A stretch of 64,000 bases of DNA from an uncultured bacterium (GTDB taxonomy: Bacteria > Fidelibacterota > Marinisomatia > Marinisomatales > JABMOV01), in assembly GCA_964654545.1 (NCBI GenBank), contig CAZZIU010000004.1:8156-72155 (forward strand). Reading direction: 5' to 3'. Below the pieces are notes generated by a model. That model was given only the letters and a program-made list of their open reading frames with translations. It ran no database searches and was not told the origin of the DNA. The translations under genes were made by a program, and so were the position numbers. This document shows positions 1 through 64,000 of this stretch, in pieces; positions within the stretch are counted from its first letter, which is position 1, and the number at the start of each line of letters is the position of its first letter.

Positions 1-7913: not shown

Positions 7914-10001
7914 ATGGCGTTGTTATCATCGAACACAGTAAAAGTAGAAAAGGTTATTAGTGAGATTGAATCCGGTACGGTATTTGTGAATCCGTATGCT
8001 GCTGCAAATGTATTTTTGGCTGAGTTAAAACAAAAAGCAGCCACACAAAGACTTGAAATGGGAAATTTAAAGCCGCCAGATTCGGATGGTGTGATATTAT
8101 ATGATCATACTGATTGGCCCAATTCATTGAATCCTCCGATTAGCACTGCCAACTCTTACAATGCTAATCAACACAGCGAAATACTTCATCTTTTGGATCT
8201 ATATATGAATACCTGCACTTCGTTTGTGTTTCATACAGATGCCAGAAGTGGAGTCAACACTAGCCCAGATTATGTGGTCACGACAAATGGCTCATCGCAG
8301 ACGATGGGTGCAAATTCAACCATTGACGTTATTTCTGGTGTTGCTCTTGGTTATGGTTTGGGTAGAAGTTCTTCCGTTGGCAGCACAAATGCTGAACCTT
8401 CTCTGTTTGAGACATATAATACGTCCAACGTAGACGAGGCACTAAATGTTCGAGATAATTATAAAGAGTCAGACTCTTTTAGTTCTGATATGGGAACAGA
8501 TAATATTATTTCTGCTATGTTTTCTAGTATATCAATTGATGCAAATACTCGGTCTACTTTATTGGCCGGCCCCGCAGCTAATTCAACCACTCATATACCA
8601 TCAGATGCTACAAGTTATTCTGCTAGGTTATCTGTCGCACAAACTGCTGCCTTTGATGCTGGAACTAGTAACACTTGCCGAACTGTTCGGGAGATGGGAG
8701 ATACGATTATTGATGAGTTGTCACGACATACAAATGAAAGGCGCGGCTCTATTGTGGCTGCAAGGTGGCCACTTGATGGCTTTGTTTTAAATCCAGATGG
8801 GCTTGATGCTAATTTGTCTAAGAATATCATTGATTTAAAAAATGCAACTCCATTCAATTTTGGTCCAGTGAAACCTGATTATGCGAATAGCTATACGCTT
8901 TTTGGTCAGACCTATTATACTAGCCCCGATGATCCTAATATTCCTGTAGGTAGTCTTGGGTCGTATCAAATTAATGCACTCGATAATGCTGATCTTCAGC
9001 CAGCAGGTGCATTCAGAAAAACTGGAAATTGTATCGCAACTTTCTTTGCAGATCCGGATGGTGATTCATTGTTTGGATCGGGTGATTTGGCGTTTCCCTC
9101 TATTCCGATCAGGCCTCCACGAGGAACTCTGAGACTTGCTAAACATGATGAAGTGAAAAATTACGAACAGCAAACATGGGCATTTTGGATTCGACCTACT
9201 GGAGCGATTGGTGACCGAACAAGAATTATTTCTCGCCCAGATTGGTGGCAATTGGCCGCAAATGTCGATTTTAGTTCAGCGAGCAGTGATGGCTACTCTC
9301 CTGGTTTTGTTGATGGTGCATATTGGGATTTGATTATTTCTGGTGTTTCTGTTAGTGATTCTAATCCGGATACTCCTGCCGATATGGGAGCGAGCGCCGC
9401 AAATAGAACACTTGTGGGAGAAAACATACTAAAACAGAATGTTTGGAATTTCATTGCAATGACGTTTGATTATCGCACGAGTGGAACTCCAGGAAAAGCA
9501 AAAATTTATGTGTATAATGTTGATGATGGGCATAAGTGTACGAACACATATACATTACCATCACAGACGACTGCAAGTGTAAACAATGCTGGGTACACGG
9601 TTAATGGTGATCGTGATAATAATGATCATATTCCATATAGCAATGGAGCAGTATGTCTCAGTGGTTTTGGGAACAGATTGGCCAACCGTAGAATAATTAA
9701 AGCCATGTATAGTGATGCTCGTTTTTATAGTACAATATTAACTGACCCCGAGGTCGATGAATTGTTTTATTTGTATGGCAGTTTTAGTCAGGAAATTGCC
9801 GCAAATACTACAATGTGGCTTGGATCGTTTAAGTCTGATTATTTGGCATATGATGTTGGTACGCAAAATGAGGTATATAGATGGAATACGATTGCGGCTC
9901 AAGCAAGAAGTTATCTTACTTTGGCCGAAAATAAATCAGTCGCGCCAATAATGAAAATAGTTGGAAGTCCATCATTTCAGGAGACAGCAAATTTGGCATA
10001 A
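7914..10001 (+). CDS. baseplate/fibre-associated protein with LamG/ConA-like lectin domain
   Basis: Blocks EQQTWAFWIRPTG, NVWNFIAMTFDY and YSDARFYSTILTDPEVDELF are typical of the Laminin-G_3 / concanavalin-like fold. The same block set recurs in the 2330-aa protein. Confidence 0.55.
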   Translation: MALLSSNTVKVEKVISEIESGTVFVNPYAAANVFLAELKQKAATQRLEMGNLKPPDSDGVILYDHTDWPNSLNPPISTANSYNANQHSEILHLLDLYMNTCTSFVFHTDARSGVNTSPDYVVTTNGSSQTMGANSTIDVISGVALGYGLGRSSSVGSTNAEPSLFETYNTSNVDEALNVRDNYKESDSFSSDMGTDNIISAMFSSISIDANTRSTLLAGPAANSTTHIPSDATSYSARLSVAQTAAFDAGTSNTCRTVREMGDTIIDELSRHTNERRGSIVAARWPLDGFVLNPDGLDANLSKNIIDLKNATPFNFGPVKPDYANSYTLFGQTYYTSPDDPNIPVGSLGSYQINALDNADLQPAGAFRKTGNCIATFFADPDGDSLFGSGDLAFPSIPIRPPRGTLRLAKHDEVKNYEQQTWAFWIRPTGAIGDRTRIISRPDWWQLAANVDFSSASSDGYSPGFVDGAYWDLIISGVSVSDSNPDTPADMGASAANRTLVGENILKQNVWNFIAMTFDYRTSGTPGKAKIYVYNVDDGHKCTNTYTLPSQTTASVNNAGYTVNGDRDNNDHIPYSNGAVCLSGFGNRLANRRIIKAMYSDARFYSTILTDPEVDELFYLYGSFSQEIAANTTMWLGSFKSDYLAYDVGTQNEVYRWNTIAAQARSYLTLAENKSVAPIMKIVGSPSFQETANLA

Positions 10002-10004
10002 TGT

Positions 10005-10012
10005 TATAAATA
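10005..10012 (+). promoter_or_regulatory. T4-type late promoter TATAAATA
   Basis: Perfect octamer in the intergenic region, 30 nt upstream of the g25 start. gp55 is encoded in this window. Confidence 0.65.
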
Positions 10013-10041
10013 GATATAATGTTTTTTAGGGGATATAGAGT

Positions 10042-10428
10042 ATGCCTTCCGTCGTATTTCGAGATATAGATTTATCGTTTAGAGTACATCCTAATACGAA
10101 TAAATTAGTTGTAAGTGAAGGTGATGTTGCAGTAAAAAGAGCACTACAGTATTTGTTGTTTACTATTAAAGGAGAAAGATTATTCCAACCCGAATTGGGG
10201 AGCAACATAAGAAGATTATTATTTGAAAATATCTCTCCAGCAACCGCAATGGATATTGAATCTGCTGTATCGGAAGCGATTGCAAATTATGAACCAAGAG
10301 TTGAAATGATTAAGATTTTGGTTTCTCCTGATACAGCTCAGAATGGATATACAATACAGCTAACATATCGAATATTGAATCAGAGTATACCACAAACTGT
10401 AACACTATTTCTCGAAAGGCTTAGGTAA
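10042..10428 (+). CDS. g25: baseplate wedge protein gp25 (GPW/gp25 lysozyme-like fold)
   Basis: RDIDLSF ... VSEGDVAVKRALQYLLFTIKGERLFQPELGSNIRRLLFE ... AIANYEPRV is the gp25/GpW family signature. Confidence 0.9.
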   Translation: MPSVVFRDIDLSFRVHPNTNKLVVSEGDVAVKRALQYLLFTIKGERLFQPELGSNIRRLLFENISPATAMDIESAVSEAIANYEPRVEMIKILVSPDTAQNGYTIQLTYRILNQSIPQTVTLFLERLR

Positions 10429-10431
10429 AAG

Positions 10432-12336
10432 ATGGCCACATCAACCACAAATAAGATTGACGTTACCGAGTTAGATTTTGATTTAATTAAAACTTCGTTG
10501 AAATCCTATATGAGAGGTCAATCGGAATTTACTGATTATGATTTCGATTCTTCTGGATTATCCATACTGCTGGATGTTCTTGCTTATAATACTCATTATA
10601 ATGGATTTTATGCAAACATGATCGCAAATGAGATGTTTCTAGACAGTGCAGCATTGAGAAATTCTGTAGTGTCGAGAGCAAAAGAATTGGGTTATGTGCC
10701 AAGATCGCCGACTGGTGCAGTTGCCACTGTGGATATCACTTTTACTATTTTCGAGAGTTCGGTTGCTGATTATCCTGGAGCGATTACGATACCTGCAAAT
10801 CATGTATTTTCGGCAACAATTGAAAATACGGTCTATACTTATTTGGCAACAAAGTCTTATTCGGCTATACCCACTTCCCTTATCACTGCTGCAAGCGTTA
10901 CGTCTGGTGTTGAATATAAAGCGTCAAATGTAATGATTAAAGAAGGAATCAGTTCATCTATTCAGCATATAGTCGGAAATGAGGGTACTGATCAGAAGTA
11001 TCAGATACCAAATGAAGAAGCAGATATGTCTACATTGGAAGTGGTTATTACTGATGCAGTTAGCGGTACTTCGTCTACTGCATGGTCCCGTGTTACAGAT
11101 ACAACAGCAGTTAGTTCCGACGATAATGTTTATTGGTTGCAAGAGGGGTTTGATAATAAGTTTGAAATTTATTTTGGAGATAATCAAGTAGGTAAAAAAC
11201 CAGGACCTGGATCTATTGTTACGATGAACTATACTTTAACTAAAGAAGAGTTGGGCAATGGTGCTACCATATTTGAGTGTGATCCTATACCTCTGGCTAG
11301 TGGCGCCTCGACATATCCTCGCCCTTCTACTAGTGATACTGTGCTGTCAACTACCACAATTAAGGCTGCTGCGGGGGGTGCCTCTAGAGAGTCTATTTCA
11401 TCTATTAAGTTTTTGGCACCTTTGAATTATGAATCACAGGGAAGGTCTGTTACGGTAAATGACTATAGAACTAAATTAACGACTTCATATCCAAACATAG
11501 ATGCGATTCGAGTTTGGGGAGGAGAGGAAAACACACCTCCAGATTATGGTGCGGTGTATATGTCGATTAAACCGAAGAGCGGTTATATATTGAGCGATAC
11601 CGATAAAACAAATATTATATCTGAATTTATTACTCCTAGTAATGTTGTCACTATTCGGCCTGTTTTGATTGATCCTAAATATATTTACATTCAGCCTACA
11701 ATTATTGTGAAATATGACAGTAAATTAACATTACAGACTCCATCAGCTTTAGCGAAGATTGTGTCGTTGACTGTATTAGATTTTGCTCAAAATAATTTAG
11801 AAAATTTTGAGGCATATTTTAAATCTTCTCAATTAAGCAGGCAAATTGATATTTCTTCTCCTGCGATTAGCAATAATTTGATGAGTATTAAAATTAGAGT
11901 AGAGTTTGTTCCGAGCACGACGAATGCTGGTAATTACACAGTAAATTTCTCTAATCCCATATTTCATCCACATACAACACACGAAGGCGCATTAACGAGT
12001 TCGTCTTTTACATATTTCGATAATGCTTTGTGTAAATTGCGAGATTATAATGGAGTTGTGCAAGTAATTTCTTCGACTGGTCAGGTGTTAAATGCGAATG
12101 TCGGCACAGTCGATTATCGGTCGGGTGTTGTTTCTTTAGTTAGCTTTTTGCCTACTGTTAATGCTGGTGAATCGATATCATTGATCGCAACACCAGAACA
12201 CGAAGATATTGTTCCTAATGTCGAGCAACTTATCACAATTCAAGAATCTGAGATTATAGTTTCGATGGTAAACGATTCTTCAATTATACAAGGAACATTG
12301 GCAGATCCAAATTATGGAAATGTTTCTGAATATTAG
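10432..12336 (+). CDS. g6: baseplate wedge protein gp6 (baseplate J-like)
   Basis: LDFDLIKTSLKSYMRGQSEFTDYDFDSSGLSILLDVLAYNTHYNGFYANMIANEMFLDSA is the gp6/J-type N-terminus. The g25-g6 adjacency matches T4. Confidence 0.8.
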   Translation: MATSTTNKIDVTELDFDLIKTSLKSYMRGQSEFTDYDFDSSGLSILLDVLAYNTHYNGFYANMIANEMFLDSAALRNSVVSRAKELGYVPRSPTGAVATVDITFTIFESSVADYPGAITIPANHVFSATIENTVYTYLATKSYSAIPTSLITAASVTSGVEYKASNVMIKEGISSSIQHIVGNEGTDQKYQIPNEEADMSTLEVVITDAVSGTSSTAWSRVTDTTAVSSDDNVYWLQEGFDNKFEIYFGDNQVGKKPGPGSIVTMNYTLTKEELGNGATIFECDPIPLASGASTYPRPSTSDTVLSTTTIKAAAGGASRESISSIKFLAPLNYESQGRSVTVNDYRTKLTTSYPNIDAIRVWGGEENTPPDYGAVYMSIKPKSGYILSDTDKTNIISEFITPSNVVTIRPVLIDPKYIYIQPTIIVKYDSKLTLQTPSALAKIVSLTVLDFAQNNLENFEAYFKSSQLSRQIDISSPAISNNLMSIKIRVEFVPSTTNAGNYTVNFSNPIFHPHTTHEGALTSSSFTYFDNALCKLRDYNGVVQVISSTGQVLNANVGTVDYRSGVVSLVSFLPTVNAGESISLIATPEHEDIVPNVEQLITIQESEIIVSMVNDSSIIQGTLADPNYGNVSEY

Positions 12337-12344
12337 GAATATAG

Positions 12345-15300
12345 ATGAGTTATAAAACAAAAACATCTCCTCTTGTTGCAAGTCAAGTTCCCGATTTTGT
12401 TCGTGGTGACTTTCCTACTTTTATTAAGTTTTTGGAAAGCTATTATGAGTTTTTAGAATTATCAGGTCCACCTATTGCGTTGGATTTGTTGGTCCAGAAT
12501 CCGGGTTATTTGGTAGATAGAAATGGATTTGATATATTAACATATGGAACTCCTTTTCAAGTTGGAGAGTTATTACATCAGTATGCCGATTCGGAAACTG
12601 ATATTCCTACTGGAATAGGAACAGTATATGATTATGTTATTTCTCCTGATGGTAATGTAATCACGCTGATATTGAATAAAATTTCTGGTACTGATAGCCG
12701 ATTTGTGGCAACTCGTTCAACGAACGATAATGCACTATTATATGGGCAGACTAGTGGTGCTATTGCGGTTTGTTCGGAGACAGTATATAAGGCTCCTGCT
12801 GGTGCTATAAACGCGATGAAGAGTCTTTTAGATTATCAGGATATTGATCTTACTCTTGATGATTATTTATCTTTTCTTAAAAAAGAATATGCGGCAAGTT
12901 TTCCTTTAGAGCTGGCCGGAACCGCAGATAAAGTAAAGGCAATTAAAAACCTTAGAGATTTTTATCGTTCTAGAGGAACAGAAAATTCTTTTAAGTTTCT
13001 TTTTAGAATATTTTTTGATGAAGATGTAGAACTGATATATCCAGAGACGAAAATGCTTCGTGCTTCGGGTAGAAGGAGAGATCAATATCCAACGAATTAT
13101 AATCACTGGAATGCTCCTTCTGTACTTAGAATTGATCCTATTGGATTAGTTGGAACAGCCGAAAGTGGTTTGAGCACACAAACGATAGATCCTGCTAAAT
13201 TGCTCAGTAGAAAAGTGTTTGGTTTGGTTAGTGGTGCGACAGCAACAGTAGAATCTGCTATTTCTTCTAGTTTAGCTGGATCTGATTTTATTCAGTTGAC
13301 ATTAAGTGCAGATCGTGTTGGACAATTTTTATATAACGAAACGATAGAAACAGATGATGCTAATAATCCAGCAGATGGTACGAAAATTGCTGCTACGATT
13401 AGTGGTTTGGTCCATAATATTAATATTAATAATGGAGGATCTAATTTTAAAGTTGGTGATCCTGTTACAATTTCTGGTGGTAAAGGCGGTACTGCTAAAG
13501 TTTCTGTTGTTGGTTCTTCTGGAGAAATTAGAGAAGTTGAAATTACACAGCCAGGGATTGGATATACGACCACTCCAGATATTACTGCCCATGGAATACA
13601 CACAAAAGATAGATTTGAAGAAGGTCCAACAGAAACTATTTTCTATGATGACTTTAGTGCATACCGTCCAGTTACTATAAGGCGAAATAATACTCCTGTT
13701 CCTGTAATTCGGGCTTCGACTCGTTTTTATTCTGTTGATGATAATCGAGGACCAGATAGTGCTTTACCTGGTGGATATTCATCAAACACTCAAATTACCA
13801 ATGACACTAATCTTGTTCCTGTGCCTACGTTAGAGCTGAAGGCACATTGGAAAATGAACGGATGGGCAGGTAAAGCAGAAGAGAAAGGTCTTCCTTTGTT
13901 GCTGCGTTCGCAGTATCCTCTTGGATATTATACGGTTCCTGAAGATCTTCGAGTTATTCCTAATGGTCTTACTGGTAGTGCTCTTACTACCGTCAGCAAG
14001 GTCGCGGCCGCTTTTCTTGGAGATGGATCGTATTATCCCAATTCAACTTTTATCCAAGATTCGACTGGTCATGGTCATCATGCTGTAGCTGCTAATTTCA
14101 ACATGAATCAATTGCAAAGATTGCCTGTCGATCGACGAGTGGTGGGCACATCGAATGATTTTGTGTCAGGAATGGCAAATTCAGTTACGACATCAAATAT
14201 ATCACTCAGCATGGTTTCCGTAAGTTCGGCTAATATTGCTAGAGGAGGAACTGGATGGCCTGTAGGTGACTCGCCGACCAGTGGTGCAAATGCTGAATTT
14301 GCATCTGGCTCGATAGGTTTAATGAGTCACGATGAGATTGAAGAAGACGATCAGCAGACTTGGGCGTTTTGGTATAAACCTACAGCAAATATTCAACACA
14401 ATGCTACAATTATTTCTAGGTATGCCTATTTTGATATCAAAGTATGGAATCCTGATCGCTCTGGTTCTTTGTCAGGTGGCTTCACTTCGCCTTATCAGAG
14501 TCTTAATGCTGTTCCTGGGTATTACTGGACTAGTGCCAAATATGCTAATACGACGACGCACGGAAGAAGTATAGGTTTAGCTGATTTGAATATCACTAGC
14601 CGTATGGCTGGAGCCGCCAATGCTGAACCTCGATCGGTAACAACTTTGGAGGCTGCTTTAAGGCAAAATGTTTGGCACTTAATGGCCATTACTGAAGATT
14701 ATAAGAACCATAAAGGATATTTTCGTATACATTATGGTGATGACACTGAACCTGTTTATCGTACATGGGATATTGATGTTTCTGCGAACGCTTCCTTCTC
14801 GAATGGTTATCAGAGTCAAGGCTATTCAAATCCGACTGGTGTGTATGCATATAATGTAGGCAGAACTCTTAATCCGGGTATTGATAGGTATGCCAATACT
14901 CGACCTATGACGGCGAGTGTTCATCTAGCTGGTCTCGGGCAGAGCGGCGATAAGAATGTGCAATACACTCCTTGGGCTATGACCAATTTTTATCAGAGCG
15001 GAGGTGCACCAGGGCTGTATGATGAAGTCTCATATTACAACAGGACATTGGCCAATAATGAGATTGAGGCGCTGTTTAGGAATCCTAATAGGTATCGACC
15101 TATTTCGGGTAAATGGTTTGTTTCTGGTTATTCGGATGTTTCTAATGTAACTTTCACTAGATCCGAAACCGAAGCTGGAAAACAAAAGCTAGTTGCCAAT
15201 ACAGTAAGGCTTTCTTTGATTCATACTGATGATATTGCTTATAGAGATGAAAATACTATCTATAAGATGTCAGTGAGAGCACGGCGCGTTGCTAATTCTC

Positions 15301-18300
15301 CGAACAATCCTCTTGGATATACTAACAGTGTTTCTGTAGTCGCAAACGTACACTTTGGTGTGGTCGGATTGAAATCGACAAACACTGGATCTGCCTATGT
15401 TTCCACTAAAGGTGTAGATCGTTTAACTTATGAGTATGGTGGAGATGCGTCTCATCAATTCGTACATCAATCTGCAAATTTGAGTTCAGATTGGACGATT
15501 GCAAATGCATACTTCCAGGGATCATCTGCCACAGGATCCCACAATGGTCTTCCTGATGGAACGTATTTTGATTATGGTACTCCAGCAAGTCTTCAGACAG
15601 ATGTAGCTTACATGCGACCATACATGATTCTAAACGAAGGTGTGTATGGTGCTAATTCAATTCCATTGTATCCACAATCAAATGGTATTATAGGAATTGG
15701 TGCAACTGGTAATGTTAGTTTTGTTGCAGATAGGAAAATTACAACAGGAACCAGTCCTCTTGGAACGTGGTTCTATGCTTCAATTGGTGTGATTACTGGC
15801 GGTGGTGCTATCTATGATTTGAATGAAAAGTCGTGGCCAATTACAAAAGAGTATTCGTATATTCCTAATGGTTTTGATGCAGATTCAAGTAGATTTACGA
15901 CTACAACAAATGCAACATTTTTGATGTATAGTAGTCAAGATCCGGCAACACGTTTCAGTCTTAGTGGAGCTTGGGCATCCGACCCCCCTGCAACTGAAAA
16001 TTTCTGTATGGTTCAGTGGTGGGAAGATGAACAAACGTGGGTTGCACTTGATGATGATTCAACAGGAACATTCATGCGTTTTATTCCTGATAGAAATCTT
16101 GGTGATTTTCTTGTTGCTCAAGTAGTACGAAATGTTGATCCGGGCCCGGCCGGCGCGAGAGGTTTATGGAATCCTCCTGACGGTGCTTATATTACAACAT
16201 TTTTTAATGCACATAACACCATCGATGTCGATTATGTTAAGATTGAGGCAGCATCAAATGCTGAACTATCTTCTAGTATAGCTGGCGATTTTGCATATGC
16301 AGGAAAACCAGTAGATGATACTGGTCAGCTTAGTTCTACGCAAAAACTACAGGATAGTGATTATTATCAGATATATTCCTATGCAATTGAGTCTGGTTTA
16401 TCATTAGAAACATATAAACAATTGTTATATGATCTTGCCCATCCAGCTGGTACTAAGATGTTTGGTATTGTTAGTGGTATTACCGAATTGGTAGACGGCG
16501 AATCTGTTGGTGATAGTGCTGAAATGTTTTTGTCTGCGAGAAGAACTGGTGAAGTTGATCTTGGTGACATTTCAGATCCAGATGTCATTGATACTATTGT
16601 GTCGTTTTTTGTTGGCACAGATACTATAGGTTCGGCCGACCGATCAACGACGGAACTGGACCATCGTTCGTATCATGATTATGAAGCTGTTATAGGACCT
16701 GATACTCATGCATTGTTCGAGTTTGCGAATACGGATGTCACGCAACCCACTAGTTCGGATCCAATAAGTACCTTTACGTCGTTGCCGAGTGGGCGAGCAA
16801 CTGTGGCAATCTACGGAACATTACCTCCAAGTGGAATATATCCTGGAATTGGTATTGATGTAAATTATCCAACTGCATTTCCTCTTGCAGACGAACCAGC
16901 AAGAACGCATAAGGCTTTGTTAGAAGTTAGGGCTGGCGCGAGCGCGGTCGGGCAAGGTCTGGTCATGACTTCAAATGGTTCTGGATTTGCTTGGGGATCT
17001 AATAGGTCTGTGTTCAGTATCCCCACTTCCCGTTCATCTGTTTTGCTGAGGTATGGTGGAGGAAACACTGACGGTTATAATAATACAGACTATCCTACAT
17101 CTGTATATGATATACAAGCTCCTTTTGATGAAAATAATGAGTTTAGAACAATTTCTCCGCAAATTCCAGGAGACAGAGCAAGATATCTTCAGCTTAAAAT
17201 GCGTGTGTTAACCCAAAATGGATATTCTTCGGTTGGAATTACAGACAATACTGTATTTTTGCAGTTTACTGGTCATGGTCAGGAGTATAATGGAGTTTCA
17301 TTTAATCAGTTAGCGTCTCTTGTTCCTGACTTTACACGAAACTTGGGAATTAATATTCCGACTAAAATATATGATTATAAGCAAACAGAATCAGAGAAGC
17401 CCGATAAAGATTCGCTTGATGGTTTTTGTGGTGATTGGAAAATTGTTGAATTCGATATGTGGTATCCTAGAGTGGTGAATCCTTCTTCTCCAAACCTGTG
17501 GATTGAATTGACTGATCTACCAGAAGATCACTTAATGGCAATGAGAAAAAGACCTCAAAGGCCTGGTCTAGACTTAAATTCAACACAATCTTTTCCGATA
17601 GTTGCATCAGATGTTTCCATTAATTCGGATATGAATAAGACGCAGAATGTAGCCAGCGCATGGAGAGGCGAAACATTCTACAATGATACAACGCAATATC
17701 GTCTAAATGGAATTGGTGAACTTAATATTAGAATATGTAAAGATCGAGATTCGATTCAGTTTGCTGATGGAGCAACACAAGGTGTTGTGGCATATGAAGT
17801 TGATTGGTTGAATGCTTCTTCGACTGAATGGGAAGAGTCTTGGACAAATTCTACATTGAATGATCAAGCTGCGACACCTGAAGCGGCCGGGTCTGATGGA
17901 TTTGTTGCACCATATGTTTTGTACACTGCAAATACATTATCTCTATATCCAGCCGCCCCAGCCGGATTTAATGGTAATGGTATAATCTATACAGTTACTT
18001 CTAATACAACAGGTTCAGATCCTCAACATACTACACATATCGCTGAGTTTGCAAATTCGGAGTTTGTTTACGCTACAGATCCTCCGCCTTCGCTTAATGG
18101 TCCAATTGACATTGAAACTTCTCCTGATGGTACGATATTTGTGATGTATGCAGGTGCATTAGGCCAAATTAGTTCTTTTGTTTACGTTTATGCTTTCCCC
18201 GCATCAAACACTGCTTCTCCTTATTTGGTTCTGAAAGCAGGACGAACTACTACACCGGATGTACTTCCTTGGGCAACTAGTGCATCGGGATTAGTAGGCT

Positions 18301-19337
18301 ATCTGGGCGTTAAAGATTTTCTGAAGATTGGAGGGTCTGATAATTCTTTGTATGTTAATGGTGGTAATTTAATTCGCATTCGACCAAACGCATCAACCGG
18401 TAGCTATAGAGCAGAGGATACGACAAAAACTAGAGTTTTAGGTAATGATGTTGGTGTTACTACTATAGCAGACCTTGAACAGGTTCAAAATTTTTACGTT
18501 GACGATGAAGATCGTATTTTTTATGTGATGCGAAATAATCCGAATACGGTTCAAGTGGTGACACAGACTCGTGCTCCTGGATCGAGCACTTGGGAAGTGA
18601 GTTCAAATACTGCTGTTCTGTTAGAAGTTGGTGATAGTGGATATCATAAGTTTACTCCTGGTGCAAATCTTGTGTTCTGTGATATGGCAATGGATGATGA
18701 TAAGAATTTGTATGTGGCCAGCGCCTCGCAGTGGGAGAATAGCTATACATCAAACGGGCATGTGTTTAAAATTACACCAAATAAATCTGGAGATTATGCG
18801 GTTGGTTGTGGAACAATATCAGTAATCGCTAATAATATTCCTAGCCCAATTTCAATTGATGTTAATTCAAGGCAACAAGTATTTGTTTCTAGCCATGCTG
18901 CATATGATGGATTTGCATCGAGTGTTGGTGGAGTGTTTATTATCGATAATGGTGATTTGCAACTTATCGCAAACGGATCGTATTATATCGGTACATCTGG
19001 TGCCACAAGCACTACGGCTAATATATATGGCGGGCGTATTTTGGTTGGGCCCAGCTATGTTGGAAATTCAACATCAACCGATTATATATATGATGGATCG
19101 GTATATTGGTCCTCAATGCGTCGGTGGGATTTGCTTGCGCCAAATCATGCGGCGAATACGATTCTTAGGATTACATCAAACACCACTGGAGGATATGCAT
19201 TGACCAATCCTTCAAGCGGAGCAAATGTTCATTTGATAATGTCGGCGCAATTTAGAAACGGGCCCAATGATTTGTATGTAGATTCTGGATGGAGACCAAT
19301 GGGTATTCCTATAGCGTTGAAGAAACAGTGGATATAA
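12345..19337 (+). CDS. giant (2330 aa) baseplate/fibre structural protein (occupies the g7 position)
   Basis: Uninterrupted 6993-nt ORF directly after g6. Recognisable parts: N-terminal PDFVRGDFPTFIKFLESYYEFLE block, a GxGY Ig-like unit (about 13440-13590), a LamG-like module (about 14300-15090), and a propeller-like C-terminal repeat region (about 18090-19000). Confidence 0.6.
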   Translation: MSYKTKTSPLVASQVPDFVRGDFPTFIKFLESYYEFLELSGPPIALDLLVQNPGYLVDRNGFDILTYGTPFQVGELLHQYADSETDIPTGIGTVYDYVISPDGNVITLILNKISGTDSRFVATRSTNDNALLYGQTSGAIAVCSETVYKAPAGAINAMKSLLDYQDIDLTLDDYLSFLKKEYAASFPLELAGTADKVKAIKNLRDFYRSRGTENSFKFLFRIFFDEDVELIYPETKMLRASGRRRDQYPTNYNHWNAPSVLRIDPIGLVGTAESGLSTQTIDPAKLLSRKVFGLVSGATATVESAISSSLAGSDFIQLTLSADRVGQFLYNETIETDDANNPADGTKIAATISGLVHNININNGGSNFKVGDPVTISGGKGGTAKVSVVGSSGEIREVEITQPGIGYTTTPDITAHGIHTKDRFEEGPTETIFYDDFSAYRPVTIRRNNTPVPVIRASTRFYSVDDNRGPDSALPGGYSSNTQITNDTNLVPVPTLELKAHWKMNGWAGKAEEKGLPLLLRSQYPLGYYTVPEDLRVIPNGLTGSALTTVSKVAAAFLGDGSYYPNSTFIQDSTGHGHHAVAANFNMNQLQRLPVDRRVVGTSNDFVSGMANSVTTSNISLSMVSVSSANIARGGTGWPVGDSPTSGANAEFASGSIGLMSHDEIEEDDQQTWAFWYKPTANIQHNATIISRYAYFDIKVWNPDRSGSLSGGFTSPYQSLNAVPGYYWTSAKYANTTTHGRSIGLADLNITSRMAGAANAEPRSVTTLEAALRQNVWHLMAITEDYKNHKGYFRIHYGDDTEPVYRTWDIDVSANASFSNGYQSQGYSNPTGVYAYNVGRTLNPGIDRYANTRPMTASVHLAGLGQSGDKNVQYTPWAMTNFYQSGGAPGLYDEVSYYNRTLANNEIEALFRNPNRYRPISGKWFVSGYSDVSNVTFTRSETEAGKQKLVANTVRLSLIHTDDIAYRDENTIYKMSVRARRVANSPNNPLGYTNSVSVVANVHFGVVGLKSTNTGSAYVSTKGVDRLTYEYGGDASHQFVHQSANLSSDWTIANAYFQGSSATGSHNGLPDGTYFDYGTPASLQTDVAYMRPYMILNEGVYGANSIPLYPQSNGIIGIGATGNVSFVADRKITTGTSPLGTWFYASIGVITGGGAIYDLNEKSWPITKEYSYIPNGFDADSSRFTTTTNATFLMYSSQDPATRFSLSGAWASDPPATENFCMVQWWEDEQTWVALDDDSTGTFMRFIPDRNLGDFLVAQVVRNVDPGPAGARGLWNPPDGAYITTFFNAHNTIDVDYVKIEAASNAELSSSIAGDFAYAGKPVDDTGQLSSTQKLQDSDYYQIYSYAIESGLSLETYKQLLYDLAHPAGTKMFGIVSGITELVDGESVGDSAEMFLSARRTGEVDLGDISDPDVIDTIVSFFVGTDTIGSADRSTTELDHRSYHDYEAVIGPDTHALFEFANTDVTQPTSSDPISTFTSLPSGRATVAIYGTLPPSGIYPGIGIDVNYPTAFPLADEPARTHKALLEVRAGASAVGQGLVMTSNGSGFAWGSNRSVFSIPTSRSSVLLRYGGGNTDGYNNTDYPTSVYDIQAPFDENNEFRTISPQIPGDRARYLQLKMRVLTQNGYSSVGITDNTVFLQFTGHGQEYNGVSFNQLASLVPDFTRNLGINIPTKIYDYKQTESEKPDKDSLDGFCGDWKIVEFDMWYPRVVNPSSPNLWIELTDLPEDHLMAMRKRPQRPGLDLNSTQSFPIVASDVSINSDMNKTQNVASAWRGETFYNDTTQYRLNGIGELNIRICKDRDSIQFADGATQGVVAYEVDWLNASSTEWEESWTNSTLNDQAATPEAAGSDGFVAPYVLYTANTLSLYPAAPAGFNGNGIIYTVTSNTTGSDPQHTTHIAEFANSEFVYATDPPPSLNGPIDIETSPDGTIFVMYAGALGQISSFVYVYAFPASNTASPYLVLKAGRTTTPDVLPWATSASGLVGYLGVKDFLKIGGSDNSLYVNGGNLIRIRPNASTGSYRAEDTTKTRVLGNDVGVTTIADLEQVQNFYVDDEDRIFYVMRNNPNTVQVVTQTRAPGSSTWEVSSNTAVLLEVGDSGYHKFTPGANLVFCDMAMDDDKNLYVASASQWENSYTSNGHVFKITPNKSGDYAVGCGTISVIANNIPSPISIDVNSRQQVFVSSHAAYDGFASSVGGVFIIDNGDLQLIANGSYYIGTSGATSTTANIYGGRILVGPSYVGNSTSTDYIYDGSVYWSSMRRWDLLAPNHAANTILRITSNTTGGYALTNPSSGANVHLIMSAQFRNGPNDLYVDSGWRPMGIPIALKKQWI

Positions 19338-19361
19338 CAAACCATAATTGTATTTTTTTTT

Positions 19362-19369
19362 ACTAAATA
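19362..19369 (+). promoter_or_regulatory. possible late-promoter variant ACTAAATA
   Basis: Intergenic, 32 nt upstream of ATG 19402. The same octamer recurs intergenically at 61667 and 63340. Confidence 0.4.
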
Positions 19370-19401
19370 GTATCGTATTCCAAAACGGAGTTTAATGAAA
19401 A

Positions 19402-21204
19402 ATGCCAGCTATTGTAAGCAATAAACTTAGATTGAGAAATGTTCGAGATTTTGTAAAATCGGTTGATGTGGCAGCATATCCTGGTTTTTCTTCTGATGCA
19501 AATTTTCCATTTCCTACTGCAACCGGTAATTCTCCTGATACGAAATACTCTAACACATCTATATACTTTTTCATAGGAAGAGTTCATCGATGGGATGTGG
19601 CGCCCGATCAAAAGGTAGGTTTTAGTGATAGTAATCCTCCTCCAGTTAAACAAACACATTCTACTATTGAATATGAGCCTTGGAGGTCGATGACATCATT
19701 ACAGAAAATTTCTTCAGGCGATGTTAGTATATTGATTAAGAGAAATGATTGGACTACAAGTGCAGTATATTCGCAATATGATGATCAATCCGAATCGGTA
19801 GTAAATTTGTCGAGTGTAGATAATCCTTATTATGTCTATAATGGTGGATCGGTCTTTATGTGTTTGGATAATGTTGGAGGAAGTTTATCGATAGATGCCC
19901 CAACATATGCTTCTGCTAGTGCAGGGGGTTTGGCCAACTCTTTTGTTACGTCTGATGGCTATAGATGGAAGTTTATGTATCGAATATCTTCAGATGATTC
20001 TGTGCAAAAGTTTATATTTCCGAATTATTTGCCCATTCAATCTTTGAGCAATACTGAAGTAAATGGAACTGCACCTACTGGTTGGAGTGAACTTCAGGAA
20101 GTTATGGCATATGCGAATACCGGTAAGTTGGAAACAATTGTAGTTGAGGCAGGAAAACAAGGATCTGGATATCGAGGTAAGTCTTCTGGAGGTGGTCTTA
20201 CACAAGACTCTATAACGCTTAACTCTCTTACTGCTAGTGCTAGTTTGGGTTTTAGTACAGGCGATTTTAATGGATTGATGATTCGTGTTGCGAATAGTAG
20301 TTTTAGTCATGTTGCTGAAATAACAGATGGTCCTGTGAGTGGGGTTCCAGCGAAAGTTGAATTTTCTCCTGCCATACCAGCTTCAATTGGAGTTGTGGCT
20401 GGTGCGGCTAAGTATTCATTTTCGATAGGGCCTAGAATTGGTATTATTGGGGATGGTGTTGGTGCGGTAGCGTATTCGGATGTAGACAGTCAAGGGCGAA
20501 TAACGAACATAAGAATTGATGATGGGGGCACTGGATATTCTACCGCTAATGTGACGGTTAATAGTACAGCAGGAGGTAGTGCAACCGTTGGTGTTGGTGC
20601 AGTTGCTCGTGCGATTATTCCTCCTTCTGGGGGATATGGAGCCGATCCAGTAAAAGAGCTTGGTGGCTATTATGCAGGATTGACTGCTCAGTTGGTCAAT
20701 AGAGGAACTCAAAACAGTTTGCCGATTGGTTCTTCGTTTAGACAAATTGGTATTGTTAGAAATCCTACAATTAATGCTGGTACATATGTTGCAAATACTG
20801 GTTCTGAGTATAGGCAGATGACAAATTTGATAATCAATACAGCTAGCCCGCCTGTGTGGATTCAGCCAGCCGCAAGAATTAAAGGAACGACCAGTGAGGC
20901 GATTGCTATCGTTGTTGATGTGAATCAAGATCGTGGGCCTGGAATTACAGCAGGAGAATCTAGAGTTCGTGTGACTAATTTGGTGTCTAATAGTACAGGA
21001 GGATTTTTTCATCCTGGTGAAAGTATTACTCAAATTGATTCTACTGGAGCGGCTATTGGAACGACACAAACATTGGCATCAAAGGATCCTGAAACTGTTG
21101 AATTATTACCAAATTCTGGAGAAATTTTATATTTGGAAAACAAAAGGCCAGTGACTCGTATCCTTGATCAGACTCAGAAATATAAGATTGTCATAGAATT
21201 TTAA
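19402..21204 (+). CDS. baseplate structural protein (occupies the g8 position)
   Basis: 600-aa ORF with an ACGGAG SD. It carries an Ig-like GxGY unit (IGIIGDGVGAVAYSDVDSQGRITNIRIDDGGTGYSTANVTV) shared with neighbouring structural proteins. Function is inferred from position. Confidence 0.5.
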   Translation: MPAIVSNKLRLRNVRDFVKSVDVAAYPGFSSDANFPFPTATGNSPDTKYSNTSIYFFIGRVHRWDVAPDQKVGFSDSNPPPVKQTHSTIEYEPWRSMTSLQKISSGDVSILIKRNDWTTSAVYSQYDDQSESVVNLSSVDNPYYVYNGGSVFMCLDNVGGSLSIDAPTYASASAGGLANSFVTSDGYRWKFMYRISSDDSVQKFIFPNYLPIQSLSNTEVNGTAPTGWSELQEVMAYANTGKLETIVVEAGKQGSGYRGKSSGGGLTQDSITLNSLTASASLGFSTGDFNGLMIRVANSSFSHVAEITDGPVSGVPAKVEFSPAIPASIGVVAGAAKYSFSIGPRIGIIGDGVGAVAYSDVDSQGRITNIRIDDGGTGYSTANVTVNSTAGGSATVGVGAVARAIIPPSGGYGADPVKELGGYYAGLTAQLVNRGTQNSLPIGSSFRQIGIVRNPTINAGTYVANTGSEYRQMTNLIINTASPPVWIQPAARIKGTTSEAIAIVVDVNQDRGPGITAGESRVRVTNLVSNSTGGFFHPGESITQIDSTGAAIGTTQTLASKDPETVELLPNSGEILYLENKRPVTRILDQTQKYKIVIEF

Positions 21205-21220
21205 AAAAGGTGTATAACAA

Positions 21221-24200
21221 ATGGCTACAGTAAATACAGCATCCGCTCCATACTATGATAATTTTGATGCAAATAAAAATTATTATAGAATTATGTTTCG
21301 TGGCGGCCGGGCTGTTCAGGCAAGAGAGCTTACTCAGTTACAGACTGCACTTCAACAGCAGATAAAATATCATGGTGATCATATATTTAAGGATGGTTCT
21401 CCTGTATTAAATGGTGAAACTAATATTGTTTTGGATTGCAATTACGTTAGACTTTATGATAATATAGGAATTAATAATGCCACAGGGACAGCCGCAAATG
21501 TTCAAGTAGCATTCGACTCAACCAGTGCCAGTGGAATTGAGGTTCGGGTTGAGAATGGTGTCGCTTTAGACGGAAGGCAGCCACTCGCTAGAGTAATTCA
21601 AGCTGCTGATCGTGATGTTAATGATCCAAAAACATTAATTTTGGCTTATAGTAGTGGCGATCAATTTAAAGCAAATGATGTTATTACCAAAATGGATAAT
21701 ACTATCATTGGGCGTGTTGAGGATTTTTCGACTGATACTACTCCTGCGACAGGAAATTCTTCAATCTTTACGGTATCAGAAGGTGTGTATTATGCTAAGG
21801 GTTATTTCATACACACGACTAAACAGTCAATTATTCTCAGTAAGTATACCAACACTCCTACATATAAAGTGGGATTTTCATACAATGAAAGTATTTCTGA
21901 TGCTGCTGGTGACGCAACATTATATGATAATGCACAGGGAACGTATAACCTAAATGCACCCGGTGCGGATCGGTTAAAAGTTCAATTAGACTTAGAATTG
22001 GCTCCTGGTTCTGACGGTGTTTCTATATCGGAGACGGCTGATGCGAATTTTTATGAGCTTGCTCGTATCGTAAATGGTTCAACTGAACGTGCAATATTTC
22101 AGCCAATATATTCGGAGCTGGGAGACCAATTAGCAAAGAGAACATATGAAGAAAGTGGTGATTATATTGTTGATGAGTTTATTGCTGATGTCGAAGAAAA
22201 TGATCCGTCTGATCCGAATTCTCAATTGAATATTGGTGTTTCTCCTGGAATTGCTTATGTTCGTGGTCATAGAGTAGAAATACCAGATAGAACGATATTG
22301 GCTGTTAATAAGCCTAGAACATCTGCTGACTTTTCTTCGGAGTCTGTTATTAGTTTGGGTAGTTATGTTATTGTTTCTAATGTGACGAATCAGATTTTTC
22401 AGTCTGGTGATTTTCCGATAGTAGATATTCATTTCGCGAATAATTATGGAATTGAATCTGCTGGGGACCCTCTTAAGAGGGCAAATAGTGTTATTGCGAA
22501 TGCAAGGGTTCGTTCTATTATTCCTATTGAATCTGATGCGAGATATCCAAATCATTATAAGGCTTATCTTTCGGATTTTCGTGCAAATGTTATATCGACA
22601 ACGGTTGCGACACCTTCGGGAAGTGGAACTAAATCAACATTCAATGGTGTAAATGATACAGATATTCCTCAGGCGGGCCAGAATAGAGATGAGAGTATTT
22701 TTATTGGTAGTAGGGTAACAGTTACAGATCCCAATAGTCAAGAGTTTGGTAGATCGGCCGAAATTACGGCGAGAACTGGCAGTCCATTTAATTTCACTTT
22801 AGATCCTCCTTTAGTTGGACTTGCTACTGGAGAGTCTGTTGAAATTTCAACAGATATTAAAAAGGCTCGCTCTCTTCGTATTGGAGCTGCTGGTGCTGAT
22901 GATATTATGGCAGATGTTGCAAACGTAGGAAAGGTTGGCCAAGTTTCAACTGGAGATACAATCGTATATCAGGCTTCAAACAAATGTTTAGTGTTTAGTT
23001 TGAATGATAGTGAAGGTATACGAACACTACCCACACTCACATATAGGTCTTCTGGATCAGGAACAACTAGCGGTGGTAGTGCAACTGTGACGTATTCTGC
23101 GGCTTCGGCGGGTTTGGAAAATTTTGATGCGAAAACATTGGATGAGGCTGTTTTTTCAAATAGTATATCTGGAATATTGACGCCCACAAGTAAAACGCTG
23201 ACCGGAAGCGGTAATCCATATTCATTTCAAGTAGTTTTTCCTGAAGCTCCTGGGCCTCATTCCTTTAATTTAACTGGTATAGTATCACAGGGAAGTCCAT
23301 CTTTAGGGCTAAAAACTAAATCATTAGTAACTGGTAATGTTGTTTCAACTGTAATTGGCGCAGCCGAGAATCTAGCAACACTCCGAACTGATGGAAGGGT
23401 TTTGTTTAATCCCCCAAATAAAACGCCAGGAAGAAAAGATAATTTAGGTGTTTCTGATGTGATTAGGATCCGTAAAGTGGTTGATACACTTCAGTCGGGA
23501 GTTGGACCAAATACTTTTCATTTATCTGATTCGACATATGATATTACGTCTCGGTATATGTTAGATACTGGCCAAAGAGATTCTTTATATGACCATGCTT
23601 CGATTACTTTGCGGCCAGGTGCTGTTCCTCCTGTTGGACAGATTGCTGTTATTTTTGACTATTATAGTCATGGTGGTTCTTCCAATGGTTATTTTTCTGT
23701 GCAGTCGTATGATACTGTCAATAATTCGTATACAGGTATAGGTAGTTATACCCGAGACGATGGTGGTGTTATGCAGCTAAGAGATAGCTTGGACTTTCGA
23801 CCAAGGAGAACAGACCTTTTGGCTACTGCAAAGGTTGATTCGTCAAGTCGTACTGATACTTTCTATTTACCGATTACGGGTAAAAATTCTCCGGCTGATC
23901 AGAGCATTGCAAGCTATTCGGGTACCAAATATTTACCAAGACGGGATAATCTTGTTATTGCATACGATGGCACTCTAAGAGTTATTGAGGGTGTGGCACA
24001 CGAAACACCATTGCCTCCTTCGGATGATCCGGACTCGCTAATTTTATATACAATTTCATATCCATCATATGTGTTTAGCCCACGAGATGTCGAATTGGTA
24101 CCACACAATAATCGACGATTTACGATGAAAGATATCGGTGAAATGAAGTCTCGGTTGGATCGGCTTCAATATTATGTAGCATTAAATCAATTAGAAACAG

Positions 24201-25969
24201 AGACTAACGCAAAAACAATTCTGAATAATGATGGAACGATAGAACGATTTAAAAATGGTATATTGACTGATAATTTTGATAGTCTTCAGGTTGCAGATAC
24301 TTTGAGTGGAGACTATAGAGCAGGTGTCGATACAATTGTTGGCATTTTGAGACCTGCTACTAGAAAGAAGTCCTTCAATTTAATATTCTCTGGTGCAGCT
24401 TTGTATGAGCAAAGAACTGGTATACCAGCAGAGAAATTTAGTGATCTTGTTCTTCCTGAATTTGAAGAAGTTGGTTTTATTACACAAGCAATGGCATCTG
24501 AAGCTGTTTCTGTTGTTGATGTAGATGAAACAGTTTACAGAGGATTTATAACATTAAGCCCATCTAGTGATATTTTTATTGACACACAAGTTATGGGAAC
24601 CGAACCTTCTGTCACAACTACAGATGATTTATCGACATATGTGGATACTACAACTGTAGATGATGAGACACTTGCTGGACCTGATTTGTTAGATTCTGCA
24701 TATATCTATAACAACTATGAGGTTCCTAGTCATTTTCAAGGACCAGGAAATGCTGATCAATTTTTTGGGCTAGAACCAACAATTATGTTAAATCTAGGTG
24801 GTACGACTAGTCGTGTAAACCAGAATGGAATAAAAAGTGGATACAGAACGTGGCGTAATGTTCCCCATGAAGTTCCTCTTTCTGAATTTTTGGGATTTCT
24901 TCGCTCTGCTCCCGCTTCTCCTCAGGCATCATCTGGGCATGTTGTTGATACCTCAGTAATTCCTTATATAAGAGAGCAAGGAATTTCTATTCTTGCTAGT
25001 GGTATGAAGTCTAATACAGTGCTTTATTCGTTCTTTGATAGCCGTAAGGTTAATTCGTTTACTGCACGAGCAAATGAAATCACATTTGATGAGTCTGTTT
25101 TATATGATGATGATGTGGCTGTATATGAGTATCTGAAAAATCAAGATACTGATGCAGAAGGTAGATTGATTGCTGCGAGAGGAAATAAGGCATATATTAT
25201 ATCAAGCAATGGTGCATTTAGTGCTGGAAATGAAGTAAATGCGCCATATAATGAAGGAGATCCTCCAAACCTTGTTGGTAATAATACGACAATTACTGTG
25301 CAATCATATCGACATTATTCTGGTCAAGCGCAAGGTGGTAGCCAACTTAATATTACATTAAATTCTGGTTCAAATTATGATGATCTGGCTGCGCTTCAAG
25401 CAAACACAGATGGCGGTATAATTTATATTGTTGCTGGTAAAGGTGTTGGACAAAAGAGGACGATCACTGGTTATGATAACACCACAAAAATTGCAACAGT
25501 TGGTAGTGCATGGTCCGCGAATGGTTATCCAGACACCACTTCATTATATAGTTTAGGAAACCTACGAACTACAAGTGCTGGTGAATTTATGGGAGTGTTC
25601 ATGCTGCCTATGTATCGCGACTGGTCTCCAGAGGCGTCAGATGATGCCTGGTATCGCTTTACGACTGGAATGAAACCTTTAAGATTGATGGATGTATCTG
25701 ACGGAAGATTGGACCGGGCAACAACAATTGCAGATTCATATTTCTTTGCTTCTGGGCAAAGAACTATAATGTCTCCGAGCCCTCAAGGTCCGGTGGACAT
25801 GAACCCGCCATCTGAAACAATACCGGGTGAACCTTTACCTTTTCCCAGCGAAACTTCTGTAGGTACTCCAACCTTTTGGCCGACAGTAGAAACACCAGTT
25901 GGTGTACAAATGCCTCAATTCGGATTGGGAGGATTTGATTGGACCTTTGGTCCGATCTCATTTATCTAG
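21221..25969 (+). CDS. large (1582 aa) virion structural protein
   Basis: The N-terminal block YYRIMFRGGRAVQARELTQLQTALQQQIKYHGDHIFKDGSPVLNGE recalls a conserved phage structural family (DUF4815-like, from memory). It lies in the fibre/baseplate block. Confidence 0.5.
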   Translation: MATVNTASAPYYDNFDANKNYYRIMFRGGRAVQARELTQLQTALQQQIKYHGDHIFKDGSPVLNGETNIVLDCNYVRLYDNIGINNATGTAANVQVAFDSTSASGIEVRVENGVALDGRQPLARVIQAADRDVNDPKTLILAYSSGDQFKANDVITKMDNTIIGRVEDFSTDTTPATGNSSIFTVSEGVYYAKGYFIHTTKQSIILSKYTNTPTYKVGFSYNESISDAAGDATLYDNAQGTYNLNAPGADRLKVQLDLELAPGSDGVSISETADANFYELARIVNGSTERAIFQPIYSELGDQLAKRTYEESGDYIVDEFIADVEENDPSDPNSQLNIGVSPGIAYVRGHRVEIPDRTILAVNKPRTSADFSSESVISLGSYVIVSNVTNQIFQSGDFPIVDIHFANNYGIESAGDPLKRANSVIANARVRSIIPIESDARYPNHYKAYLSDFRANVISTTVATPSGSGTKSTFNGVNDTDIPQAGQNRDESIFIGSRVTVTDPNSQEFGRSAEITARTGSPFNFTLDPPLVGLATGESVEISTDIKKARSLRIGAAGADDIMADVANVGKVGQVSTGDTIVYQASNKCLVFSLNDSEGIRTLPTLTYRSSGSGTTSGGSATVTYSAASAGLENFDAKTLDEAVFSNSISGILTPTSKTLTGSGNPYSFQVVFPEAPGPHSFNLTGIVSQGSPSLGLKTKSLVTGNVVSTVIGAAENLATLRTDGRVLFNPPNKTPGRKDNLGVSDVIRIRKVVDTLQSGVGPNTFHLSDSTYDITSRYMLDTGQRDSLYDHASITLRPGAVPPVGQIAVIFDYYSHGGSSNGYFSVQSYDTVNNSYTGIGSYTRDDGGVMQLRDSLDFRPRRTDLLATAKVDSSSRTDTFYLPITGKNSPADQSIASYSGTKYLPRRDNLVIAYDGTLRVIEGVAHETPLPPSDDPDSLILYTISYPSYVFSPRDVELVPHNNRRFTMKDIGEMKSRLDRLQYYVALNQLETETNAKTILNNDGTIERFKNGILTDNFDSLQVADTLSGDYRAGVDTIVGILRPATRKKSFNLIFSGAALYEQRTGIPAEKFSDLVLPEFEEVGFITQAMASEAVSVVDVDETVYRGFITLSPSSDIFIDTQVMGTEPSVTTTDDLSTYVDTTTVDDETLAGPDLLDSAYIYNNYEVPSHFQGPGNADQFFGLEPTIMLNLGGTTSRVNQNGIKSGYRTWRNVPHEVPLSEFLGFLRSAPASPQASSGHVVDTSVIPYIREQGISILASGMKSNTVLYSFFDSRKVNSFTARANEITFDESVLYDDDVAVYEYLKNQDTDAEGRLIAARGNKAYIISSNGAFSAGNEVNAPYNEGDPPNLVGNNTTITVQSYRHYSGQAQGGSQLNITLNSGSNYDDLAALQANTDGGIIYIVAGKGVGQKRTITGYDNTTKIATVGSAWSANGYPDTTSLYSLGNLRTTSAGEFMGVFMLPMYRDWSPEASDDAWYRFTTGMKPLRLMDVSDGRLDRATTIADSYFFASGQRTIMSPSPQGPVDMNPPSETIPGEPLPFPSETSVGTPTFWPTVETPVGVQMPQFGLGGFDWTFGPISFI

Positions 25970-25995
25970 AGACGATTAGTAATTGGAGATAATAA

Positions 25996-27675
25996 ATGGC
26001 AATAATTAGGACAAATCGCCCGATAGCAGAAACTTTTTATGTTTCTAGTGAGCAGAATCCTCAAGGGGTGTATATATCCAGTGTTGATTTGTGTTTTCAG
26101 AGTATCGAAACTAGCAGGAATCTTCCTGTTGTTGTTGAGATTCGCCCAACCGAAAATGGAATACCTGTAACAAAAAAAATTATCCCTAACGCGCAGTGTA
26201 TTCGATATGGTAGTTTATATTGGAATGGTAGTAGTGGCAGAAGAAAATTTGGAAGAGATATTTATGAGGTCCCCGCAGACAAATTTCCGAATTTTTCAGA
26301 TTCGACTGTATTTTCTCGATTTCCTTTTTCCAATCCTGTTTACTTAACTCCAGGTGAATATGCATTAGTTGTTCGCAGTGGTAGTTCTGAATATGTGACA
26401 TATATTGCTACAATCGGAGAAAATCAGATTGTAGCATCTGGAACAACCGAAACATTAATTACGCAGCAACCTTATGCAGGTAAACTTTTCCGAGCGCAAC
26501 ATCAGAACGGAGGAGCTTGGTTTCCTAGAGATGATCAAGATTTGATGTTTAGATTGAATCGTTGTAGTTTTAATAATGCAGCAGAAACTACTGCATATTT
26601 TCTCCTTAGTAAGAAATTTGGTAATTTTAATGTTGGTGCAGGATCGAATAGAAATCGTCTCACTAAGAATTTTTCATATGATGAATTTTATTTCAGGGCT
26701 GACGATATGACTCCAGGGCGCGGTTCGGGAATTCAATATGAATATAAGGCAAAACCTGTTGGATCGAGTATAGATGCTACATATAAACGATTTGGTAAGA
26801 ATAATAAAACTCAATTAGGATCGCGTCATGAAATTGTGAGTGATGGTGATACTACAGCAGATTTTGCAGTAAAGGCTACTTTGTCGTCGATTAGCGAAAA
26901 AATTGCTCCTGTTTTTGACATTAATAGAGTTGGGATGGTTGCAATTAAGAATGTAGTAAATAATGCCGAACTCAGTAATAATGATTTTGTGATTGTAAGT
27001 GGTGGAGCAGATTATACTGAAGGTGATACGATTAATGTTATTTCTGTAAAGAGCGGAACATTTGGAGCGAATGGTGCGGTTTGGGAAAATGAGACGTTTA
27101 CGGTCAACGCAACAGGCGGGGTAATTACTGGAATTTGGCAGCGGCCAGGATCTACTTCTGGCACTAAATATCTAGATTCGCCTTTAGCCAATGTTGTTAG
27201 TACCTCTGCAACTTCAAGGGCTGATATTCGTATTCACGGAGAAACAAATTCTCATGGTGGTAATGCAAAAGCTAGATATATCTCAAAAACAGTTACATTG
27301 GCCGATGGTTTTGATGCGAATGATATTCGTGTATATTTGAGTGCTCATAAGCCAACTGGTACTGATATTGGCGTATATTATAAGGTCAAAAATAAAGATG
27401 ATGGTGGAAAGATTGAAGATAATGATTGGGTGTTGATGAAACAAAAAACGCCCGAATCAGAAGCATCTGTTTCTGGTGGGCAAAGTTGGATATATAATGA
27501 AATTGAATATGTTCCGTATGGTTCTGAAATTTCAGATAATCCGATATCTTATAAAGATACCTATGATCGAGTTCATTCTTCGTTTTATCAGTTTAAGATT
27601 AAAATTGTTATGATTACTAATAATACAACAATTGTTCCAAAAGTCAAAGACCTAAGAGCAATTGCTTTAGAATAA
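25996..27675 (+). CDS. virion structural protein (559 aa)
   Basis: Long ORF with a GGAG SD. It has an N-terminal ETFYVSSEQNPQGVYISSVDLCFQS...LPVVVEIRPTENGIP block and a GxxY Ig-like unit. Function is inferred from context. Confidence 0.45.
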   Translation: MAIIRTNRPIAETFYVSSEQNPQGVYISSVDLCFQSIETSRNLPVVVEIRPTENGIPVTKKIIPNAQCIRYGSLYWNGSSGRRKFGRDIYEVPADKFPNFSDSTVFSRFPFSNPVYLTPGEYALVVRSGSSEYVTYIATIGENQIVASGTTETLITQQPYAGKLFRAQHQNGGAWFPRDDQDLMFRLNRCSFNNAAETTAYFLLSKKFGNFNVGAGSNRNRLTKNFSYDEFYFRADDMTPGRGSGIQYEYKAKPVGSSIDATYKRFGKNNKTQLGSRHEIVSDGDTTADFAVKATLSSISEKIAPVFDINRVGMVAIKNVVNNAELSNNDFVIVSGGADYTEGDTINVISVKSGTFGANGAVWENETFTVNATGGVITGIWQRPGSTSGTKYLDSPLANVVSTSATSRADIRIHGETNSHGGNAKARYISKTVTLADGFDANDIRVYLSAHKPTGTDIGVYYKVKNKDDGGKIEDNDWVLMKQKTPESEASVSGGQSWIYNEIEYVPYGSEISDNPISYKDTYDRVHSSFYQFKIKIVMITNNTTIVPKVKDLRAIALE

Positions 27676-27676
27676 T

Positions 27677-27904
27677 ATGAGTTACGAGAAAACAGAAAAT
27701 TCAAAATACATTAAAGATAAAACAAGTAATGCATTATTGGCTGTAAATCGAAATGAATTAGAAATCTATAGAAAAAAAGTAAAGCAGCTAAAAGAATCTA
27801 AAAATGCGATAAATAAAATAGAAACCATGGAAGAACAAGTTAATAGTTTGCAGAATGATGTCACTGAGATTAAAGAATTGTTAATCAAATTATTAGAGAG
27901 ATAA
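27677..27904 (+). CDS. small coiled-coil protein (75 aa)
   Basis: The start lies 1 nt after the upstream stop. The sequence is Lys/Glu-rich with heptad character (ELEIYRKKVKQLKESKNAINKIETMEEQVNSLQNDVTEIKELLIKLL). It directly precedes the fibre genes. Confidence 0.4.
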   Translation: MSYEKTENSKYIKDKTSNALLAVNRNELEIYRKKVKQLKESKNAINKIETMEEQVNSLQNDVTEIKELLIKLLER

Positions 27905-27911
27905 TAAGCCA

Positions 27912-30900
27912 ATGCCAGTCGATACGGAACAAATGCCACAAATCTCTCTTTCTGATACTTTCAATGAATGGAGAGTGAAATATAATAGTCTTGTTGCTGC
28001 ATTTAATAATTTACCTACCGCTGCTTCTGGTTCTGTCACTCGATTAGGTGGAACAATTGATGGTGATAACAGTGGGGCTGGTGTAGTAGCAGCTCAATTA
28101 GGAACTTTAATGATTCGTACTAGTAGTGTTCCTACGGCTGGTATTGGTGTTGGAAAATTTTTAGGAACGAATGAGCCTATTGTTCCGGGTGCTCAACTTC
28201 ATGTGCGAACAGGATCGAACTCTGCGGTATGGTTAGAGACGGACACTGCCGATAAATATGCAGCACTTGTACTCAACAATTCTTCTACTTTATCCGTAAC
28301 TGAAATTACACAAAATTCAATTAGCGTTTCAAATGCAACCGCACTATTCGCAGATGATACTGGTATATACCACTCTGGAGAAATCGTTGCGAATACTCTT
28401 GGTGTTTGGGCAAATGGTGCGACAGGGTTCAAGATTATTGCTGCGGGTGGTGGTGCTTCCCATGATCTTGCAAATAGTCAAGGAACTTTTTCTCCATCTA
28501 CAAAAGGATTTATATTACATAATGCAAAATTTGTCGCAAACCAATCGCATCTTGTAACAGAAGGAAAGTCAGTATTTTCTAGAACAGCAGGTTTGTATTG
28601 GGATAATGATACAAAAATTGCTACTGCTGCTGATGGTATTTTGGCACCTAGTGCTCCTGGTTTTAATCTGTTAAACGCCAACACTGTTGCAAATTCTACG
28701 GGCACATATGCTCCTCGTTATGGTGGATTTCACTCACAACCGACTGAAACTGTTGATAATGTCGAAACTGCATTATTTGTTGCAAACACTAAAGGTGTTA
28801 TTGCTGGTGGTGAAATTGGATTTAGCCTTGCTGACGAATCATTTGTAGCAAATTCTACAGGAATTTATGGAAGATTTTTCGGTACGACTGTAGGAACAGG
28901 TTCGGATTATAATGCTGTTAATTTCTTTAAAATTACTGGTGGTTCTTTTACTGCCAATACTACCTCAGTATATGCAAATGCAATAAACATAGGTACTGAT
29001 ACGACAGCATATGCTGCGGCTGATGTTACGGGAGCTAAAGCACCGATATTAATCAATCGTTTTGTTGAAGCTAGTGCCGTGAGCGGGCCAATACCTCCAG
29101 CTGGTGTGAATAAAATATCTTTTCTTACTAAAGCATCGACGATTCCAGGGGACCCAATATTTGCAAATTCTCATGGTATTGGTATTTCCTGGACTTCTGG
29201 ACCTGGCGGTAAAGTTGCCATTGATCATTATACCGCAGGTGAACATCGATTTTTGGTGAATGAAAACGGAACCTCTGCCGGCTCCGGTGCAATTTTCGAT
29301 GCTGCTGATATACGTTTTCGGGCTAATATCCAGGGAGTTTTTGCAAATAGTGTATACGGTTATGCTTTAGATGATACTTCGTTTGTTGCAAACAACACCG
29401 GTCTCTGGGTAGATGAGACTAATGGGCTCAGAATGCTTGGTGGAAGTCCATTCAAAGTTATTAGCACTGATGGAACATATGCATTTAGCAATCCTGGATT
29501 CAAATTGAAGCAGGGCACAACTGTTGCAAATTCGACGGGTACCTATGTTGATATTACTGCTTCAGGAATGGCCGCATTTAAAATATTGAACAATCATGCG
29601 CTTGTTCATGTTGTGGCAAATACAAAAGGAACATATGCGGATGGTGGTGCAGCTAAAGATGGATTTGCTTTAATTTCTGGAACTCCTGGAAATTATTTTA
29701 GTGCAAATAATAAAATGGTCCTTAGCCCGAGAACGACTATAGATGTTTTTGGTGATGCTACTGTTACATCTGGAAATAATGCGCCGTTAAGAATTATAGA
29801 CAACAACGGTGGGCCCACTAATACGTTGGAGCCCTTTGGAACAAATAAGATCTCTTTTGGTGCTGCGCAGTATTCAAATACAATTGGAATCGGTACATCG
29901 TATCAAGCGGGTGTCATTTCTTTTGATACGTATTCTTATGATACTTTTCGTTGGTTTTCAAGGGCAGGAGAAGACACATTTACTAGATTAGATGATGCTA
30001 TGCTATTTGCTAACACGTTTCATGGTTTTGTTGCAAATTCTAGTAACGGTTTTTCGATCGGAAATGCTGCTGCCCCTGGTTTAGACGCAGAAGGTGGAAG
30101 AGTCTTTGTAGCAAACACCTCAATGGTATATGCACCTATGCATATCTCGTCTCAATCTAATTATGGATTTGCAACTATCAATAATCGCCCAGGAGATCAA
30201 GGATTTTTCACTGCAAATACGATTCGTGCAGGTGTCCGAGCCGATGCCCCATCTGGCCTAGATGGGTATCCTGCGACAGGTGGAACGGATGCTAGAACTG
30301 GTAAATGGGCTCCGATATTCATAGGCACATTATCGCAGTCTACAGGCGCGCTACATGAAGCTGCTGGTGTGAATAAAATATCATTATTGCACCATTACAA
30401 CGCAGCATCACAATATCAAAATACTATAGGTTTTGGTGTAACTAGCACTTCGTCGGAGAGCAACGGCAGAAACATACTTGACGTGTATTCTTCTTCGTCT
30501 GGTGTGAGAGTGTTGTCGTCTAGTGATGGCGCGAACATTGATGATGCGAAAGGTGAGGCTTTCTTTTGGAATGCAGTCAACGAAACAGTTTTTGTTGCCA
30601 ATAATGCTGCTTTGTTTACTGGCAAGCATATTCAAAGCACGAATACCGCTATATTTGGATCAAATGGAGCCAATTTTCTCGGCACTACTACTAAAACACC
30701 CTCGGATTGGTTTGGACCTAAAGCACCAATTAGGGTAGGAAACTATACGCCAGTGTACGGTGGCCAAGATAAATATCCTTCGGGTGTGAATAAGATTAGT
30801 TTTTGGATTAGTGACGGCGACGACCTGACCGAAGGCACTAATAAGTCTTATGCAAATTCTCTTGGATTTGGAACTGTGGGTGGTTCCGGTGCTCACTATA

Positions 30901-31397
30901 CCCTTGATGCATATAGTATTACCGATTTTAGAGTATTCTCCCGGTCCCCAGGTGGTGGCGCTGGAACGGGCGCATGGACTTTAAATGATAATCGGTTTAC
31001 CGTCAATACATTAGGTACTTTCGTTAAACCTACATGGGGAGCTTCAACATCATCTGTTCTTCCTATTGTTGCTAACTCTGCTATTGCAAATTCCACTACA
31101 AGCGAGACAGATGGAGCTAATTACGGAAACGCAAATGGTTCGGTCACGCTTGTAGGAAATATTAAAATATGGTTCGATACAAGAAATATTTCCGGTTCCG
31201 GGCCGGCTACGCCGATTGATTTATCTTCAGAATTTATTAAAATTTGGACAGTGCAAGCTACTCAGGCGAGCCAATCGGACGATCGCTCGCCCCGGGCGAA
31301 AGTTCAACCTGATGAGCGTTCGATTGTAATCACCCACGGCGGCAGCGGATCCCCGGGCCCGGTGTTCAGTATACTAGTTATTGGCGAATCGGTATAA
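27912..31397 (+). CDS. tail fibre protein (1161 aa) with reiterated (F/V)(V/T)AN(S/T)xG(I/T)(Y/W) motif
   Basis: Ala/Gly/Thr/Asn-rich and nearly free of charged residues. At least 9 copies of the FVANSTGIY-like motif were seen. The N-terminal 55 aa are paralogous to the next gene. Confidence 0.6.
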   Translation: MPVDTEQMPQISLSDTFNEWRVKYNSLVAAFNNLPTAASGSVTRLGGTIDGDNSGAGVVAAQLGTLMIRTSSVPTAGIGVGKFLGTNEPIVPGAQLHVRTGSNSAVWLETDTADKYAALVLNNSSTLSVTEITQNSISVSNATALFADDTGIYHSGEIVANTLGVWANGATGFKIIAAGGGASHDLANSQGTFSPSTKGFILHNAKFVANQSHLVTEGKSVFSRTAGLYWDNDTKIATAADGILAPSAPGFNLLNANTVANSTGTYAPRYGGFHSQPTETVDNVETALFVANTKGVIAGGEIGFSLADESFVANSTGIYGRFFGTTVGTGSDYNAVNFFKITGGSFTANTTSVYANAINIGTDTTAYAAADVTGAKAPILINRFVEASAVSGPIPPAGVNKISFLTKASTIPGDPIFANSHGIGISWTSGPGGKVAIDHYTAGEHRFLVNENGTSAGSGAIFDAADIRFRANIQGVFANSVYGYALDDTSFVANNTGLWVDETNGLRMLGGSPFKVISTDGTYAFSNPGFKLKQGTTVANSTGTYVDITASGMAAFKILNNHALVHVVANTKGTYADGGAAKDGFALISGTPGNYFSANNKMVLSPRTTIDVFGDATVTSGNNAPLRIIDNNGGPTNTLEPFGTNKISFGAAQYSNTIGIGTSYQAGVISFDTYSYDTFRWFSRAGEDTFTRLDDAMLFANTFHGFVANSSNGFSIGNAAAPGLDAEGGRVFVANTSMVYAPMHISSQSNYGFATINNRPGDQGFFTANTIRAGVRADAPSGLDGYPATGGTDARTGKWAPIFIGTLSQSTGALHEAAGVNKISLLHHYNAASQYQNTIGFGVTSTSSESNGRNILDVYSSSSGVRVLSSSDGANIDDAKGEAFFWNAVNETVFVANNAALFTGKHIQSTNTAIFGSNGANFLGTTTKTPSDWFGPKAPIRVGNYTPVYGGQDKYPSGVNKISFWISDGDDLTEGTNKSYANSLGFGTVGGSGAHYTLDAYSITDFRVFSRSPGGGAGTGAWTLNDNRFTVNTLGTFVKPTWGASTSSVLPIVANSAIANSTTSETDGANYGNANGSVTLVGNIKIWFDTRNISGSGPATPIDLSSEFIKIWTVQATQASQSDDRSPRAKVQPDERSIVITHGGSGSPGPVFSILVIGESV

Positions 31398-31406
31398 GGA
31401 TAAGAT

Positions 31407-33029
31407 ATGCCCATTAATACGAAACAAATAGATCAGGTTCTATCGCGCGATACCTTTCAGGATTGGCGCGCGAAGTTCAATGAACTAGTATCCGAGTTTA
31501 ATGGGCTTGATATATCTGCGGCCGCTGTTAATGCTGGTGATATTACTCGATTTGGTGGTACGATTGATGGATTGTCAAGTGAAGATCCGCCCATCACTGT
31601 CTCCGGAGGATCAAGTGGTCGTCTATGGTTGATCAATCAGGGTGGTGTCGGTGTTGGAGCTGGAGCTGCAATTGGTATTGGTGATTATCTTGTTGGTGGC
31701 AACCCAACTACTATTAGTGGTGTGAGTGGAGCAGATCCAAATACAGGCCTGAATGATTATTATCAATTAGGTATCCGAAAAGCGGCCGCAAACGCTGCGG
31801 CACTGTTCTATACTTCTGGAGCAGGTAAATATGCATCACTCACACTTAACAACACCAGTGATAGTACGTCATCGCAAATCACAAATAGAACTGCAATTTT
31901 GGGTAGTGGTTCATTTCATGCAAATACCACATATATAACGACAACTCGCCCAACATATTTCAGTGTCACTGATGTTATTGGCAGTGGTCAAAAAGCGCCC
32001 GTCACAGTAAATGCGACTTCAGCTACTTCTGCTGGAGTTCCACTTGTTCGTGGCACAAATATATTGGGAATTGTTTCTGGAGATTTTGCATTAGCAAATA
32101 CAGTTGGTATTGGTTCTTCGCATGATAGTGGCCAGAACAATAGGGGTTCTTTGGACCTATATTCGCATCTAGGAATACGATTAATTACGAAAAATCATAC
32201 ATCAGGTATTACCACTTCCGATGATATTCAAGTCACATCTAATGCTAATTTCACTCAAATTAATAATGAATTTAGAACAAATGGCGCCAATCTGATTGCA
32301 AACTCTGAAGGTATTTTTGCAAATAATGTTGCTGGTAATTATACTGCAAAGGTGCTTCCTCTTCGTGTGAAGCGTTATGCAACTAATGTGGCCACTCGTA
32401 CAATCGTCAATTCTGGTAGCTATGGGGCAATGACCACCGATGGTGCCGGTGGTGATAACATATATTCTGCACCTGCCGCAGCAAATACCTTATATATAGA
32501 CAACGAAACCACATTATCGATCAATGCGACGCCTTTATCGAATGGAACTGTGATTGAATTTACTACAAACCTTCAAGGAATTTCAATAGTTAATCAAGTT
32601 GCTGGAAATGGAGATTGGTTATATTTACAGCCACAGTATCAAGTTGTGGATATTGCTTCGGGAATTGTTAATAGATCTTGGCGCCCGTTTCATTTTGCAG
32701 ACACTAAGCCCGCGTTGATTCAAAGTAATAATTTAGATTCTACGGCCGGCGGCGGAAACCGAATTACTGCATATCCAGTTCGAGTTTATGTTCCCACTTC
32801 AAGTACATATACAACTCATCATTTTTCTGCTTCTTTGGAGAGTGTATTGCTAATTGGAAATGGAGAAACTCATTTCACATCAGGTAAGATATATATGTAT
32901 AGGATACAGTCTTGGTTAGCTAGAGACACGCTACATACATCTGGCATCATACACGACGCTAGGACTATTGTGCGCGAAAGCCCATCATATGTTGGTCAGT
33001 CTGGTGTTGCGGGTCTTCCTAATCCATAA
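31407..33029 (+). CDS. tail fibre protein paralogue (540 aa)
   Basis: N-terminus MPINTKQIDQVLSRDTFQDWRAKFNELVSEFNGL...ITRFGGTIDG aligns with MPVDTEQMPQISLSDTFNEWRVKYNSLVAAFNNL...VTRLGGTIDG of the upstream fibre. It also has IANSEGIF-type motifs. Confidence 0.6.
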   Translation: MPINTKQIDQVLSRDTFQDWRAKFNELVSEFNGLDISAAAVNAGDITRFGGTIDGLSSEDPPITVSGGSSGRLWLINQGGVGVGAGAAIGIGDYLVGGNPTTISGVSGADPNTGLNDYYQLGIRKAAANAAALFYTSGAGKYASLTLNNTSDSTSSQITNRTAILGSGSFHANTTYITTTRPTYFSVTDVIGSGQKAPVTVNATSATSAGVPLVRGTNILGIVSGDFALANTVGIGSSHDSGQNNRGSLDLYSHLGIRLITKNHTSGITTSDDIQVTSNANFTQINNEFRTNGANLIANSEGIFANNVAGNYTAKVLPLRVKRYATNVATRTIVNSGSYGAMTTDGAGGDNIYSAPAAANTLYIDNETTLSINATPLSNGTVIEFTTNLQGISIVNQVAGNGDWLYLQPQYQVVDIASGIVNRSWRPFHFADTKPALIQSNNLDSTAGGGNRITAYPVRVYVPTSSTYTTHHFSASLESVLLIGNGETHFTSGKIYMYRIQSWLARDTLHTSGIIHDARTIVRESPSYVGQSGVAGLPNP

Positions 33030-33066
33030 ATATTAATAATCTTAGAGTTTTATAAGGATAAATCAA

Positions 33067-33393
33067 ATGGCACTTACGGATGATAGATTTAAATATTTTG
33101 AAAATAATTTAGAAGCTCCTGCGAAGTATGCTATGGCAATTACACCTACTGATGAGGCAGAATTGTCTATTCCTGTGAGGGCTCTTTATATTGGTTGTGG
33201 TGCGGCATTATCTGATACCACTGCAAATGTTAAGGTAAGGCTTGTCGGTAATACGCTTGATCCCTCAAATACTTCTAGCATGGGAGCAAATGTACAATTC
33301 GTCAATGTTTCGGTTGGATCTGTCCTTCCTGTTCGTGTAGCAGTTGTACATGCTTCTGATACTTCGGCGACTCACGTTATTGGCTTATATTGA
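33067..33393 (+). CDS. hypothetical protein (108 aa), beta-rich
   Basis: Clean ORF in the fibre region. The pattern AITPTDEAELSIPVRALYIG...VQFVNVSVGSVLPVRVAVVHASDTSATHVIGLY resembles a small conserved phage protein family of unknown function (from memory). Confidence 0.5.
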   Translation: MALTDDRFKYFENNLEAPAKYAMAITPTDEAELSIPVRALYIGCGAALSDTTANVKVRLVGNTLDPSNTSSMGANVQFVNVSVGSVLPVRVAVVHASDTSATHVIGLY

Positions 33394-33411
33394 TAGAGTA
33401 GTAATACTATT

Positions 33412-34527
33412 ATGAAAATTAGTAATTCTATATCAGTTTCAAAGAGAATTGATTCGGACGATACTACGGGCCCGTCTCCATCTGAGCCATCAACTCATTA
33501 TAAATTGACATTAACCCTAGATACTGATACGTTTGAACGCTTAAATTCTGATGGAAACTATTACAATATAGATTTTCCATATTCATTCGTTAATTGGTCG
33601 GGGGGATCGTCTTCAACGGCTGCTGCTGGATCCGACCCGGGAAATCCAACGACAGATCCGTTTTCGGCATATCGTGCAACGGGTAATGCTACACACACTT
33701 GGTCTAATTATATATATGATGACCCTGCTATAGGTAAAGTGAAAAGAGCAAGACCAATTTCGGCAAATTTGGATGTAACGATTGTTATTCCAAGTACGGT
33801 GGTTGTTGGAAGTAATACAGACTTTTTGGCTGCTATACAACCTTCATTTAGGGTTATTAGTGGAGAATTGCCAAATTCTCCTCAGGCTAATCAAGCATTC
33901 ACTGAATATGCTTCTGCTAATTTATTAGTGACTATTGAAAATAGTGGAAACACAATTGGTCGAGGAGGCTTCGGCGGCAAAGGCCAAATTATGAGCGACG
34001 GAAAGAATAATCAATCTGGAGGCGGCGGCGGCGGAGGCGCAGGTAGAGTTGGAGGTACAGGTGGTGTCGGCGGGGGCACTGGTGCAACGGGTACTGCATT
34101 TGCAGGCGGCGCCGGCGGTATTGGATCCCAAGGCGGTACGCCAGTTCGAGCAGCGACGGCCGGCAGCCCAGGAGGAGATTGTTTTGCCATTTTTAATAGA
34201 AAGTATTATGATGTTTCAGTTCCAGCAAAAGGGCCGACATTAAGTATTGTTAATAAGCCTGGAGGTTTTATTTTATCCGGTGGCGGTGGTGGTGGCGGCG
34301 GCGCCGGCGACACGAACCCAACAGCAGGAGGTGTTGGCGGCGCTCGGGCATCTTCTGGTTCTGCTGGAGTTGCCAGCGGCAGTGACGGAACACCAGGAGC
34401 AGGAGGTGTGGCTGGATTAGTTAAAACTTTGCAGTCTGGATTTCTCAATCCTACGTCAGGTGGATCGATAACAGTCACTAATCAAGGTGCGGCCGGAAGC
34501 GTAAAGGGTCGAGATGGGACATATTAA
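33412..34527 (+). CDS. glycine-rich structural protein (371 aa)
   Basis: Two poly-Gly cores (SGGGGGGGAGRVGGTGGVGGGTGATGTAFAGGAGGIGSQGG and SGGGGGGGGAGDTNPTAGGVGGARASSGSAG). The local GC-rich DNA generates spurious antisense ORFs. Confidence 0.55.
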   Translation: MKISNSISVSKRIDSDDTTGPSPSEPSTHYKLTLTLDTDTFERLNSDGNYYNIDFPYSFVNWSGGSSSTAAAGSDPGNPTTDPFSAYRATGNATHTWSNYIYDDPAIGKVKRARPISANLDVTIVIPSTVVVGSNTDFLAAIQPSFRVISGELPNSPQANQAFTEYASANLLVTIENSGNTIGRGGFGGKGQIMSDGKNNQSGGGGGGGAGRVGGTGGVGGGTGATGTAFAGGAGGIGSQGGTPVRAATAGSPGGDCFAIFNRKYYDVSVPAKGPTLSIVNKPGGFILSGGGGGGGGAGDTNPTAGGVGGARASSGSAGVASGSDGTPGAGGVAGLVKTLQSGFLNPTSGGSITVTNQGAAGSVKGRDGTY

Positions 34528-34755
34528 ATGGCAGTGGAAGTAACTATACATAGTATAAGTATCGAAAATCTTGAATGTGTGATTAGCGTGAATGATAATA
34601 ATACACTAATAGTAGATCAGAACAATATAGGATTGCAGCTTGATAGTAATGGAAATGCTGATATGGATTGGATAAGGAATAAAGTGAAACGTATTGTTAG
34701 TGAATTCAGACTGAAAGATCAGCCTCCACTCGTAATTCATACAACTGGAGAATAA
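34528..34755 (+). CDS. hypothetical protein (75 aa)
   Basis: The ATG directly abuts the upstream stop (TAAATG). No recognisable motif. Confidence 0.4.
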   Translation: MAVEVTIHSISIENLECVISVNDNNTLIVDQNNIGLQLDSNGNADMDWIRNKVKRIVSEFRLKDQPPLVIHTTGE

Positions 34756-34758
34756 ATT

Positions 34759-35229
34759 ATGGCAAATATAAAAGTTTATAAAGACACTTATTCTTTTCAT
34801 ATTTTTAATCTATTAGATTCTAATGAAAGTCTTTCATATGATTTTTCATTTAGTAAACTATACACGGTTATTTTGGGTACAGGTGATCTTTCCATAGGAA
34901 CAGATCAAACATCTTCCTCAAACTTGGAGTCTATTGGTTTGTATCGAGTTCCTATTAATGAGAAATTGAATTGTACTTCAATTAATAATGCAAAGGCTGC
35001 ATTTACTGTTTCGTTTCTATTAGATGACACTGTTTTGATGAATGAACTAATACCGAATTCTTCGATACGCTCTCAGATGCTATCATCAGATTCTAAGTTG
35101 ACTGAATTTCATAAAGATTTTTCAAACTTTCAAGCTACACCTAAATTGAATTATGACGAAACTCCAGGGAATTCGACAATAACGCTTTCTGATATTGAAA
35201 CAAAAATTACAGAGGGTTTACTGTTATGA
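34759..35229 (+). CDS. hypothetical protein (156 aa)
   Basis: ORF packed between neighbours. No recognisable motif. Confidence 0.45.
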   Translation: MANIKVYKDTYSFHIFNLLDSNESLSYDFSFSKLYTVILGTGDLSIGTDQTSSSNLESIGLYRVPINEKLNCTSINNAKAAFTVSFLLDDTVLMNELIPNSSIRSQMLSSDSKLTEFHKDFSNFQATPKLNYDETPGNSTITLSDIETKITEGLLL

Positions 35230-35696
35230 GACAATTGTTAGTAATAACGACGCAAGATCATGTAATGTCAGTAATTGATATAAATCAAATAGATCAGGGA
35301 ATGTCGGCATGTGCAGATGATGGAAGTTTAGCCGCGCAATGGCCAACTGATGTTGTGGCATTTTTTTACACAGGAAATTCTACAATGCATTTGCCTGAAG
35401 TTGGTTCGTTCCCATCATCTGGGTCTCCTAGTGTTCGTTTTGTAGATGCTGATACTCCTTTGTCGGTTGTAACAACGGAGGCTCCCTATAGGGTTATTGC
35501 TTTGTATCCAAAAAAGAGAGAAGTATTAGAAAAATGGCATACGCCAGAACATGTTGATATGATATTAGATCCGAATACTCAAGATCAATTCATCACTGTG
35601 ATTTCTAATGCTAAAGATATGAAAGTCGATTCAAATACGTTTGAGGAAATTAACTCGGATGAGATTGTATCTGACAGTGAAATTGTGTTTGTATAA
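35226..35696 (+). CDS. hypothetical protein (156 aa)
   Basis: ATGA start/stop overlap with the upstream gene. No recognisable motif. Confidence 0.45.
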   Translation: MRQLLVITTQDHVMSVIDINQIDQGMSACADDGSLAAQWPTDVVAFFYTGNSTMHLPEVGSFPSSGSPSVRFVDADTPLSVVTTEAPYRVIALYPKKREVLEKWHTPEHVDMILDPNTQDQFITVISNAKDMKVDSNTFEEINSDEIVSDSEIVFV

Positions 35697-35723
35697 AGGT
35701 CGATAGATTCAATATCTCTGCCG

Positions 35724-35731
35724 TATAAATA
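35724..35731 (+). promoter_or_regulatory. T4-type late promoter TATAAATA
   Basis: Perfect octamer 29 nt upstream of ATG 35760. It lies in the loop of a 7-bp inverted repeat (CTCTGCC 35715-35721 / GGCAGAG 35744-35750). Confidence 0.6.
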
Positions 35732-35759
35732 GAATAAAGATAGGGCAGAGGAAACCAAC

Positions 35760-36107
35760 ATGGCAAAAGTATATAATCTGAGTGTAGATCAAGGAGCAGA
35801 TTGGTCTGCAAATCTTACCGCTTATTATGCAAACGGAACGACTGTACTTAATATGGTGGACTATAAATCGGCTGCATCTCAGATTCGACGGTCGTATTCT
35901 TCCTCTATAGTAAAAGCAACAATTACAGTTAATATTCATACCGCAAATACTGATGGTCGTTTATATCTTACGATGGCAAATACAATGACTGCGAATCTCA
36001 CTGATGGTCGTTATTTGTATGATATTGAATTAACTGGTGATGATGACAAAATTACAAGAATCTATGAGGGAATGATTACTGTTAATCCCCAGATCACAAA
36101 AGTATAA
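35760..36107 (+). CDS. small beta-sandwich-like virion protein (115 aa)
   Basis: The pattern YNLSVDQGADWSANL...GRLYLTMANTMTANLTDGRYLYDIELTGDD..ITRIYEGMITVNPQITK is typical of small Ig-like phage structural domains. It has its own late promoter. Confidence 0.5.
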   Translation: MAKVYNLSVDQGADWSANLTAYYANGTTVLNMVDYKSAASQIRRSYSSSIVKATITVNIHTANTDGRLYLTMANTMTANLTDGRYLYDIELTGDDDKITRIYEGMITVNPQITKV

Positions 36108-36117
36108 GGAAGAATAA

Positions 36118-37131
36118 ATGGCAAAGCCATCTTCTCGTGCAGAACTTAAAGAGTATTGTTTACGTCGATTGGGTAAACCAGTTATCGAAATTAACGTAGA
36201 TGACGATCAGGTTGAAGATCGTATTGACGAAGCTCTAGAAATTTATCAAGAATATCATTATGACGCAACGATCAAATCATATGAAAAGTATGTTTTAAAT
36301 CATTCTGTTCTCAAGTTTACGTCTAATGTTTCTGGTAACACTTGGGTTACGGGCGAGCTACAGGGATCGACAAGTGGTGCGAATGCAACATTTAAGAGTG
36401 ATTATGTTTCCGACAATGGAAACTGGATTTATGCTGCGGTAAACGACGAAGCAGCAAATGGTTATTCTTTTCCTCTTTTTTCGAGCGGAGAAACTGTTGT
36501 CAACTCCCTCGGTTTACCAGTAGGCACATTAGTCACATCTTCAACTGAATCGGATTATATGGAACGAGGTGCTTTAGATTTCCATTATATCACACTACCT
36601 AATGACGTAATTGGTGTGACAAGAATTTTCAGCTTAAACGATAGCACAACCGTAGGTATGTTTGATGTTCGTTATCAAATGCATCTCAATGATGTGACTA
36701 CCTTTAGGTTGGGTGGTGGATATGAACTACTTTCATATCAAATGAAAATGCAGAATTATCAATTGATAAATGAATTGCTTGGTGGTGAGCCTATTATACG
36801 ATATAATCGACATGAAGACCGATTACATTTAGATATTGATTGGGATGATGATGCGCGTAAGGGTGATTACATTGTTGTCGATACTTTTAGAGTATTAGAT
36901 CCTAATTCATATACAGATGTGTATAATGATTTATGGCTAAAGCAATATTGTACTGCACTCATCAAACGACAATGGGGAATGAATCTTTCAAAGTATGATG
37001 GTGTTCCGATGCCTGGTGGTGTGACACTTAACGGTAGACAAATCTTAGATGACGCAAAAGAAGAAATCGAAAGGTTGAGAGAAGAGATGCAGTTGAAGTT
37101 TGAGTTACCTGTAGATATGATGATGGGGTAA
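36118..37131 (+). CDS. g13: neck protein gp13
   Basis: SRAELKEYCLRRLGKPVIEINVDDDQVEDRIDEALEIYQEYHYDAT parallels T4 gp13 ([44 protein letters not shown]). Confidence 0.85.
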   Translation: MAKPSSRAELKEYCLRRLGKPVIEINVDDDQVEDRIDEALEIYQEYHYDATIKSYEKYVLNHSVLKFTSNVSGNTWVTGELQGSTSGANATFKSDYVSDNGNWIYAAVNDEAANGYSFPLFSSGETVVNSLGLPVGTLVTSSTESDYMERGALDFHYITLPNDVIGVTRIFSLNDSTTVGMFDVRYQMHLNDVTTFRLGGGYELLSYQMKMQNYQLINELLGGEPIIRYNRHEDRLHLDIDWDDDARKGDYIVVDTFRVLDPNSYTDVYNDLWLKQYCTALIKRQWGMNLSKYDGVPMPGGVTLNGRQILDDAKEEIERLREEMQLKFELPVDMMMG

Positions 37132-37134
37132 CCA

Positions 37135-37791
37135 ATGCCAACAAATGTATATATAAACAATTACGAAAATAGCACTGAGCAAAGACTTGTTGAAGACCTT
37201 ATCATAGAAGCGATTAAGATGTATGGTATTGATGTGTTTTGGTTGCCCAGAACACAGGTCAACACCGATTCGCTATATGGTGAAGATCAGCTTTCTAAAT
37301 TTGAAAAGGCAATTCCATTAGAGTTTTATGTAAAAGACGTAGAAGGTTTTGGTGGTGAGCAACAGTTTTTGGGTCGATTTGGTATTCAGATCAGAAATGA
37401 AATGACTTTCACTGTATCACAGAGACGATTTTTAGATACAATTCATAGTTATGAGATGGATAGGACTCGACCATACGAAGGCGATTTAGTCTGGTATCCG
37501 TTAGCTGCACAGGGAACAGGTGCATTATTCGAGATTAAGTTCGTGAATAATGAGGCGCTGTTTTATCCTTTAGGATCTTTGCCTGTTTATGATTTGGTAT
37601 GTGAATCGTTTGTATATTCAAATGAAGTTATTAATACGGGCTTAGCTGATGTGGATCGAATATATACAGACGTAGCAAATAATTATTTGTCTGGCACGAC
37701 ATTGACTCGTCCTGGAGATGATAATGAGACGATTCAAGCTGAAGCGAATACTGTATTGATCACAACTGATAACGTCTTTGGAGATTGGTGA
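37135..37791 (+). CDS. g14: neck protein gp14
   Basis: The EQRLVEDLIIEAIKMYGIDVFWLPR block is typical of gp14. The g13-g14-g15 synteny is preserved. Confidence 0.8.
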   Translation: MPTNVYINNYENSTEQRLVEDLIIEAIKMYGIDVFWLPRTQVNTDSLYGEDQLSKFEKAIPLEFYVKDVEGFGGEQQFLGRFGIQIRNEMTFTVSQRRFLDTIHSYEMDRTRPYEGDLVWYPLAAQGTGALFEIKFVNNEALFYPLGSLPVYDLVCESFVYSNEVINTGLADVDRIYTDVANNYLSGTTLTRPGDDNETIQAEANTVLITTDNVFGDW

Positions 37792-38918
37792 TGTTAGGAA
37801 CTACGTTTTCACACGAAACAATAAGATCATATGTAGTTGCGTTCGGTACGTTGTTCAATTCTATTCAAATTTGGAGAAAAAATTCAGCTGGCACGAAAAC
37901 ACAAACAATTGATGTTCCTTTATCTTATGCTCCAAAAGAAAAGTGGTTAGCACGAATTGAACAAGATCCTTCATTGACGAATGATGCTGGAATTGTATTG
38001 CCTAGAATGTCTTATGAATTGGTATCAATGGTCTATGCAGCAGATCGTAAATTGAATACGATGCAGAAGACGACCTCTGCGGCAAATTCTTCAGATGATA
38101 AGCAATCATATGCTTGGTCTCCCGTGCCGTATGATTTCTTCTTTACTTTACATGTTTATGCACGAAATAATCGTGATGCCTCGATGATTGTGGAACAAAT
38201 TCTACCATTTTTTACTCCAGAATTTACAGTATCGATCAAAGAACTTACTGAATTGGATATCAATTTAGATGTTCCTATTATATTGAATACTATCAATAAA
38301 GAAGAAACTTATGAAGGAAGCTATGAGCAAATTCGATCAATTGTGTGGACGTTAGATTTTACTGTGAAAGGTGTTTTATACGGTCCAGTTCGCGATAGCA
38401 ATATCATCAAAAAAGCATATATTGATATGTATATTCCAACAGCAAGTGAAACGATTACTGGAAATGCAGTGCCCATTTCGGGTGGAACTACAACTCAAAT
38501 TCATTTAGCCAATACAGCATCGCTGATTGATAATTTTTATGTTGGAGGCACCTTAGATATTATTAATGGTGATGGTTCCGGAAGTCGCTCTGTTGTTCAA
38601 GATTATAGTGGAGTGGATCAGGTGGCCACACTTGGAACTGCTCTTAGTAAAGTCCCAGCAGCGAATACACAATACTCATTGACTTATATTAATCCATTGT
38701 ATGATACTGAGAGAATTGCCGATGGTCAATTGGCATCTAATAATACATCAGTTCATGCGAATACTGGAGTAATGAGTCGTATATACACTCAACCTGGTCT
38801 TACCTCTGACGGTCTTCCAACTACTAATCTTGCATTGTCTGTAGCTGTTTCTGAGATTAGTTCTAATTCGGATTATGGAATAATTCAAACAATTACTTTA
38901 TTTCCAAATACTGCATAA
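37791..38918 (+). CDS. g15: tail sheath stabiliser / tail completion protein gp15
   Basis: I prefer ATG 37791 (TGATG overlap) over the track's TTG at 37785. MLGTTFSHETIRSYVVAFGTLFNSIQIWRK...IDVPLSYAPKEKWLARI parallels T4 gp15 (MFGYFYNSSFRRYATLMGDLFSNIQIKRQ...VPITYASKEHF). Confidence 0.85.
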   Translation: MLGTTFSHETIRSYVVAFGTLFNSIQIWRKNSAGTKTQTIDVPLSYAPKEKWLARIEQDPSLTNDAGIVLPRMSYELVSMVYAADRKLNTMQKTTSAANSSDDKQSYAWSPVPYDFFFTLHVYARNNRDASMIVEQILPFFTPEFTVSIKELTELDINLDVPIILNTINKEETYEGSYEQIRSIVWTLDFTVKGVLYGPVRDSNIIKKAYIDMYIPTASETITGNAVPISGGTTTQIHLANTASLIDNFYVGGTLDIINGDGSGSRSVVQDYSGVDQVATLGTALSKVPAANTQYSLTYINPLYDTERIADGQLASNNTSVHANTGVMSRIYTQPGLTSDGLPTTNLALSVAVSEISSNSDYGIIQTITLFPNTA

Positions 38919-38931
38919 TAATGGGTGATTT

Positions 38932-39303
38932 ATGAGCGAAAAAACAGAAGTTCTTCCTGCACTAAAAGAAGAACCAGATGAAAAAGATGATTTGACTAAT
39001 GATTATGAATATTCCCGAGAAAATCTAAGAGAGCTTATTGGTAAAGGATCAGATGCTTTAGATGGAATTTTAGAGCTTGCTCAAGAAAGTGAACATCCTA
39101 GAGCATATGAAGTTGTTGGGCAAATCATTAAGAATGTTGCAGACGCAAACAAGCAGCTCATCGAATTGCAAAAAGACATGAAAGATATTAAAAAGCCAGA
39201 GAAGAGCGGACCAAACTCCGTAACCAATGCATTGTTTGTCGGTAGTACACATGAACTACAGAAATTTTTAAAAGGTAAGGTAGATACTGATGGCGACGGA
39301 TGA
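38932..39303 (+). CDS. g16: terminase small subunit gp16
   Basis: 123 aa, immediately upstream of and overlapping g17. The DALDGILELAQESEHPRAYEVVGQIIK block resembles T4-like gp16 (from memory). Confidence 0.65.
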   Translation: MSEKTEVLPALKEEPDEKDDLTNDYEYSRENLRELIGKGSDALDGILELAQESEHPRAYEVVGQIIKNVADANKQLIELQKDMKDIKKPEKSGPNSVTNALFVGSTHELQKFLKGKVDTDGDG

Positions 39304-40921
39304 TGCTGGATATTTAGGAAATCCATTATTAAAGCCTGCCGGTGCAACTACTGAGTGGACTGAAGATACAATTTCCGAATATGTGAAATGTTCCCAAGAT
39401 CCATTATACTTTGTTAAGACGTATGTCAAGATTGTTCATGTCGATCATGGTTTAGTGTCATTTGATCTGTATCCGTTTCAGGAAAAAATGATTGATTCAT
39501 TTCATGATAATCGATTTTCGATTGCCAAGCTGCCTAGACAGAGCGGAAAGACTACAACAGTCTGTGCATATTTCCTTTGGTATATTCTATTCAACGAAGA
39601 TGTCAACATTGCGATTCTTGCGAACAAAGGATCTCTTGCGAGAGATATTCTCGGTAGGCTGCAACTAGCATATGAGAATCTTCCCAAGTGGCTACAACAA
39701 GGAATTAAAGTTTGGAATCGAGGCGATATTCATCTTGAGAATGGATCGAAAGTCGTAGCTGCATCCACATCATCGAGCGCGGTTCGTGGTGGAACATATA
39801 ACATGATTCTATTAGACGAGTTTGCTTTTGTTCCAATGAACATTGCAGACGAGTTCTTCAGTTCTGTGTATCCCACAATTTCGTCTGGCGAAACAACTAA
39901 AGTAATTATCGTATCTACTCCATATGGAATGAATCACTTCTACAAGCTCTGGATGGATGCAGTAGACGGCAATAGCAATTACAATCCGATAGAAGTTCAG
40001 TGGAACGAGGTGCCTGGTCGGGACGAAGAGTGGAAGAAGATGACGATTCGGAACACTTCTGAAGATCAGTTTCGTCAAGAGTTCGAGTGTGAGTTTGTTG
40101 GTTCGATCAATACACTTATCAGCCCAACAAAGTTAAGAAGTATGCCGTTTATTGATCCGATTGAAGTTCGCAATAACTTGGATGTATACGAGCAACCGAT
40201 AGAGGGGCATATATATACTATTGTCGTAGATGTGTCACACGGCGAAGATTTGGATTACTCTGCATTTTCAATATTCGATTCTTCTGGGTTGCCCTATAAG
40301 CAAGTAGCCAAATATCGAAATAGTAGTATTTCGCCGATGCTATATCCATCAATCATATATGATGTGGCCACACATTACAATAATGCATGGGTGTTAGTTG
40401 AGATTAATGATGTCGGGCAACAGGTTTCTGACATATTGTACCATGATTTGGAATATGAAAACATGCTCATGCTTTCAGTTCGTGGTCGAGCTGGTCAGCA
40501 GTTGACGGGTGGATTTGGAACCGGAAAGTCTCAGGTCGGAATTAAGACTTCAAAGAAAATCAAGAGTATTGGCTGTCTGAATTTAAAGAATATGGTCGAA
40601 GGCGATAAGTTAATTGTTCAAGATTTTGACACTATATCCGAGTTAACATCATTTGTGGCTAAAGGATATGGCTATCAAGCGGACTCTGGCTATAATGACG
40701 ATTTGGTAATGACATTAGTGCTTTTTGGTTGGCTATGTCAACAAAGCTACTTTAGAGAATTGACCGATGTTGATCTGAGAAAAAAGATGCAGAGCGAACA
40801 ATTAGAAATCGAAGACCAGAGAATGCTTCCTTATGGTTTTGTAGATGATGGATCAGATGATACCGAATATGTAGACGATGATGGTCAACAGTGGGAAGTA
40901 GTCGATAGATGGATAACGTGA
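39290..40921 (+). CDS. g17: terminase large subunit gp17
   Basis: Motifs: Walker A LPRQSGKTT, Walker B MILLDEFAF, and a C-terminal nuclease region. Its size and position match T4-like gp17. Confidence 0.95.
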   Translation: MATDDAGYLGNPLLKPAGATTEWTEDTISEYVKCSQDPLYFVKTYVKIVHVDHGLVSFDLYPFQEKMIDSFHDNRFSIAKLPRQSGKTTTVCAYFLWYILFNEDVNIAILANKGSLARDILGRLQLAYENLPKWLQQGIKVWNRGDIHLENGSKVVAASTSSSAVRGGTYNMILLDEFAFVPMNIADEFFSSVYPTISSGETTKVIIVSTPYGMNHFYKLWMDAVDGNSNYNPIEVQWNEVPGRDEEWKKMTIRNTSEDQFRQEFECEFVGSINTLISPTKLRSMPFIDPIEVRNNLDVYEQPIEGHIYTIVVDVSHGEDLDYSAFSIFDSSGLPYKQVAKYRNSSISPMLYPSIIYDVATHYNNAWVLVEINDVGQQVSDILYHDLEYENMLMLSVRGRAGQQLTGGFGTGKSQVGIKTSKKIKSIGCLNLKNMVEGDKLIVQDFDTISELTSFVAKGYGYQADSGYNDDLVMTLVLFGWLCQQSYFRELTDVDLRKKMQSEQLEIEDQRMLPYGFVDDGSDDTEYVDDDGQQWEVVDRWIT

Positions 40922-40933
40922 AATCGTCTTATT

Positions 40934-40941
40934 TATAAATA
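40934..40941 (+). promoter_or_regulatory. T4-type late promoter TATAAATA
   Basis: Perfect octamer in the g17-g18 spacer, 62 nt upstream of ATG 41003. Confidence 0.6.
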
Positions 40942-41002
40942 TCATAGGAAGCTGATAGGGCTTAATAAATGAGATTTTATACTCGCATAGGGGAGAGAGC
41001 AG

Positions 41003-43006
41003 ATGGGCTTTAAATTATCACCAGGTGTTTATACGAGCGAGGTCGATGTTTCGACTATTATACCTGCTGTTGGAACTACAGAAGGAGCTACTGTTGGCTT
41101 TTTTACTTGGGGTCCAGGTAATCAGGCGACACTAGTCGATAGCCAAGAAACACTAAAAACTACTTTCGGTGCTCCCAATTCTCAGCCTTCTGGCGAGAAT
41201 TGGTGGGCTGCTGCAAATTTCCTTTCATACAGTACGAGACTTCATGTTGTTCGTGCTATTGGTACTGGATCGAATAATTCAATTTGGTCGCAGGGGGTAA
41301 ATTATTTCGCTAAAGTGGCAAACGATACGGAATATAGTGAAGGATATGTTGGAACTGCATTGACCAGTGTATACGGAAGTGGAGATACATTTATTGCTGC
41401 TCGATATCCTGGTGATTTTGGTAATAACCTTAGAATTGCGATTTGCGATTCTACAACTCAGTATGAAAATACTGCTACAGGTTTAACTGCTAGTGCTGGT
41501 ACTAACGCTGGAAATAGCACACCAACAATTTTACATGCGTCGGAGGAACTTTCTGTTGGTGATATCATTTCGTTCGTTGACAGTAATGATGAGTCTGCTG
41601 AGGCAACAGGAACATATCAGATTACAGCGGCTAGTTCAGCAACAGGTAAGGTTACGCTTGATCGACCACTTAGCGGTAAATTAATATCTTCGGATAAAGT
41701 AAGGCGCCAGTGGGAAGGATATTCAATAGCTGATTCGGCTCCTGGCACCTCTGAATATGCTAAGGCTCGTAGCATCACAAATGACGAATTTCATATTGCA
41801 GTTATTGATGATACTGGATTGGTTAGTGGAAGAAAAGGCACGATTCTTGAATCTTTTGCCTATGTATCTAAACTATCTGATGCGACAACAATAGATGGCG
41901 CTCCAAATTACTGGAAGACCGTACTTCAGAATCAATCCAATTGGATTTTAGCATCTAGTAATCCACCATCTGGATTGGTTAGTGGAACCACAGCTTGGGG
42001 AGTGACTGGAGCGGCTGCCTCTGGGACTGATATGGAGCAATTTGACAGACTAAGCACAGTTGCGAATACATTGGTTCAGGGAGCGACCACCGGAGAAAAT
42101 GATGCTGCACTTCAAAGTGCCTGGGATACACTAACTTCTGAAGATATTGAAGCTGGTATTGATTTTTCTCTTGCTTTTGTTGGTTCTGCTTCTGGAACGC
42201 TTGCCCGTTATGTGATTGATAATGTTGCAGAAGAGAGAAAAGATTGTGTAGTGTTTGTTTCGCCTGAAAAGACTGATGTTGTTAATCAAACATCAGCGGC
42301 TAAGATTACAGACAACATTATTGCTTTTAGAAACACCGACGCCGGCGGGCTACTTGCGATCAATAGTACATATGGTGTACTAGACTCTGGTTGGAAATAT
42401 CAGTATGATAAGTATAACCAGATCAATCGCTGGGTTCCGCTCAATGGAGATATTGCGGGTCTTTGTTCCCAGACTGATGGTGTGAGGGATCCTTGGTTCA
42501 GCCCTGCTGGTTTTCAAAGAGGCAATATCAAGAATGTAATCAAGCTCGCTTGGAATCCATCTCAGACGTATCGGGATAGATTGTATCAGAATCAGATCAA
42601 TCCAGTCGTTACCTTCCCTGGGCAGGGCACTGTTCTGTATGGCGACAAGACTTTGAGTACACGCCCAAGTGCGTTTGATCGAATTAATGTTCGACGTTTG
42701 TTTATTGCACTCGAAAAGTCGATTGCGATTGCTGCTCAGTATTCACTATTTGAGTTCAATGATGAATTCACTCGCGCACAGTTCCGAAACATGGTCGATC
42801 CTTTCCTACGAGAAATCGAAGGTAGACGAGGTATCACTGCTTTCCGAGTTGTGTGTGATGAGTCAAACAATACGTCAGAGATTATTGACCGAAATGAGTT
42901 TGTTGGCGACATTTATGTTCAGCCAGCAAGATCAATTAATTTCATTCAGTTGAATTTTGTTGCGACCCGAACTGGCGTTAATTTCGATGAAATTATACGA
43001 AGATAG
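41003..43006 (+). CDS. g18: tail sheath protein gp18
   Basis: Sheath-type N-terminus MGFKLSPGVYTSEVDVSTIIPAVGTTEGATVGFFTWGP and C-terminal INPVVTFPGQGTVLYGDKT. It has a strong GGGGAGAG SD. Confidence 0.9.
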   Translation: MGFKLSPGVYTSEVDVSTIIPAVGTTEGATVGFFTWGPGNQATLVDSQETLKTTFGAPNSQPSGENWWAAANFLSYSTRLHVVRAIGTGSNNSIWSQGVNYFAKVANDTEYSEGYVGTALTSVYGSGDTFIAARYPGDFGNNLRIAICDSTTQYENTATGLTASAGTNAGNSTPTILHASEELSVGDIISFVDSNDESAEATGTYQITAASSATGKVTLDRPLSGKLISSDKVRRQWEGYSIADSAPGTSEYAKARSITNDEFHIAVIDDTGLVSGRKGTILESFAYVSKLSDATTIDGAPNYWKTVLQNQSNWILASSNPPSGLVSGTTAWGVTGAAASGTDMEQFDRLSTVANTLVQGATTGENDAALQSAWDTLTSEDIEAGIDFSLAFVGSASGTLARYVIDNVAEERKDCVVFVSPEKTDVVNQTSAAKITDNIIAFRNTDAGGLLAINSTYGVLDSGWKYQYDKYNQINRWVPLNGDIAGLCSQTDGVRDPWFSPAGFQRGNIKNVIKLAWNPSQTYRDRLYQNQINPVVTFPGQGTVLYGDKTLSTRPSAFDRINVRRLFIALEKSIAIAAQYSLFEFNDEFTRAQFRNMVDPFLREIEGRRGITAFRVVCDESNNTSEIIDRNEFVGDIYVQPARSINFIQLNFVATRTGVNFDEIIRR

Positions 43007-43008
43007 AG

Positions 43009-43016
43009 TATAAATA
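43009..43016 (+). promoter_or_regulatory. T4-type late promoter TATAAATA
   Basis: Perfect octamer 27 nt upstream of ATG 43043. Confidence 0.65.
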
Positions 43017-43042
43017 TAAGGTACTTATAAAGGAGAATATTA

Positions 43043-43591
43043 ATGCCTTTTAACGTAAACGATGTCCGTCAGCAATTTTCGGCAGGTGGGGCCCGCCCTA
43101 ATCTATTTGAAGTTACCTTGCCCTTTCCGTCGATAGCTGGAACTGATTTTGGATCTGCCGGTGAGAAATTCACCTTTATGGCGCACGGTGCTCAAATTCC
43201 TGGTGCCGATTTTGGTGTGATTGAAGTTCCATATTTCGGTCGAACGGTAAAGATGCCTGGAAACAGAACATTTGTAGAATGGTCACCAACAATATATAAT
43301 GATGAAGACTTTGTGATTCGTAATGCACTAAACTCTTGGATGAGTGCAATGAATACGCATGTTGGAAATGTTAGACTCGACACAGCAATAACTAATGTCC
43401 AATATTGCACTAATGCAGATGTTGTACACTATTCTAAAGCAGGAGATATTATTGATCGAGTTACTTTAATCAATGTGTGGCCTTCTTCTCTCGCTCCAAT
43501 TGATCTCGATTGGGGAACAAACGATCAGCTAGAAGAGTTTACATGCACATTTCAGTATGATTATTGGGTGTCTACTTCAATCACAGAGTAG
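43043..43591 (+). CDS. g19: tail tube protein gp19
   Basis: VNDVRQQFSAGGARPNLFEVTLPFP parallels the T4 gp19 N-terminus (VDDVTRAFESGDFARPNLFQVEI). It lies directly after g18. Confidence 0.85.
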   Translation: MPFNVNDVRQQFSAGGARPNLFEVTLPFPSIAGTDFGSAGEKFTFMAHGAQIPGADFGVIEVPYFGRTVKMPGNRTFVEWSPTIYNDEDFVIRNALNSWMSAMNTHVGNVRLDTAITNVQYCTNADVVHYSKAGDIIDRVTLINVWPSSLAPIDLDWGTNDQLEEFTCTFQYDYWVSTSITE

Positions 43592-43607
43592 AATGGATTA
43601 ATATAGT

Positions 43608-45110
43608 ATGGCAGTTCGATTATTCGGATTTAAGATTGGAAGAGACTCCGATGAGGGGTCTCTTCCTTCTTTTACACCACCAGAGCAAACCGAAGGCGCA
43701 GTAGTTGTTGAAGGTTCTGGTTGGAATGCTGGTGGTGCGTATGGCCAGCAAATTGATTTAGCTGGTGCAGCAAAAACTGAAATTGATCTAATTAATCAAT
43801 ATAGAAATATGTCACTCTATCCAGAGTGCGAATATGCTATTGACGATATTACAAATGAGGCAATCATTTGCGAAGAGAATAAAAGCTCGGTGGCTGTTGT
43901 GTTAGACAATTTAAGGCAACCAGTATCAATTAAGAAAAAGATACAAGAAGAGTTCGACAACGTGATGCGAATGTTGGACTTCAATAATAGAGGCTACGAC
44001 ATATTCCGAAGATGGTATGTTGATGGTAGGCTTTATTATCATATGGTAATTGATGTTAAGAATCCTCGCTCTGGTATTCAAGAACTACGCCCAATCGATG
44101 CAAGAAAAATTAGACTTGTCAAAGAGGTGCAGAGAAATAATCAGGCTAATGCTGAAGGGCAATCAAGCCCGTTAGTGCAAAAAACTGTTGAATACTTTTT
44201 GTACAATCCAAATGGAATGATGAATGCGGGTTCACCTTCACAGGGATTAAAAGTATCAAAAGATAGTATTTCATATACGACTTCTGGATTGCTTGATACG
44301 AATAAAACTATGGTAATTGGACATTTGCACTCTTCCATTAAACCATTAAACCAATTACGCATGATTGAAGATGCATTGGTGATTTATCGTTTGTCGCGTG
44401 CTCCTGAAAGAAGAATTTTTTATGTAGATGTTGGAAATCTTCCTAAGGTTAAAGCAGAGCAATATCTTAAAGACATTATGACACGATTTAAAAATAAGCT
44501 CATCTATGATTCCTCAACAGGAACCATCACCGATGATCGTCACCATCGAACAATGTTAGAAGACTATTGGCTACCAAGAAGAGAAGGTGGTCGAGGCACT
44601 GAGGTTACTACTCTACCTGGTGGGCAAAATCTAGGTGAAATCGAAGACATCGAATATTTTCAGAAGAAGTTGTATAAGTCTCTAAAAATTCCAATTTCGA
44701 GACTTCAGCCTGATGATGGTTTTAGTCTTGGTCGATCTACTGAAATTTCGAGAGATGAGGTTAAGTTTTCTAAATTTATCACAAGATTGCGTCAACGATT
44801 TTCGATGTTATTCGCTGAGATACTACAGACTCAATTACGTTTGAAAGGTATTATTACAGAAGATGATTGGATTGAAATGAAAGATGAAATTCATTTCGAT
44901 TTTTTGAAGAATGTACATTTTGCCGAATTACAAGAAGCTGATGTCATGCGAAATAGACTCGAAATGTTGAGAGAGATTGATGAGTATAATGGTAAGTATT
45001 ATTCGACGGAATGGATCCGAAAAAACATTCTCATGCAAACTGATGATGATATAGAGACTATTGATAGGCAAATTAAAGAACAAGAACCAGAAGAAACAGA
45101 AGAACAATAG
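43608..45110 (+). CDS. g20: portal vertex protein gp20
   Basis: IFRRWYVDGRLYYHMVID...GIQELRPIDARKI and YWLPRREGGRGTEVTTLPGGQNLGEIEDIEYF are portal (gp20) signatures. Confidence 0.9.
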   Translation: MAVRLFGFKIGRDSDEGSLPSFTPPEQTEGAVVVEGSGWNAGGAYGQQIDLAGAAKTEIDLINQYRNMSLYPECEYAIDDITNEAIICEENKSSVAVVLDNLRQPVSIKKKIQEEFDNVMRMLDFNNRGYDIFRRWYVDGRLYYHMVIDVKNPRSGIQELRPIDARKIRLVKEVQRNNQANAEGQSSPLVQKTVEYFLYNPNGMMNAGSPSQGLKVSKDSISYTTSGLLDTNKTMVIGHLHSSIKPLNQLRMIEDALVIYRLSRAPERRIFYVDVGNLPKVKAEQYLKDIMTRFKNKLIYDSSTGTITDDRHHRTMLEDYWLPRREGGRGTEVTTLPGGQNLGEIEDIEYFQKKLYKSLKIPISRLQPDDGFSLGRSTEISRDEVKFSKFITRLRQRFSMLFAEILQTQLRLKGIITEDDWIEMKDEIHFDFLKNVHFAELQEADVMRNRLEMLREIDEYNGKYYSTEWIRKNILMQTDDDIETIDRQIKEQEPEETEEQ

Positions 45111-45125
45111 AGGGTATTCTTGTTT

Positions 45126-45133
45126 TATAAATA
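45126..45133 (+). promoter_or_regulatory. T4-type late promoter TATAAATA
   Basis: Perfect octamer 27 nt upstream of ATG 45160. Confidence 0.6.
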
Positions 45134-45159
45134 TTATGGAAACGATTGGAGAGATACTA

Positions 45160-45333
45160 ATGAGTAAGGTAATCGACGCAGTTATTAATTCGGATCCTAT
45201 TGATTTTAAGGATGAAATTTACAGCCAACTTGCAGGAAAAGTTGCAGCATCAATCGAAGTTCAGAAGCAAATCATTGCAAAAGATTTTATTCGCCCTTCT
45301 GCTTCTGACGAACCACAAATAGAGGAAGAATAA
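45160..45333 (+). CDS. small prohead-core-like protein (57 aa; occupies the g67 position)
   Basis: The track start at 45061 lies inside g20. ATG 45160 follows the late promoter and a GGAGAG SD. Function is inferred from its position between g20 and g21. Confidence 0.45.
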   Translation: MSKVIDAVINSDPIDFKDEIYSQLAGKVAASIEVQKQIIAKDFIRPSASDEPQIEEE

Positions 45334-46301
45334 TGCCTAAAACATATACCGAAATGAGAAAAGAGTTCTCCGAAGCCATCGATGATGACTTTGAAATCGA
45401 GTCGGAATATAATGACGAAGAGGAAGAGTCTGAAGTAGTAAATGCTATTGATCAGCTTCCTGGGGCAGGATCAAAGAAAGTCGATCTTCCCACTGATAAT
45501 TATGATCAGACTGGCGATGAGCTATCTGATATGCAGTACCAGGAAGTTGATGCTGTTCGACCAATTTATGTTCGTGGCGAGAATGGTGTATACACACACG
45601 CAAACGAAGAAGTTTCTGCGGCAGATAAGCTCAAGGCGCATCAGAAGGCCGGCGAGAAGTGGGCCAGAAAAGATGATAAGCGATGGGGATCTGGTAGTGA
45701 TCGCCGAAAAGGACCAGTCTATCAACCAAAGAGCGAGAAAGAGAAGCGTGAAAGAATTGCTCATGCCAAGCAAGAACTTAGGCTCCAAAAGCAGGCTGAC
45801 AGAGAAAAGACGAAGGTTTCTGCGGCAGATAAGCTCAAGGCGCATCAGAAGGCCGGCGAGAAGTGGGCCAGAAAAGATGATAAGCGATGGGGATCTGGTA
45901 GTGATCGCCGAAAAGGACCAGTCTATCAACCAAAGAGCGAGAAAGAGAAGCGTGAAAGAATTGCTCATGCCAAGCAAGAACTTAGGCTCCAAAAGCAGGC
46001 TGACAGAGAAAAGACGAAGGCAAAGCAAGCAAGGCAGCGCAATGAAGACGTTGAGCAGATTGAGGAGAATGTTCTTCATTGTATGCAAAAAGTGGCTAGC
46101 ACTAATCGCGACAGTAGATACCGATTCAATGATGGTAGCGTAACCAAGATTAGCGTTGATGCAGCCACCAAGATGTTACAGACTTTTGGTTCACTTAATC
46201 CTAAGAATCAGGGTCGATTCGCTCAGATGGCACAAGAGTCGAAAGATGGATTTAATCGTTTGTCCGAATTTGCACAAAATTACAAGCAGCAGGGGCAATA
46301 A
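45333..46301 (+). CDS. basic head-internal/prohead-core-like protein (322 aa) carrying a 68-aa perfect tandem duplication
   Basis: The start uses a TAATG overlap. The protein has an acidic N-terminus followed by Lys/Arg-rich repeats. It sits between g20 and g21, where T4 has core genes 67/68. Confidence 0.5.
   Translation: MPKTYTEMRKEFSEAIDDDFEIESEYNDEEEESEVVNAIDQLPGAGSKKVDLPTDNYDQTGDELSDMQYQEVDAVRPIYVRGENGVYTHANEEVSAADKLKAHQKAGEKWARKDDKRWGSGSDRRKGPVYQPKSEKEKRERIAHAKQELRLQKQADREKTKVSAADKLKAHQKAGEKWARKDDKRWGSGSDRRKGPVYQPKSEKEKRERIAHAKQELRLQKQADREKTKAKQARQRNEDVEQIEENVLHCMQKVASTNRDSRYRFNDGSVTKISVDAATKMLQTFGSLNPKNQGRFAQMAQESKDGFNRLSEFAQNYKQQGQ
45612..46019 (+). repeat. perfect 2 x 204-bp direct tandem duplication (in-frame, 68 codons per unit)
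   Basis: 45612-45815 and 45816-46019 read identically base for base (gtttctgcggcagataagctcaagg ... gacagagaaaagacgaag). Confidence 0.9.
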
Positions 46302-46304
46302 CAA

Positions 46305-46952
46305 ATGAAGCTCATTACCGAAACACTAGAAGATGTTCAGTATATTTTAGAAGAGTCAGATAATGGTAATAAAAACTATTATATCAAAGGCATCTTCATG
46401 CAGGCTGAACAGAAGAATCGAAACGGTCGAGTGTATCCCATTGGCACACTAAGAAATGAAGTGCAGCGATATAGTGATTCCTATGTAAAGAATAATCGTG
46501 CTTTTGGTGAGCTTGGACACCCAGATGGTCCTCAGATTAATCTAGAGCGCGTGTCTCATATGATCACGAGTCTAGAAGAAGATGGAAACAATTTTATTGG
46601 TAAAGCGAAAGTGATGGACACTCCTTATGGAAACATTGTTAAGAACCTAATGAAAGAAGGTGCAAAGCTAGGCGTATCTTCTCGTGGTATGGGGTCGTTA
46701 AAGTCACAAGCTGGTGCGAACGTAGTTCAGCCAGATTTTTATCTTGCAACAGCAGCAGATGTTGTTGCGGATCCTTCTGCTCCGAATGCTTTTGTTGAAG
46801 GTATCATGGAAGGCAAAGAGTGGATTTGGAACAATGGTGTTTTACAGGAAAGGCTGATCGATTCCTATCAAAAAGAGATCGAAAAGACTTCCAGTAAAGA
46901 TTTAGAGAGAAAGAAACTCGAATTATTTGAAGAGTTCCTTTCAAAATTATAA
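46305..46952 (+). CDS. g21: prohead core protease gp21
   Basis: RNGRVYP...AFGELGHPDGPQINLERVSHMI...GVSSRGMGS is the T4 gp21 (peptidase U9) signature. Confidence 0.9.
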   Translation: MKLITETLEDVQYILEESDNGNKNYYIKGIFMQAEQKNRNGRVYPIGTLRNEVQRYSDSYVKNNRAFGELGHPDGPQINLERVSHMITSLEEDGNNFIGKAKVMDTPYGNIVKNLMKEGAKLGVSSRGMGSLKSQAGANVVQPDFYLATAADVVADPSAPNAFVEGIMEGKEWIWNNGVLQERLIDSYQKEIEKTSSKDLERKKLELFEEFLSKL

Positions 46953-46955
46953 ATA
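46948..46955 (+). promoter_or_regulatory. T4-type late promoter TATAAATA
   Basis: Perfect octamer overlapping the g21 stop, 45 nt upstream of ATG 47000. Confidence 0.6.
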
Positions 46956-46999
46956 GATAAATAGTAGTTAGAAATCAATCCTATAGGAGATTTGAAAAA

Positions 47000-48241
47000 A
47001 TGTCACAGTCACTCGAACATACAATTATAGAGATGGCTGCCACGCCAGGCAACGCATCTCTTCCCAAGGAGGGAGCAACTCCAGAAAAGAGTGGCGCTCC
47101 TAAGGGATCGGGCGGTAAAGTCGCTCCTCCTTCACAGTCTACTGATCCAGGTGGAAACTTTAAGGCTTCTGAGAAGGCTGGAGATGCCACTAAGAAGACA
47201 AAGGGCCGTCGTGGTGATAAAGAAGGAAAAGAGACTGCATCTGAGCCAACCACAATTGCTGATCCAGGCAAGAAGGTCCTCTCTCCAGAGACAGTAAAGG
47301 AAGAAGAAATGGAAGATGAAACCACTGAGGTTGTTTCCGAAGAGGAACTAGACGATCTAGTAGTCAAGGCTCTTGATGAGATGGATGAGGACGAGCTTCG
47401 CGAGCTTCTTGACTCTATTTCAGAAGTCGCCGAGGAAGAAGATGGCGAAGAGATTGAAGAGGGTGCAGAAGAGGAAGAAGATGCTCCTTTCCAGTTTGAT
47501 CGCATCACCGCAGAGGATCTGAATATCACTGATGATCTTAACGTGATCGTTAGTGACGAAGAGGGTCTATCTGAAGAGTTCCAGAACAATGCGCGCATTC
47601 TCTTTGAGAGTGCTGTTGTTGCTAAAGTCAATGAGAAGATTGATGAGCTTGAGGAAGCCTATAATTTTCAGATTGATGAGGCAGTTGAGAACATTTCTGC
47701 CAATCTAACCGAAAAGGTTGACGGGTATCTCGATTATGTAGTGAGAGAATGGATGGAAGAGAATGAGCTTGCCATCGAGCGCGGTATTCGTTCAGAGATT
47801 ACCGAAGAGTTCATTACTGGTCTAAAGAGCCTATTCGAGAATCACTACATCGATATGCCAGAAGAGAAGGTTGATGTCGCAGAGGCGTTAGCCGAAAAGG
47901 TAGAAAATTTAGAATCACAGCTCAACCAAGTTGTGGAATCTAACATCGAACTACAAAGAGAGCTTGGCTCGAAAGAGCGAAGTAATCTAGTCGATGAATT
48001 AACAAATGATTTGGCTGATACTGATTCAGAAAAACTTCGAGGTCTTGCAGAAGGCATTGAGTTTGAGGATACAGATCAGTACAAAGATGCTTTAGTCACT
48101 CTTCGTAATAAGTATTTTCCGAAATCAGATCCAAGTATGATTTCAGAAGAGGTTATTGAAGAGGGATTAGACGTAGATAATGGGTTGTCGGGGGCAATGG
48201 CTGCCTACACCAACACACTTGGTAGAACTGTAAGAAACTAA
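47000..48241 (+). CDS. g22: prohead scaffolding core protein gp22
   Basis: Highly acidic and coiled-coil-rich, 413 aa, between g21 and g23. The Ser-rich antisense ORF (46981..47631) mirrors its GAA/GAG runs. Confidence 0.75.
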   Translation: MSQSLEHTIIEMAATPGNASLPKEGATPEKSGAPKGSGGKVAPPSQSTDPGGNFKASEKAGDATKKTKGRRGDKEGKETASEPTTIADPGKKVLSPETVKEEEMEDETTEVVSEEELDDLVVKALDEMDEDELRELLDSISEVAEEEDGEEIEEGAEEEEDAPFQFDRITAEDLNITDDLNVIVSDEEGLSEEFQNNARILFESAVVAKVNEKIDELEEAYNFQIDEAVENISANLTEKVDGYLDYVVREWMEENELAIERGIRSEITEEFITGLKSLFENHYIDMPEEKVDVAEALAEKVENLESQLNQVVESNIELQRELGSKERSNLVDELTNDLADTDSEKLRGLAEGIEFEDTDQYKDALVTLRNKYFPKSDPSMISEEVIEEGLDVDNGLSGAMAAYTNTLGRTVRN

Positions 48242-48244
48242 ATT

Positions 48245-48252
48245 TATAAATA
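48245..48252 (+). promoter_or_regulatory. T4-type late promoter TATAAATA
   Basis: Perfect octamer 44 nt upstream of the g23 start. Confidence 0.7.
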
Positions 48253-48295
48253 AAAACAATAAACTGAGATAAAATCAGTTAAGGAGTAAAAAGAT

Positions 48296-49624
48296 ATGTT
48301 GCTTTCAGAAGAGTTACAGAGGAAGTGGCAGCCAGTCCTAGAGCATGAGTCTCTTCCCCCAATTACGGATCCTTATAAGAGAGCCGTGACTGCTGCACTT
48401 CTAGAGAATCAGGAACAAGCTATCAAAGAGAGTGGCGAGTCGGGCGGCCTTCTAGCCGAGAATCAGACTGCTACATCTGCCGTTGATAACTACAATCCTG
48501 TACTTATTTCACTAGTTCGTCGTTCAATGCCTAACCTTATTGCATATGACATTTGTGGTGTTCAGCCAATGACAGGCCCCACTGGCCTGATCTTTGCGAT
48601 GCGCGCTGTATATGCAAACAGTACTGTTGACACGATGAACCCACTTGTAGCTGGCCAGCAAGGTCCTGCCAATACTGACATTACGGGTCCAACACTCGCT
48701 AATCAGCAGTCTGAGGCGCTATACTGGGAAGCTAACACTGGCTTTGGTGGAGCTGGCGGCGCGCCAGTGAATACAGCCGCTTTTGCGACTGTTTCTCAGA
48801 CACCAGCTGGCATGACAACCTCTGCTGCTGAAGAGGTTACACCTAGAGACATGGGCTTCAACATTGAGAAGGTCACTGTTGAGGCGACTAGTCGTGCGCT
48901 AAAGGCTGATTACTCGATCGAGATGGCACAAGACCTAAAGGCGATCCATGGTCTTGATGCTGAGACTGAGCTATCGAACATCCTTAGTGCTGAGATTCTT
49001 GCTGAGATTAACCGAGAGGTTGTCCGAAAGATTGTCGCTAGTGCGAAGCAGGGTGCTCAGACTGGTACTGCCAATGTTGGTGAGTTTGACCTTGACGTTG
49101 ATGCGAACGGCCGTTGGAGCGTTGAGAAGTTCAAGGGTCTTATGTATCAGATCGAGCGCGAAGCAAATGCGATTGCTAAGGAGACTCGCCGAGGTAAGGG
49201 TAACATCGTCATCTGTTCAGCAGATGTCGCTTCTGCTCTCTCAATGGCTGGTATTCTTGACAACACACCAGCACTCGCTTCAAATAACCTACAGGTCGAT
49301 GACACTGGCAACACCTTCGCGGGTGTTCTCAATGGCCGATTCAAGGTCTTCATCGATCCTTATCACTACAACGTGAATGGTTGGGAGTATGCGACAGTTG
49401 GTTATCGAGGCTCTTCAGCGTATGACGCTGGGTTCTTCTACTGCCCATATGTTCCTCTACAGATGGTGCGTGCTGTCGATAGTGCTACCTTCCAGCCAAA
49501 GATCGGGTTCAAGACTCGCTATGGCCTAACTGCAAATCCATTTGCAACAAGTGCCGCGGGTGGCTCTATCACTGATAGCAGTAACGCATACTATCGTCGA
49601 GTTCTTATCAAGAACCTCCTCTAA
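48296..49624 (+). CDS. g23: major capsid protein gp23
   Basis: The RKWQPVLEHESLPPITDPYKRAVTAALLENQEQ N-terminus and the IAYDICGVQPMTGPTGLIFAMR block are characteristic of T4-like gp23. It has an AAGGAG SD and is followed by a terminator. Confidence 0.95.
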   Translation: MLLSEELQRKWQPVLEHESLPPITDPYKRAVTAALLENQEQAIKESGESGGLLAENQTATSAVDNYNPVLISLVRRSMPNLIAYDICGVQPMTGPTGLIFAMRAVYANSTVDTMNPLVAGQQGPANTDITGPTLANQQSEALYWEANTGFGGAGGAPVNTAAFATVSQTPAGMTTSAAEEVTPRDMGFNIEKVTVEATSRALKADYSIEMAQDLKAIHGLDAETELSNILSAEILAEINREVVRKIVASAKQGAQTGTANVGEFDLDVDANGRWSVEKFKGLMYQIEREANAIAKETRRGKGNIVICSADVASALSMAGILDNTPALASNNLQVDDTGNTFAGVLNGRFKVFIDPYHYNVNGWEYATVGYRGSSAYDAGFFYCPYVPLQMVRAVDSATFQPKIGFKTRYGLTANPFATSAAGGSITDSSNAYYRRVLIKNLL

Positions 49625-49650
49625 TAGTACGCAAACCGTAAGATAGAAAA

Positions 49651-49682
49651 CCCCACTCCTTTATGGAGTGGGGTTTTTCTTT
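49651..49682 (+). terminator. intrinsic terminator after g23
   Basis: 9-bp GC-rich stem CCCCACTCC (49651-49659) / GGAGTGGGG (49665-49673), 5-nt loop, then TTTTTCTTT. Confidence 0.85.
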
Positions 49683-49690
49683 GCCTATCT

Positions 49691-49698
49691 TATAAATA
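49691..49698 (+). promoter_or_regulatory. T4-type late promoter TATAAATA
   Basis: Perfect octamer 22 nt upstream of ATG 49720. Confidence 0.65.
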
Positions 49699-49719
49699 GC
49701 TAAAAGAGAGGCAAACAAT

Positions 49720-50238
49720 ATGAGCAAACAACCAGCTAATCAGAATTTTCTATCTCCTGTTGGGTTTAGATTTGTTATCAATAAACTACCCAATGTTCAG
49801 TGGTTCATTCAGTCGGTCAACCTGCCTGGTGTGACCTTTGGAAGCATTACGCATTCCTTGCCTTTTCGTGGAACAAATCTTCCAGGAGATAGTTACGATT
49901 ACGAACCTTTGAATGTTCGATTCAAAGTAGACGAAGATTTGGCAAATTGGACAGAACTTCAAAACTGGATGGTGGGTTTAGGATTTCCCGACGACTATGA
50001 CCAATATGCCGATCTTTTAGCGACTCGTCGTGGCGGGGTCGATCCTCGATTTTCGGATGCAACATTAACTCTACTAGACAGTAATATGCGCCCGAATTAC
50101 GCTATTACATTTGAAGACGTGTTTCCAATCTCTTTGTCTTCTTTGGAATTCGACTCTCAGTCTTCCGATATTGATTACATAACAGCCGATGTAACATTTC
50201 ATTTTCTTACATATACCTATACGAGACTTCCTAGATAA
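49720..50238 (+). CDS. tail-tube-fold protein, probable tail completion/terminator (g3 position)
   Basis: FLSPVGFRFVINKLPNVQWFIQSVNLPGVTFG...PGDSYDYEPLNVRFKVDEDLANWTELQNWM has the gp19-like tube fold pattern. It lies after g23, where marine T4-like phages place g3. Confidence 0.6.
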   Translation: MSKQPANQNFLSPVGFRFVINKLPNVQWFIQSVNLPGVTFGSITHSLPFRGTNLPGDSYDYEPLNVRFKVDEDLANWTELQNWMVGLGFPDDYDQYADLLATRRGGVDPRFSDATLTLLDSNMRPNYAITFEDVFPISLSSLEFDSQSSDIDYITADVTFHFLTYTYTRLPR

Positions 50239-50243
50239 AAGTC

Positions 50244-50271
50244 TTGACAAAATAGAAATAAGCATTATACT
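50244..50271 (+). promoter_or_regulatory. sigma70-type (early) promoter
   Basis: -35 TTGACA (50244-50249), 16-nt spacer, -10 TATACT (50266-50271). It lies 33 nt upstream of the uvsY start, at the late-to-early module boundary. Confidence 0.6.
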
Positions 50272-50303
50272 TAGAGAGCTTTGTGTTTTAGGAGAATTAT
50301 AAT

Positions 50304-50741
50304 TTGAAACTTGATGAAATAGAATCTGAATGGACCACTGACTGTAAAATTGATGATACCGAATTGGATACCGAATCACTAAAAATACCGCAACTGCATA
50401 ACAAATATCTCAAGATATATAATCAAGAGAATTTGACGTATAAGAAATTAAGTTACCAGTATAAGGAATTAGAAAAAGTCAAATATGAATACTATTCTGG
50501 TAAGATGTGTCAAGAAGATTTGGACGAGCAAGGATGGGAACAATTCGATCATAAGTTATTGAAGCAAGATGTTCCCCGTTATCTCGAAAGCGATTCGCAA
50601 CTTATTGCTATTTTGATGAAAATGGATCTACAGAAAGAAAAAGTTGAATTTCTAAAATCGATCATCTCTAGTATCAATTCAAGAAATTGGCAGATTAATA
50701 ATGCTATTAAGTGGAGGCAGTTTATCAATGGAATCGGATGA
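50304..50741 (+). CDS. uvsY: recombination mediator UvsY
   Basis: TTG start with an AGGAG SD. KLDEIESEW...LHNKYLKIYNQENLTYKKLSYQYKELEKVKYEYYSGK parallels T4 UvsY (LEDLQEEL...LYSKWLNKH...ARLDYYSGR). Confidence 0.8.
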   Translation: MKLDEIESEWTTDCKIDDTELDTESLKIPQLHNKYLKIYNQENLTYKKLSYQYKELEKVKYEYYSGKMCQEDLDEQGWEQFDHKLLKQDVPRYLESDSQLIAILMKMDLQKEKVEFLKSIISSINSRNWQINNAIKWRQFINGIG

Positions 50742-51105
50742 ATTTGAGTACACACATATGCGAAAGATTCAATTTGCAAAAGCCTATCAGATCGAAGAAG
50801 ATAAAGATAAATGGCCAAGTTGGATCACCGATAATGAAGATATATATGAAACAGTATATGCTAAGTATACTCGTTCGTTGATTAAGCCTTTTGTTTCTGT
50901 CGTTGGAGATTGGGTAGTGTTGACTTCTCATCCTACCGAGCTTCTATTCATTCCTGATGCAAGATTTACTGCCGAATATGTTGCACTCGATGAACACAAA
51001 GATGAATATTTGACAGAAGAAGAAGTTATGGCTCTTGGTTTAACCGAAGATGAGATCGAATGGATTGAATACGATTTCGACGAAGAGTTTGCAGACGAAA
51101 ATTAA
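50728..51105 (+). CDS. hypothetical acidic protein (125 aa)
   Basis: I prefer ATG 50728 (GGAGG SD at 50713-50717) over the track start at 50701. The C-terminus is very acidic. No motif recognised. Confidence 0.45.
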   Translation: MESDEFEYTHMRKIQFAKAYQIEEDKDKWPSWITDNEDIYETVYAKYTRSLIKPFVSVVGDWVVLTSHPTELLFIPDARFTAEYVALDEHKDEYLTEEEVMALGLTEDEIEWIEYDFDEEFADEN

Positions 51106-51109
51106 TAAT

Positions 51110-52576
51110 ATGCCAGCAAGTTCTACGCTATTCATCACGCAAGTAAACGATGTGTATTTGGGTGTATATGCAGAAGAGTATATACTTCGCGAATTATCAG
51201 ATCATTTCACGTTTTTTGTTCCTGGTTATAAGTTCATGCCTGCATATCGTAATCGTGTGTGGGATGGCAAGATACGTTTGCTCAACACAAAGAACGGTCA
51301 GATATATGTAGGGCTGTTGGAGTACATTGTTAATTGGGCAGAAGAGAGGAACTATGACATCATCTTTCAAGATGATGCATTGGTTGGTGATGAAGAGTTT
51401 TCTGTTGCAGAAGCAGAAGAATTTGTTTCGACACTGAATCTTCCTTTCGCACCAAAAGAGTGGCAGATGAAAGGATTCGTTCATGCAGTTCGTAAGCGCC
51501 GAACGCTTCTTTTGTCGCCAACCGGTTCTGGTAAATCGCTAATCATTTACTTACTGGTCAGATATTATCAGCCTAAGCGAACGCTAATTATTGTGCCAAC
51601 TACATCACTGGTTGCACAGTTGTCTTCGGACTTTGCTGATTATGGATGGGATTCAAAAACAAACGTACATCAGATTATGTCAGGTAGATCCAAAGAGTCG
51701 AATGCACCAGTCGTCATTTCAACATGGCAGTCAATTTATAAAATGCCTGTTGAGTTCTTTGAGCAGTTCAGTGTAATCATTGGTGATGAGTGTCATCTAT
51801 TCAAAGCAAAATCATTGACAACGCTAATGACTAAGCTGATAAATATTCCATATCGAATCGGAACAACAGGAACATTAGACGGAACACAGACACATCAGTT
51901 AGTTCTTGAAGGATTGTTTGGTCGAGTCAAATCTGTTGCGACTACACGAGAATTGATCGATAAAGATTTTCTTGCTGGATTTCAAATCAAAGCATTGGTG
52001 TTAAATTATGCCGAAGAAGTGAAAAAAGAAATGGCAAGAAAAAAGTACCAAGAAGAAATTGACTTTTTGGTTAGCAATGAAAAGCGAAATGCATTCATTG
52101 CGAATCTTGCAGTATCGCTAAAACAGAATACACTTGTACTGTTCCAATATGTGGAGAAGCATGGTGTTCCTCTATTCGAGATGATTCGCGATAAGGTGGG
52201 AGACAAAAGAAAAGTATTTTTTGTTTCTGGTAAAACAGAAACGGAACAAAGAGAATCGATTAGAAGTATTGTAGAATCTGAAAAAGATGCTATAATAGTA
52301 GCTTCAAGTGGGGTGTATTCGACTGGAGTTAATATCAAGAAATTACATAACATCATCTTTACGCATCCGGGTAAATCAAGAGTTCGCACACTTCAGTCGA
52401 TTGGTAGAGGATTGAGAAAAGGAGAGCAAAAAGAAGAAGCGGTGCTGTATGATATTGTAGATGATTTGACATACAAAAATTATGAGAATTTTGCGACAAG
52501 ACATTTTAAGGAAAGGTTTGAATTATATCGATCGGAAAAGTTTTCGGTAAAGATATATCAAGTTAAATTCAAATAA
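51110..52576 (+). CDS. uvsW: UvsW DNA/RNA helicase (SF2)
   Basis: I prefer ATG 51110 over 51050. FTFFVPGYKFMPAYRNRVWDGKIRLLN parallels the T4 UvsW N-terminus. Helicase motifs: SPTGSGKS, DECH, TGT and QSIGRGLR. Confidence 0.9.
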   Translation: MPASSTLFITQVNDVYLGVYAEEYILRELSDHFTFFVPGYKFMPAYRNRVWDGKIRLLNTKNGQIYVGLLEYIVNWAEERNYDIIFQDDALVGDEEFSVAEAEEFVSTLNLPFAPKEWQMKGFVHAVRKRRTLLLSPTGSGKSLIIYLLVRYYQPKRTLIIVPTTSLVAQLSSDFADYGWDSKTNVHQIMSGRSKESNAPVVISTWQSIYKMPVEFFEQFSVIIGDECHLFKAKSLTTLMTKLINIPYRIGTTGTLDGTQTHQLVLEGLFGRVKSVATTRELIDKDFLAGFQIKALVLNYAEEVKKEMARKKYQEEIDFLVSNEKRNAFIANLAVSLKQNTLVLFQYVEKHGVPLFEMIRDKVGDKRKVFFVSGKTETEQRESIRSIVESEKDAIIVASSGVYSTGVNIKKLHNIIFTHPGKSRVRTLQSIGRGLRKGEQKEEAVLYDIVDDLTYKNYENFATRHFKERFELYRSEKFSVKIYQVKFK

Positions 52577-52590
52577 GGCATATATACAAT

Positions 52591-53109
52591 ATGGCAAAGA
52601 CTAAAAACGAGCCTCAAGAAATTTATTTACGTTACCTTCGTTTATCGAATGGTGATGAAGTTATTGCTGGTGTAACTCATCCTGGTCATTTTTCAGACTT
52701 TCCTGAGATTATCGAAATTCATGATCCACTAAAATTTGAACAATTGGAAAATCCATATAGTCAAAATATCACATTTATGTTTTATGATTGGATTCCTTGT
52801 ACCGATTTTAAATCTATTAAAATAGCATCGAGTAGTATTATTGCTATTACGACCTTAGCAAAAGATATGAAAGAACTGTATCATCAAGCAGTCAAGAAAA
52901 CTGGAGAAAATCGAGAGGAATGGAGAAATTCATCACTTGACAAAAAAACACCAAGCGATGCTAAAACAGCATTACAGGATTTGTTGTCAGTAATGCCTGA
53001 TGCTCCTTCAGATTGGATGGAAACTATATTTGGAGAATACGAAGATTATTATAAAGACAATGATATTATTAAGTCTATGATAGAAAAAAAGAAGTCTACT
53101 ATCCATTAG
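52591..53109 (+). CDS. hypothetical protein (172 aa)
   Basis: Clean ORF between uvsW and g55. The N-terminal LRLSNGDEVIAGV...IEIHDPLKF has a loose Sm-like look, but I do not consider that sufficient for a call. Confidence 0.45.
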   Translation: MAKTKNEPQEIYLRYLRLSNGDEVIAGVTHPGHFSDFPEIIEIHDPLKFEQLENPYSQNITFMFYDWIPCTDFKSIKIASSSIIAITTLAKDMKELYHQAVKKTGENREEWRNSSLDKKTPSDAKTALQDLLSVMPDAPSDWMETIFGEYEDYYKDNDIIKSMIEKKKSTIH

Positions 53110-53119
53110 GAGAATTGAG

Positions 53120-53644
53120 TTGGCAAAAAAGCAGCATTACATTGACAATAAGAAGTTTTTTCAGGCAATGGTTGAGTATAAGGAATCGATAGAAGAAGCT
53201 GAAGAGACAGGCGAACCCAAGCCTCAGATTCCTAATTTCATTGGTGAGTGTTTTATGCAGATTGCAGAACATTTGTCCTACAAGCCCAATTTTATCAATT
53301 ATACATTTCGCGATGATATGATTTCTGATGGAATTGAAAACTGTATTCAGTACATACATAATTTCGATCCAAAGAAGTCTCAAAATCCTTTTTCGTATTT
53401 TACGCAGATCATTTACTATGCATTTCTGCGAAGGATACAAAAGGAGAAGAAGCAACTGTATGTCAAGTATAAGTCTTTAGAAAAGGCAATTACAGAAGAC
53501 GAATTGTCTACTTTGCAGGAATATGAAAATTCTGAAAATCCTGCAAGTAGCCCGACATATGATATGCACCAAAACTTGTACGATTTTATCGAGCAATTCG
53601 AGGAAAAGAATTTCAAGAAAAAAGAGCCAAAGACAGCCGAGTAG
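53120..53644 (+). CDS. g55: late-transcription sigma factor gp55
   Basis: TTG start with an AGGAG SD. YIDNKKFFQAMVEYK...IPNFIGECFMQIAEHLSYKPNFINYTFRDDMISDGIENCI...NPFSYFTQIIYYAFLRRIQKEKK parallels T4 gp55. Confidence 0.85.
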   Translation: MAKKQHYIDNKKFFQAMVEYKESIEEAEETGEPKPQIPNFIGECFMQIAEHLSYKPNFINYTFRDDMISDGIENCIQYIHNFDPKKSQNPFSYFTQIIYYAFLRRIQKEKKQLYVKYKSLEKAITEDELSTLQEYENSENPASSPTYDMHQNLYDFIEQFEEKNFKKKEPKTAE

Positions 53645-53647
53645 TTT

Positions 53648-54724
53648 ATGAAGATAGCTTTATTGACCGATACGCATTTCGGTGCGAGAAATGATTCCCA
53701 AGTATTCAATGAATACTTCATGCAATTTTATGATGAGCTATTCTTCCCATACCTAGAAGAACACAACATTAAAACTGTTATTCATTTGGGCGATATTGTT
53801 GATAGGCGAAAGTATATCAACTTCAAAACGCTTGAGAATTTTAGAAACAATTTTGTTTATCGTTTGGGTAAGATGGGTGTTGAGACTCATGTGATTCTTG
53901 GCAATCATGATATTTATCACAAGAACACCAATAGCATTAATGCAATGCATACGCTGTTTACGACTCTTGATGGTAAGTACGAACCGTGGATATATACTGA
54001 TCCAACTGTTGTCAATTTTGATGGGTTGGACATACTATTCATTCCTTGGATCACACCAGAGAAATCTGAGAAATCGATTCAGACGATTAAGGATACGAAG
54101 GCACAAGTTGCATTTGGTCATTTAGAGGTTCAGGGTTTTCTTATGGCACCAGGTATGCAGCCCTCTTCTCATGGATTGTCTGCATCTCTGTTTGATAAGT
54201 TTGACATTGCTTGTTCTGGTCATTATCATCATCGATCAAATAATGGCACACTTTTCTATCTGGGTTCTGCATATGAAATTACATGGGCAGATTATCAAGA
54301 CGATAGAGGATTTCATATTTTTGATACTGATACACGAGAGTTGACGTTTATCAAAAATCCGAATCATATGTTTTATAAGATTTTTTATGATGACAAAGAT
54401 AAGCAATTGGAAGATGTGATTCCTGCGAATCTATCACAGTATAAGAATCGAATGGTAAAAGTAGTCGTAACCAATAAGACAAATCCATATTGGTTTGATA
54501 TTATGTTGGACCATTTGTATAAATCCGATCCATATGATGTGACTATTGTAGAAGATCATAGTGAATATGATGTAGACGATGAAACTGTTTCCGTTGATCA
54601 GGCTGAAGATACGCTTACAATTCTTGGTAAGTTTATCGATACAATGGAAACAAATGTGCAGAAGGAAGAACTCAAGACATTATTTGGTGAGCTATATAGC
54701 GAGGCAATGACAGTTAATGATTAA
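53648..54724 (+). CDS. g47: recombination nuclease subunit gp47 (Mre11/SbcD-like)
   Basis: Calcineurin-like phosphoesterase motifs: LLTDTHFG, HLGDIVD, GNHD, and GHLEV...GHYH. Confidence 0.9.
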   Translation: MKIALLTDTHFGARNDSQVFNEYFMQFYDELFFPYLEEHNIKTVIHLGDIVDRRKYINFKTLENFRNNFVYRLGKMGVETHVILGNHDIYHKNTNSINAMHTLFTTLDGKYEPWIYTDPTVVNFDGLDILFIPWITPEKSEKSIQTIKDTKAQVAFGHLEVQGFLMAPGMQPSSHGLSASLFDKFDIACSGHYHHRSNNGTLFYLGSAYEITWADYQDDRGFHIFDTDTRELTFIKNPNHMFYKIFYDDKDKQLEDVIPANLSQYKNRMVKVVVTNKTNPYWFDIMLDHLYKSDPYDVTIVEDHSEYDVDDETVSVDQAEDTLTILGKFIDTMETNVQKEELKTLFGELYSEAMTVND

Positions 54725-56426
54725 GTTTGAGAAAATTCGTTATAAGAATTTTTTGTCATCGGGTAATAATTTTTCGGAAATTGATTTAGCCAAAGATGCA
54801 AGAACTCTTATTGTTGGTAAGAACGGGTCAGGCAAAAGCACATTGCTTGATGCGATTACCTTTGGTCTTTTTGGTAAACCATTCAGAAAGATTAACAAAC
54901 CTCTATTGGTCAACACGGTAAATGATGGCGAGTGTTTGGTTGAAGTTGAATTTAGTATAGGCACTGCACAGTATAAAGTTCGACGAGGTATTAAGCCTGC
55001 GGTCTTTGAAGTGATTCATGATGGAAACACAATCGACCAAACCGCGAGCGCCAAAGACTTTCAGGAATACTTTGAGCATCAAATCCTACATCTCAATTTC
55101 AAATCGTTTACGCAAGCGGTGATTCTAGGTAGTGCCACATTTCTTCCATTTATGCAATTGCCGGCTGCACACAGAAGAGAAGTGATTGAAGACCTACTTG
55201 ATATTCGCATCTTCTCTGGAATGAATGTGATTCTCAAAGAGAGAATAGGGCAAGTAAAGACAAACATTTCTGAGAATGAACGAAACGTCGAGGTTGCAAA
55301 CGAAAAGATTCAAATTCATCGAAAACATCTCAATAAGATACAAGATGACAGAGAAGCAGTAATAACTGCAAAAGAAGCCGATATTTCAAATACCGCTATT
55401 ACTATCGAAAATCATCAAGAAATAGTCAGCGAAAACAATAAGTTAATCGACACGCTATCCGCTAAAATTGAGAATTTTGGAAAATTTGAAAAAACGAAGA
55501 ATAAGATAGAAGGTCTGATCGATAAGATATTGGTCAAAGAAAAGAAGCTCAATAAAGAGATTGATTTCTATCAAAAGCATGATGAGTGCCCAACTTGTCA
55601 GCAAGATATTCAATCGGATTTTAAGTCTTCTATTATAGAAGACAAGAACAAGATGATAGAAGAAGTCACTTCTGGTATTGAAACGCTGAACACCAAACTT
55701 GAAAAAGTTACCGACAGCATTACCAAAATGACCACAATTAAAGATCAAATCGTAAAGCTGGAAACGACGAGTAATAATTATTCGGGTGAAATCAAAACTC
55801 TTGAAATGTATATCGAGAAGATAAACCAAGAGATTGAGAACATGCGAGCAATCAATGAAGATTTTTCACAAGAACAGGAAGAACTAGAATGCCTCGAAAA
55901 GAGCATTCAGGAATACGAATCAGAAAAAGAAGAACTAATTACAGACAATGAATTGTATAGTGTAGCTTCAGCATTGCTTAAAGATAATGGCATCAAGACT
56001 CTCATCATTAAACAGTATATTCCAGTTATTAATAAGCTCATTAATCATTATCTTGCTTCAATGGATTTCTTTGTTAATTTTACACTTGATGAAAATTTCA
56101 ATGAAACAATTAAGAGCCGACATCGTGATAGCTTTTCATACTACAATTTTTCAGAGGGCGAAAAGAAACGAATTGATCTTGCTCTACTATTCACTTGGCG
56201 AACGATTGCGAAGCTCAAGAATTCGGTTAATACCAATTTGCTGATCATGGATGAAGTATTCGATTCGAGTCTTGATAGCGAAGGTACAGAAGAGTTTTTT
56301 AAGATTCTATATTCTGTTCCAGAAGATTTGAACATCTTTATCATTTCGCACAAGGATGCATTGCAAGATAAATTCACTAATACGATTAGTGTTGAGAAGG
56401 TGAAAGGATTTAGTAAACTGACATGA
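54717..56426 (+). CDS. g46: recombination ATPase subunit gp46 (Rad50/SbcC-like)
   Basis: Walker A GKNGSGKST, a long central coiled coil with a CPTC zinc hook, a FSEGEKKRIDLAL signature, and Walker B LLIMDEVFD. Confidence 0.9.
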   Translation: MIKFEKIRYKNFLSSGNNFSEIDLAKDARTLIVGKNGSGKSTLLDAITFGLFGKPFRKINKPLLVNTVNDGECLVEVEFSIGTAQYKVRRGIKPAVFEVIHDGNTIDQTASAKDFQEYFEHQILHLNFKSFTQAVILGSATFLPFMQLPAAHRREVIEDLLDIRIFSGMNVILKERIGQVKTNISENERNVEVANEKIQIHRKHLNKIQDDREAVITAKEADISNTAITIENHQEIVSENNKLIDTLSAKIENFGKFEKTKNKIEGLIDKILVKEKKLNKEIDFYQKHDECPTCQQDIQSDFKSSIIEDKNKMIEEVTSGIETLNTKLEKVTDSITKMTTIKDQIVKLETTSNNYSGEIKTLEMYIEKINQEIENMRAINEDFSQEQEELECLEKSIQEYESEKEELITDNELYSVASALLKDNGIKTLIIKQYIPVINKLINHYLASMDFFVNFTLDENFNETIKSRHRDSFSYYNFSEGEKKRIDLALLFTWRTIAKLKNSVNTNLLIMDEVFDSSLDSEGTEEFFKILYSVPEDLNIFIISHKDALQDKFTNTISVEKVKGFSKLT

Positions 56427-57532
56427 AAGATTGGCAACACGGATATGAATTAGAATATTTGAAAGAGATTGAAAGTCGGTATTCGCTGTATAACCATCAC
56501 TCGTGTTCTCCTTTTTCTGAAATGAAGAAGAATACAATTGCAAAGGATTTGCACGAAGGAAATCTTTTCATAGAAGAATATGGCATGTATGTAGAAAAGA
56601 CTGCAAAGGTCGAATCTGCAATCAAGATGTTTGATGATGTCGTTATTGGAAAAAAAGAAAAAGGTGACCGAATCATTACGCGATTTAGCTATGAATCCGA
56701 AAGATGGTGTCGCCGTAAACTATCGCAGCTTGAAGGTCCTTGTTGGTTGGAACTTTGGGCAGAAAATTTTGAAGCAAGGAGAATTGCCCAAGAGTGTGAT
56801 TTTGTAGAAGTTGGAACAAAAGTTACGTCTTTCGGCGAACTGTTGGTTTGGCTGTTCAAAGACGCAGACAATCCTTTGTTTGAAAGGCAACATCCTCATG
56901 TGATGCCAGAAGAGTTTTACACGCTGAGAAAAGCTAGATTGTCTGAGATTCCGATTCAGCCTCTTATCGATTCGTTGGATCGTATTGATTTGGATTACAC
57001 AGACCACTATTCAAATTATAACAAGAAGCATTCTTGGTCTGCTCTCTCGTTTCGTGGATATACAAATAATCCTGCATTCATCACTAAACCAGAAGAGATG
57101 AATAAGAAGTGGAAAGAAGAGCATAAGGATGTCGTGTTTGCTATGCAAGACACGCCATTGCGAGAAAAGTTCCCGGAACTTGAACCGGTTATAAATACGT
57201 TACCAGGTGAGAAGCATAGAATACGATTAATGAAACTTGTTCCGGGTGGTGGCGAACTACAAAGACACACCGATCAAGTAGACAAAGATTCTGGAATACG
57301 AAATGGTAAGATTATGCGATTTCATTTTCCATTGATTACTAACCAAAACGTGTCGTTTACAAATTGGCAAACAAATGGAGTGCCTACGCACGCAAACATG
57401 CAAGTTGGCGAGTGTTGGTATATTGATACAAGAAAACCCCATAGTGCTATTAATTCTGGAAACAAAGATAGAATACATCTGGTTGTTGACGTAGAAGCAA
57501 ATGATACTTTGAGGGGACTGATAGGTGATTAG
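56423..57532 (+). CDS. 2OG/Fe(II)-type cupin dioxygenase, aspartyl/asparaginyl beta-hydroxylase-like
   Basis: ATGA overlap with g46. The C-terminal domain LVPGGGELQRHTDQV...MRFHFPLIT...VGECWYIDTRKPHSAINSGNKDRIHLVVDV fits the AspH-family HxD...H...R pattern. The N-terminal 190 aa or so are unassigned. Confidence 0.75.
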   Translation: MKDWQHGYELEYLKEIESRYSLYNHHSCSPFSEMKKNTIAKDLHEGNLFIEEYGMYVEKTAKVESAIKMFDDVVIGKKEKGDRIITRFSYESERWCRRKLSQLEGPCWLELWAENFEARRIAQECDFVEVGTKVTSFGELLVWLFKDADNPLFERQHPHVMPEEFYTLRKARLSEIPIQPLIDSLDRIDLDYTDHYSNYNKKHSWSALSFRGYTNNPAFITKPEEMNKKWKEEHKDVVFAMQDTPLREKFPELEPVINTLPGEKHRIRLMKLVPGGGELQRHTDQVDKDSGIRNGKIMRFHFPLITNQNVSFTNWQTNGVPTHANMQVGECWYIDTRKPHSAINSGNKDRIHLVVDVEANDTLRGLIGD

Positions 57533-57535
57533 ATT

Positions 57536-58318
57536 ATGTTATTTGACGAGGCAGAAACTTATTTGAATAGAATTGGTGATTGGGTTGATCCAAATCCAGA
57601 ACCAATCATTATGGAACACGAAGGCTTTGTTGTTGTTCGTGATGACTTGCTTGGTGCTGGAACAAAAGTTCGTGGTCTTGACTATTTGATCGGTCATGCT
57701 CCAGAATACAAAAACATTAGAGAGTGGGTGTTTGGCTCTTGCCCTGCGACTGGTTATGCTCAGATTAGTCTGCCTACTGTATGCTCGCGTTACGATAAGC
57801 GTGCCGTTCTTTTTATGGCAAAAAGAGATCCAAAGAACTTTCATCCGTATCAAAAACTAGGCATTCGTGCAGGAACAGATTATCGGTGGGTGCCAAATGG
57901 TATGTTGAATGTGACTCAAGCCAGGGCGCGTGAATATGCAGAAGAGTCACCCGAAACGCGAAAAGTTTTACCTCTCGGTCTAGAGCATCCATATGTAACT
58001 GCATGTTTCATTAAGGTTGCACGTTCATTGCCCGAGCCAAAAGAGTTTTGGACTGTTGGTTCAAGTGGTTCATTAAATCGTGCGTTGCAATTAGCATGGC
58101 CAGATGCAGATGCTCATGTTGTTTCTGTCGGGCATAAGATGAAGGAACGCGAAATTGGTCGAGCGAAATATTATCGTTCAGATTTGAAATTTGATAAAGC
58201 AGTATTAGCAAAGGACGAACCACCCTTTCCCTCTGCACCCACTTATGATGCAAAAGCATGGAAGTTTGTGCGCGAACATGCATCACCTGGTGCGTTGTTT
58301 TGGAATGTTGGTGCTTAA
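57536..58318 (+). CDS. PLP-dependent enzyme, ACC deaminase / D-cysteine desulfhydrase family (short, 260 aa)
   Basis: VVRDDLLGAGTKVRGLDYLI aligns with [24 protein letters not shown] of Pseudomonas ACC deaminase, placing the PLP lysine at K44 (nt 57665-57667). EHPY, the VGSSGS loop, and the C-terminal PTYDAKAW / FWNVGA also align. Confidence 0.7.
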   Translation: MLFDEAETYLNRIGDWVDPNPEPIIMEHEGFVVVRDDLLGAGTKVRGLDYLIGHAPEYKNIREWVFGSCPATGYAQISLPTVCSRYDKRAVLFMAKRDPKNFHPYQKLGIRAGTDYRWVPNGMLNVTQARAREYAEESPETRKVLPLGLEHPYVTACFIKVARSLPEPKEFWTVGSSGSLNRALQLAWPDADAHVVSVGHKMKEREIGRAKYYRSDLKFDKAVLAKDEPPFPSAPTYDAKAWKFVREHASPGALFWNVGA

Positions 58319-58326
58319 TATTTATT

Positions 58327-59004
58327 GTGATTTCTGAGACTAAAGAATTCCTATATAGTACAATAAAAGAATATGAACATATTGCATTGTCGTGTTCTTT
58401 TGGTGCGGCTGAAGGCATGGTGATCATAGACTTATTGGATAGTCTTGATATTCATATTCCTATATTTGTGCTTGATACTGGAAGACTACCTCAGGAAACA
58501 CACAATTTGATCGACCGTATACGAGATCGCTATGATGTCAATATCGACATGGTGTTTCCAAATTCAGATGAATTGTTTGATCTGGTTAAGACAAGGGGAC
58601 CAAACTGTTTCTTCGATTCGGTTAGTAATCGCAAGCTCTGCTGTCATGTGAGAAAAGTGGCACCACTAAAAAGGTACATGGAAAATAAAGGATATAAAGC
58701 ATATATATCAGGAGTGCGAAAAGAACACAGCGAAGAAAGATCAAAAGCAGAACGCATCGAAAAACAAGCCGATGGTATGATCAAGATTAATCCACTATGC
58801 GACTGGACATACACTGACGTATGGGAATATGTAAATGCAAATAGCGTTCCAGTGAACAAATTACACACAATGGGATATGAGTCAGTTGGCTGTGCTCCAT
58901 GTTCTCGACCGGGAAAAGGTCGAGACGGTCGTTGGTGGTGGGAAAATTCAAATAAAGAATGTGGCATACATGATTATGGTCACACAGATGGGTCAGGCAT
59001 ATGA
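58327..59004 (+). CDS. cysH: assimilatory sulfonucleotide (APS/PAPS) reductase CysH, Fe-S-cluster type
   Basis: C-terminal KECGIH (58957-58971) matches the CysH ECGLH motif. The CC pair (58639-58644) plus CAPC (58891-58902) form the APS-reductase Fe-S signature. ALSCSFGAEG is the PP-loop-like N-terminus. A GTG 58327 start is inferred, because the track ATG at 58258 overlaps the upstream gene by 61 nt. Confidence 0.85.
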   Translation: MISETKEFLYSTIKEYEHIALSCSFGAAEGMVIIDLLDSLDIHIPIFVLDTGRLPQETHNLIDRIRDRYDVNIDMVFPNSDELFDLVKTRGPNCFFDSVSNRKLCCHVRKVAPLKRYMENKGYKAYISGVRKEHSEERSKAERIEKQADGMIKINPLCDWTYTDVWEYVNANSVPVNKLHTMGYESVGCAPCSRPGKGRDGRWWWENSNKECGIHDYGHTDGSGI

Positions 59005-60596
59005 AGCATTTTTATGAGCGAAACGACTATATACTCAATCATGAAATCAATAAGAATTTTGAAGAGATTTTGTGGATGAATGATACGGAGTTTCGGCAAT
59101 GGGTGATTGACATGCGAAAGGTGATTGCTTATGCTTGGGATGAGCTAGGCATTCCTCCTCGTGTTGGATTCAATGAAGATCAAATCATCGACCAGTTCAA
59201 CAAACTTGATTCTTTTCCTGTTCACGGATTTGTACAGACTGATGAAGTGACTGGTGAAAAAGATGTTATTCGTAACACATCTGTTGTAGGTAATGCTGCC
59301 AATCAGTGGTTTCCTACAATGATGGCAACCAAGATCAATTATAAAAATTCTTCTGACGGGCTCTCGATCTACGATCATTTTGTGCGTGATGATTTGCTCG
59401 AAAAAGTGACTACTTACTCTCGTAGGCACTTCAAACGAGACAGTTTCTATCATTACTCGCTTCCAGTAAAGGCTCGCGATCAAGAAAATTTTGTGTTCTA
59501 TGCTGAGACTGGAGCCGAGTGGATCGATCAATTCGAGAAGAATGAGCGTCAATATGAACGAAGTGATTATTGGCTTTGCCCGAAGAAAGAAGATGCTAAG
59601 TACACAGGTTACAACGAGAAACTAAAGAATCAGACATGGCTTACTCTTACTAAAGATGAAATTGAGAGCATAAATATACCTGAAAAATGTAAAACAAATG
59701 TTGATTATGACAAAAGCGAACTTTATCAGATAAGGTACTTCTCTTATGGACAAAAACTCTTTCCCCTTGGACTCAAGGCCTTCCGAATCTCTTGGTGCCA
59801 ATACGCAGTCAACTTCCCACCGCTCACCGCGAAGTATCTATATGAGACGTATACGGAGAGCTTGGTCCGAGAAAAAACAAAGTCGCACACAGAGAGTGAT
59901 CGCATTGTTATTTATGATCCCAGTAGTGGTTGGGGTGGCCGTATTCTTGGCGCTATGTGCGTTCGCCCTGATCGCACTATTCATTATATCGGCACCGATC
60001 CTAATACTGACCATGTTATTGATGAGCGCAATGGGAGCAATTATACAAAGTATGAAGACCTTGCAACTTTTTATAACGAAAAAACTTATCGAACTCAAGG
60101 ACTATTCCCGAAAGTAAATACATATGAGCTATTTCAAGATGGCTCTGAAGTTATTTCACAGAATGAAAAGTTTCAAGAGTACAAAGGTAAAGTGGATCTG
60201 GTGTTCACTTCACCTCCATACTTTGCGAAAGAGGCGTACTCTCAAGACGAGACACAATCTTATAAAAAGTTTGGTGAGTATGATGAATGGCGAGATGGGT
60301 TTCTCGTTCCTACATTAGAGACGTGTGTTGAATGGTTGGCACATGAACGATATCTTTTGTGGAATATTTCAGATGTTAAGTTTGGTAAAGATATGTTGCC
60401 TCTTGCAGAAGATTCGCAGAAAATTCTTGAGTCTCTAGGTATGAAATTTGTTAAGATATGGAAGATGTCGATGGCACAGATGCCTGGTGCAAACAGACTT
60501 GATCCCGACACAGGACTCCCAATGGCTAAATATTCCTGTAAGGTCAAAGACATTTGGCTGAAATACGAACCTATATTTGTATATTATAAACCATAG
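59001..60596 (+). CDS. DNA methyltransferase, (S/D/N)PPY type (N6-A or N4-C), with about 280-aa unassigned N-terminal half
   Basis: Motif IV DLVFTSPPYF (SPPY at 60210-60221). Motif-I-like IVIYDPSSGWGGRILGA lies about 110 aa upstream and is preceded by NFPPLTAKYLYETY. The start has an ATGA overlap with cysH. Confidence 0.7.
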   Translation: MKHFYERNDYILNHEINKNFEEILWMNDTEFRQWVIDMRKVIAYAWDELGIPPRVGFNEDQIIDQFNKLDSFPVHGFVQTDEVTGEKDVIRNTSVVGNAANQWFPTMMATKINYKNSSDGLSIYDHFVRDDLLEKVTTYSRRHFKRDSFYHYSLPVKARDQENFVFYAETGAEWIDQFEKNERQYERSDYWLCPKKEDAKYTGYNEKLKNQTWLTLTKDEIESINIPEKCKTNVDYDKSELYQIRYFSYGQKLFPLGLKAFRISWCQYAVNFPPLTAKYLYETYTESLVREKTKSHTESDRIVIYDPSSGWGGRILGAMCVRPDRTIHYIGTDPNTDHVIDERNGSNYTKYEDLATFYNEKTYRTQGLFPKVNTYELFQDGSEVISQNEKFQEYKGKVDLVFTSPPYFAKEAYSQDETQSYKKFGEYDEWRDGFLVPTLETCVEWLAHERYLLWNISDVKFGKDMLPLAEDSQKILESLGMKFVKIWKMSMAQMPGANRLDPDTGLPMAKYSCKVKDIWLKYEPIFVYYKP

Positions 60597-60607
60597 GGGG
60601 ATTCTAT

Positions 60608-61342
60608 TTGGGACGTAAAAATAGAAGGATGAAAATGAAGCAAGTCGAGCATCTAAAGTTAGTCGATGCTCAAATCATGGAAACAGACTTCAGAAAAGAA
60701 AGAAAGGTTGAACTCTCAGCAAGAAATCCCAAACAGCAAAGATTAATAAATCTGTTAGAAAATCACAATAAGCATATTACGTTTGCAATAGGACCAGCTG
60801 GTACAGGCAAAACGCTAATCAGCACACTCTACGCAATTCGTAGCCTAAAAAATAAAACAACTCAAAAAATTGTAATAACTCGACCGGCAGTGAGTGTTGA
60901 TGAACAACACGGATTTTTGCCGGGAACATTGGTAGAGAAGATGAGCCCGTGGACAAGACCAATGTTTGACATATTCGAGGAATACTATTCCCCGAGCGAA
61001 ATCGGACAACTAATTAACGAAAATATAATTGAGATTGCTCCTCTTGCGTATATGCGCGGGCGAACATTCAAAAATTCTATAATTATTGCCGATGAGATGC
61101 AAAATGCAACTGATAATCAGATGAAAATGTTATTGACAAGAATAGGAGAAAATAGTAAGATTGTAGTTACTGGTGATCTTGACCAACACGATCGCGGGTA
61201 CGACAATAATGGTTTAAAAATGTTTGTGGATCGTTTACATAAACGTAATAGTAAAATGATTGGAGTAGTAGAATTCTCAAAAACCGAAATTGAACGACAT
61301 CCTGTTGTTGACGAGGTATTGAATCTATACGCTATGATCTAG
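60608..61342 (+). CDS. phoH: PhoH-like ATPase
   Basis: Walker A GPAGTGKT, ITRPAV, LPG, IIIADEMQN and VVTGDLDQ form the canonical PhoH block order. The start is TTG (ATG alternatives at 60629 and 60635). Confidence 0.9.
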   Translation: MGRKNRRMKMKQVEHLKLVDAQIMETDFRKERKVELSARNPKQQRLINLLENHNKHITFAIGPAGTGKTLISTLYAIRSLKNKTTQKIVITRPAVSVDEQHGFLPGTLVEKMSPWTRPMFDIFEEYYSPSEIGQLINENIIEIAPLAYMRGRTFKNSIIIADEMQNATDNQMKMLLTRIGENSKIVVTGDLDQHDRGYDNNGLKMFVDRLHKRNSKMIGVVEFSKTEIERHPVVDEVLNLYAMI

Positions 61343-61365
61343 CATAATAATTACAGGAATTTGTT

Positions 61366-61671
61366 ATGGTAAAAATGATTAAAAATTTGTATACCTTTAT
61401 TGCGAGCAATGTAGAAACATATGGTAGTAATTATATGAACCGATTTATAGTTAGATCAGTTCCAGAATATAAAGAAAGGGAAAATAAGCACGGCCTGGCC
61501 AGCTGGCCAACTATGTGTTCGCATTGTGGTGATTTAATAAATTCTGGTGAAGTGTATGGCGCCGTCGATGATGTGTATCAACACGATTACAGAGACATGC
61601 ATTTTGCTTGTTTGTTGAAAAATATAGAAAACGAAGAAATTAATTTAAATTCTGAACTAAACATATACTAA
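61366..61671 (+). CDS. hypothetical protein (101 aa), Cys/His-containing
   Basis: Contains CSHCGDLINSGE ... HFAC, which may be a small zinc-binding motif. No family recognised. Confidence 0.45.
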   Translation: MVKMIKNLYTFIASNVETYGSNYMNRFIVRSVPEYKERENKHGLASWPTMCSHCGDLINSGEVYGAVDDVYQHDYRDMHFACLLKNIENEEINLNSELNIY

Positions 61672-61674
61672 ATA
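61667..61674 (+). promoter_or_regulatory. possible late-promoter variant ACTAAATA
   Basis: Overlaps the upstream stop and lies 86 nt upstream of the porin ATG. It is the same octamer as at 19362 and 63340. Confidence 0.3.
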
Positions 61675-61760
61675 GAGTCTATCATCAATAAACTAAAGAG
61701 ACATTGTGTTCCATTGTTGGGGCATGGTGTCTTTTTGGTATAGGAGAAAAAGCATAAAAA

Positions 61761-62867
61761 ATGGGTAAATTTATTCGATTATTTGTAAGTGTAATTGTTA
61801 TGACCTTTATGGCTACTGCCGCAACTGCGGACGTACCTGTATGGGAGAACGGAGACCGTTCATTTAGCATTGGTGGTGCTCTGCGTACTAGTGGAGTTGC
61901 CGATTTAGATGATGGTAAGGATTTTGACGTTCTTGTAGATAATGCAAGAATCAATACTTCAGCAAAACTAAACGACTCTATTGATGCCGTAGTAAGCATC
62001 GAAAAGCGAGATGGTGAAGATATAAATCTACTTGATGGTTTTGTCAATGTAAAGGTCGTTGACAAACTTCAGGTTAGAGGTGGTCGCTATAAGGTAGCCA
62101 CCGATCGGAGCAATCTTGTATCACCATTTAATCAACTCGTTTGGAGTCCCGCTTCAGTCGTCAATCGCTACCCAGATACATATGACCGAAGAGCAGAGGG
62201 CATTTCTGCTTGGTCTAATCTTGGTAACCTCGGTGTATCTCCTTCTAACGATGGAGACCTAACACCTAAGTTCAAGTATTATCTTGGTGTGTTTACTGGA
62301 GTTAATAATAGTAACAACCCTATGGTAGCACTTCGAGGATCAGTTGATTTAGCTGATGTTGAGGGTGGTTATGATCTTGCTGGCACTTACTTTGGTCAGA
62401 AGGATATTTTTACACTAGGTGCCTCCTTTGCTAATCAGGAAAATGCATTTGGTGATGGAGACAATTTCACTGCATTTTCGTTTGATGTACTCTTTGAGCG
62501 AGACATCGAAGAGCTAAAGGGTACGCTTACACTTGGCGCATCTTTGAATGATTATGATCTAGATGATGCGTACTATACTGTAGGCAGCGATGTCCGCGAT
62601 GGTCGCGGTTATATGATCGAAGCTGGATATATTCCATCTTCTATTGTAATTGCAAAGGGTACTCCACTTGAGGGTAGAATCCAGCCCAACTTTAGATTTC
62701 AGAATTTTAAGTTCGGTGGAGCACAAAAGGGACGAGAGCAGCAGTTTGATGGTGGCTTAAACTATATCATTTCGCCAACAATTGTGGCAAATGTGAATTA
62801 TAGTCACAACAAGCTGAAAAAAGCTAAGTCTGAGGATATTACATTTGGTATTCGTTATAATTTCTAG
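61761..62867 (+). CDS. outer-membrane beta-barrel porin-like protein (possibly OprO/OprP phosphate-porin-like)
   Basis: Sec signal peptide MGKFIRLFVSVIVMTFMATAATA|DV. There are no other hydrophobic helices, and the sequence has alternating beta-strand patterning. The C-terminal ITFGIRYNF is an OMP beta-signal with a terminal Phe. LLDGFVNVKVVDKLQVRGGRYKVATDRSNLVSP resembles the Porin_O_P conserved block (from memory). Confidence 0.65.
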   Translation: MGKFIRLFVSVIVMTFMATAATADVPVWENGDRSFSIGGALRTSGVADLDDGKDFDVLVDNARINTSAKLNDSIDAVVSIEKRDGEDINLLDGFVNVKVVDKLQVRGGRYKVATDRSNLVSPFNQLVWSPASVVNRYPDTYDRRAEGISAWSNLGNLGVSPSNDGDLTPKFKYYLGVFTGVNNSNNPMVALRGSVDLADVEGGYDLAGTYFGQKDIFTLGASFANQENAFGDGDNFTAFSFDVLFERDIEELKGTLTLGASLNDYDLDDAYYTVGSDVRDGRGYMIEAGYIPSSIVIAKGTPLEGRIQPNFRFQNFKFGGAQKGREQQFDGGLNYIISPTIVANVNYSHNKLKKAKSEDITFGIRYNF

Positions 62868-62906
62868 ATTCGACTATATAATATAACGCTGAACCCCCAA
62901 AGGAAG

Positions 62907-62937
62907 CCCCCAACCTGTAATGGGTTGGGGGTTTTTT
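62907..62937 (+). terminator. intrinsic terminator after porin gene
   Basis: 9-bp stem CCCCCAACC (62907-62915) / GGTTGGGGG (62923-62931), 7-nt loop, then TTTTTT. Confidence 0.85.
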
Positions 62938-62942
62938 GCGTT

Positions 62943-62950
62943 TATAAATA
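62943..62950 (+). promoter_or_regulatory. T4-type late promoter TATAAATA
   Basis: Perfect octamer right after the terminator, 43 nt upstream of ATG 62993. Confidence 0.6.
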
Positions 62951-62992
62951 ATATGCAATCTGTGTAAAATATAACACGAAAGGGGCTTTGCT

Positions 62993-63331
62993 ATGCCAAT
63001 AATTCCCGATAAAGTAGAAGTGACCATTAGCCCCATTCGGGTCATTTCTACAATTCTTACACTAATTGCCTTTGGTATGCTATTCTTCACTGCTGGAGAT
63101 TGGATAGGTAGAGCAGATGCCGCACATGCTATTACTACCGAACACAAAGAAGAGTTGCCGAAGTTGCAACAAAGCTCAAAAGATCATCATGAGACGATCA
63201 GCAAACTGACGGACATTTCTACAAAATTAGCTAATCAGCAAGAGATACTGGTTCGTCAGCAAGAATTGGAAAGAAAAATGTGGGGCGAAGATTATGAAAA
63301 AAAAATCCATGAGATTCTTTCTACTGACTGA
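62993..63331 (+). CDS. single-pass membrane protein with coiled-coil C-terminal domain (112 aa)
   Basis: One hydrophobic helix (VISTILTLIAFGMLFFTAG) followed by a charged helical region (ELPKLQQSSKDHHETISKLTDISTKLANQQEILVRQQELERKMW). It is driven by a late promoter. Confidence 0.5.
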   Translation: MPIIPDKVEVTISPIRVISTILTLIAFGMLFFTAGDWIGRADAAHAITTEHKEELPKLQQSSKDHHETISKLTDISTKLANQQEILVRQQELERKMWGEDYEKKIHEILSTD

Positions 63332-63559
63332 TTATTCGTACTAAATATGGTTGTGCTCTCGGGCACACATCCCAACAGACACCAATTTAGTTTTCCTCAA
63401 AGTGGGGGGAACTCGTGTTGACTTTTTTTGTTTTAGGGGGAAACAATTTCGTGACGGAAATATTAATGGGTTTGATCGGGACATATTTTACAATAACAGT
63501 CATCCAAAAAGAGTATAGAAAGGAAAATGTAAGAAAACAGATCAAAAGAAGAAGATAAT

Positions 63560-63567
63560 TATAAATA
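63560..63567 (+). promoter_or_regulatory. T4-type late promoter TATAAATA
   Basis: Perfect octamer 30 nt upstream of ATG 63597. Confidence 0.55.

Positions 63568-64000: not shown

Follow-up and report, generated by a model that had tools for sequence, protein, structure and literature searches.

The window analysed here, that is, the whole stretch of 64 kb, carries on its + strand a recombination nuclease pair of the conserved T4-like backbone, followed directly by four genes (A-D) and by phoH. The pair consists of g47 (53648-54724; Pfam Metallophos), the Mre11-like half, and g46 (54717-56426; Pfam AAA_23/SMC_N), the Rad50-like half, whose product is 48% identical to cyanomyovirus gp46; the same pair also precedes A and B in related contigs. 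The ORFs of A (56423-57532, 369 aa), B (57536-58318, 260 aa), C or cysH (58327-59004, 225 aa) and D (59001-60596, 531 aa) coincide exactly with those of a preliminary description of this DNA, and so do the junctions, which were read directly in the sequence: g46 and A overlap by ATGA at 56423-56426, the TAG stop of A is followed by 'att' and the ATG of B at 57536, the TAA stop of B by 8 nt and the GTG start of C at 58327, and C and D overlap by ATGA at 59001-59004. The downstream neighbour phoH (60608-61342, +; PF02562, 233 bits) is outside the module; judging from the sequence and the gene call in L115, its translation probably begins at the ATG at 60629 or 60635. Fifteen of the 39 same-strand junctions in the window measure 10 nt or less, and a 913-nt epimerase gene separates A from B in the relative L009, its junctions being just as tight, so the tight packing of A-D is unremarkable. 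The arrangement, which was new to the preliminary description, recurs in L009, in L115/L116 and, strongly diverged, in L099, where the order A-B-C-D is retained at 49-74% protein identity.

The four genes had been described as free of TATAAATA, of sigma70-like promoters and of hairpin terminators. The first part is incorrect: one copy of TATAAATA, the T4 late-promoter consensus, is located within gene A (57190-57197, +), where it encodes V-I-N-T. Among the relatives only the closest, L009, retains this copy, and in every other lineage the g46-D region has no such element; the copy therefore probably results from the V-I-N-T coding sequence and does not function as a late promoter. For the other signals a consensus scan returns weak sites only, namely a sigma70-like site at 59107-59135 (10/12 consensus match) and, inside the 3' end of B, a terminator-like hairpin at 58278-58295 (+; 7 bp, 3 G-C pairs, T-rich tail). 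Transcription of the four genes as one unit with g47/g46 is plausible in this window, but it is not a conserved property because B and D are separated by a perfect TTGACA-N17-TATAAT in L016 and L053/L063.

Gene A is predicted to encode an AspH-type 2-oxoglutarate/Fe(II) oxygenase (aa ~191-369) with a conserved N-terminal domain (aa 1-190). The AspH-type profile PF05118 matches aa 198-358 with 44.1 bits against a cut-off of 22.6, and a PDB match is obtained to L-proline cis-4-hydroxylase (4p7w, E 2.9e-6). The family comprises at least 827 proteins conserved over their full length, with H282, D284, H340, R350 and H352 invariant. Of 30 B-carrying lineages of marine T4-like phages, 16 have A in the vicinity of B. 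Its membership in a module is weak: roughly half of the B/D lineages have no A, and pelagimyophages carry AspH-type genes as part of their core genome (PMC7029224).

The earlier assignment of gene B to the ACCD-family PLP enzymes stands at the level of fold, not of family. The AlphaFold model (pLDDT 93.4) has a fold-type II PLP fold, and its top PDB match in Foldseek is the ACC deaminase homologue 1j0a (E 3.8e-11, TMq 0.80), with D-cysteine desulfhydrase also among the best matches; no Pfam or NCBIfam model is matched, including PF00291 and the NCBIfam ACCD/DcyD models. B matches phrog_7093 (E 1.9e-33, aa 27-260), the PHROG whose archetype is gp52 of Pseudomonas phage M6 (530 bits). Comparison of the B family with gp52 by hhalign gives a probability of 96.9% (E 1.3e-10, 223 columns) and aligns K44 of B, the predicted Schiff-base lysine (encoded at 57665-57667), with K36 of gp52; phmmer with gp52 as query finds B-family ORFs directly. 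The invariant residues of the B family are R35, D36, D37, G42, K44, R46, S176-G178, Y237, D238 and K240. Gene B is homologous to M6 gp52, and this enzyme, not DcyD or CuyA, is its nearest characterised relative. Biochemical work has shown that M6 gp52 and ViI gp226 decarboxylate amino acids conjugated to nucleobases in DNA, gp52 acting at the level of the polymer; gp226 had 1j0a as its template (PMC8989533), which is also the best fold match of B.

For gene D the anticipated PF01555 match is obtained, over aa 398-498 and at 28.8 bits (cut-off 26.7). Its SAM-binding and SPPY catalytic motifs are intact: motif I, IYDPSSGWGGR (59910-59942, +), and motif IV, FTSPPY (60204-60221, +), are invariant across 30 family members. 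By these motifs, its model (pLDDT 84) and matches in BFVD to viral N4-cytosine methyltransferases (E ~5e-12), D is a divergent enzyme with a class-I methyltransferase fold (aa ~240-531), belonging to the amino-methyltransferases (N6/N4); ahead of this part lies a conserved N-terminal domain (aa 1-~235).

The association of B and D was followed in 32 lineages of B-carrying marine T4-like phages (IMG/VR), D being scored in the 27 with enough flanking DNA. D is near B in 19 of them, and in L085-L088, where the order is D-A-B, the two are still together. In the other eight D is absent within 10 kb of B and a weakly glycosyltransferase-like 457-aa protein follows B instead, so that either B can function with different partners or these genomes encode D at another site. 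B homologues with 35-45% identity are present in Erythrobacter phage R6L, Microcystis phage Mae-JY30 and several alphaproteobacterial contigs, in all of which they lie downstream of a methyltransferase with a 4-nt overlap. These methyltransferases have D's motif I and its F[ST][SC]PPY-x3-E-x-YS-x-D signature, and hhalign relates D to those of the siphophages and alphaproteobacterial contigs with a probability of 94.6%. In R6L gp1 the PLP domain even sits between methyltransferase motif I/II and motif III/IV. The recurrent overlaps and this domain insertion, otherwise hard to explain, argue for a functional coupling of B and the methyltransferase; B and D form a partnership that recurs in very different phages.

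Gene C matches PF01507 (143 bits), as had been expected, and passes the NCBIfam equivalog NF002537 for phosphoadenylyl-sulfate reductase (217.6 against a cut-off of 154). With its CC (aa 105-106, 58639-58644), CAPC (aa 189-192, 58891-58902) and ECGIH (aa 211-215, 58957-58971) motifs, all on the + strand, its sequence is that of a bona fide assimilatory (P)APS reductase of the Fe-S type. The four genes together do not make up a conserved unit, and the distribution of C is narrow: cysH occurs in one of the 32 IMG/VR lineages and, together with B, in two more outside that set (L099 and L113/114). The three phage copies form one phage-specific clade with two derived characters, a 4-residue loop deletion and a GSGI C-terminus, and all three directly follow B, with an 8-nt gap here, a 1-nt gap in L099 and an 8-nt overlap in L113. 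Vertical inheritance would account for this position and still leaves room for a functional tie. In the best reading, cysH is an auxiliary gene, old and dispensable, that was inserted between B and D; L005, a close sister of L099, lacks it and retains A, B and D.

The preliminary description had suggested that B and cysH may constitute a sulfite/sulfide node. In a fuller form of this reading, cysH would form sulfite from APS/PAPS, a CuyA-, DcyD- or cysteate synthase-like B would use or yield sulfite or sulfide, and the two together would rewire host sulfur flow. The ACCD/DcyD fold of B and the constant position of cysH agree with this idea, as does the listing of both dcyD and cysH among the organosulfur auxiliary genes of viruses (bioRxiv 10.1101/2021.01.05.425418). 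We nevertheless find it unsupported and improbable. cysH is near B in three lineages only, and B occurs without it in at least 31 of the 34 lineages examined; it is missing from L005 although the close sister L099 has it. B is in none of 80 metagenomic cysH loci (40-51% identity) among the matches listed. Moreover, B does not match the family models for ACCD/DcyD and falls with gp52, a decarboxylase that acts on DNA, and its conserved partner is the methyltransferase. Equally, the four genes could be thought to form a single DNA-modification pathway with C acting on DNA or nucleotides, like DndC or BrxP, and not in sulfate assimilation, since PAPS-reductase-fold proteins are known in DNA-modification and defence systems and C matches PADLOC BrxP (E 1.3e-16). 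The gene order kept in L099 and a PAPS-reductase-like protein, gp7, about 1.4 kb from gp1 in R6L fit such a pathway, but gp7 has no similarity to C detectable by tblastn, C keeps the equivalog score, the assimilatory ECGIH tail and the Fe-S cysteines, and it is missing from most B/D lineages; this makes a four-gene pathway very improbable indeed.

A more serious, though still doubtful, alternative treats the region as an insertion hot spot whose adjacencies reflect conserved T4-like gene order only. D would be an orphan m4C/m6A methyltransferase directed against restriction, A and cysH independent auxiliary genes, and B would tailor either a thymidine-type hypermodification, with installers elsewhere in the genome, or a free metabolite. 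Relatives do carry many different insertions between A, B and D, and accessory slots in other lineages hold dCMP deaminase, a small methyltransferase, DegT, epimerase and ATCase; some lineages have a perfect sigma70-type promoter of D's own, eight of 27 have B without D nearby, D-like methyltransferases are encoded by Staphylococcus, Bacteroides and Vibrio phages in which B is absent, and tight junctions are the norm in this window. What gene order in T4-like phages does not cover is the methyltransferase-B pairing, with its 4-nt overlaps, in unrelated siphophages and alphaproteobacterial contexts, and its form as a domain insertion in R6L gp1. As to the thymidine pathway, phmmer and tblastn, the only searches used, detected homologues of none of M6 gp51 (amino acid:DNA transferase), gp54 (5-hmdU kinase) and gp53, whether in the 64 kb of this genome that make up the window, among related loci of T4-like and cellular origin (L003-L121), or in 50 kb of R6L.

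On balance we favour a mosaic in which B and D, and less certainly A, represent a DNA-hypermodification variant and cysH is a separate auxiliary gene. B and D look like a widespread, uncharacterised phage DNA-modification pair, often accompanied by an oxygenase, to which cysH was added later; the DNA-modification possibility raised in the preliminary description finds support for B and D, weaker support for A and none for cysH. D would act on flipped-out bases of phage DNA and attach a group with a free alpha-amino acid, most economically SAM's own 3-amino-3-carboxypropyl (acp) part, with MTA, not SAH, as by-product. B would decarboxylate the attached group to leave a cationic aminopropyl side chain; in an alternative order, B would make decarboxylated SAM and D would transfer the aminopropyl group in a spermidine synthase-like manner. 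Where present, A would hydroxylate the side chain or its precursor, and the end product would shield phage DNA from host nucleases. This acp/aminopropyl proposal is based on analogy with Tyw2 and spermidine synthase and on the R6L domain insertion; D may also simply methylate DNA. cysH would have been acquired once, by an ancestor of the present sub-clade, into an accessory-collecting slot after B, then kept in few lineages and lost in others, and would raise the host supply of sulfite and cysteine independently of B and D.

Among known systems the closest is the thymidine hypermodification of M6 and ViI, which leads to 5-NedU and 5-NeOmdU by means of a 5-hmdU kinase, an aGPT-Pplase (amino acid:DNA transferase), a radical-SAM isomerase and the PLP decarboxylase gp52/gp226 (PMC8989533, PMC5889632). 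B shares with it the gp52 family (phrog_7093), the predicted Schiff-base lysine and the template 1j0a, and the proposed logic, in which a PLP enzyme would trim a base-tethered amino acid to a cationic amine, is the same. Unlike in M6 and ViI, the kinase, aGPT-Pplase and radical-SAM partners are not found in the window, the related loci or the 50 kb of R6L; the conserved partner of B is an SPPY amino-methyltransferase-fold enzyme, which points to the exocyclic amine of A, C or G and not to thymine C5, and the pair is carried by T4-like marine myoviruses and alphaproteobacterial siphophages.

ParB-methyltransferases of siphophages and prophages, known as 'DNA modification methylases', are a second point of comparison. 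The B-associated methyltransferases of R6L and Rhizobium carry an N-terminal ParB-like domain and have motif I (LDPFAGGSVRG) and motif IV (FSCPPY) in common with the catalytic domain of D, whereas D has an unrelated conserved domain of ~235 aa in the place of ParB. We found no account in the searchable literature of a gp52-like PLP domain coupled to or inserted in such a methyltransferase. B itself, compared with ACC deaminase and D-cysteine desulfhydrase (1j0a, 4d8t), shares the fold-type II PLP fold (TMq 0.68-0.80) and, we presume, ACCD motifs resembling its RDD...G-x-K-x-R and Y-[DE]-x-K, but it is ~70 residues shorter, only 13-17% identical, and has DNA enzymes as genomic partners.

Phages are also known to combine a 5mC methyltransferase, a TET/JBP dioxygenase and a transferase in hypermodification (PMC8256090), and CmoX of Synechococcus phage S-B43, a carboxymethyltransferase, shows that a methyltransferase fold can transfer non-methyl groups to phage DNA (PMC12783734). 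In those systems, as in the one proposed here, a methyltransferase-fold enzyme on DNA is followed by an Fe/2OG oxygenase or other tailoring; they are built on C5-cytosine methyltransferases and TET-type oxygenases, whereas the enzymes here are of the amino (N6/N4) and AspH/proline-hydroxylase types and a PLP enzyme is the constant partner. Finally, C resembles other viral cysH auxiliary genes (bioRxiv 10.1101/2021.01.05.425418) in being canonical and stand-alone, with no other cys genes adjoining, and differs from them in belonging to a small phage-specific clade fixed at a single site directly after B.

The four genes lie on the + strand immediately 3' of g47 and g46, the Mre11/Rad50-like pair, where the preliminary description had placed them: gene A (56423-57532) encodes an oxygenase, gene B (57536-58318) a PLP enzyme, gene C (58327-59004) is cysH, and gene D (59001-60596) encodes a methyltransferase-fold enzyme. 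Direct reading confirmed the junctions, namely the ATGA overlaps at 56423-56426 (g46/A) and 59001-59004 (C/D), the series TAG, att, ATG at 57530-57538 (A/B), and TAA followed by 8 nt and a GTG start at 58327 (B/C). This GTG start is backed both by the alignment of the NCBIfam CysH model, which begins at residue 6, and by the 225-aa product also called on identical metagenomic contigs. Tight packing of the four genes is not distinctive, as 15 of the 39 same-strand junctions in the window measure 10 nt or less. The closest relative of the window, L009 (about 86-91% DNA identity), carries a 913-nt NAD-epimerase gene exactly between A and B, and its ends are equally tight. This epimerase/dehydratase (PF01370, 214 bits) occupies 9091-9998 of IMGVR_UViG_3300008740_000421 and is absent at the A/B junction of the window (57533-57535). 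At the nucleotide level the 4.2-kb region matched none of 50,697 phage records, and Rfam and tRNA scans of the window returned nothing.

In a scan for promoters and terminators, the four-gene region gave no more than weak matches. The T4 late-promoter consensus TATAAATA, which had been reported as missing there, does occur once, at 57190-57197 within A, where it forms the codons for V-I-N-T. It is kept in L009 only, and the stretch from g46 to D is free of the motif in every other lineage, so that this copy is probably non-functional. Over the whole window 12 sites are found against 5.5 expected (for example at 10005, 35724, 43009, 45126, 48245, 49691, 62943 and 63560); most of them lie a few bases past the stop of one structural gene and ahead of the next, a position that fits T4-type late promoters. 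Downstream of D, the phoH ORF starts with TTG at 60608, and a Shine-Dalgarno-like AGAAGGA precedes the in-frame ATGs at 60629 and 60635; as the gene call on an identical contig is 235 aa, the spacer between D and phoH is probably about 32-38 nt, not 11 nt. A 368-aa ORF at 61761-62867 (+) encodes a porin-like outer-membrane protein that starts with a signal-peptide-like sequence and ends in ...IRYNF; its match to NCBIfam porin_ExtI (E 7e-23) stays under the cut-off. It has an 88% copy in L009 and weak homologues (26-27%) 3' of D in three other loci (L005, L010 and L017).

The structural model of B (pLDDT 93.4) has a fold-type II PLP fold whose nearest neighbours are the ACC deaminase homologue 1j0a (Foldseek E 3.8e-11, TMq 0.80) and D-cysteine desulfhydrase (4d8w/4d8t, E about 2e-10), so the earlier ACC deaminase-like call was right at the level of the fold. 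No Pfam (PF00291) or NCBIfam (ACCD/DcyD) model matched B at E <= 0.01, and neither B nor D gave anything significant against the PDB as single sequences or as profiles. B does match phrog_7093 (E 1.9e-33), with residues 27-260 on profile positions 14-279 of 279; the archetype of this group, at 530 bits, is gp52 of Pseudomonas phage M6, a PLP decarboxylase acting on DNA. Profile comparison by hhalign of the B family with gp52 gave a probability of 96.9% (E 1.3e-10, 223 columns); in this alignment K44 of B, invariant in 30 family members, is paired with K36 of gp52, and the C-terminal PPFPSAPTYDAKAW...LFWNVG of the B family with APFPCNPFYDLKAW...VFWNIG of gp52. Moreover, phmmer with gp52 as the query matched B-family ORFs directly. 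Working with purified proteins, Lee et al. (PMC8989533) demonstrated that gp52 and gp226, its homologue in ViI, act on amino-acid:nucleobase conjugates within polymeric DNA and decarboxylate them, converting Calpha-glycinyl-T to 5-NedU and O-seryl-T to 5-NeOmdU; K36 of gp52 is given there as the likely aldimine lysine. The structural template used for gp226 in that work was 1j0a (PMC8989533), which is also the best fold match of B. By sequence, B is a homologue of the DNA-acting decarboxylase gp52, and its activity is predicted from this relationship.

In the class-I methyltransferase domain of D, motif I reads IYDPSSGWGGR and precedes motif IV, FTSPPY. Across 30 relatives DPSxGWGGR and FTSPPY are kept without change, whereas the first ~235 residues of D match nothing. 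D matches PF01555 marginally (28.8 bits against a cut-off of 26.7) and PADLOC MTase_II at E 6.5e-10, and its model (pLDDT 84) resembles predicted giant-virus N4-cytosine DNA methyltransferases and phage 'DNA methylases' (E about 5e-12); among solved structures it resembles generic methyltransferases only. The partnership of B with such an enzyme extends outside the T4-like phages. A tblastn search with B against cultured phages matched only the Erythrobacter phages R6L and ZS04 and the Microcystis phage Mae-JY30, and in each of them the match falls under a 'DNA modification methylase' annotation. In Mae-JY30 and in contigs assigned to Pseudolabrys, Rhizobium, Devosia and Roseibium, a B homologue (35-45% identity) and the N6_N4 methyltransferase gene ahead of it overlap by 4 nt, and the same arrangement is present in further alphaproteobacterial contigs. 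The methyltransferases associated with B share LDPFAGGSVRG as motif I and FSCPPY-x3-E-x-YS-x-D as motif IV, and they are homologous to the catalytic domain of D (hhalign probability 94.6%, E 6.8e-8). In R6L gp1 the methyltransferase is split by the PLP domain (about aa 395-623), which follows the motif I/II segment and precedes the GDS...FSCPPY segment. An insertion at this place, in the SAM-binding half of the fold, is strong evidence that the two activities share one substrate complex. What is new here is that a predicted gp52-family PLP decarboxylase is recurrently coupled to an amino-methyltransferase-fold enzyme; in the searchable literature nothing relevant came up either on this pairing or on aminopropyl or acp DNA bases in phages. 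An M6-type amino acid:DNA transferase, a 5-hmdU kinase, a radical-SAM isomerase and a thymidylate-synthase-like hydroxymethylase were not detected in R6L (50 kb) or in the window. Homologues of M6 gp51, gp53 and gp54 were likewise not found by phmmer and tblastn, searches of limited sensitivity that covered the window (64 kb of this genome), the T4-like and cellular comparison loci L003-L121 and positions 1-50000 of R6L.

The family of A comprises at least 827 proteins, that of B at least 728 and that of D at least 2,119; almost all of them are known from metagenomes, and their members frequently share long T4-like contigs. We grouped 80 IMG/VR loci with B into 32 lineages at 90% B identity. 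D is found near B in 19 of the 27 lineages with enough downstream DNA, and A in 16 of 30. In L085-L088 the gene order is D-A-B, and A, B and D therefore stay together through rearrangement. Elsewhere a small class-I methyltransferase, a dCMP deaminase, a DegT aminotransferase, an epimerase or unassigned proteins are inserted between A, B and D; the junctions thus collect accessory genes. The four-gene cassette itself, presented earlier as a unit, is not conserved as such: all four genes occur together only in the lineage of the window, where they are found in L009 and, as partial copies, in L115/L116, and in one further locus, L099. In L016 and L053/L063 a perfect TTGACA-N17-TATAAT stands in the short B-D spacer (at about 1165-1200 in L016, 1240-1275 in L053 and 10940-10975 in L063), which suggests that D is there an early gene under a promoter of its own; joint transcription of B and D is therefore not conserved. 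Eight lineages lack D near B, and in these B is followed, with an overlap, by a weakly glycosyltransferase-like protein that may be an alternative partner of B. This protein of about 457 aa, with weak glycosyltransferase group-1 matches, is encoded at L054 10786-12159, L068 10786-12156, L022 4832-6217 and L030 8071-9453; on testing it was rejected as a divergent D. Two candidates for a divergent A, the protein of 325/333 aa found between B and D where A is missing and the 368-aa protein before B in L093, were also tested and rejected. A full-length FtsH-like AAA protease (FtsH_ext, AAA, Peptidase_M41) lies between g47 and g46 in L003/L004 (3761-5545), from another T4-like lineage related to that of the window.

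A is an AspH-type 2OG/Fe(II) oxygenase (PF05118, 44.1 bits against a cut-off of 22.6) with the residues H282-x-D284, H340, R350 and H352 invariant in 25 sequences, and conservation in its family spans the full length, the unassigned N-terminal 190 residues included. Its closest solved relatives are amino-acid hydroxylases (L-proline cis-4-hydroxylase, E 2.9e-6). Neither A nor B matched any PADLOC model.

The position of cysH beside B invites a sulfur-cycle reading, and the preliminary description had in fact proposed a sulfite/sulfide node made of B and cysH. The comparative data do not back it: cysH is near B in one of the 32 IMG/VR lineages, that of the window itself, represented by L009. 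C is predicted to be a canonical (P)APS reductase of the assimilatory kind, scoring 217.6 bits with the equivalog model NF002537 (cut-off 154) and 197.9 with TIGR02055, the model for Fe-S type APS reductases (under the cut-off of 235.3); the four CC...CxxC cluster cysteines and the catalytic ECGIH tail are present and invariant in the alignment. A Dnd-like phosphorothioation system, composed of a PLP enzyme and a PAPS-reductase fold, was also considered and rejected, as C is a canonical CysH that is rarely present and B does not have a cysteine desulfurase fold. When C was searched against representatives of all public proteins and the best match looked up, two further phage lineages emerged in which cysH stands immediately after B. 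In one, L099, the full order g46-A-B-cysH-D is found, with identities to the window of 57, 49, 71, 49 and 74%, respectively; in the other, L113/L114, B and cysH are followed by an aspartate carbamoyltransferase. Pairwise identity among the three phage cysH proteins is 49-52%. They group together in a neighbour-joining tree that includes the closest representatives (computed without support values), and they are set apart from cellular relatives by a loop deletion of 4 residues (PCSRPGxGRxGRWWWEN) and a GSGI C-terminus. In a B tree, also without support values, L099 is sister to L005/L013, which carry A, B and D without cysH. No cysH remnants were found in the 167-225-nt B-D gaps of the cysH-less sisters L005 and L017, which hold a small ORF or promoter-like sequence, and among the matches listed, none of the 80 metagenomic loci with cysH relatives at 40-51% identity had A, B or D. 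The simplest history would be one old acquisition after B, then vertical descent with repeated loss; on this history, descent explains why cysH stands beside B, and on the comparative evidence cysH is best read as an accessory gene carried along by the A-B-D backbone, ordinary as an auxiliary gene but unusual in its inherited position. The other idea put forward at the outset, DNA modification, gains support for B and D but not for cysH.

Three side observations concern these loci and R6L. R6L gp7 (L001 2386-3429) is a 347-aa PAPS-reductase-like protein (weak PF01507) encoded about 1.4 kb upstream of gp1, the ParB-methyltransferase-PLP fusion; tblastn detected no similarity between it and the cysH of the window. 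The aspartate carbamoyltransferase of L113 (1574-2551) and L114 (1296-1961) is pyrB-like (PF02729, PF00185), a pyrimidine-synthesis auxiliary gene in the same accessory slot. Among cellular genes, the nearest relatives of the phage cysH (44-49%; L117 and L118-L121, the latter being ENA contigs with P0370) adjoin ATP sulfurylase and are divergent from ComA, the phosphosulfolactate synthase, which suggests that sulfite is made there for sulfonate synthesis; the contigs L117-L121 look archaeal (archaeal-type AdoMet synthase, Ta1207), a context that is uninformative about the host.

B and D can be read in two ways. On a plainer reading, D may be an ordinary m4C/m6A methyltransferase, and B may act together with other partners. 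The other reading starts from B: since a gp52-type enzyme requires a free alpha-amino acid on DNA, and the only such substrate of a methyltransferase fold is SAM, we propose a joint D-B scheme. A D-type enzyme would flip out a base, whose exocyclic amine, guided by SPPY, would attack the gamma-carbon of SAM; this would install a 3-amino-3-carboxypropyl group on the base with release of MTA, and B would then decarboxylate this group to aminopropyl. Alternatively, B might make decarboxylated SAM, from which D would transfer the aminopropyl group. Tyw2, a Trm5-like acp transferase, and the spermidine synthases have class-I methyltransferase folds and are precedents for acp and aminopropyl transfer. 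We consider it conceivable, if rather unlikely, that D-type enzymes are in practice not methyltransferases but SAM-dependent transferases of aminocarboxypropyl, or of aminopropyl where B acts first, which together with the gp52-like B write N-(3-aminopropyl) on the exocyclic amines of adenine, cytosine or guanine. Because its relatives hydroxylate amino acids, A may hydroxylate the side chain; its tie to the B-D pair is weaker, since about half of the lineages lack A.

Should the N-aminopropyl reading be correct, it would define a previously unseen class of hypermodification on non-thymine bases, common in uncultured marine T4-like phages, with at least 700 B and at least 2,100 D sequences from metagenomes, and present also in Erythrobacter and Microcystis phages that are in culture. 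Were a new base indeed made by the pair, DNA hypermodification would gain a new chemical route in which SAM donates the side chain; this could account for restriction resistance among abundant uncultured marine myoviruses and would provide new enzymes for DNA labelling. The D-B idea is testable now, as R6L, ZS04 and Mae-JY30 are in culture. There is also a consequence for annotation: in viromes, B-like genes are easily counted among the auxiliary metabolic genes under the names 'dcyD', 'ACC deaminase' or 'threonine dehydratase', which is likely an error.

In M6 and ViI, gp52 and gp226 belong to pathways with a 5-hmdU DNA kinase and an aGPT-Pplase amino acid:DNA transferase; in the B loci searched, homologues of neither were found. 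To our knowledge, the known phage hypermodifications that involve PLP decarboxylases all begin at 5-hydroxymethyl-uracil and depend on an amino acid:DNA transferase dedicated to the task. In the present loci the decarboxylase family is the same, but its tie, by gene order in distant phages and by domain insertion in one cultured phage, is to an amino-methyltransferase-fold enzyme.

Follow-up and report, generated by a model that had tools for sequence, protein, structure and literature searches.

Gene context suggests that a predicted PLP enzyme of ocean T4-like phages takes part in an undescribed DNA modification and not in sulfur metabolism

A 64,000-nucleotide stretch of DNA (the window) carries, directly upstream of a cysH gene, an open reading frame for a protein that resembles PLP-dependent enzymes of amino-acid metabolism (PLPL; Table 1). 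What does such an enzyme do in a T4-like phage? An earlier note on the sequence assigned it to the ACC deaminase/D-cysteine desulfhydrase family and proposed that it opens the ACC ring or eliminates sulfide or sulfite from its substrate, with the second activity linked to the neighboring cysH. Proteins of the same family carry the names threonine dehydratase, cysteine synthase, and ACC deaminase in their source annotations. The analysis described here places PLPL instead beside a methyltransferase-like protein (MTL) and an oxygenase (AspOH). This context favors an as yet undescribed modification of DNA over a role in sulfur metabolism.

Table 1 Features of the locus, with positions numbered along the window.
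Feature	Position	Strand	Description
AspOH	56423..57532	+	369 aa; C-terminal part resembles Asp/Arg β-hydroxylases (cupin Fe(II)/2OG oxygenases)
PLPL (PLP-like gene)	57536..58318	+	ATG start; 260 aa; fold-type II PLP protein; M6 gp52 family (phrog_7093)
cysH	58327..59004	+	Assimilatory APS/PAPS reductase; CC...CxxC and ECGIH motifs; between PLPL and MTL
MTL	59001..60596	+	531 aa; N6/N4 amino-methyltransferase-like (PF01555)

PLPL belongs to the fold-type II PLP enzymes, and PLP binding is predicted. An AF2 model of the protein (pLDDT 93.3, pTM 0.90) has the two-domain α/β fold of the PF00291 superfamily. A Foldseek search with this model gave 299 PDB matches at E ≤ 1e-3, the best 50 of which are all fold-type II PLP enzymes, with pdb 1j0a as the top match (E 1e-11, TMq 0.80) and DcyD (4d8t) also matched. 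Lys44 is the predicted Schiff-base lysine, G175-S-S-G178 forms the phosphate loop, and Y237-D238 is the equivalent of the Tyr-loop of ACC deaminase (ACCD) and DcyD. These residues, together with R35-D36-D37 and K240, are invariant in 25 homologues, drawn from a family of more than 728. Lys44 is also invariant in 19 divergent relatives, as is G178 of the phosphate loop, while K240 is nearly invariant in the divergent set, and G73, Y74, A75, and Q76 are invariant within the T4-like clade. The model, the structural matches to 1j0a and DcyD, and the conserved PLP residues put the resemblance well past what chance would give and uphold the earlier placement among the fold-type II enzymes, and the nearest resemblance is indeed to the ACC deaminase/DcyD branch; neither a placement outside this fold type nor a variable lysine, the computational findings that would have spoken against the assignment, was seen. 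Position 238, beside the Tyr-loop tyrosine, holds a conserved acid (D, occasionally E). It corresponds to Glu295 of ACC deaminase, which sits at the pyridine N1, so that PLPL is like ACC deaminase in having an acidic residue after the tyrosine. A conserved acid here would suit a reaction that depends on a strong electron sink, and decarboxylation is one. The commoner chemistry in fold-type II PLP enzymes is β-elimination or β-replacement.

The best structural matches to PLPL, which are DcyD, AcdS, and Pyrococcus PH0054 (pdb 1j0a), have the lysine, phosphate loop, and Tyr-loop in common with it, but they are only about 16% identical to PLPL, which is ~70 residues shorter, with the deletions mostly in its C-terminal half. 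The alignment with E. coli DcyD is collinear along the full length. In this alignment VVRDDLLGAGTK44VRG pairs with IKRDDVTPMAMGGNK51LRK, GSSGS (175-179) with the GSAGT phosphate loop, PTY237D238AKAW with PVY287T288GKAM (Y237 matching Y287 and K240 matching K290), and ALFWNVGA with ILFIHTGG. The four blocks singled out in the earlier note (PLP-lysine, EHPY, glycine-rich loop, and C-terminal) are real. An hhalign comparison of the PLPL profile with E. coli DcyD recovered the lysine block only, at E 0.05. The same note called the protein unusually short, which is true relative to DcyD, but this length is common to the whole family. Its suggestion that the small domain is partly missing fails, with 67 of the 74 unpaired DcyD residues falling outside residues 48-161, the limits of the small domain in the Salmonella DcyD structure.

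Residues of the ACCD/DcyD type are present only in part. PLPL retains the catalytic tyrosine (Y237) of the PVY[ET]GK loop, but the Ser-Asn-His loop is absent: S78-N79-H80, the substrate-carboxylate loop of DcyD, is swapped for G73-Y74-A75. Scans of PLPL itself against Pfam PF00291 and against NCBIfam, including the ACCD, DcyD, and CuyA subfamily models, found no match (for NCBIfam, none at E ≤ 1), and searches of PDB sequences with phmmer and with a 25-sequence profile of the family returned only noise. PF00291 reaches 5 of 25 PLPL relatives, all under the gathering cut-off (best E 1.9e-5), while a fusion protein of Erythrobacter phage R6L passes it with 40.6 bits against a cut-off of 35. PLPL is neither an ACC deaminase nor a DcyD or CuyA, and it differs from DcyD and AcdS in the swapped loop, in the lack of an NCBIfam or Pfam match, in its restriction to viruses, and in its fusion to DNA-modifying domains, and neither ACC ring opening nor β-elimination of sulfide or sulfite finds backing in the subfamily models or in the substrate loop.

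The family to which PLPL does belong was known from phages, contrary to the idea that it was foreign to them. The profile phrog_7093 matches PLPL over residues 27-260 (E 1.9e-33), and gp52 of Pseudomonas phage M6 is the core of this PHROG (E 2e-159). A direct hhalign comparison of PLPL with M6 gp52 covers 218 columns (97.3% probability, E 2.2e-11) and places K44 on K36, which its authors named as the PLP lysine of gp52 (PMC8989533). Together with Salmonella phage ViI gp226, M6 gp52 is a PLP-dependent decarboxylase of thymidine hypermodification (Lee et al., NAR 2021, PMC8989533). Purified gp52 and gp226 show PLP absorbance at 410-425 nm and decarboxylate Cα-GlyT and O-SerT in DNA (PMC8989533). 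Both proteins were modelled on pdb 1j0a (PMC8989533), and this template is also the top structural match of PLPL. PLPL is like M6 gp52 in being viral, in its 1j0a-like fold, in its length (260 vs 278 aa), and in the C-terminal signature PFPxxPxYDxKAW...FWN[VI]G.

However, PLPL and M6 gp52 are only ~24% identical, so the type of reaction may differ between them. Their genetic settings are also distinct. The M6 gp52 gene sits among those for gp51 (aGPT-Pplase), gp53 (radical-SAM), and gp54 (5-hmdU kinase), whereas PLPL and its closer relatives have, as linked or fused partners, a methyltransferase-like protein of the N6/N4 type and an oxygenase that resembles Asp/Arg hydroxylases. With partners that differ from those in M6, PLPL probably also has another target base and another appended group. 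A tblastn search with M6 gp51, gp53, and gp54, which is of low sensitivity and covered only part of the genome, had no hits in either the window or the fetched loci described below.

The PLPL family is restricted to viruses. An exhaustive profile search recovered 1427 cluster representatives, almost all of them viral, and 185,579 species genomes yielded only 6 loci, all in MAGs. Cultured members exist: Erythrobacter phages R6L and ZS04 and Microcystis phage Mae-JY30, which are marine or freshwater siphoviruses, encode a minimal pair of methylase and PLP protein.

PLPL and its relatives are linked and fused to methyltransferase-like and hydroxylase-like proteins, as computation shows at the level of both loci and single chains. 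We surveyed 80 related viral loci with fetched flanks of up to 6 kb. A relative of MTL is found in the flank of 57 of these 80 loci (48 of 57 among those with at least 3.5 kb downstream) and AspOH is present in 42, while 8 have no recognized partner in the flank. In the window, the genes for AspOH, PLPL, cysH, and MTL are tightly packed, with 3 nt between the first two, 8 nt between the next two, and the last pair overlapping by 4 nt, and no strong terminator lies between them. The methyltransferase gene lies directly upstream of the PLP gene in Microcystis phage Mae-JY30, and the PLP and methyltransferase-like genes are about 35 kb apart in one 140,755-bp T4-like contig. The stretch after gp46, where the genes lie, is a variable island that holds an unrelated 325-aa gene in pelagiphage HTVC008M, and therefore adjacency in T4-like genomes is weak evidence when taken alone. 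Other neighbors in these loci include proteins of 325/346 aa and of 450-461 aa, neither of which has a sequence match in the PDB. The longer protein has glycosyltransferase matches in Pfam, all sub-threshold, and the shorter one has a single weak tblastn match (E 0.08) to a glycosyltransferase of an Enterococcus phage.

Fusion proteins provide a further link. We scanned 20 longer, fusion-sized relatives from the exhaustive search against Pfam and found an N6_N4_Mtase domain in 13 of them. Two of these proteins, P0298 and P0309, combine methyltransferase, Asp_Arg_Hydrox, and PALP domains in a single chain; P0300 joins an AspOH-type domain to a PLP domain, and P0432 joins PLP to ParB. Across the 20 proteins the partners are methyltransferase, hydroxylase, ParB, and YunG, and never a kinase or aGPT-Pplase. 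In R6L gp1, which is annotated as a DNA modification methylase and has an N terminus that appears ParB-like by eye, motif I (DPFAGGS) and motif IV (SCPPYG) of the methyltransferase flank an inserted PLP domain. Six other fusion proteins likewise hold the PLP domain inside the methyltransferase.

MTL itself is related to the ParB-fused and orphan N6/N4 DNA methyltransferases of phages. PF01555 matches it at E 1.4e-6 (28.8 bits against a cut-off of 26.7) and also matches the methyltransferase halves of R6L gp1, and both proteins carry the S/C-P-P-Y motif IV and D-P-x-x-G motif I of PF01555 enzymes. The motifs in MTL run in the order X (NFPPLTAKYLYE), I (DPSSGWGGR, ~306-314), and IV (TSPPYF, 403-408). 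Unlike typical PF01555 methyltransferases, MTL has a motif order that is permuted relative to the Pfam model and an extra conserved domain of ~270 aa ahead of the methyltransferase motifs. Its AF2 model (pLDDT 84) has a Rossmann-type core that matches SAM-dependent methyltransferases; Foldseek aligned only this core and gave no informative match for the N-terminal ~270 residues. A word-index search returned 2119 homologues, many with PF01555 on record. The motifs DPSxGWGGR and TSPPY are invariant. The MTL methyltransferase domain also matches that of the triple-fusion protein P0298 at E 5e-30, and, unlike orphan PF01555 enzymes, the MTL family is consistently associated with a PLP domain. MTL is predicted to flip out the target base and to attach the group that is then tailored by the PLP enzyme. 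However, MTL-like methyltransferase domains are also found in cultured phages that have no PLP gene. MTL may thus be a plain methylase, in which case no obvious amino-acid substrate would remain for the PLP enzyme.

AspOH often joins the module as its third member, but not always; it is absent from R6L, ZS04, and Mae-JY30. It carries an H-x-D...H motif (RHTD...KPH) and is matched by PF05118 at E 2.6e-11 (44.1 bits against a cut-off of 22.6). The cysH gene also looks genuine by sequence, with 217 bits to NF002537 against a cut-off of 154 and a PF01507 match at E 1.6e-41. Its true start is probably the GTG at 58327, since the listed start at 58258 overlaps PLPL. A cysH gene adjoins a PLPL homologue in only 1 of the 80 related loci, L005, which is a 96% twin, and so cysH is here a lineage-specific insertion between PLPL and its usual neighbor. 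It is probably an independent auxiliary metabolic gene that lies outside the module. The functional tie between PLPL and cysH that the earlier note had drawn through sulfite was dropped on this basis.

We consider it probable that PLPL uses PLP to tailor a hypermodification of phage DNA, in a pathway that is anchored by a methylase and in which it works with MTL. The homology with gp52, the fusions, the gene neighborhood, the restriction of the family to viruses, the conserved acid, and the tight gene packing all speak for this reading. We infer DNA as the substrate, as well as the target base, the transferred group, the decarboxylation, and the order of steps. Most likely, MTL would flip out a base and load a group bearing an amino acid onto its exocyclic nitrogen. 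As a favored guess, this group is the 3-amino-3-carboxypropyl of SAM and its acceptor is N4 of cytosine or N6 of adenine. Lys44 of PLPL would then give way to an external aldimine with the free α-amino group, and removal of CO2 would leave a cationic aminoalkyl side chain. AspOH would hydroxylate this side chain, and further decoration may come from a glycosyltransferase-like protein in other lineages. The modification would likely serve to shield phage DNA from host nucleases.

A mechanistic analogy, and only that, is offered by TYW2 and TYW5 in the formation of wybutosine in tRNA. There, an enzyme with a methyltransferase fold moves aminocarboxypropyl from SAM to a base, and the resulting side chain is hydroxylated by a cupin/JmjC 2OG oxygenase. 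The pair of enzyme types matches that in the proposed module, but the TYW substrate is RNA and the route has no PLP step. We know of no precedent for aminocarboxypropyl transfer by an enzyme of the N6_N4 family, and this counts against the pathway. A different scheme, in which methylation is followed by hydroxylation of the methyl group and PLP-mediated addition of glycine, was ranked below the decarboxylation scheme because the hydroxylase is missing from R6L, ZS04, Mae-JY30, and about half of the loci. The literature that we searched, whose coverage leaves out most subscription-journal papers, contained no description of a module of methylase and gp52-like PLP protein, and prior work on such a module is possible.

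Several other explanations would also account for a PLP enzyme that travels with a methyltransferase. The enzyme could act on the cofactor rather than on DNA, either converting SAM to dcSAM for aminopropyl transfer or destroying the amino-acid end of SAH or SAM. Spermidine synthase transfers an aminopropyl group from dcSAM, both SAM and SAH bear the free α-amino acid that PLP requires, the PLP domain of R6L gp1 and of the six similar fusions is inserted inside a SAM-binding methyltransferase, and the minimal conserved pair contains no other enzyme that would install an amino acid. We nonetheless think this unlikely. To our knowledge there is no PLP-dependent SAM decarboxylase with the fold of PLPL, which counts against it, and the two genes can be as distant as in the T4-like contig described above; sequential action on DNA fits the observations at least equally well. 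In addition, the characterized relatives work on DNA-bound adducts (PMC8989533). The least probable of the readings that we weighed also draws on the R6L-type fusions and supposes that catalysis has been lost, with the PLP domain either recognizing DNA or a base, as a target-recognition domain would, or regulating the methyltransferase. In these fusions the domain sits between motifs I-III and IV, and α-class methyltransferases have their target-recognition domain at this same place. However, even very divergent members, gp52 among them, show little or no variation in the lysine, the phosphate loop, and the Tyr-Asp pair, and gp52 and gp226 bind PLP and are active (PMC8989533).

Two further explanations start from the relatives of PLPL on either side. 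Homology with gp52, within the same PHROG, would allow a classical thymidine hypermodification of the M6/ViI type, with the 5-hmdU kinase and aGPT-Pplase encoded elsewhere and the methylase an unrelated neighbor; the window represents 64 kb of a genome that is probably >140 kb, which leaves room for distant genes. This arrangement is distinctly unlikely, given that the low-sensitivity tblastn search of the window and the fetched loci found nothing for gp51, gp53, and gp54 and that the 20 scanned relatives are never fused to a kinase or aGPT-Pplase. On the other side, PLPL could be an ACCD-, DcyD-, or CuyA-type enzyme that acts on a free metabolite and performs C-S bond chemistry with sulfite from CysH, for example as a cysteate synthase or lyase. 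In keeping with this idea, cysH begins 8 nt downstream of PLPL and looks like a genuine assimilatory reductase, the fold and Tyr-loop of PLPL resemble those of DcyD and ACCD, and β-replacement is typical of fold-type II. We regard it as highly improbable, since the adjacency to cysH is kept in a single locus of the 80, the subfamily models and the substrate loop do not fit, and the family is found only in viruses, with DNA-methylase and ParB domains among its fusion partners.

Which restriction, CRISPR, and other nuclease systems can act against a phage depends on its DNA hypermodifications, which also affect the sequencing and cloning of viral DNA and have been a source of enzymes for biotechnology. 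The PLP-tailored pathways in the literature that we searched all start from 5-hydroxymethyl-dU. If the proposed pathway is correct, it would be new in two respects: PLP tailoring would follow from a start other than this base, and an N6/N4-type DNA methyltransferase would transfer a group other than methyl. A PLP protein, MTL, and an oxygenase form a gene set that is abundant in marine metagenomes and seems to build something different on a methylase scaffold. We tentatively propose, while holding it to be doubtful in this general form, that in many ocean T4-like phages, and in R6L, ZS04, and Mae-JY30, an enzyme with a methyltransferase fold loads a group bearing an amino acid, such as aminocarboxypropyl from SAM, onto the exocyclic amine of dC or dA and a gp52-like PLP enzyme removes its carboxyl group to give a cationic aminoalkyl chain, with hydroxylation by the oxygenase and glycosylation by a glycosyltransferase optional. 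For annotation, a gene such as PLPL that stands beside cysH under a name of the ACC deaminase or cysteine synthase type would be wrongly read as part of sulfur metabolism, and this tempting annotation is corrected here. If the pathway does operate, a sizeable share of ocean T4-like phages would hold an unrecognized base.

The window derives from a T4-like myovirus: genes for UvsW, gp55, gp47 and gp46 lie just upstream of the PLP gene, and across gp46/47 the DNA shares ~68% identity with that of cyanomyovirus P-SSM2. After gp46, the + strand carries a tightly packed series encoding an Asp/Arg-hydroxylase-like protein (AspOH), the PLP protein, CysH, an N6/N4-methyltransferase-like protein (MTL), PhoH and a porin-like protein, and no convincing terminator was found between the AspOH and porin-like genes. 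CysH is an assimilatory reductase of the APS-reductase type, with CC...CxxC cysteines, a C-terminal ECGIH and a 217-bit match to NF002537; its listed start falls within the PLP gene and is probably wrong. The 368-aa ORF next to PhoH has a signal-peptide-like N terminus and ends in ...GIRYNF, as is typical for outer-membrane β-barrels. It had no Pfam match, has relatives in L005, a locus 96% identical to the window (88% identity), and in L012 (26%), and may encode a phage porin.

Features of the window and of related loci (L handles, related loci; P handles, longer PLP relatives)
Feature	Sequence	Position	Strand	Remarks
PLP ORF	window	57536-58318	+	ATG start, 260 codons
AspOH	window	56423-57532	+	369 aa
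cysH	window	58258-59004 as listed	+	probable true start GTG 58327
MTL	window	59001-60596	+	531 aa
368-aa ORF	window	61761-62867	+	
hairpin	window	62907-62931		strong, GC-rich, after 368-aa ORF
P0298	L086	6520-9765		1081 aa; methyltransferase + Asp_Arg_Hydrox + PALP, one chain
P0309				1138 aa; methyltransferase + Asp_Arg_Hydrox + PALP, one chain
P0300				hydroxylase + YunG + PLP
P0432				PLP + ParB
R6L loci	L001	2386-3429; 4816-7238		
YunG-like gene	L048	5571-5999		directly upstream of PLP gene
325-346-aa family	L003	6804-7778		follows PLP gene
325-346-aa family	L045	6783-7820		follows PLP gene
325-346-aa family	HTVC008M	84548-85546		right after gp46; pelagiphage without PLP gene
450-461-aa GT-like	L043	6786-8159		
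450-461-aa GT-like	L021	6767-8149		
450-461-aa GT-like	L096	6816-8168		
tandem MTL paralogues	L060	6770-9921		follow PLP gene
tandem MTL paralogues	L066	6761-9912		follow PLP gene
SAM lyase (PF23780)	L095	14511-14990		~3 kb downstream of MTL-like gene
FtsH-like AAA protease	L003	1761-3545		594 aa; between gp47 and gp46

Pfam and NCBIfam profile searches with the PLP protein returned no match, and sequence searches of the PDB gave noise only. Despite these failed direct searches, the family is large and well conserved: there are more than 728 relatives, every one 253-298 aa long, and K44, R35-D36-D37, G175-S-S-G178, Y237-D238 and K240 are invariant in 25 aligned sequences. An AlphaFold model built from the family alignment (pLDDT 93.3, pTM 0.90) has as its best PDB match 1j0a, the Pyrococcus ACC-deaminase homologue (E 1e-11, TMq 0.80), with D-cysteine desulfhydrase, threonine deaminases and ACC deaminase among the further top matches. 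The PLP protein and E. coli DcyD align collinearly (K44 with K51, GSSGS with GSAGT, Y237 with Y287, ALFWNVGA with ILFIHTGG), so the four blocks first recognized by eye, including the predicted Schiff-base lysine K44, are real. The substrate loop S78-N79-H80 of DcyD is replaced by G73-Y74-A75. The proposal that parts of the small domain are missing did not hold: 67 of the 74 DcyD residues without a counterpart lie outside residues 48-161, which we take to be the limits of that domain, and the shortening is mainly in the C-terminal half. The conserved acid D238 occupies the position of ACC deaminase Glu295 at the pyridine nitrogen, where DcyD has a threonine, and an acid there would suit reactions that pass through a carbanion, decarboxylation among them.

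The PHROG library assigns the PLP protein to phrog_7093, labelled 'threonine dehydratase' (E 1.9e-33), the core of which is gp52 of Pseudomonas phage M6 (YP_001294560; E 2e-159). With a relaxed threshold, tblastn aligned the PLP protein over 88% of its length with this ~260-aa gene of M6-like phages, and comparison of the family profile with gp52 gave a probability of 97.3% (E 2.2e-11, 218 columns). K44 falls on gp52 K36, gp52 carries the same aspartate as D238, and the signature PFPxxPxYDxKAW...FWN[VI]G occurs at the C terminus of both proteins. Purified gp52 and ViI gp226 show PLP absorbance and act as decarboxylases on amino acids that thymine bases in DNA already carry, converting Cα-glycinyl-T to 5-aminoethyl-dU and O-seryl-T to 5-aminoethoxymethyl-dU; K36 was named as the probable aldimine lysine, and gp226 was modelled on 1j0a (Lee et al., PMC8989533). 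The PLP protein is therefore a distant member of a known family whose two characterised members are DNA-tailoring decarboxylases and not free-metabolite lyases. Cellular genomes nearly lack the family, with only 6 loci in 185,579 species, all in MAGs.

The window proteins served as queries against 80 related viral loci. MTL relatives occur in 57 loci (48 of 57 among loci whose downstream sequence reaches 3.5 kb or more) and AspOH relatives in 42. Two loci, L060 and L066, carry paired MTL paralogues, each ~40% identical to that of the window. Also recurring near the PLP gene are a YunG-like domain (13/80), a predicted 325-346-aa protein family (12/80), and a 450-461-aa protein with weak, sub-threshold GT-B glycosyltransferase Pfam matches that overlaps the PLP-gene stop codon (6/80). 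By eye the 325-346-aa family resembles T4 β-glucosyltransferase, the only computed sign being a weak tblastn match (E 0.08) to a glycosyltransferase from an Enterococcus phage, and in L021 the GT-like gene is followed by nucleotide-sugar genes, by eye an epimerase, a dehydratase and UDP-glucose dehydrogenase. The SAM lyase gene of L095, a T4-like contig with a PLP gene, could bear on phage SAM handling; a ClpP-like gene follows gp46 in L095, and one group of T4-like contigs has an FtsH-like gene. Because a variable island follows gp46, occupied in HTVC008M by the 325-aa family, adjacency in T4-like genomes is weak evidence by itself. On a T4-like contig of 140,755 bp, the PLP gene and MTL lie ~35 kb apart, so the two co-occur even when non-adjacent; there, a GT-like gene follows the PLP gene amid replication and repair genes including UDG and RNase H.

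Single-chain fusions are stronger evidence of coupling. An exhaustive profile search gave 1427 cluster representatives, and about one-fifth of the top 150 were much longer than 260 aa. Pfam scans of 20 longer relatives found N6_N4_Mtase in 13, and the P0298 methyltransferase domain matches MTL over the latter's C-terminal half (E 5e-30). Five of these 20 (P0296, P0300, P0305, P0333, P0396) combine the YunG-like domain (PF24585) with the PLP domain. The contig that encodes P0298 looks bacterial, with a glmS-like gene (GATase and SIS domains) upstream of P0298 and serine recombinase and PemK toxin genes beyond it, which suggests an integrated mobile element. In Erythrobacter phages R6L and ZS04, a gene annotated as a DNA methylase includes a PLP domain with 41% identity to the window protein. 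R6L gp1 (811 aa, ParB-like N terminus) passes the PF00291 cut-off. Its two methyltransferase halves flank a complete PALP domain, which comes after motif I (DPFAGGS) and before motif IV (SCPPYG); the R6L paper annotates gp1 as a CcrM-like methylase and does not remark on the insertion. Encoded about 1.4 kb upstream, R6L gp7 belongs to the PAPS-reductase family and, in contrast to the window CysH, has a true PP-loop (SFSGGRTS). The PLP gene of Microcystis phage Mae-JY30 directly follows a PF01555 methyltransferase gene. AspOH is absent from R6L, ZS04 and Mae-JY30, and the minimal conserved pair is therefore methyltransferase and PLP protein.

Beyond what was computed (fold, PLP residues, gp52 homology, methyltransferase-like and hydroxylase-like coupling, and restriction to viruses), we infer the remainder. 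PLP enzymes require a carboxylate with a free primary amine beside it; in M6 and ViI, an amino acid installed by aGPT-Pplase supplies this group. In the simplest scheme, which we consider possible but not probable, MTL would flip out a base and transfer the 3-amino-3-carboxypropyl group of SAM, not the methyl, to an exocyclic nitrogen; the PLP enzyme would then strip the tethered amino acid of its carboxylate, leaving an aminopropyl chain, to which AspOH might add a hydroxyl and the GT-like protein a sugar. The S/C-P-P-Y motif IV of MTL-type proteins is of the amino-methyltransferase type, SPPY being more typical of N4-cytosine enzymes, and AspOH has the H-x-D...H motif. Wybutosine synthesis offers an analogy for the methyltransferase-like and oxygenase steps: TYW2, of methyltransferase fold, transfers aminocarboxypropyl, and TYW5, a 2OG oxygenase, hydroxylates it.

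We consider it improbable that the substrate of the PLP enzyme is not DNA but SAM or SAH, processed at the methylase. It is somewhat less likely still that the enzyme serves the classical thymidine pathway with the other genes outside the window; tblastn, at low sensitivity, found no homologue of aGPT-Pplase in the window or the fetched loci. A sulfur-metabolite enzyme using CysH-derived sulfite would follow the link to cysH drawn in the earlier note, but cysH adjoins the PLP gene in 1 of 80 loci, L005, and only there and in the window lineage does it lie between the PLP gene and MTL; we regard this reading as quite unlikely. In the window lineage only, a fold-type II enzyme could swap the hydroxyl of a β-hydroxylated tethered amino acid for sulfite, although adjacency to cysH is the sole support. 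Least likely is a non-catalytic recognition domain, against which the invariant catalytic residues argue.

In the literature we searched, with incomplete coverage, neither the coupling of this family to N6/N4 methyltransferase-like and Asp/Arg-hydroxylase-like proteins nor its abundance in marine T4-like phages is described. We favour, with somewhat better than even confidence, a role for the PLP protein as a DNA-hypermodification tailoring enzyme working with MTL.

Follow-up and report, generated by a model that had tools for sequence, protein, structure and literature searches.

A predicted outer-membrane porin gene of uncultured marine T4-like phages and its relationship to FmdC-type porins

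The porin gene and its surroundings

The 64,000-nucleotide stretch of DNA analysed in this work (the window) carries, as the second gene downstream of phoH, an open reading frame (ORF) for a 368-residue protein, which a first-pass annotation made from the letters alone had described as an outer-membrane porin of a lytic T4-like phage. The reading frame lies where that annotation had placed it, and all features described for it were found in place: the neighbouring phoH codes for a true PhoH, and the setting of the porin is a lytic-type T4-like genome. No tRNAs were found in the window. The elements of the locus are listed below.

60608..61342, plus strand: phoH (PF02562, E 3e-69)
61366..61671, plus strand: conserved ORF of 101 amino acids (orf101), present in the related contigs L001-L007 and L020
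61658..61685, plus strand: weak sigma-70-like promoter candidate, TAAACA-16-TATCAT, found by consensus scan (9/12 match)
61692..61739, plus strand: conserved hairpin with U-tract in the stretch from the 101-aa ORF to the porin gene, recognised by folding and conservation
61742..61746, plus strand: Shine-Dalgarno sequence AGGAG inside the conserved element GGTATAGGAGAAAA, identical in close relatives
61761..62867, plus strand: porin gene, 368 amino acids including the signal peptide, stop codon at 62865-62867
61761..61829, plus strand: predicted Sec (SPase I) signal peptide MGKFIRLFVSVIVMTFMATAATA, cut before DV, read directly from the sequence
62082..62132, plus strand: family signature GGRYKVATDRSNLVSPF, amino acids 108-124, where strand 5 ends and a long L3-like loop begins
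62835..62864, plus strand: last C-terminal strand with the beta-signal ...DITFGIRYNF (barrel strand 355-367 in the AlphaFold model)
62907..62937, plus strand: the porin gene's intrinsic terminator, made up of a 9-bp GC stem, a 7-nt loop and T6
62943..62950, plus strand: TATAAATA, a canonical T4 late promoter, which belongs to the next gene and delimits the porin unit on its downstream side

The N-terminal segment MGKFIRLFVSVIVMTFMATAATA combines a basic n-region (K3, R6) with a hydrophobic core and small residues at -3/-1, and was called a signal peptide by rule; it contains no Cys, thus the protein is not a lipoprotein. In the alignments a cleavage site of the form [AS]-x-A before an acidic residue recurs among divergent porin relatives, and across the phage porins the AxA-type site is kept, with A23 invariant. 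The AlphaFold (AF2) model agrees with the Sec signal peptide cut between ATA and DV that had been proposed earlier, residues 2-18 being rendered as a helix of low confidence, with an all-beta body after it. The body is a confident barrel of about 16 strands (pLDDT 82.4, pTM 0.81; the strand number was derived from 17 DSSP elements, of which the first two are contiguous), and this bears out both the expectation of a barrel and the claim that there are no helices beyond the signal peptide. In a Foldseek search of the PDB the top matches were all 16-stranded trimeric porins. At the C-terminus the aromatic beta-signal of BAM type (...ITFGIRYNF) read in the first pass ends in F368, which is invariant in every alignment, and G363 is invariant as well. 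The protein combines the classical marks of a porin, i.e. a signal peptide, a barrel with a loop after strand 5 and a C-terminal aromatic beta-signal, and as modelled the product of ORF 61761..62867 is a genuine Sec/BAM-type outer-membrane porin. A reading as virion protein was rejected on account of the signal peptide and the barrel.

Within the family, conservation is highest in the internal block LLDGFVNVKVVDKLQVRGGRYKVATDRSNLVSP (LLD...GR...DRSNL), and G108, R109 and R116 of the family signature are invariant or nearly so (alignments A2-A5). Among close orthologues the channel core (strands 4-5) and the long L3-like loop (amino acids 112-143) vary least, the loop at only 4 of its 32 positions, and variation concentrates in short loops. 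The protein has a net charge of -13 and contains 35 Arg plus Lys residues. It fell into no family in a PHROGs search and matched no defence model in a PADLOC search.

A strong hairpin-U-tract element lies on either side of the porin gene. The downstream one consists of CCCCCAACC (62907-62915), a 7-nt loop, GGTTGGGGG (62923-31) and T6 (62932-37), and its folding energy of -28.4 kcal/mol (z = -3.3) fits the strong intrinsic terminator that the gene had been said to own. The upstream hairpin (61692-61739; -29.3 kcal/mol, z = -5.3) folds better than all of 200 shuffled sequences, is kept in L001/L020 with a compensatory stem change, has an analogous element in L016, and found no credible family in an Rfam search; it either terminates the upstream unit or forms a structure in the 5'-UTR. 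The Shine-Dalgarno element GGTATAGGAGAAAA is also found in the divergent L016. The only promoter we can assign to the gene is a candidate (61658..61685), and at 61667 it overlaps ACTAAATAG, a variant form of the late-promoter motif. In its canonical form (TATAAATA) the late promoter stands before 10 other genes in the window and is missing before the porin. The late-promoter-driven gene that follows the porin (62993..63331) encodes a small membrane-anchored coiled-coil protein. The 101-aa ORF between phoH and the porin had no match in Pfam, PHROG or PADLOC, and its dN/dS is 0.08-0.13.

Distribution and selection among marine phages

Orthologues with 83-89% identity to the window porin occur in at least 8 independent contigs, and the phage porin clade as a whole in more than 20 contigs of marine T4-like phages, where it occupies two loci, one after an MTase gene and the other at the clamp genes gp45/gp44. 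The divergent relatives L016/L017, L109 and L117 carry the porin directly after the MTase gene, with no phoH between them; in L023/L024 it lies between gp45 and gp44, and in L112 directly upstream of gp44. Adjacency to phoH is lost in L016, L109, L117, L024 and L112, and since it is not conserved in relatives, the functional link between phoH and the porin suggested in the first pass is circumstantial. Contigs in which the porin is flanked by phage genes on both sides come from JGI, ENA/TARA, Logan and IMG/VR; one porin-carrying contig of IMG/VR measures 107 kb. A literature search on the sample accessions yielded no paper, and the habitat is given only by the marine/TARA type of the metagenomes.

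The reading frame is intact and its dN/dS of 0.11-0.12 indicates purifying selection. The GC content of the porin gene, about 39%, is the same as that of the phage, versus 57-64% at cellular loci. The phage porins were monophyletic in 160 of 200 neighbour-joining bootstraps (80%), identity between their subclades is 24-39%, and the sister phage porins are strongly acidic (R+K 13-21, net charge -21 to -35). Neither the window porin nor two divergent members of the clade had a DNA or protein match in 50,697 deposited phage genomes, consequently no cultured host can be inferred; the same absence of homologues bears out the earlier remark that a porin is unusual in a lytic T4-like phage. A literature search found no description of this phage porin clade.

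What is typical of phage auxiliary or moron genes is seen here, namely phage flanks in independent genomes, purifying selection and flanking terminators. The porin gene is real and selectively maintained in an uncultured marine T4-like phage. At the level of sequence the comparisons show a phage-only clade, passed on within marine T4-like phages and diversified there, which branches from a cellular porin family that includes FmdC.

Relationship to FmdC-like, ExtI and OprP porins

An exhaustive phmmer search yielded 261 relatives, with E values of 1e-33 to 1e-20 to representatives of the FmdC-like family. Cellular homologues number at least 571. When the profile of the phage clade was aligned to that family by hhalign, the probability was 100% (E 5e-58, 310 columns); alignment to ExtI gave E 6e-27, at half the score reached with the FmdC-like family. 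FmdC and the urt-linked porins of Alpha-, Beta- and Gammaproteobacteria are the best profile-profile match of the phage porin, and the homology to FmdC orthologues and urt-linked porins is significant over the full length. In Methylophilus methylotrophus, FmdC is the porin for short-chain amides and urea (Mills et al. 1997, as summarised in PMC5877670). Judged by sequence, FmdC-type urea/short-chain-amide porins are the nearest characterised relatives of the phage porin.

The cellular relatives P0295 and P0296 are encoded directly upstream of urtABCDE, with all five genes scoring above curated cutoffs, and the fmdC orthologue of Methylovorus lies in the order porin-FmdA (formamidase)-FmdB-UrtA. 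A UrtA-type transporter was found not more than 6 kb away at 50 of 79 genomic loci, in a survey biased to the P0296 subfamily; the cellular relatives P0125 and P0209 do not adjoin urea genes. Linkage to urtABCDE or fmdA/fmdB is absent at the phage gene, whose flanks are phoH/orf101/MTase or gp45/gp44, and its neighbourhood showed no gene of urea or amide metabolism.

The phage and FmdC-like porins share a mature length of about 340-360 amino acids, about 16 strands, the core LLD...GR...DRSNL...P[FY] and non-basic residues at the positions of the OprP ladder. They differ in that identity is only about 25-31%, the phage porins forming their own clade, in that the phage genes sit in replication/modification modules of phages, and in the loss of LPPS. 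The cellular signature at the start of the constriction loop is W-x-GR-[FML]-LPPSDR[SA]NLxGP[FY]; the window protein reads V-R-G-GR-Y-KVATDRSNL-V-SPF at this place. GR, DRSNL and the P-aromatic pair are kept, W and LPPS are lost. The part LPPSDR[SA]NLxGPY survives as VATDRSNLVSPF in the window porin and is more degraded in the sister phage porins.

The only curated model to match the ORF was the NCBIfam model of ExtI, NF040900 (E 7e-23). ExtI, a porin associated with selenite/tellurite, comes from Geobacter sulfurreducens (NF040900; PMC5877670). It shares its superfamily with the phage porin and can be aligned with it end to end, but an ExtI equivalog was rejected: the score of 81 bits is well below the cutoff of 150, and there is no extH-extI-type cluster and no rhodanese or cytochrome neighbour, whereas the relative P0007 does have an ExtH rhodanese neighbour. 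At the columns of OprP R59/R60/R133 the phage and the FmdC-like proteins both have D, N or other non-basic residues; ExtI keeps Arg there, i.e. the OprP-like RR and R133.

It is worth comparing the window porin with the phosphate/pyrophosphate-selective Pseudomonas aeruginosa porins OprP and OprO (PDB 2o4v, 4rjw), since the first-pass annotation had seen a resemblance to their core in the internal block and had suggested a phosphate or nutrient channel as one possibility. The resemblance reflects a real but remote homology: block LLDGFVNVKVVDKLQVRGGRYKVATDRSNLVSP lines up by eye with the FDEAS...KFGRFY...LEKATSS region of OprP, the D94/GR core motif is homologous, and both have a 16-stranded barrel. 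The suggested search with PF07396 (Porin_O_P) was negative, as the ORF had no match at E<=0.01 and none even at E<=1. Of 38 family members 13 do match PF07396, the nearest relative P0124 among them, and P0124, P0125 and P0131 exceed its 20.9-bit cutoff, thus membership of the ORF is at the superfamily level only, by transitivity. In PDB sequence searches neither the single sequence nor three profiles (A1, A2, A4) retrieved any porin or any OprP/OprO chain, and hhalign of the phage clade with the verified OprP sequence (2o4v) gave a probability of 23% over 86 C-terminal columns. OprP was nominally the first Foldseek match in the PDB (E 3.6e-11, TMq 0.61), with a marginal lead over general porins.

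Residues were compared with those of the verified 2o4v sequence in a bridged MAFFT alignment, which is of low confidence outside the D94-R133 block. The eight ladder positions of OprP (R34, R59, R60, R133, R218, R220, R226 and R242) correspond to A, D, N, P, L, E, gap and gap, so that none is Arg in the window porin and the Arg ladder is missing. The central phosphate-binding residues of OprP are D94, Y62, S124, S125, K121, K126, R34 and R133 (PMC5877670). Of these eight only D94 (D92, with a one-column offset) and possibly S124 (S122) are retained; K121 is replaced by N/S, K126 by F and R133 by P. The Lys cluster is absent together with the Arg ladder and the phosphate-binding residues, and the number of Arg plus Lys residues per subunit falls from 47 in OprP to 35 in the window porin and 13-21 in its sister phage porins. 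Of the OprO/OprP reading, the remote kinship with the Porin_O_P superfamily stands and the phosphate-selective identity does not.

Possible role in the infected cell

With modest confidence we favour the reading that the gene encodes an outer-membrane diffusion channel of a lytic-type marine T4-like phage, derived from the FmdC-like family and serving nutrient entry. Synthesis of the porin would take place in the infected cell, and a late promoter is probably not involved; the Sec system of the host would export the precursor, cleavage would follow behind ATA, and the C-terminal ...GIRYNF signal would direct insertion by the BAM machinery. The resulting barrel of about 16 strands, its pore narrowed by the long loop after strand 5 bearing GR...DRSNL, would give the outer membrane of the host an additional channel through which small hydrophilic nutrients pass, and the influx would support nucleotide and protein synthesis of the phage in nutrient-poor seawater. 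The substrates are most likely small uncharged nitrogen compounds (urea, amides) or small solutes generally; it must be noted that at the 25-31% identity to FmdC-like porins the specificity of porins is not reliably conserved. A bolder version, which we find possible although rather doubtful, is that a long-held phage porin lineage opens the outer membrane of the host to small nitrogen compounds during lytic infection, and strictly lytic phages would then own an auxiliary gene for acquiring nutrients at the level of the outer membrane. The degenerate FmdC signature and the strongly acidic surface might then reflect re-tuning of the pore in the phage lineage, a suggestion that is just as tentative.

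A phosphate-selective porin of OprO/OprP type, whose gene would be an auxiliary one for phosphate uptake and coupled in function to phoH, is very improbable. The superfamily kinship, the nominal Foldseek lead of OprP and the phoH gene two genes upstream speak for it, as does the report of phage-borne oprP in freshwater amoC-phages (bioRxiv 10.64898/2026.06.18.733297), but the lack of a PF07396 match and of OprP/OprO chains among the profile matches, the short hhalign alignment, the marginal Foldseek lead, the ladder and binding residues, the lower Arg plus Lys content and the repeated loss of the phoH adjacency all argue against it. To our knowledge, a role of PhoH in phosphate metabolism is itself unproven. 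The chance that we are dealing with an artefact, be it a decaying pseudogene or a gene of bacterial origin that mis-assembly or mis-binning has placed in a phage contig, is negligible: the nearest annotated homologues are bacterial, but mis-assembly is already refuted by the synteny across independent assemblies, with phage genes on both sides of the porin in more than 20 contigs, and the phage-like GC content, the intact ORF under purifying selection and the separate clade formed by the phage porins speak against an artefact.

Two further possibilities accept the porin as a phage gene. In one, the phage porin replaces or dilutes those outer-membrane proteins of the host that phages use as receptors, or alters the properties of the surface, so that surface remodelling or superinfection exclusion would be its main effect and transport secondary. 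Conversion and exclusion by a phage porin have a precedent in the Lc porin carried by the lambdoid phage PA-2, and the present gene may be likened to it; the divergence and acidity of the phage clade, the variation in short loops and the self-contained, moron-like organisation of the gene are compatible with such a function. We consider this explanation unlikely. Conservation is strongest in the channel-forming core (strands 4-5, L3 loop), which argues for selection on the pore itself, the overall dN/dS of 0.12 gives no gene-level sign of diversifying selection, no PADLOC defence model was matched, and lytic T4-like phages normally exclude superinfection by inner-membrane or periplasmic proteins. 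The other possibility is a non-specific permeabiliser of the outer membrane, acting in lysis and release or causing periplasmic leakage rather than serving as a nutrient channel. Over-produced porin can destabilise outer membranes, and the membrane-anchored coiled-coil protein encoded downstream under a late promoter could be seen in this light, but the porin itself has no late promoter, a strong terminator separates it from that gene, elsewhere it sits among the replication genes gp45/gp44, no lysis genes were identified beside it, and the ordinary constricted architecture of a porin is kept in the AF2 model. This makes a permeabiliser quite improbable.

The nutrient-channel reading can be set beside what is known of virus-borne porins. 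Besides Lc, there are entries annotated as porins in BFVD, and OmpL has been found beside glnK-amtB in viral contigs of oxygen-minimum zones (PMC8115048). Like these and the oprP of the amoC-phages, the porin described here is a host-derived outer-membrane barrel channel presumed to be active in the infected cell. It differs from them in being deeply diverged and belonging to a phage-only clade within lytic-type marine T4-like phages, whereas the known examples are recent host-like acquisitions or genes of temperate phages, and are members of other porin families.

The superfamily carries the database label 'phosphate-selective porin O/P', and a phoH neighbour reinforces this tempting mis-annotation, which our results correct. 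In surveys of viral auxiliary metabolic genes the gene would be counted under the nitrogen rather than the phosphorus cycle, an assignment that follows from the evidence for the FmdC-like (urea/amide) branch; the porin family concerned is small and well delimited. The nutrient-uptake auxiliary genes of phages act mostly at the periplasmic or inner-membrane level, e.g. pstS and amtB. A real, maintained channel gene in a phage-only, FmdC-like branch implies that these phages probably alter the outer-membrane permeability of the infected cell; if this is true, phages reprogramme the outer-membrane permeability barrier as well, beyond the level of pstS and amtB.

Porin gene and its phage setting

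The gene and its flanks have the following features:

61761..62867, + strand: porin ORF, 368 aa; N-terminus MGKFIRLFVSVIVMTFMATAATA, then DV after cleavage; C-terminus ITFGIRYNF
62907-62937: intrinsic terminator of the porin gene, 9-bp GC-rich stem followed by T6, -28.4 kcal/mol
two genes 5' of the porin: phoH (PF02562, E 3e-69)
61692-61739: conserved hairpin with U-tract in the gap between orf101 (the 101-aa ORF separating phoH from the porin) and the porin, -29.3 kcal/mol, z = -5.3

The ORF, signal peptide, C-terminus, terminator and phoH were all confirmed where the first-pass annotation had placed them. With n, h and c regions and without a lipobox cysteine, the N-terminus is built like an SPase I signal peptide; this, together with the terminator and the position of phoH, shows that the description was accurate. 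An equivalent of the [AS]-x-A site was found in all divergent relatives. The hairpin shows a compensatory stem change in relatives, and the divergent phage L016 has an analogous element with the same GGTATAGGAGAAAA 3' of it. Rfam has no family for this hairpin, which could act as a terminator or attenuator, or stabilise the 5' UTR. With terminator-like elements on both sides, the porin gene forms a self-contained unit.

The window is a T4-like myovirus encoding terminase, sheath, portal, scaffold, major head protein, UvsW, gp46/47 and baseplate hub, with every gene on the + strand, a GC content of about 39% and no tRNA genes. Its major head protein is only ~60% identical to the counterparts of Pelagibacter phage HTVC008M and Methylophilales phage Melnitz. 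The tail/baseplate region contains three very large ORFs (12345-19337, 2330 aa; 21221-25969, 1582 aa; 27912-31397, 1161 aa), which presumably encode proteins of the fibres or the baseplate wedge.

This distant marine T4-like phage uses the canonical T4 late promoter TATAAATA, present in 11 copies (e.g. 40934, 43009, 46948, 48245, 62943, 63560), ten of which lie 3-62 nt 5' of gene starts, among them those of sheath, tube, scaffold and major head protein. Each of the two ORFs that follow the porin has a copy 5' of it (62943 and 63560); the scan of the window found none 5' of the porin itself, for which a weak sigma-70-like site is the sole promoter candidate. A variant, ACTAAATAG, occurs at 19362 (5' of a 600-aa ORF) and 61667 (87 nt 5' of the porin). 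The late-promoter ORF directly 3' of the porin terminator (62993-63331, 112 aa) encodes a transmembrane segment at the N-terminus, resembles a coiled coil towards the C-terminus, and has a weak homologue in L016 (13823-14059, 32% identity).

Upstream, a cassette (56423-60596) encodes an Asp/Arg hydroxylase (PF05118), a 260-aa ORF without assigned role, a PAPS-reductase-like protein, whose gene overlaps the preceding ORF by 61 nt and matches the PADLOC BrxP model (E 7e-17), and a 531-aa N6/N4 DNA methyltransferase (MTase). This conserved cassette, which may serve to modify DNA or to counter restriction, accompanies the porin in the window, in L001-L006 and in L016, and partly in L109 and L117. 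Orf101 (61366-61671) has a CxxC...H..C pattern, is conserved in close relatives under purifying selection (dN/dS about 0.1), and matches no family in Pfam, PHROGs or PADLOC; both orf101 and phoH are missing from the L016 lineage.

Affinity of the porin

Structure prediction, which the first-pass annotation had proposed for counting strands, gave a confident barrel (AlphaFold2, 65-sequence alignment; pLDDT 82.4, pTM 0.81). As the first two of its 17 strand elements are contiguous, there are about 16 strands, and a 32-residue loop with a short helix after strand 5 occupies the classical position of the L3 constriction loop. The top Foldseek matches in the PDB were all 16-stranded trimeric porins, nominally led by OprP (2o4v, E 3.6e-11, TMq 0.61), with OmpT, OmpU, OmpC and Omp32 marginally behind; the best BFVD match was an uncultured siphovirus protein labelled 'Phosphate-selective porin O and P'. 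It is very probable that the gene encodes a functional outer-membrane porin.

The ORF matched no family in Pfam or PHROGs. The proposed search with PF07396 (Porin_O_P) gave no match for the window ORF, whereas 13 of 38 family members matched, P0124, P0125 and P0131 above the gathering cutoff. The NCBIfam model of ExtI, a selenite/tellurite-associated porin of Geobacter sulfurreducens, matched below threshold (81 bits vs the 150-bit cutoff). In a word-index search three orthologues (83-89% identity) came first, followed by Desulfuromonadales ExtI-like porins at about 28%; exhaustive phmmer found 261 relatives, among them P0124 at 38% (E 2e-63) and many others at 26-36%. Most closer cellular relatives carry the signature W-x-GR-[FML]-LPPSDR[SA]NL-x-GP[FY] (87 proteins, same-cluster duplicates counted), a region that reads GRYKVATDRSNLVSPF in the window porin and GKFKYNLTRENLEACE in ExtI-type proteins.

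Profile alignments (hhalign; query, 12-member phage-clade profile) and basic-residue counts (R+K)
FmdC-like family: 100%, E 5e-58, 310 columns; R+K 27-30
ExtI-like: 99.7%, E 6e-27, 269 columns; R+K 33-34
Miscellaneous PF07396 members: 98.4%, E 5e-15, 308 columns
OprP: 23%, E 9e-4, 86 columns, C-terminal only; R+K 47
Window porin: R+K 35
Other phage-clade porins: R+K 13-21 (net charge -21 to -35)

Within the Porin_O_P superfamily, the porin falls in the FmdC-like branch. Basic-residue counts also separate the groups; the OprP sequence used was identical to PDB 2o4v (411/411), and its count agrees with the published figure (PMC5877670). In a bridged alignment, the positions of OprP R59/R60/R133 are RR/R in ExtI-like porins but D/N and non-basic in the phage and FmdC-like groups alike; among ladder and binding positions the phage porin keeps only the D94 equivalent and perhaps that of S124. 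The window porin is therefore not OprP-like at the defining residues, and the Arg/Lys ladder that the first-pass annotation wished to look for is absent. Given also the weak hhalign match and the low R+K, its phosphate-selective OprO/OprP reading fails on every defining feature that could be tested, and an OprP-like identity was rejected. The internal-block resemblance on which that reading drew is real, but reflects only remote superfamily homology.

Cellular relatives P0295 and P0296 (30-31% identity, >90% of length) are encoded directly 5' of urtABCDE, a complete set of urea-transporter genes, each of which exceeds its NCBIfam curated cutoff. A signature-based genome scan found at least 571 homologues; a UrtA-type transporter lay within 6 kb in 50 of the 79 best loci, a sample skewed towards the P0296 subfamily. 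Methylovorus mays has the order porin, FmdA formamidase (794 bits, cutoff 500), FmdB, UrtA-type binding protein, which is the fmdC-fmdA-fmdB-fmdD order known from Methylophilus. FmdC is cited as a short-chain-amide/urea porin and the closest characterised relative of ExtI (PMC5877670; bioRxiv 10.1101/138586). The neighbourhoods of P0125 (Myxococcales MAG) and P0209 were uninformative, so the wider family is not uniformly urea-linked. In L008 (827-4012) a 638-aa rhodanese-domain gene lies 5' of the ExtI-like porin P0007, as in ExtH-ExtI, which helps to set the ExtI subfamily apart from the urt/fmd-linked one.

Phage-resident porins

The porin gene is phage-borne and selectively maintained. Close orthologues on JGI, ENA and IMG/VR contigs keep the order phoH-orf101-porin, and their pairwise dN/dS (0.11-0.12 at dS 0.45-0.56) is similar to that of the adjacent MTase and phoH. 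Variable positions cluster in short loops and are few in strands 4-5 and the L3 loop (4/32), thus selection acts on the channel core.

P0124 occupies the same place, with phoH absent, on TARA-derived 72-kb and 104-kb T4-like contigs (UvsW-gp47-gp46-hydroxylase-PAPS reductase-MTase-porin), and the MTase is immediately 5' of P0207 and the L109 porin. On a 107-kb IMG/VR contig of a related T4-like phage (L021/L022) gp46 is followed by a Mom-like gene, one more ORF and the porin. The Mom-like protein (L021 5415-6410, IMG/VR 3300009370_000007; PF25680, E 9e-10) lies in the gp46-porin interval, and an HNH endonuclease and a 2OG-Fe(II) oxygenase just 3' of the porin. In L023 (6990-10040) and L024 (6883-9822) the porin is between the gp45 sliding clamp and gp44 clamp loader, 5' of gp43 polymerase, and in L112 (241-2396) immediately 5' of gp44; in this other lineage of marine T4-like phages the porin homologue thus sits within the core replication module. 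Two low-GC fragments, L018 and L019, have ORFs 3' of the porin that resemble those of L016.

An NJ tree built from Kimura distances (69 sequences) joined P0207 and all 13 phage porins in one clade (160/200 bootstraps), with 24-39% identity between phage subclades; a search of 50,697 deposited phage genomes found no homologue. This is most simply read as a single old acquisition, with an FmdC-like cellular porin as the source, and then long residence, divergence and some relocation in marine T4-like phages.

Virus-borne porins as a kind are known: phage PA-2 carries the porin Lc, BFVD holds viral entries annotated as porins, and there are records of OmpL beside amtB on oxygen-minimum-zone viral contigs (PMC8115048) and of oprP in amoC-phages (bioRxiv 10.64898/2026.06.18.733297). 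What appears to be new, within the literature and databases searched, is that lytic-type marine T4-like phages have a deep, phage-only clade of porins and that this clade is allied to FmdC, not OprP.

Possible role

The main rival to a nutritional role is surface remodelling or exclusion. The extreme divergence and acidity of the phage clade speak for it, but the pore core is conserved and the porin matches no PADLOC defence model, and we consider it unlikely. A role in lysis is very doubtful, as the porin lacks a late promoter and other phages carry it in the replication module. Phosphate as the substrate is very improbable as well.

We lean towards nutrient influx as the probable role. The precursor would be exported by Sec and inserted by BAM, and the resulting channel in the outer membrane of the infected cell would raise the influx of small hydrophilic nutrients. 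That these are specifically urea/amide-type neutral N compounds is a tentative suggestion.
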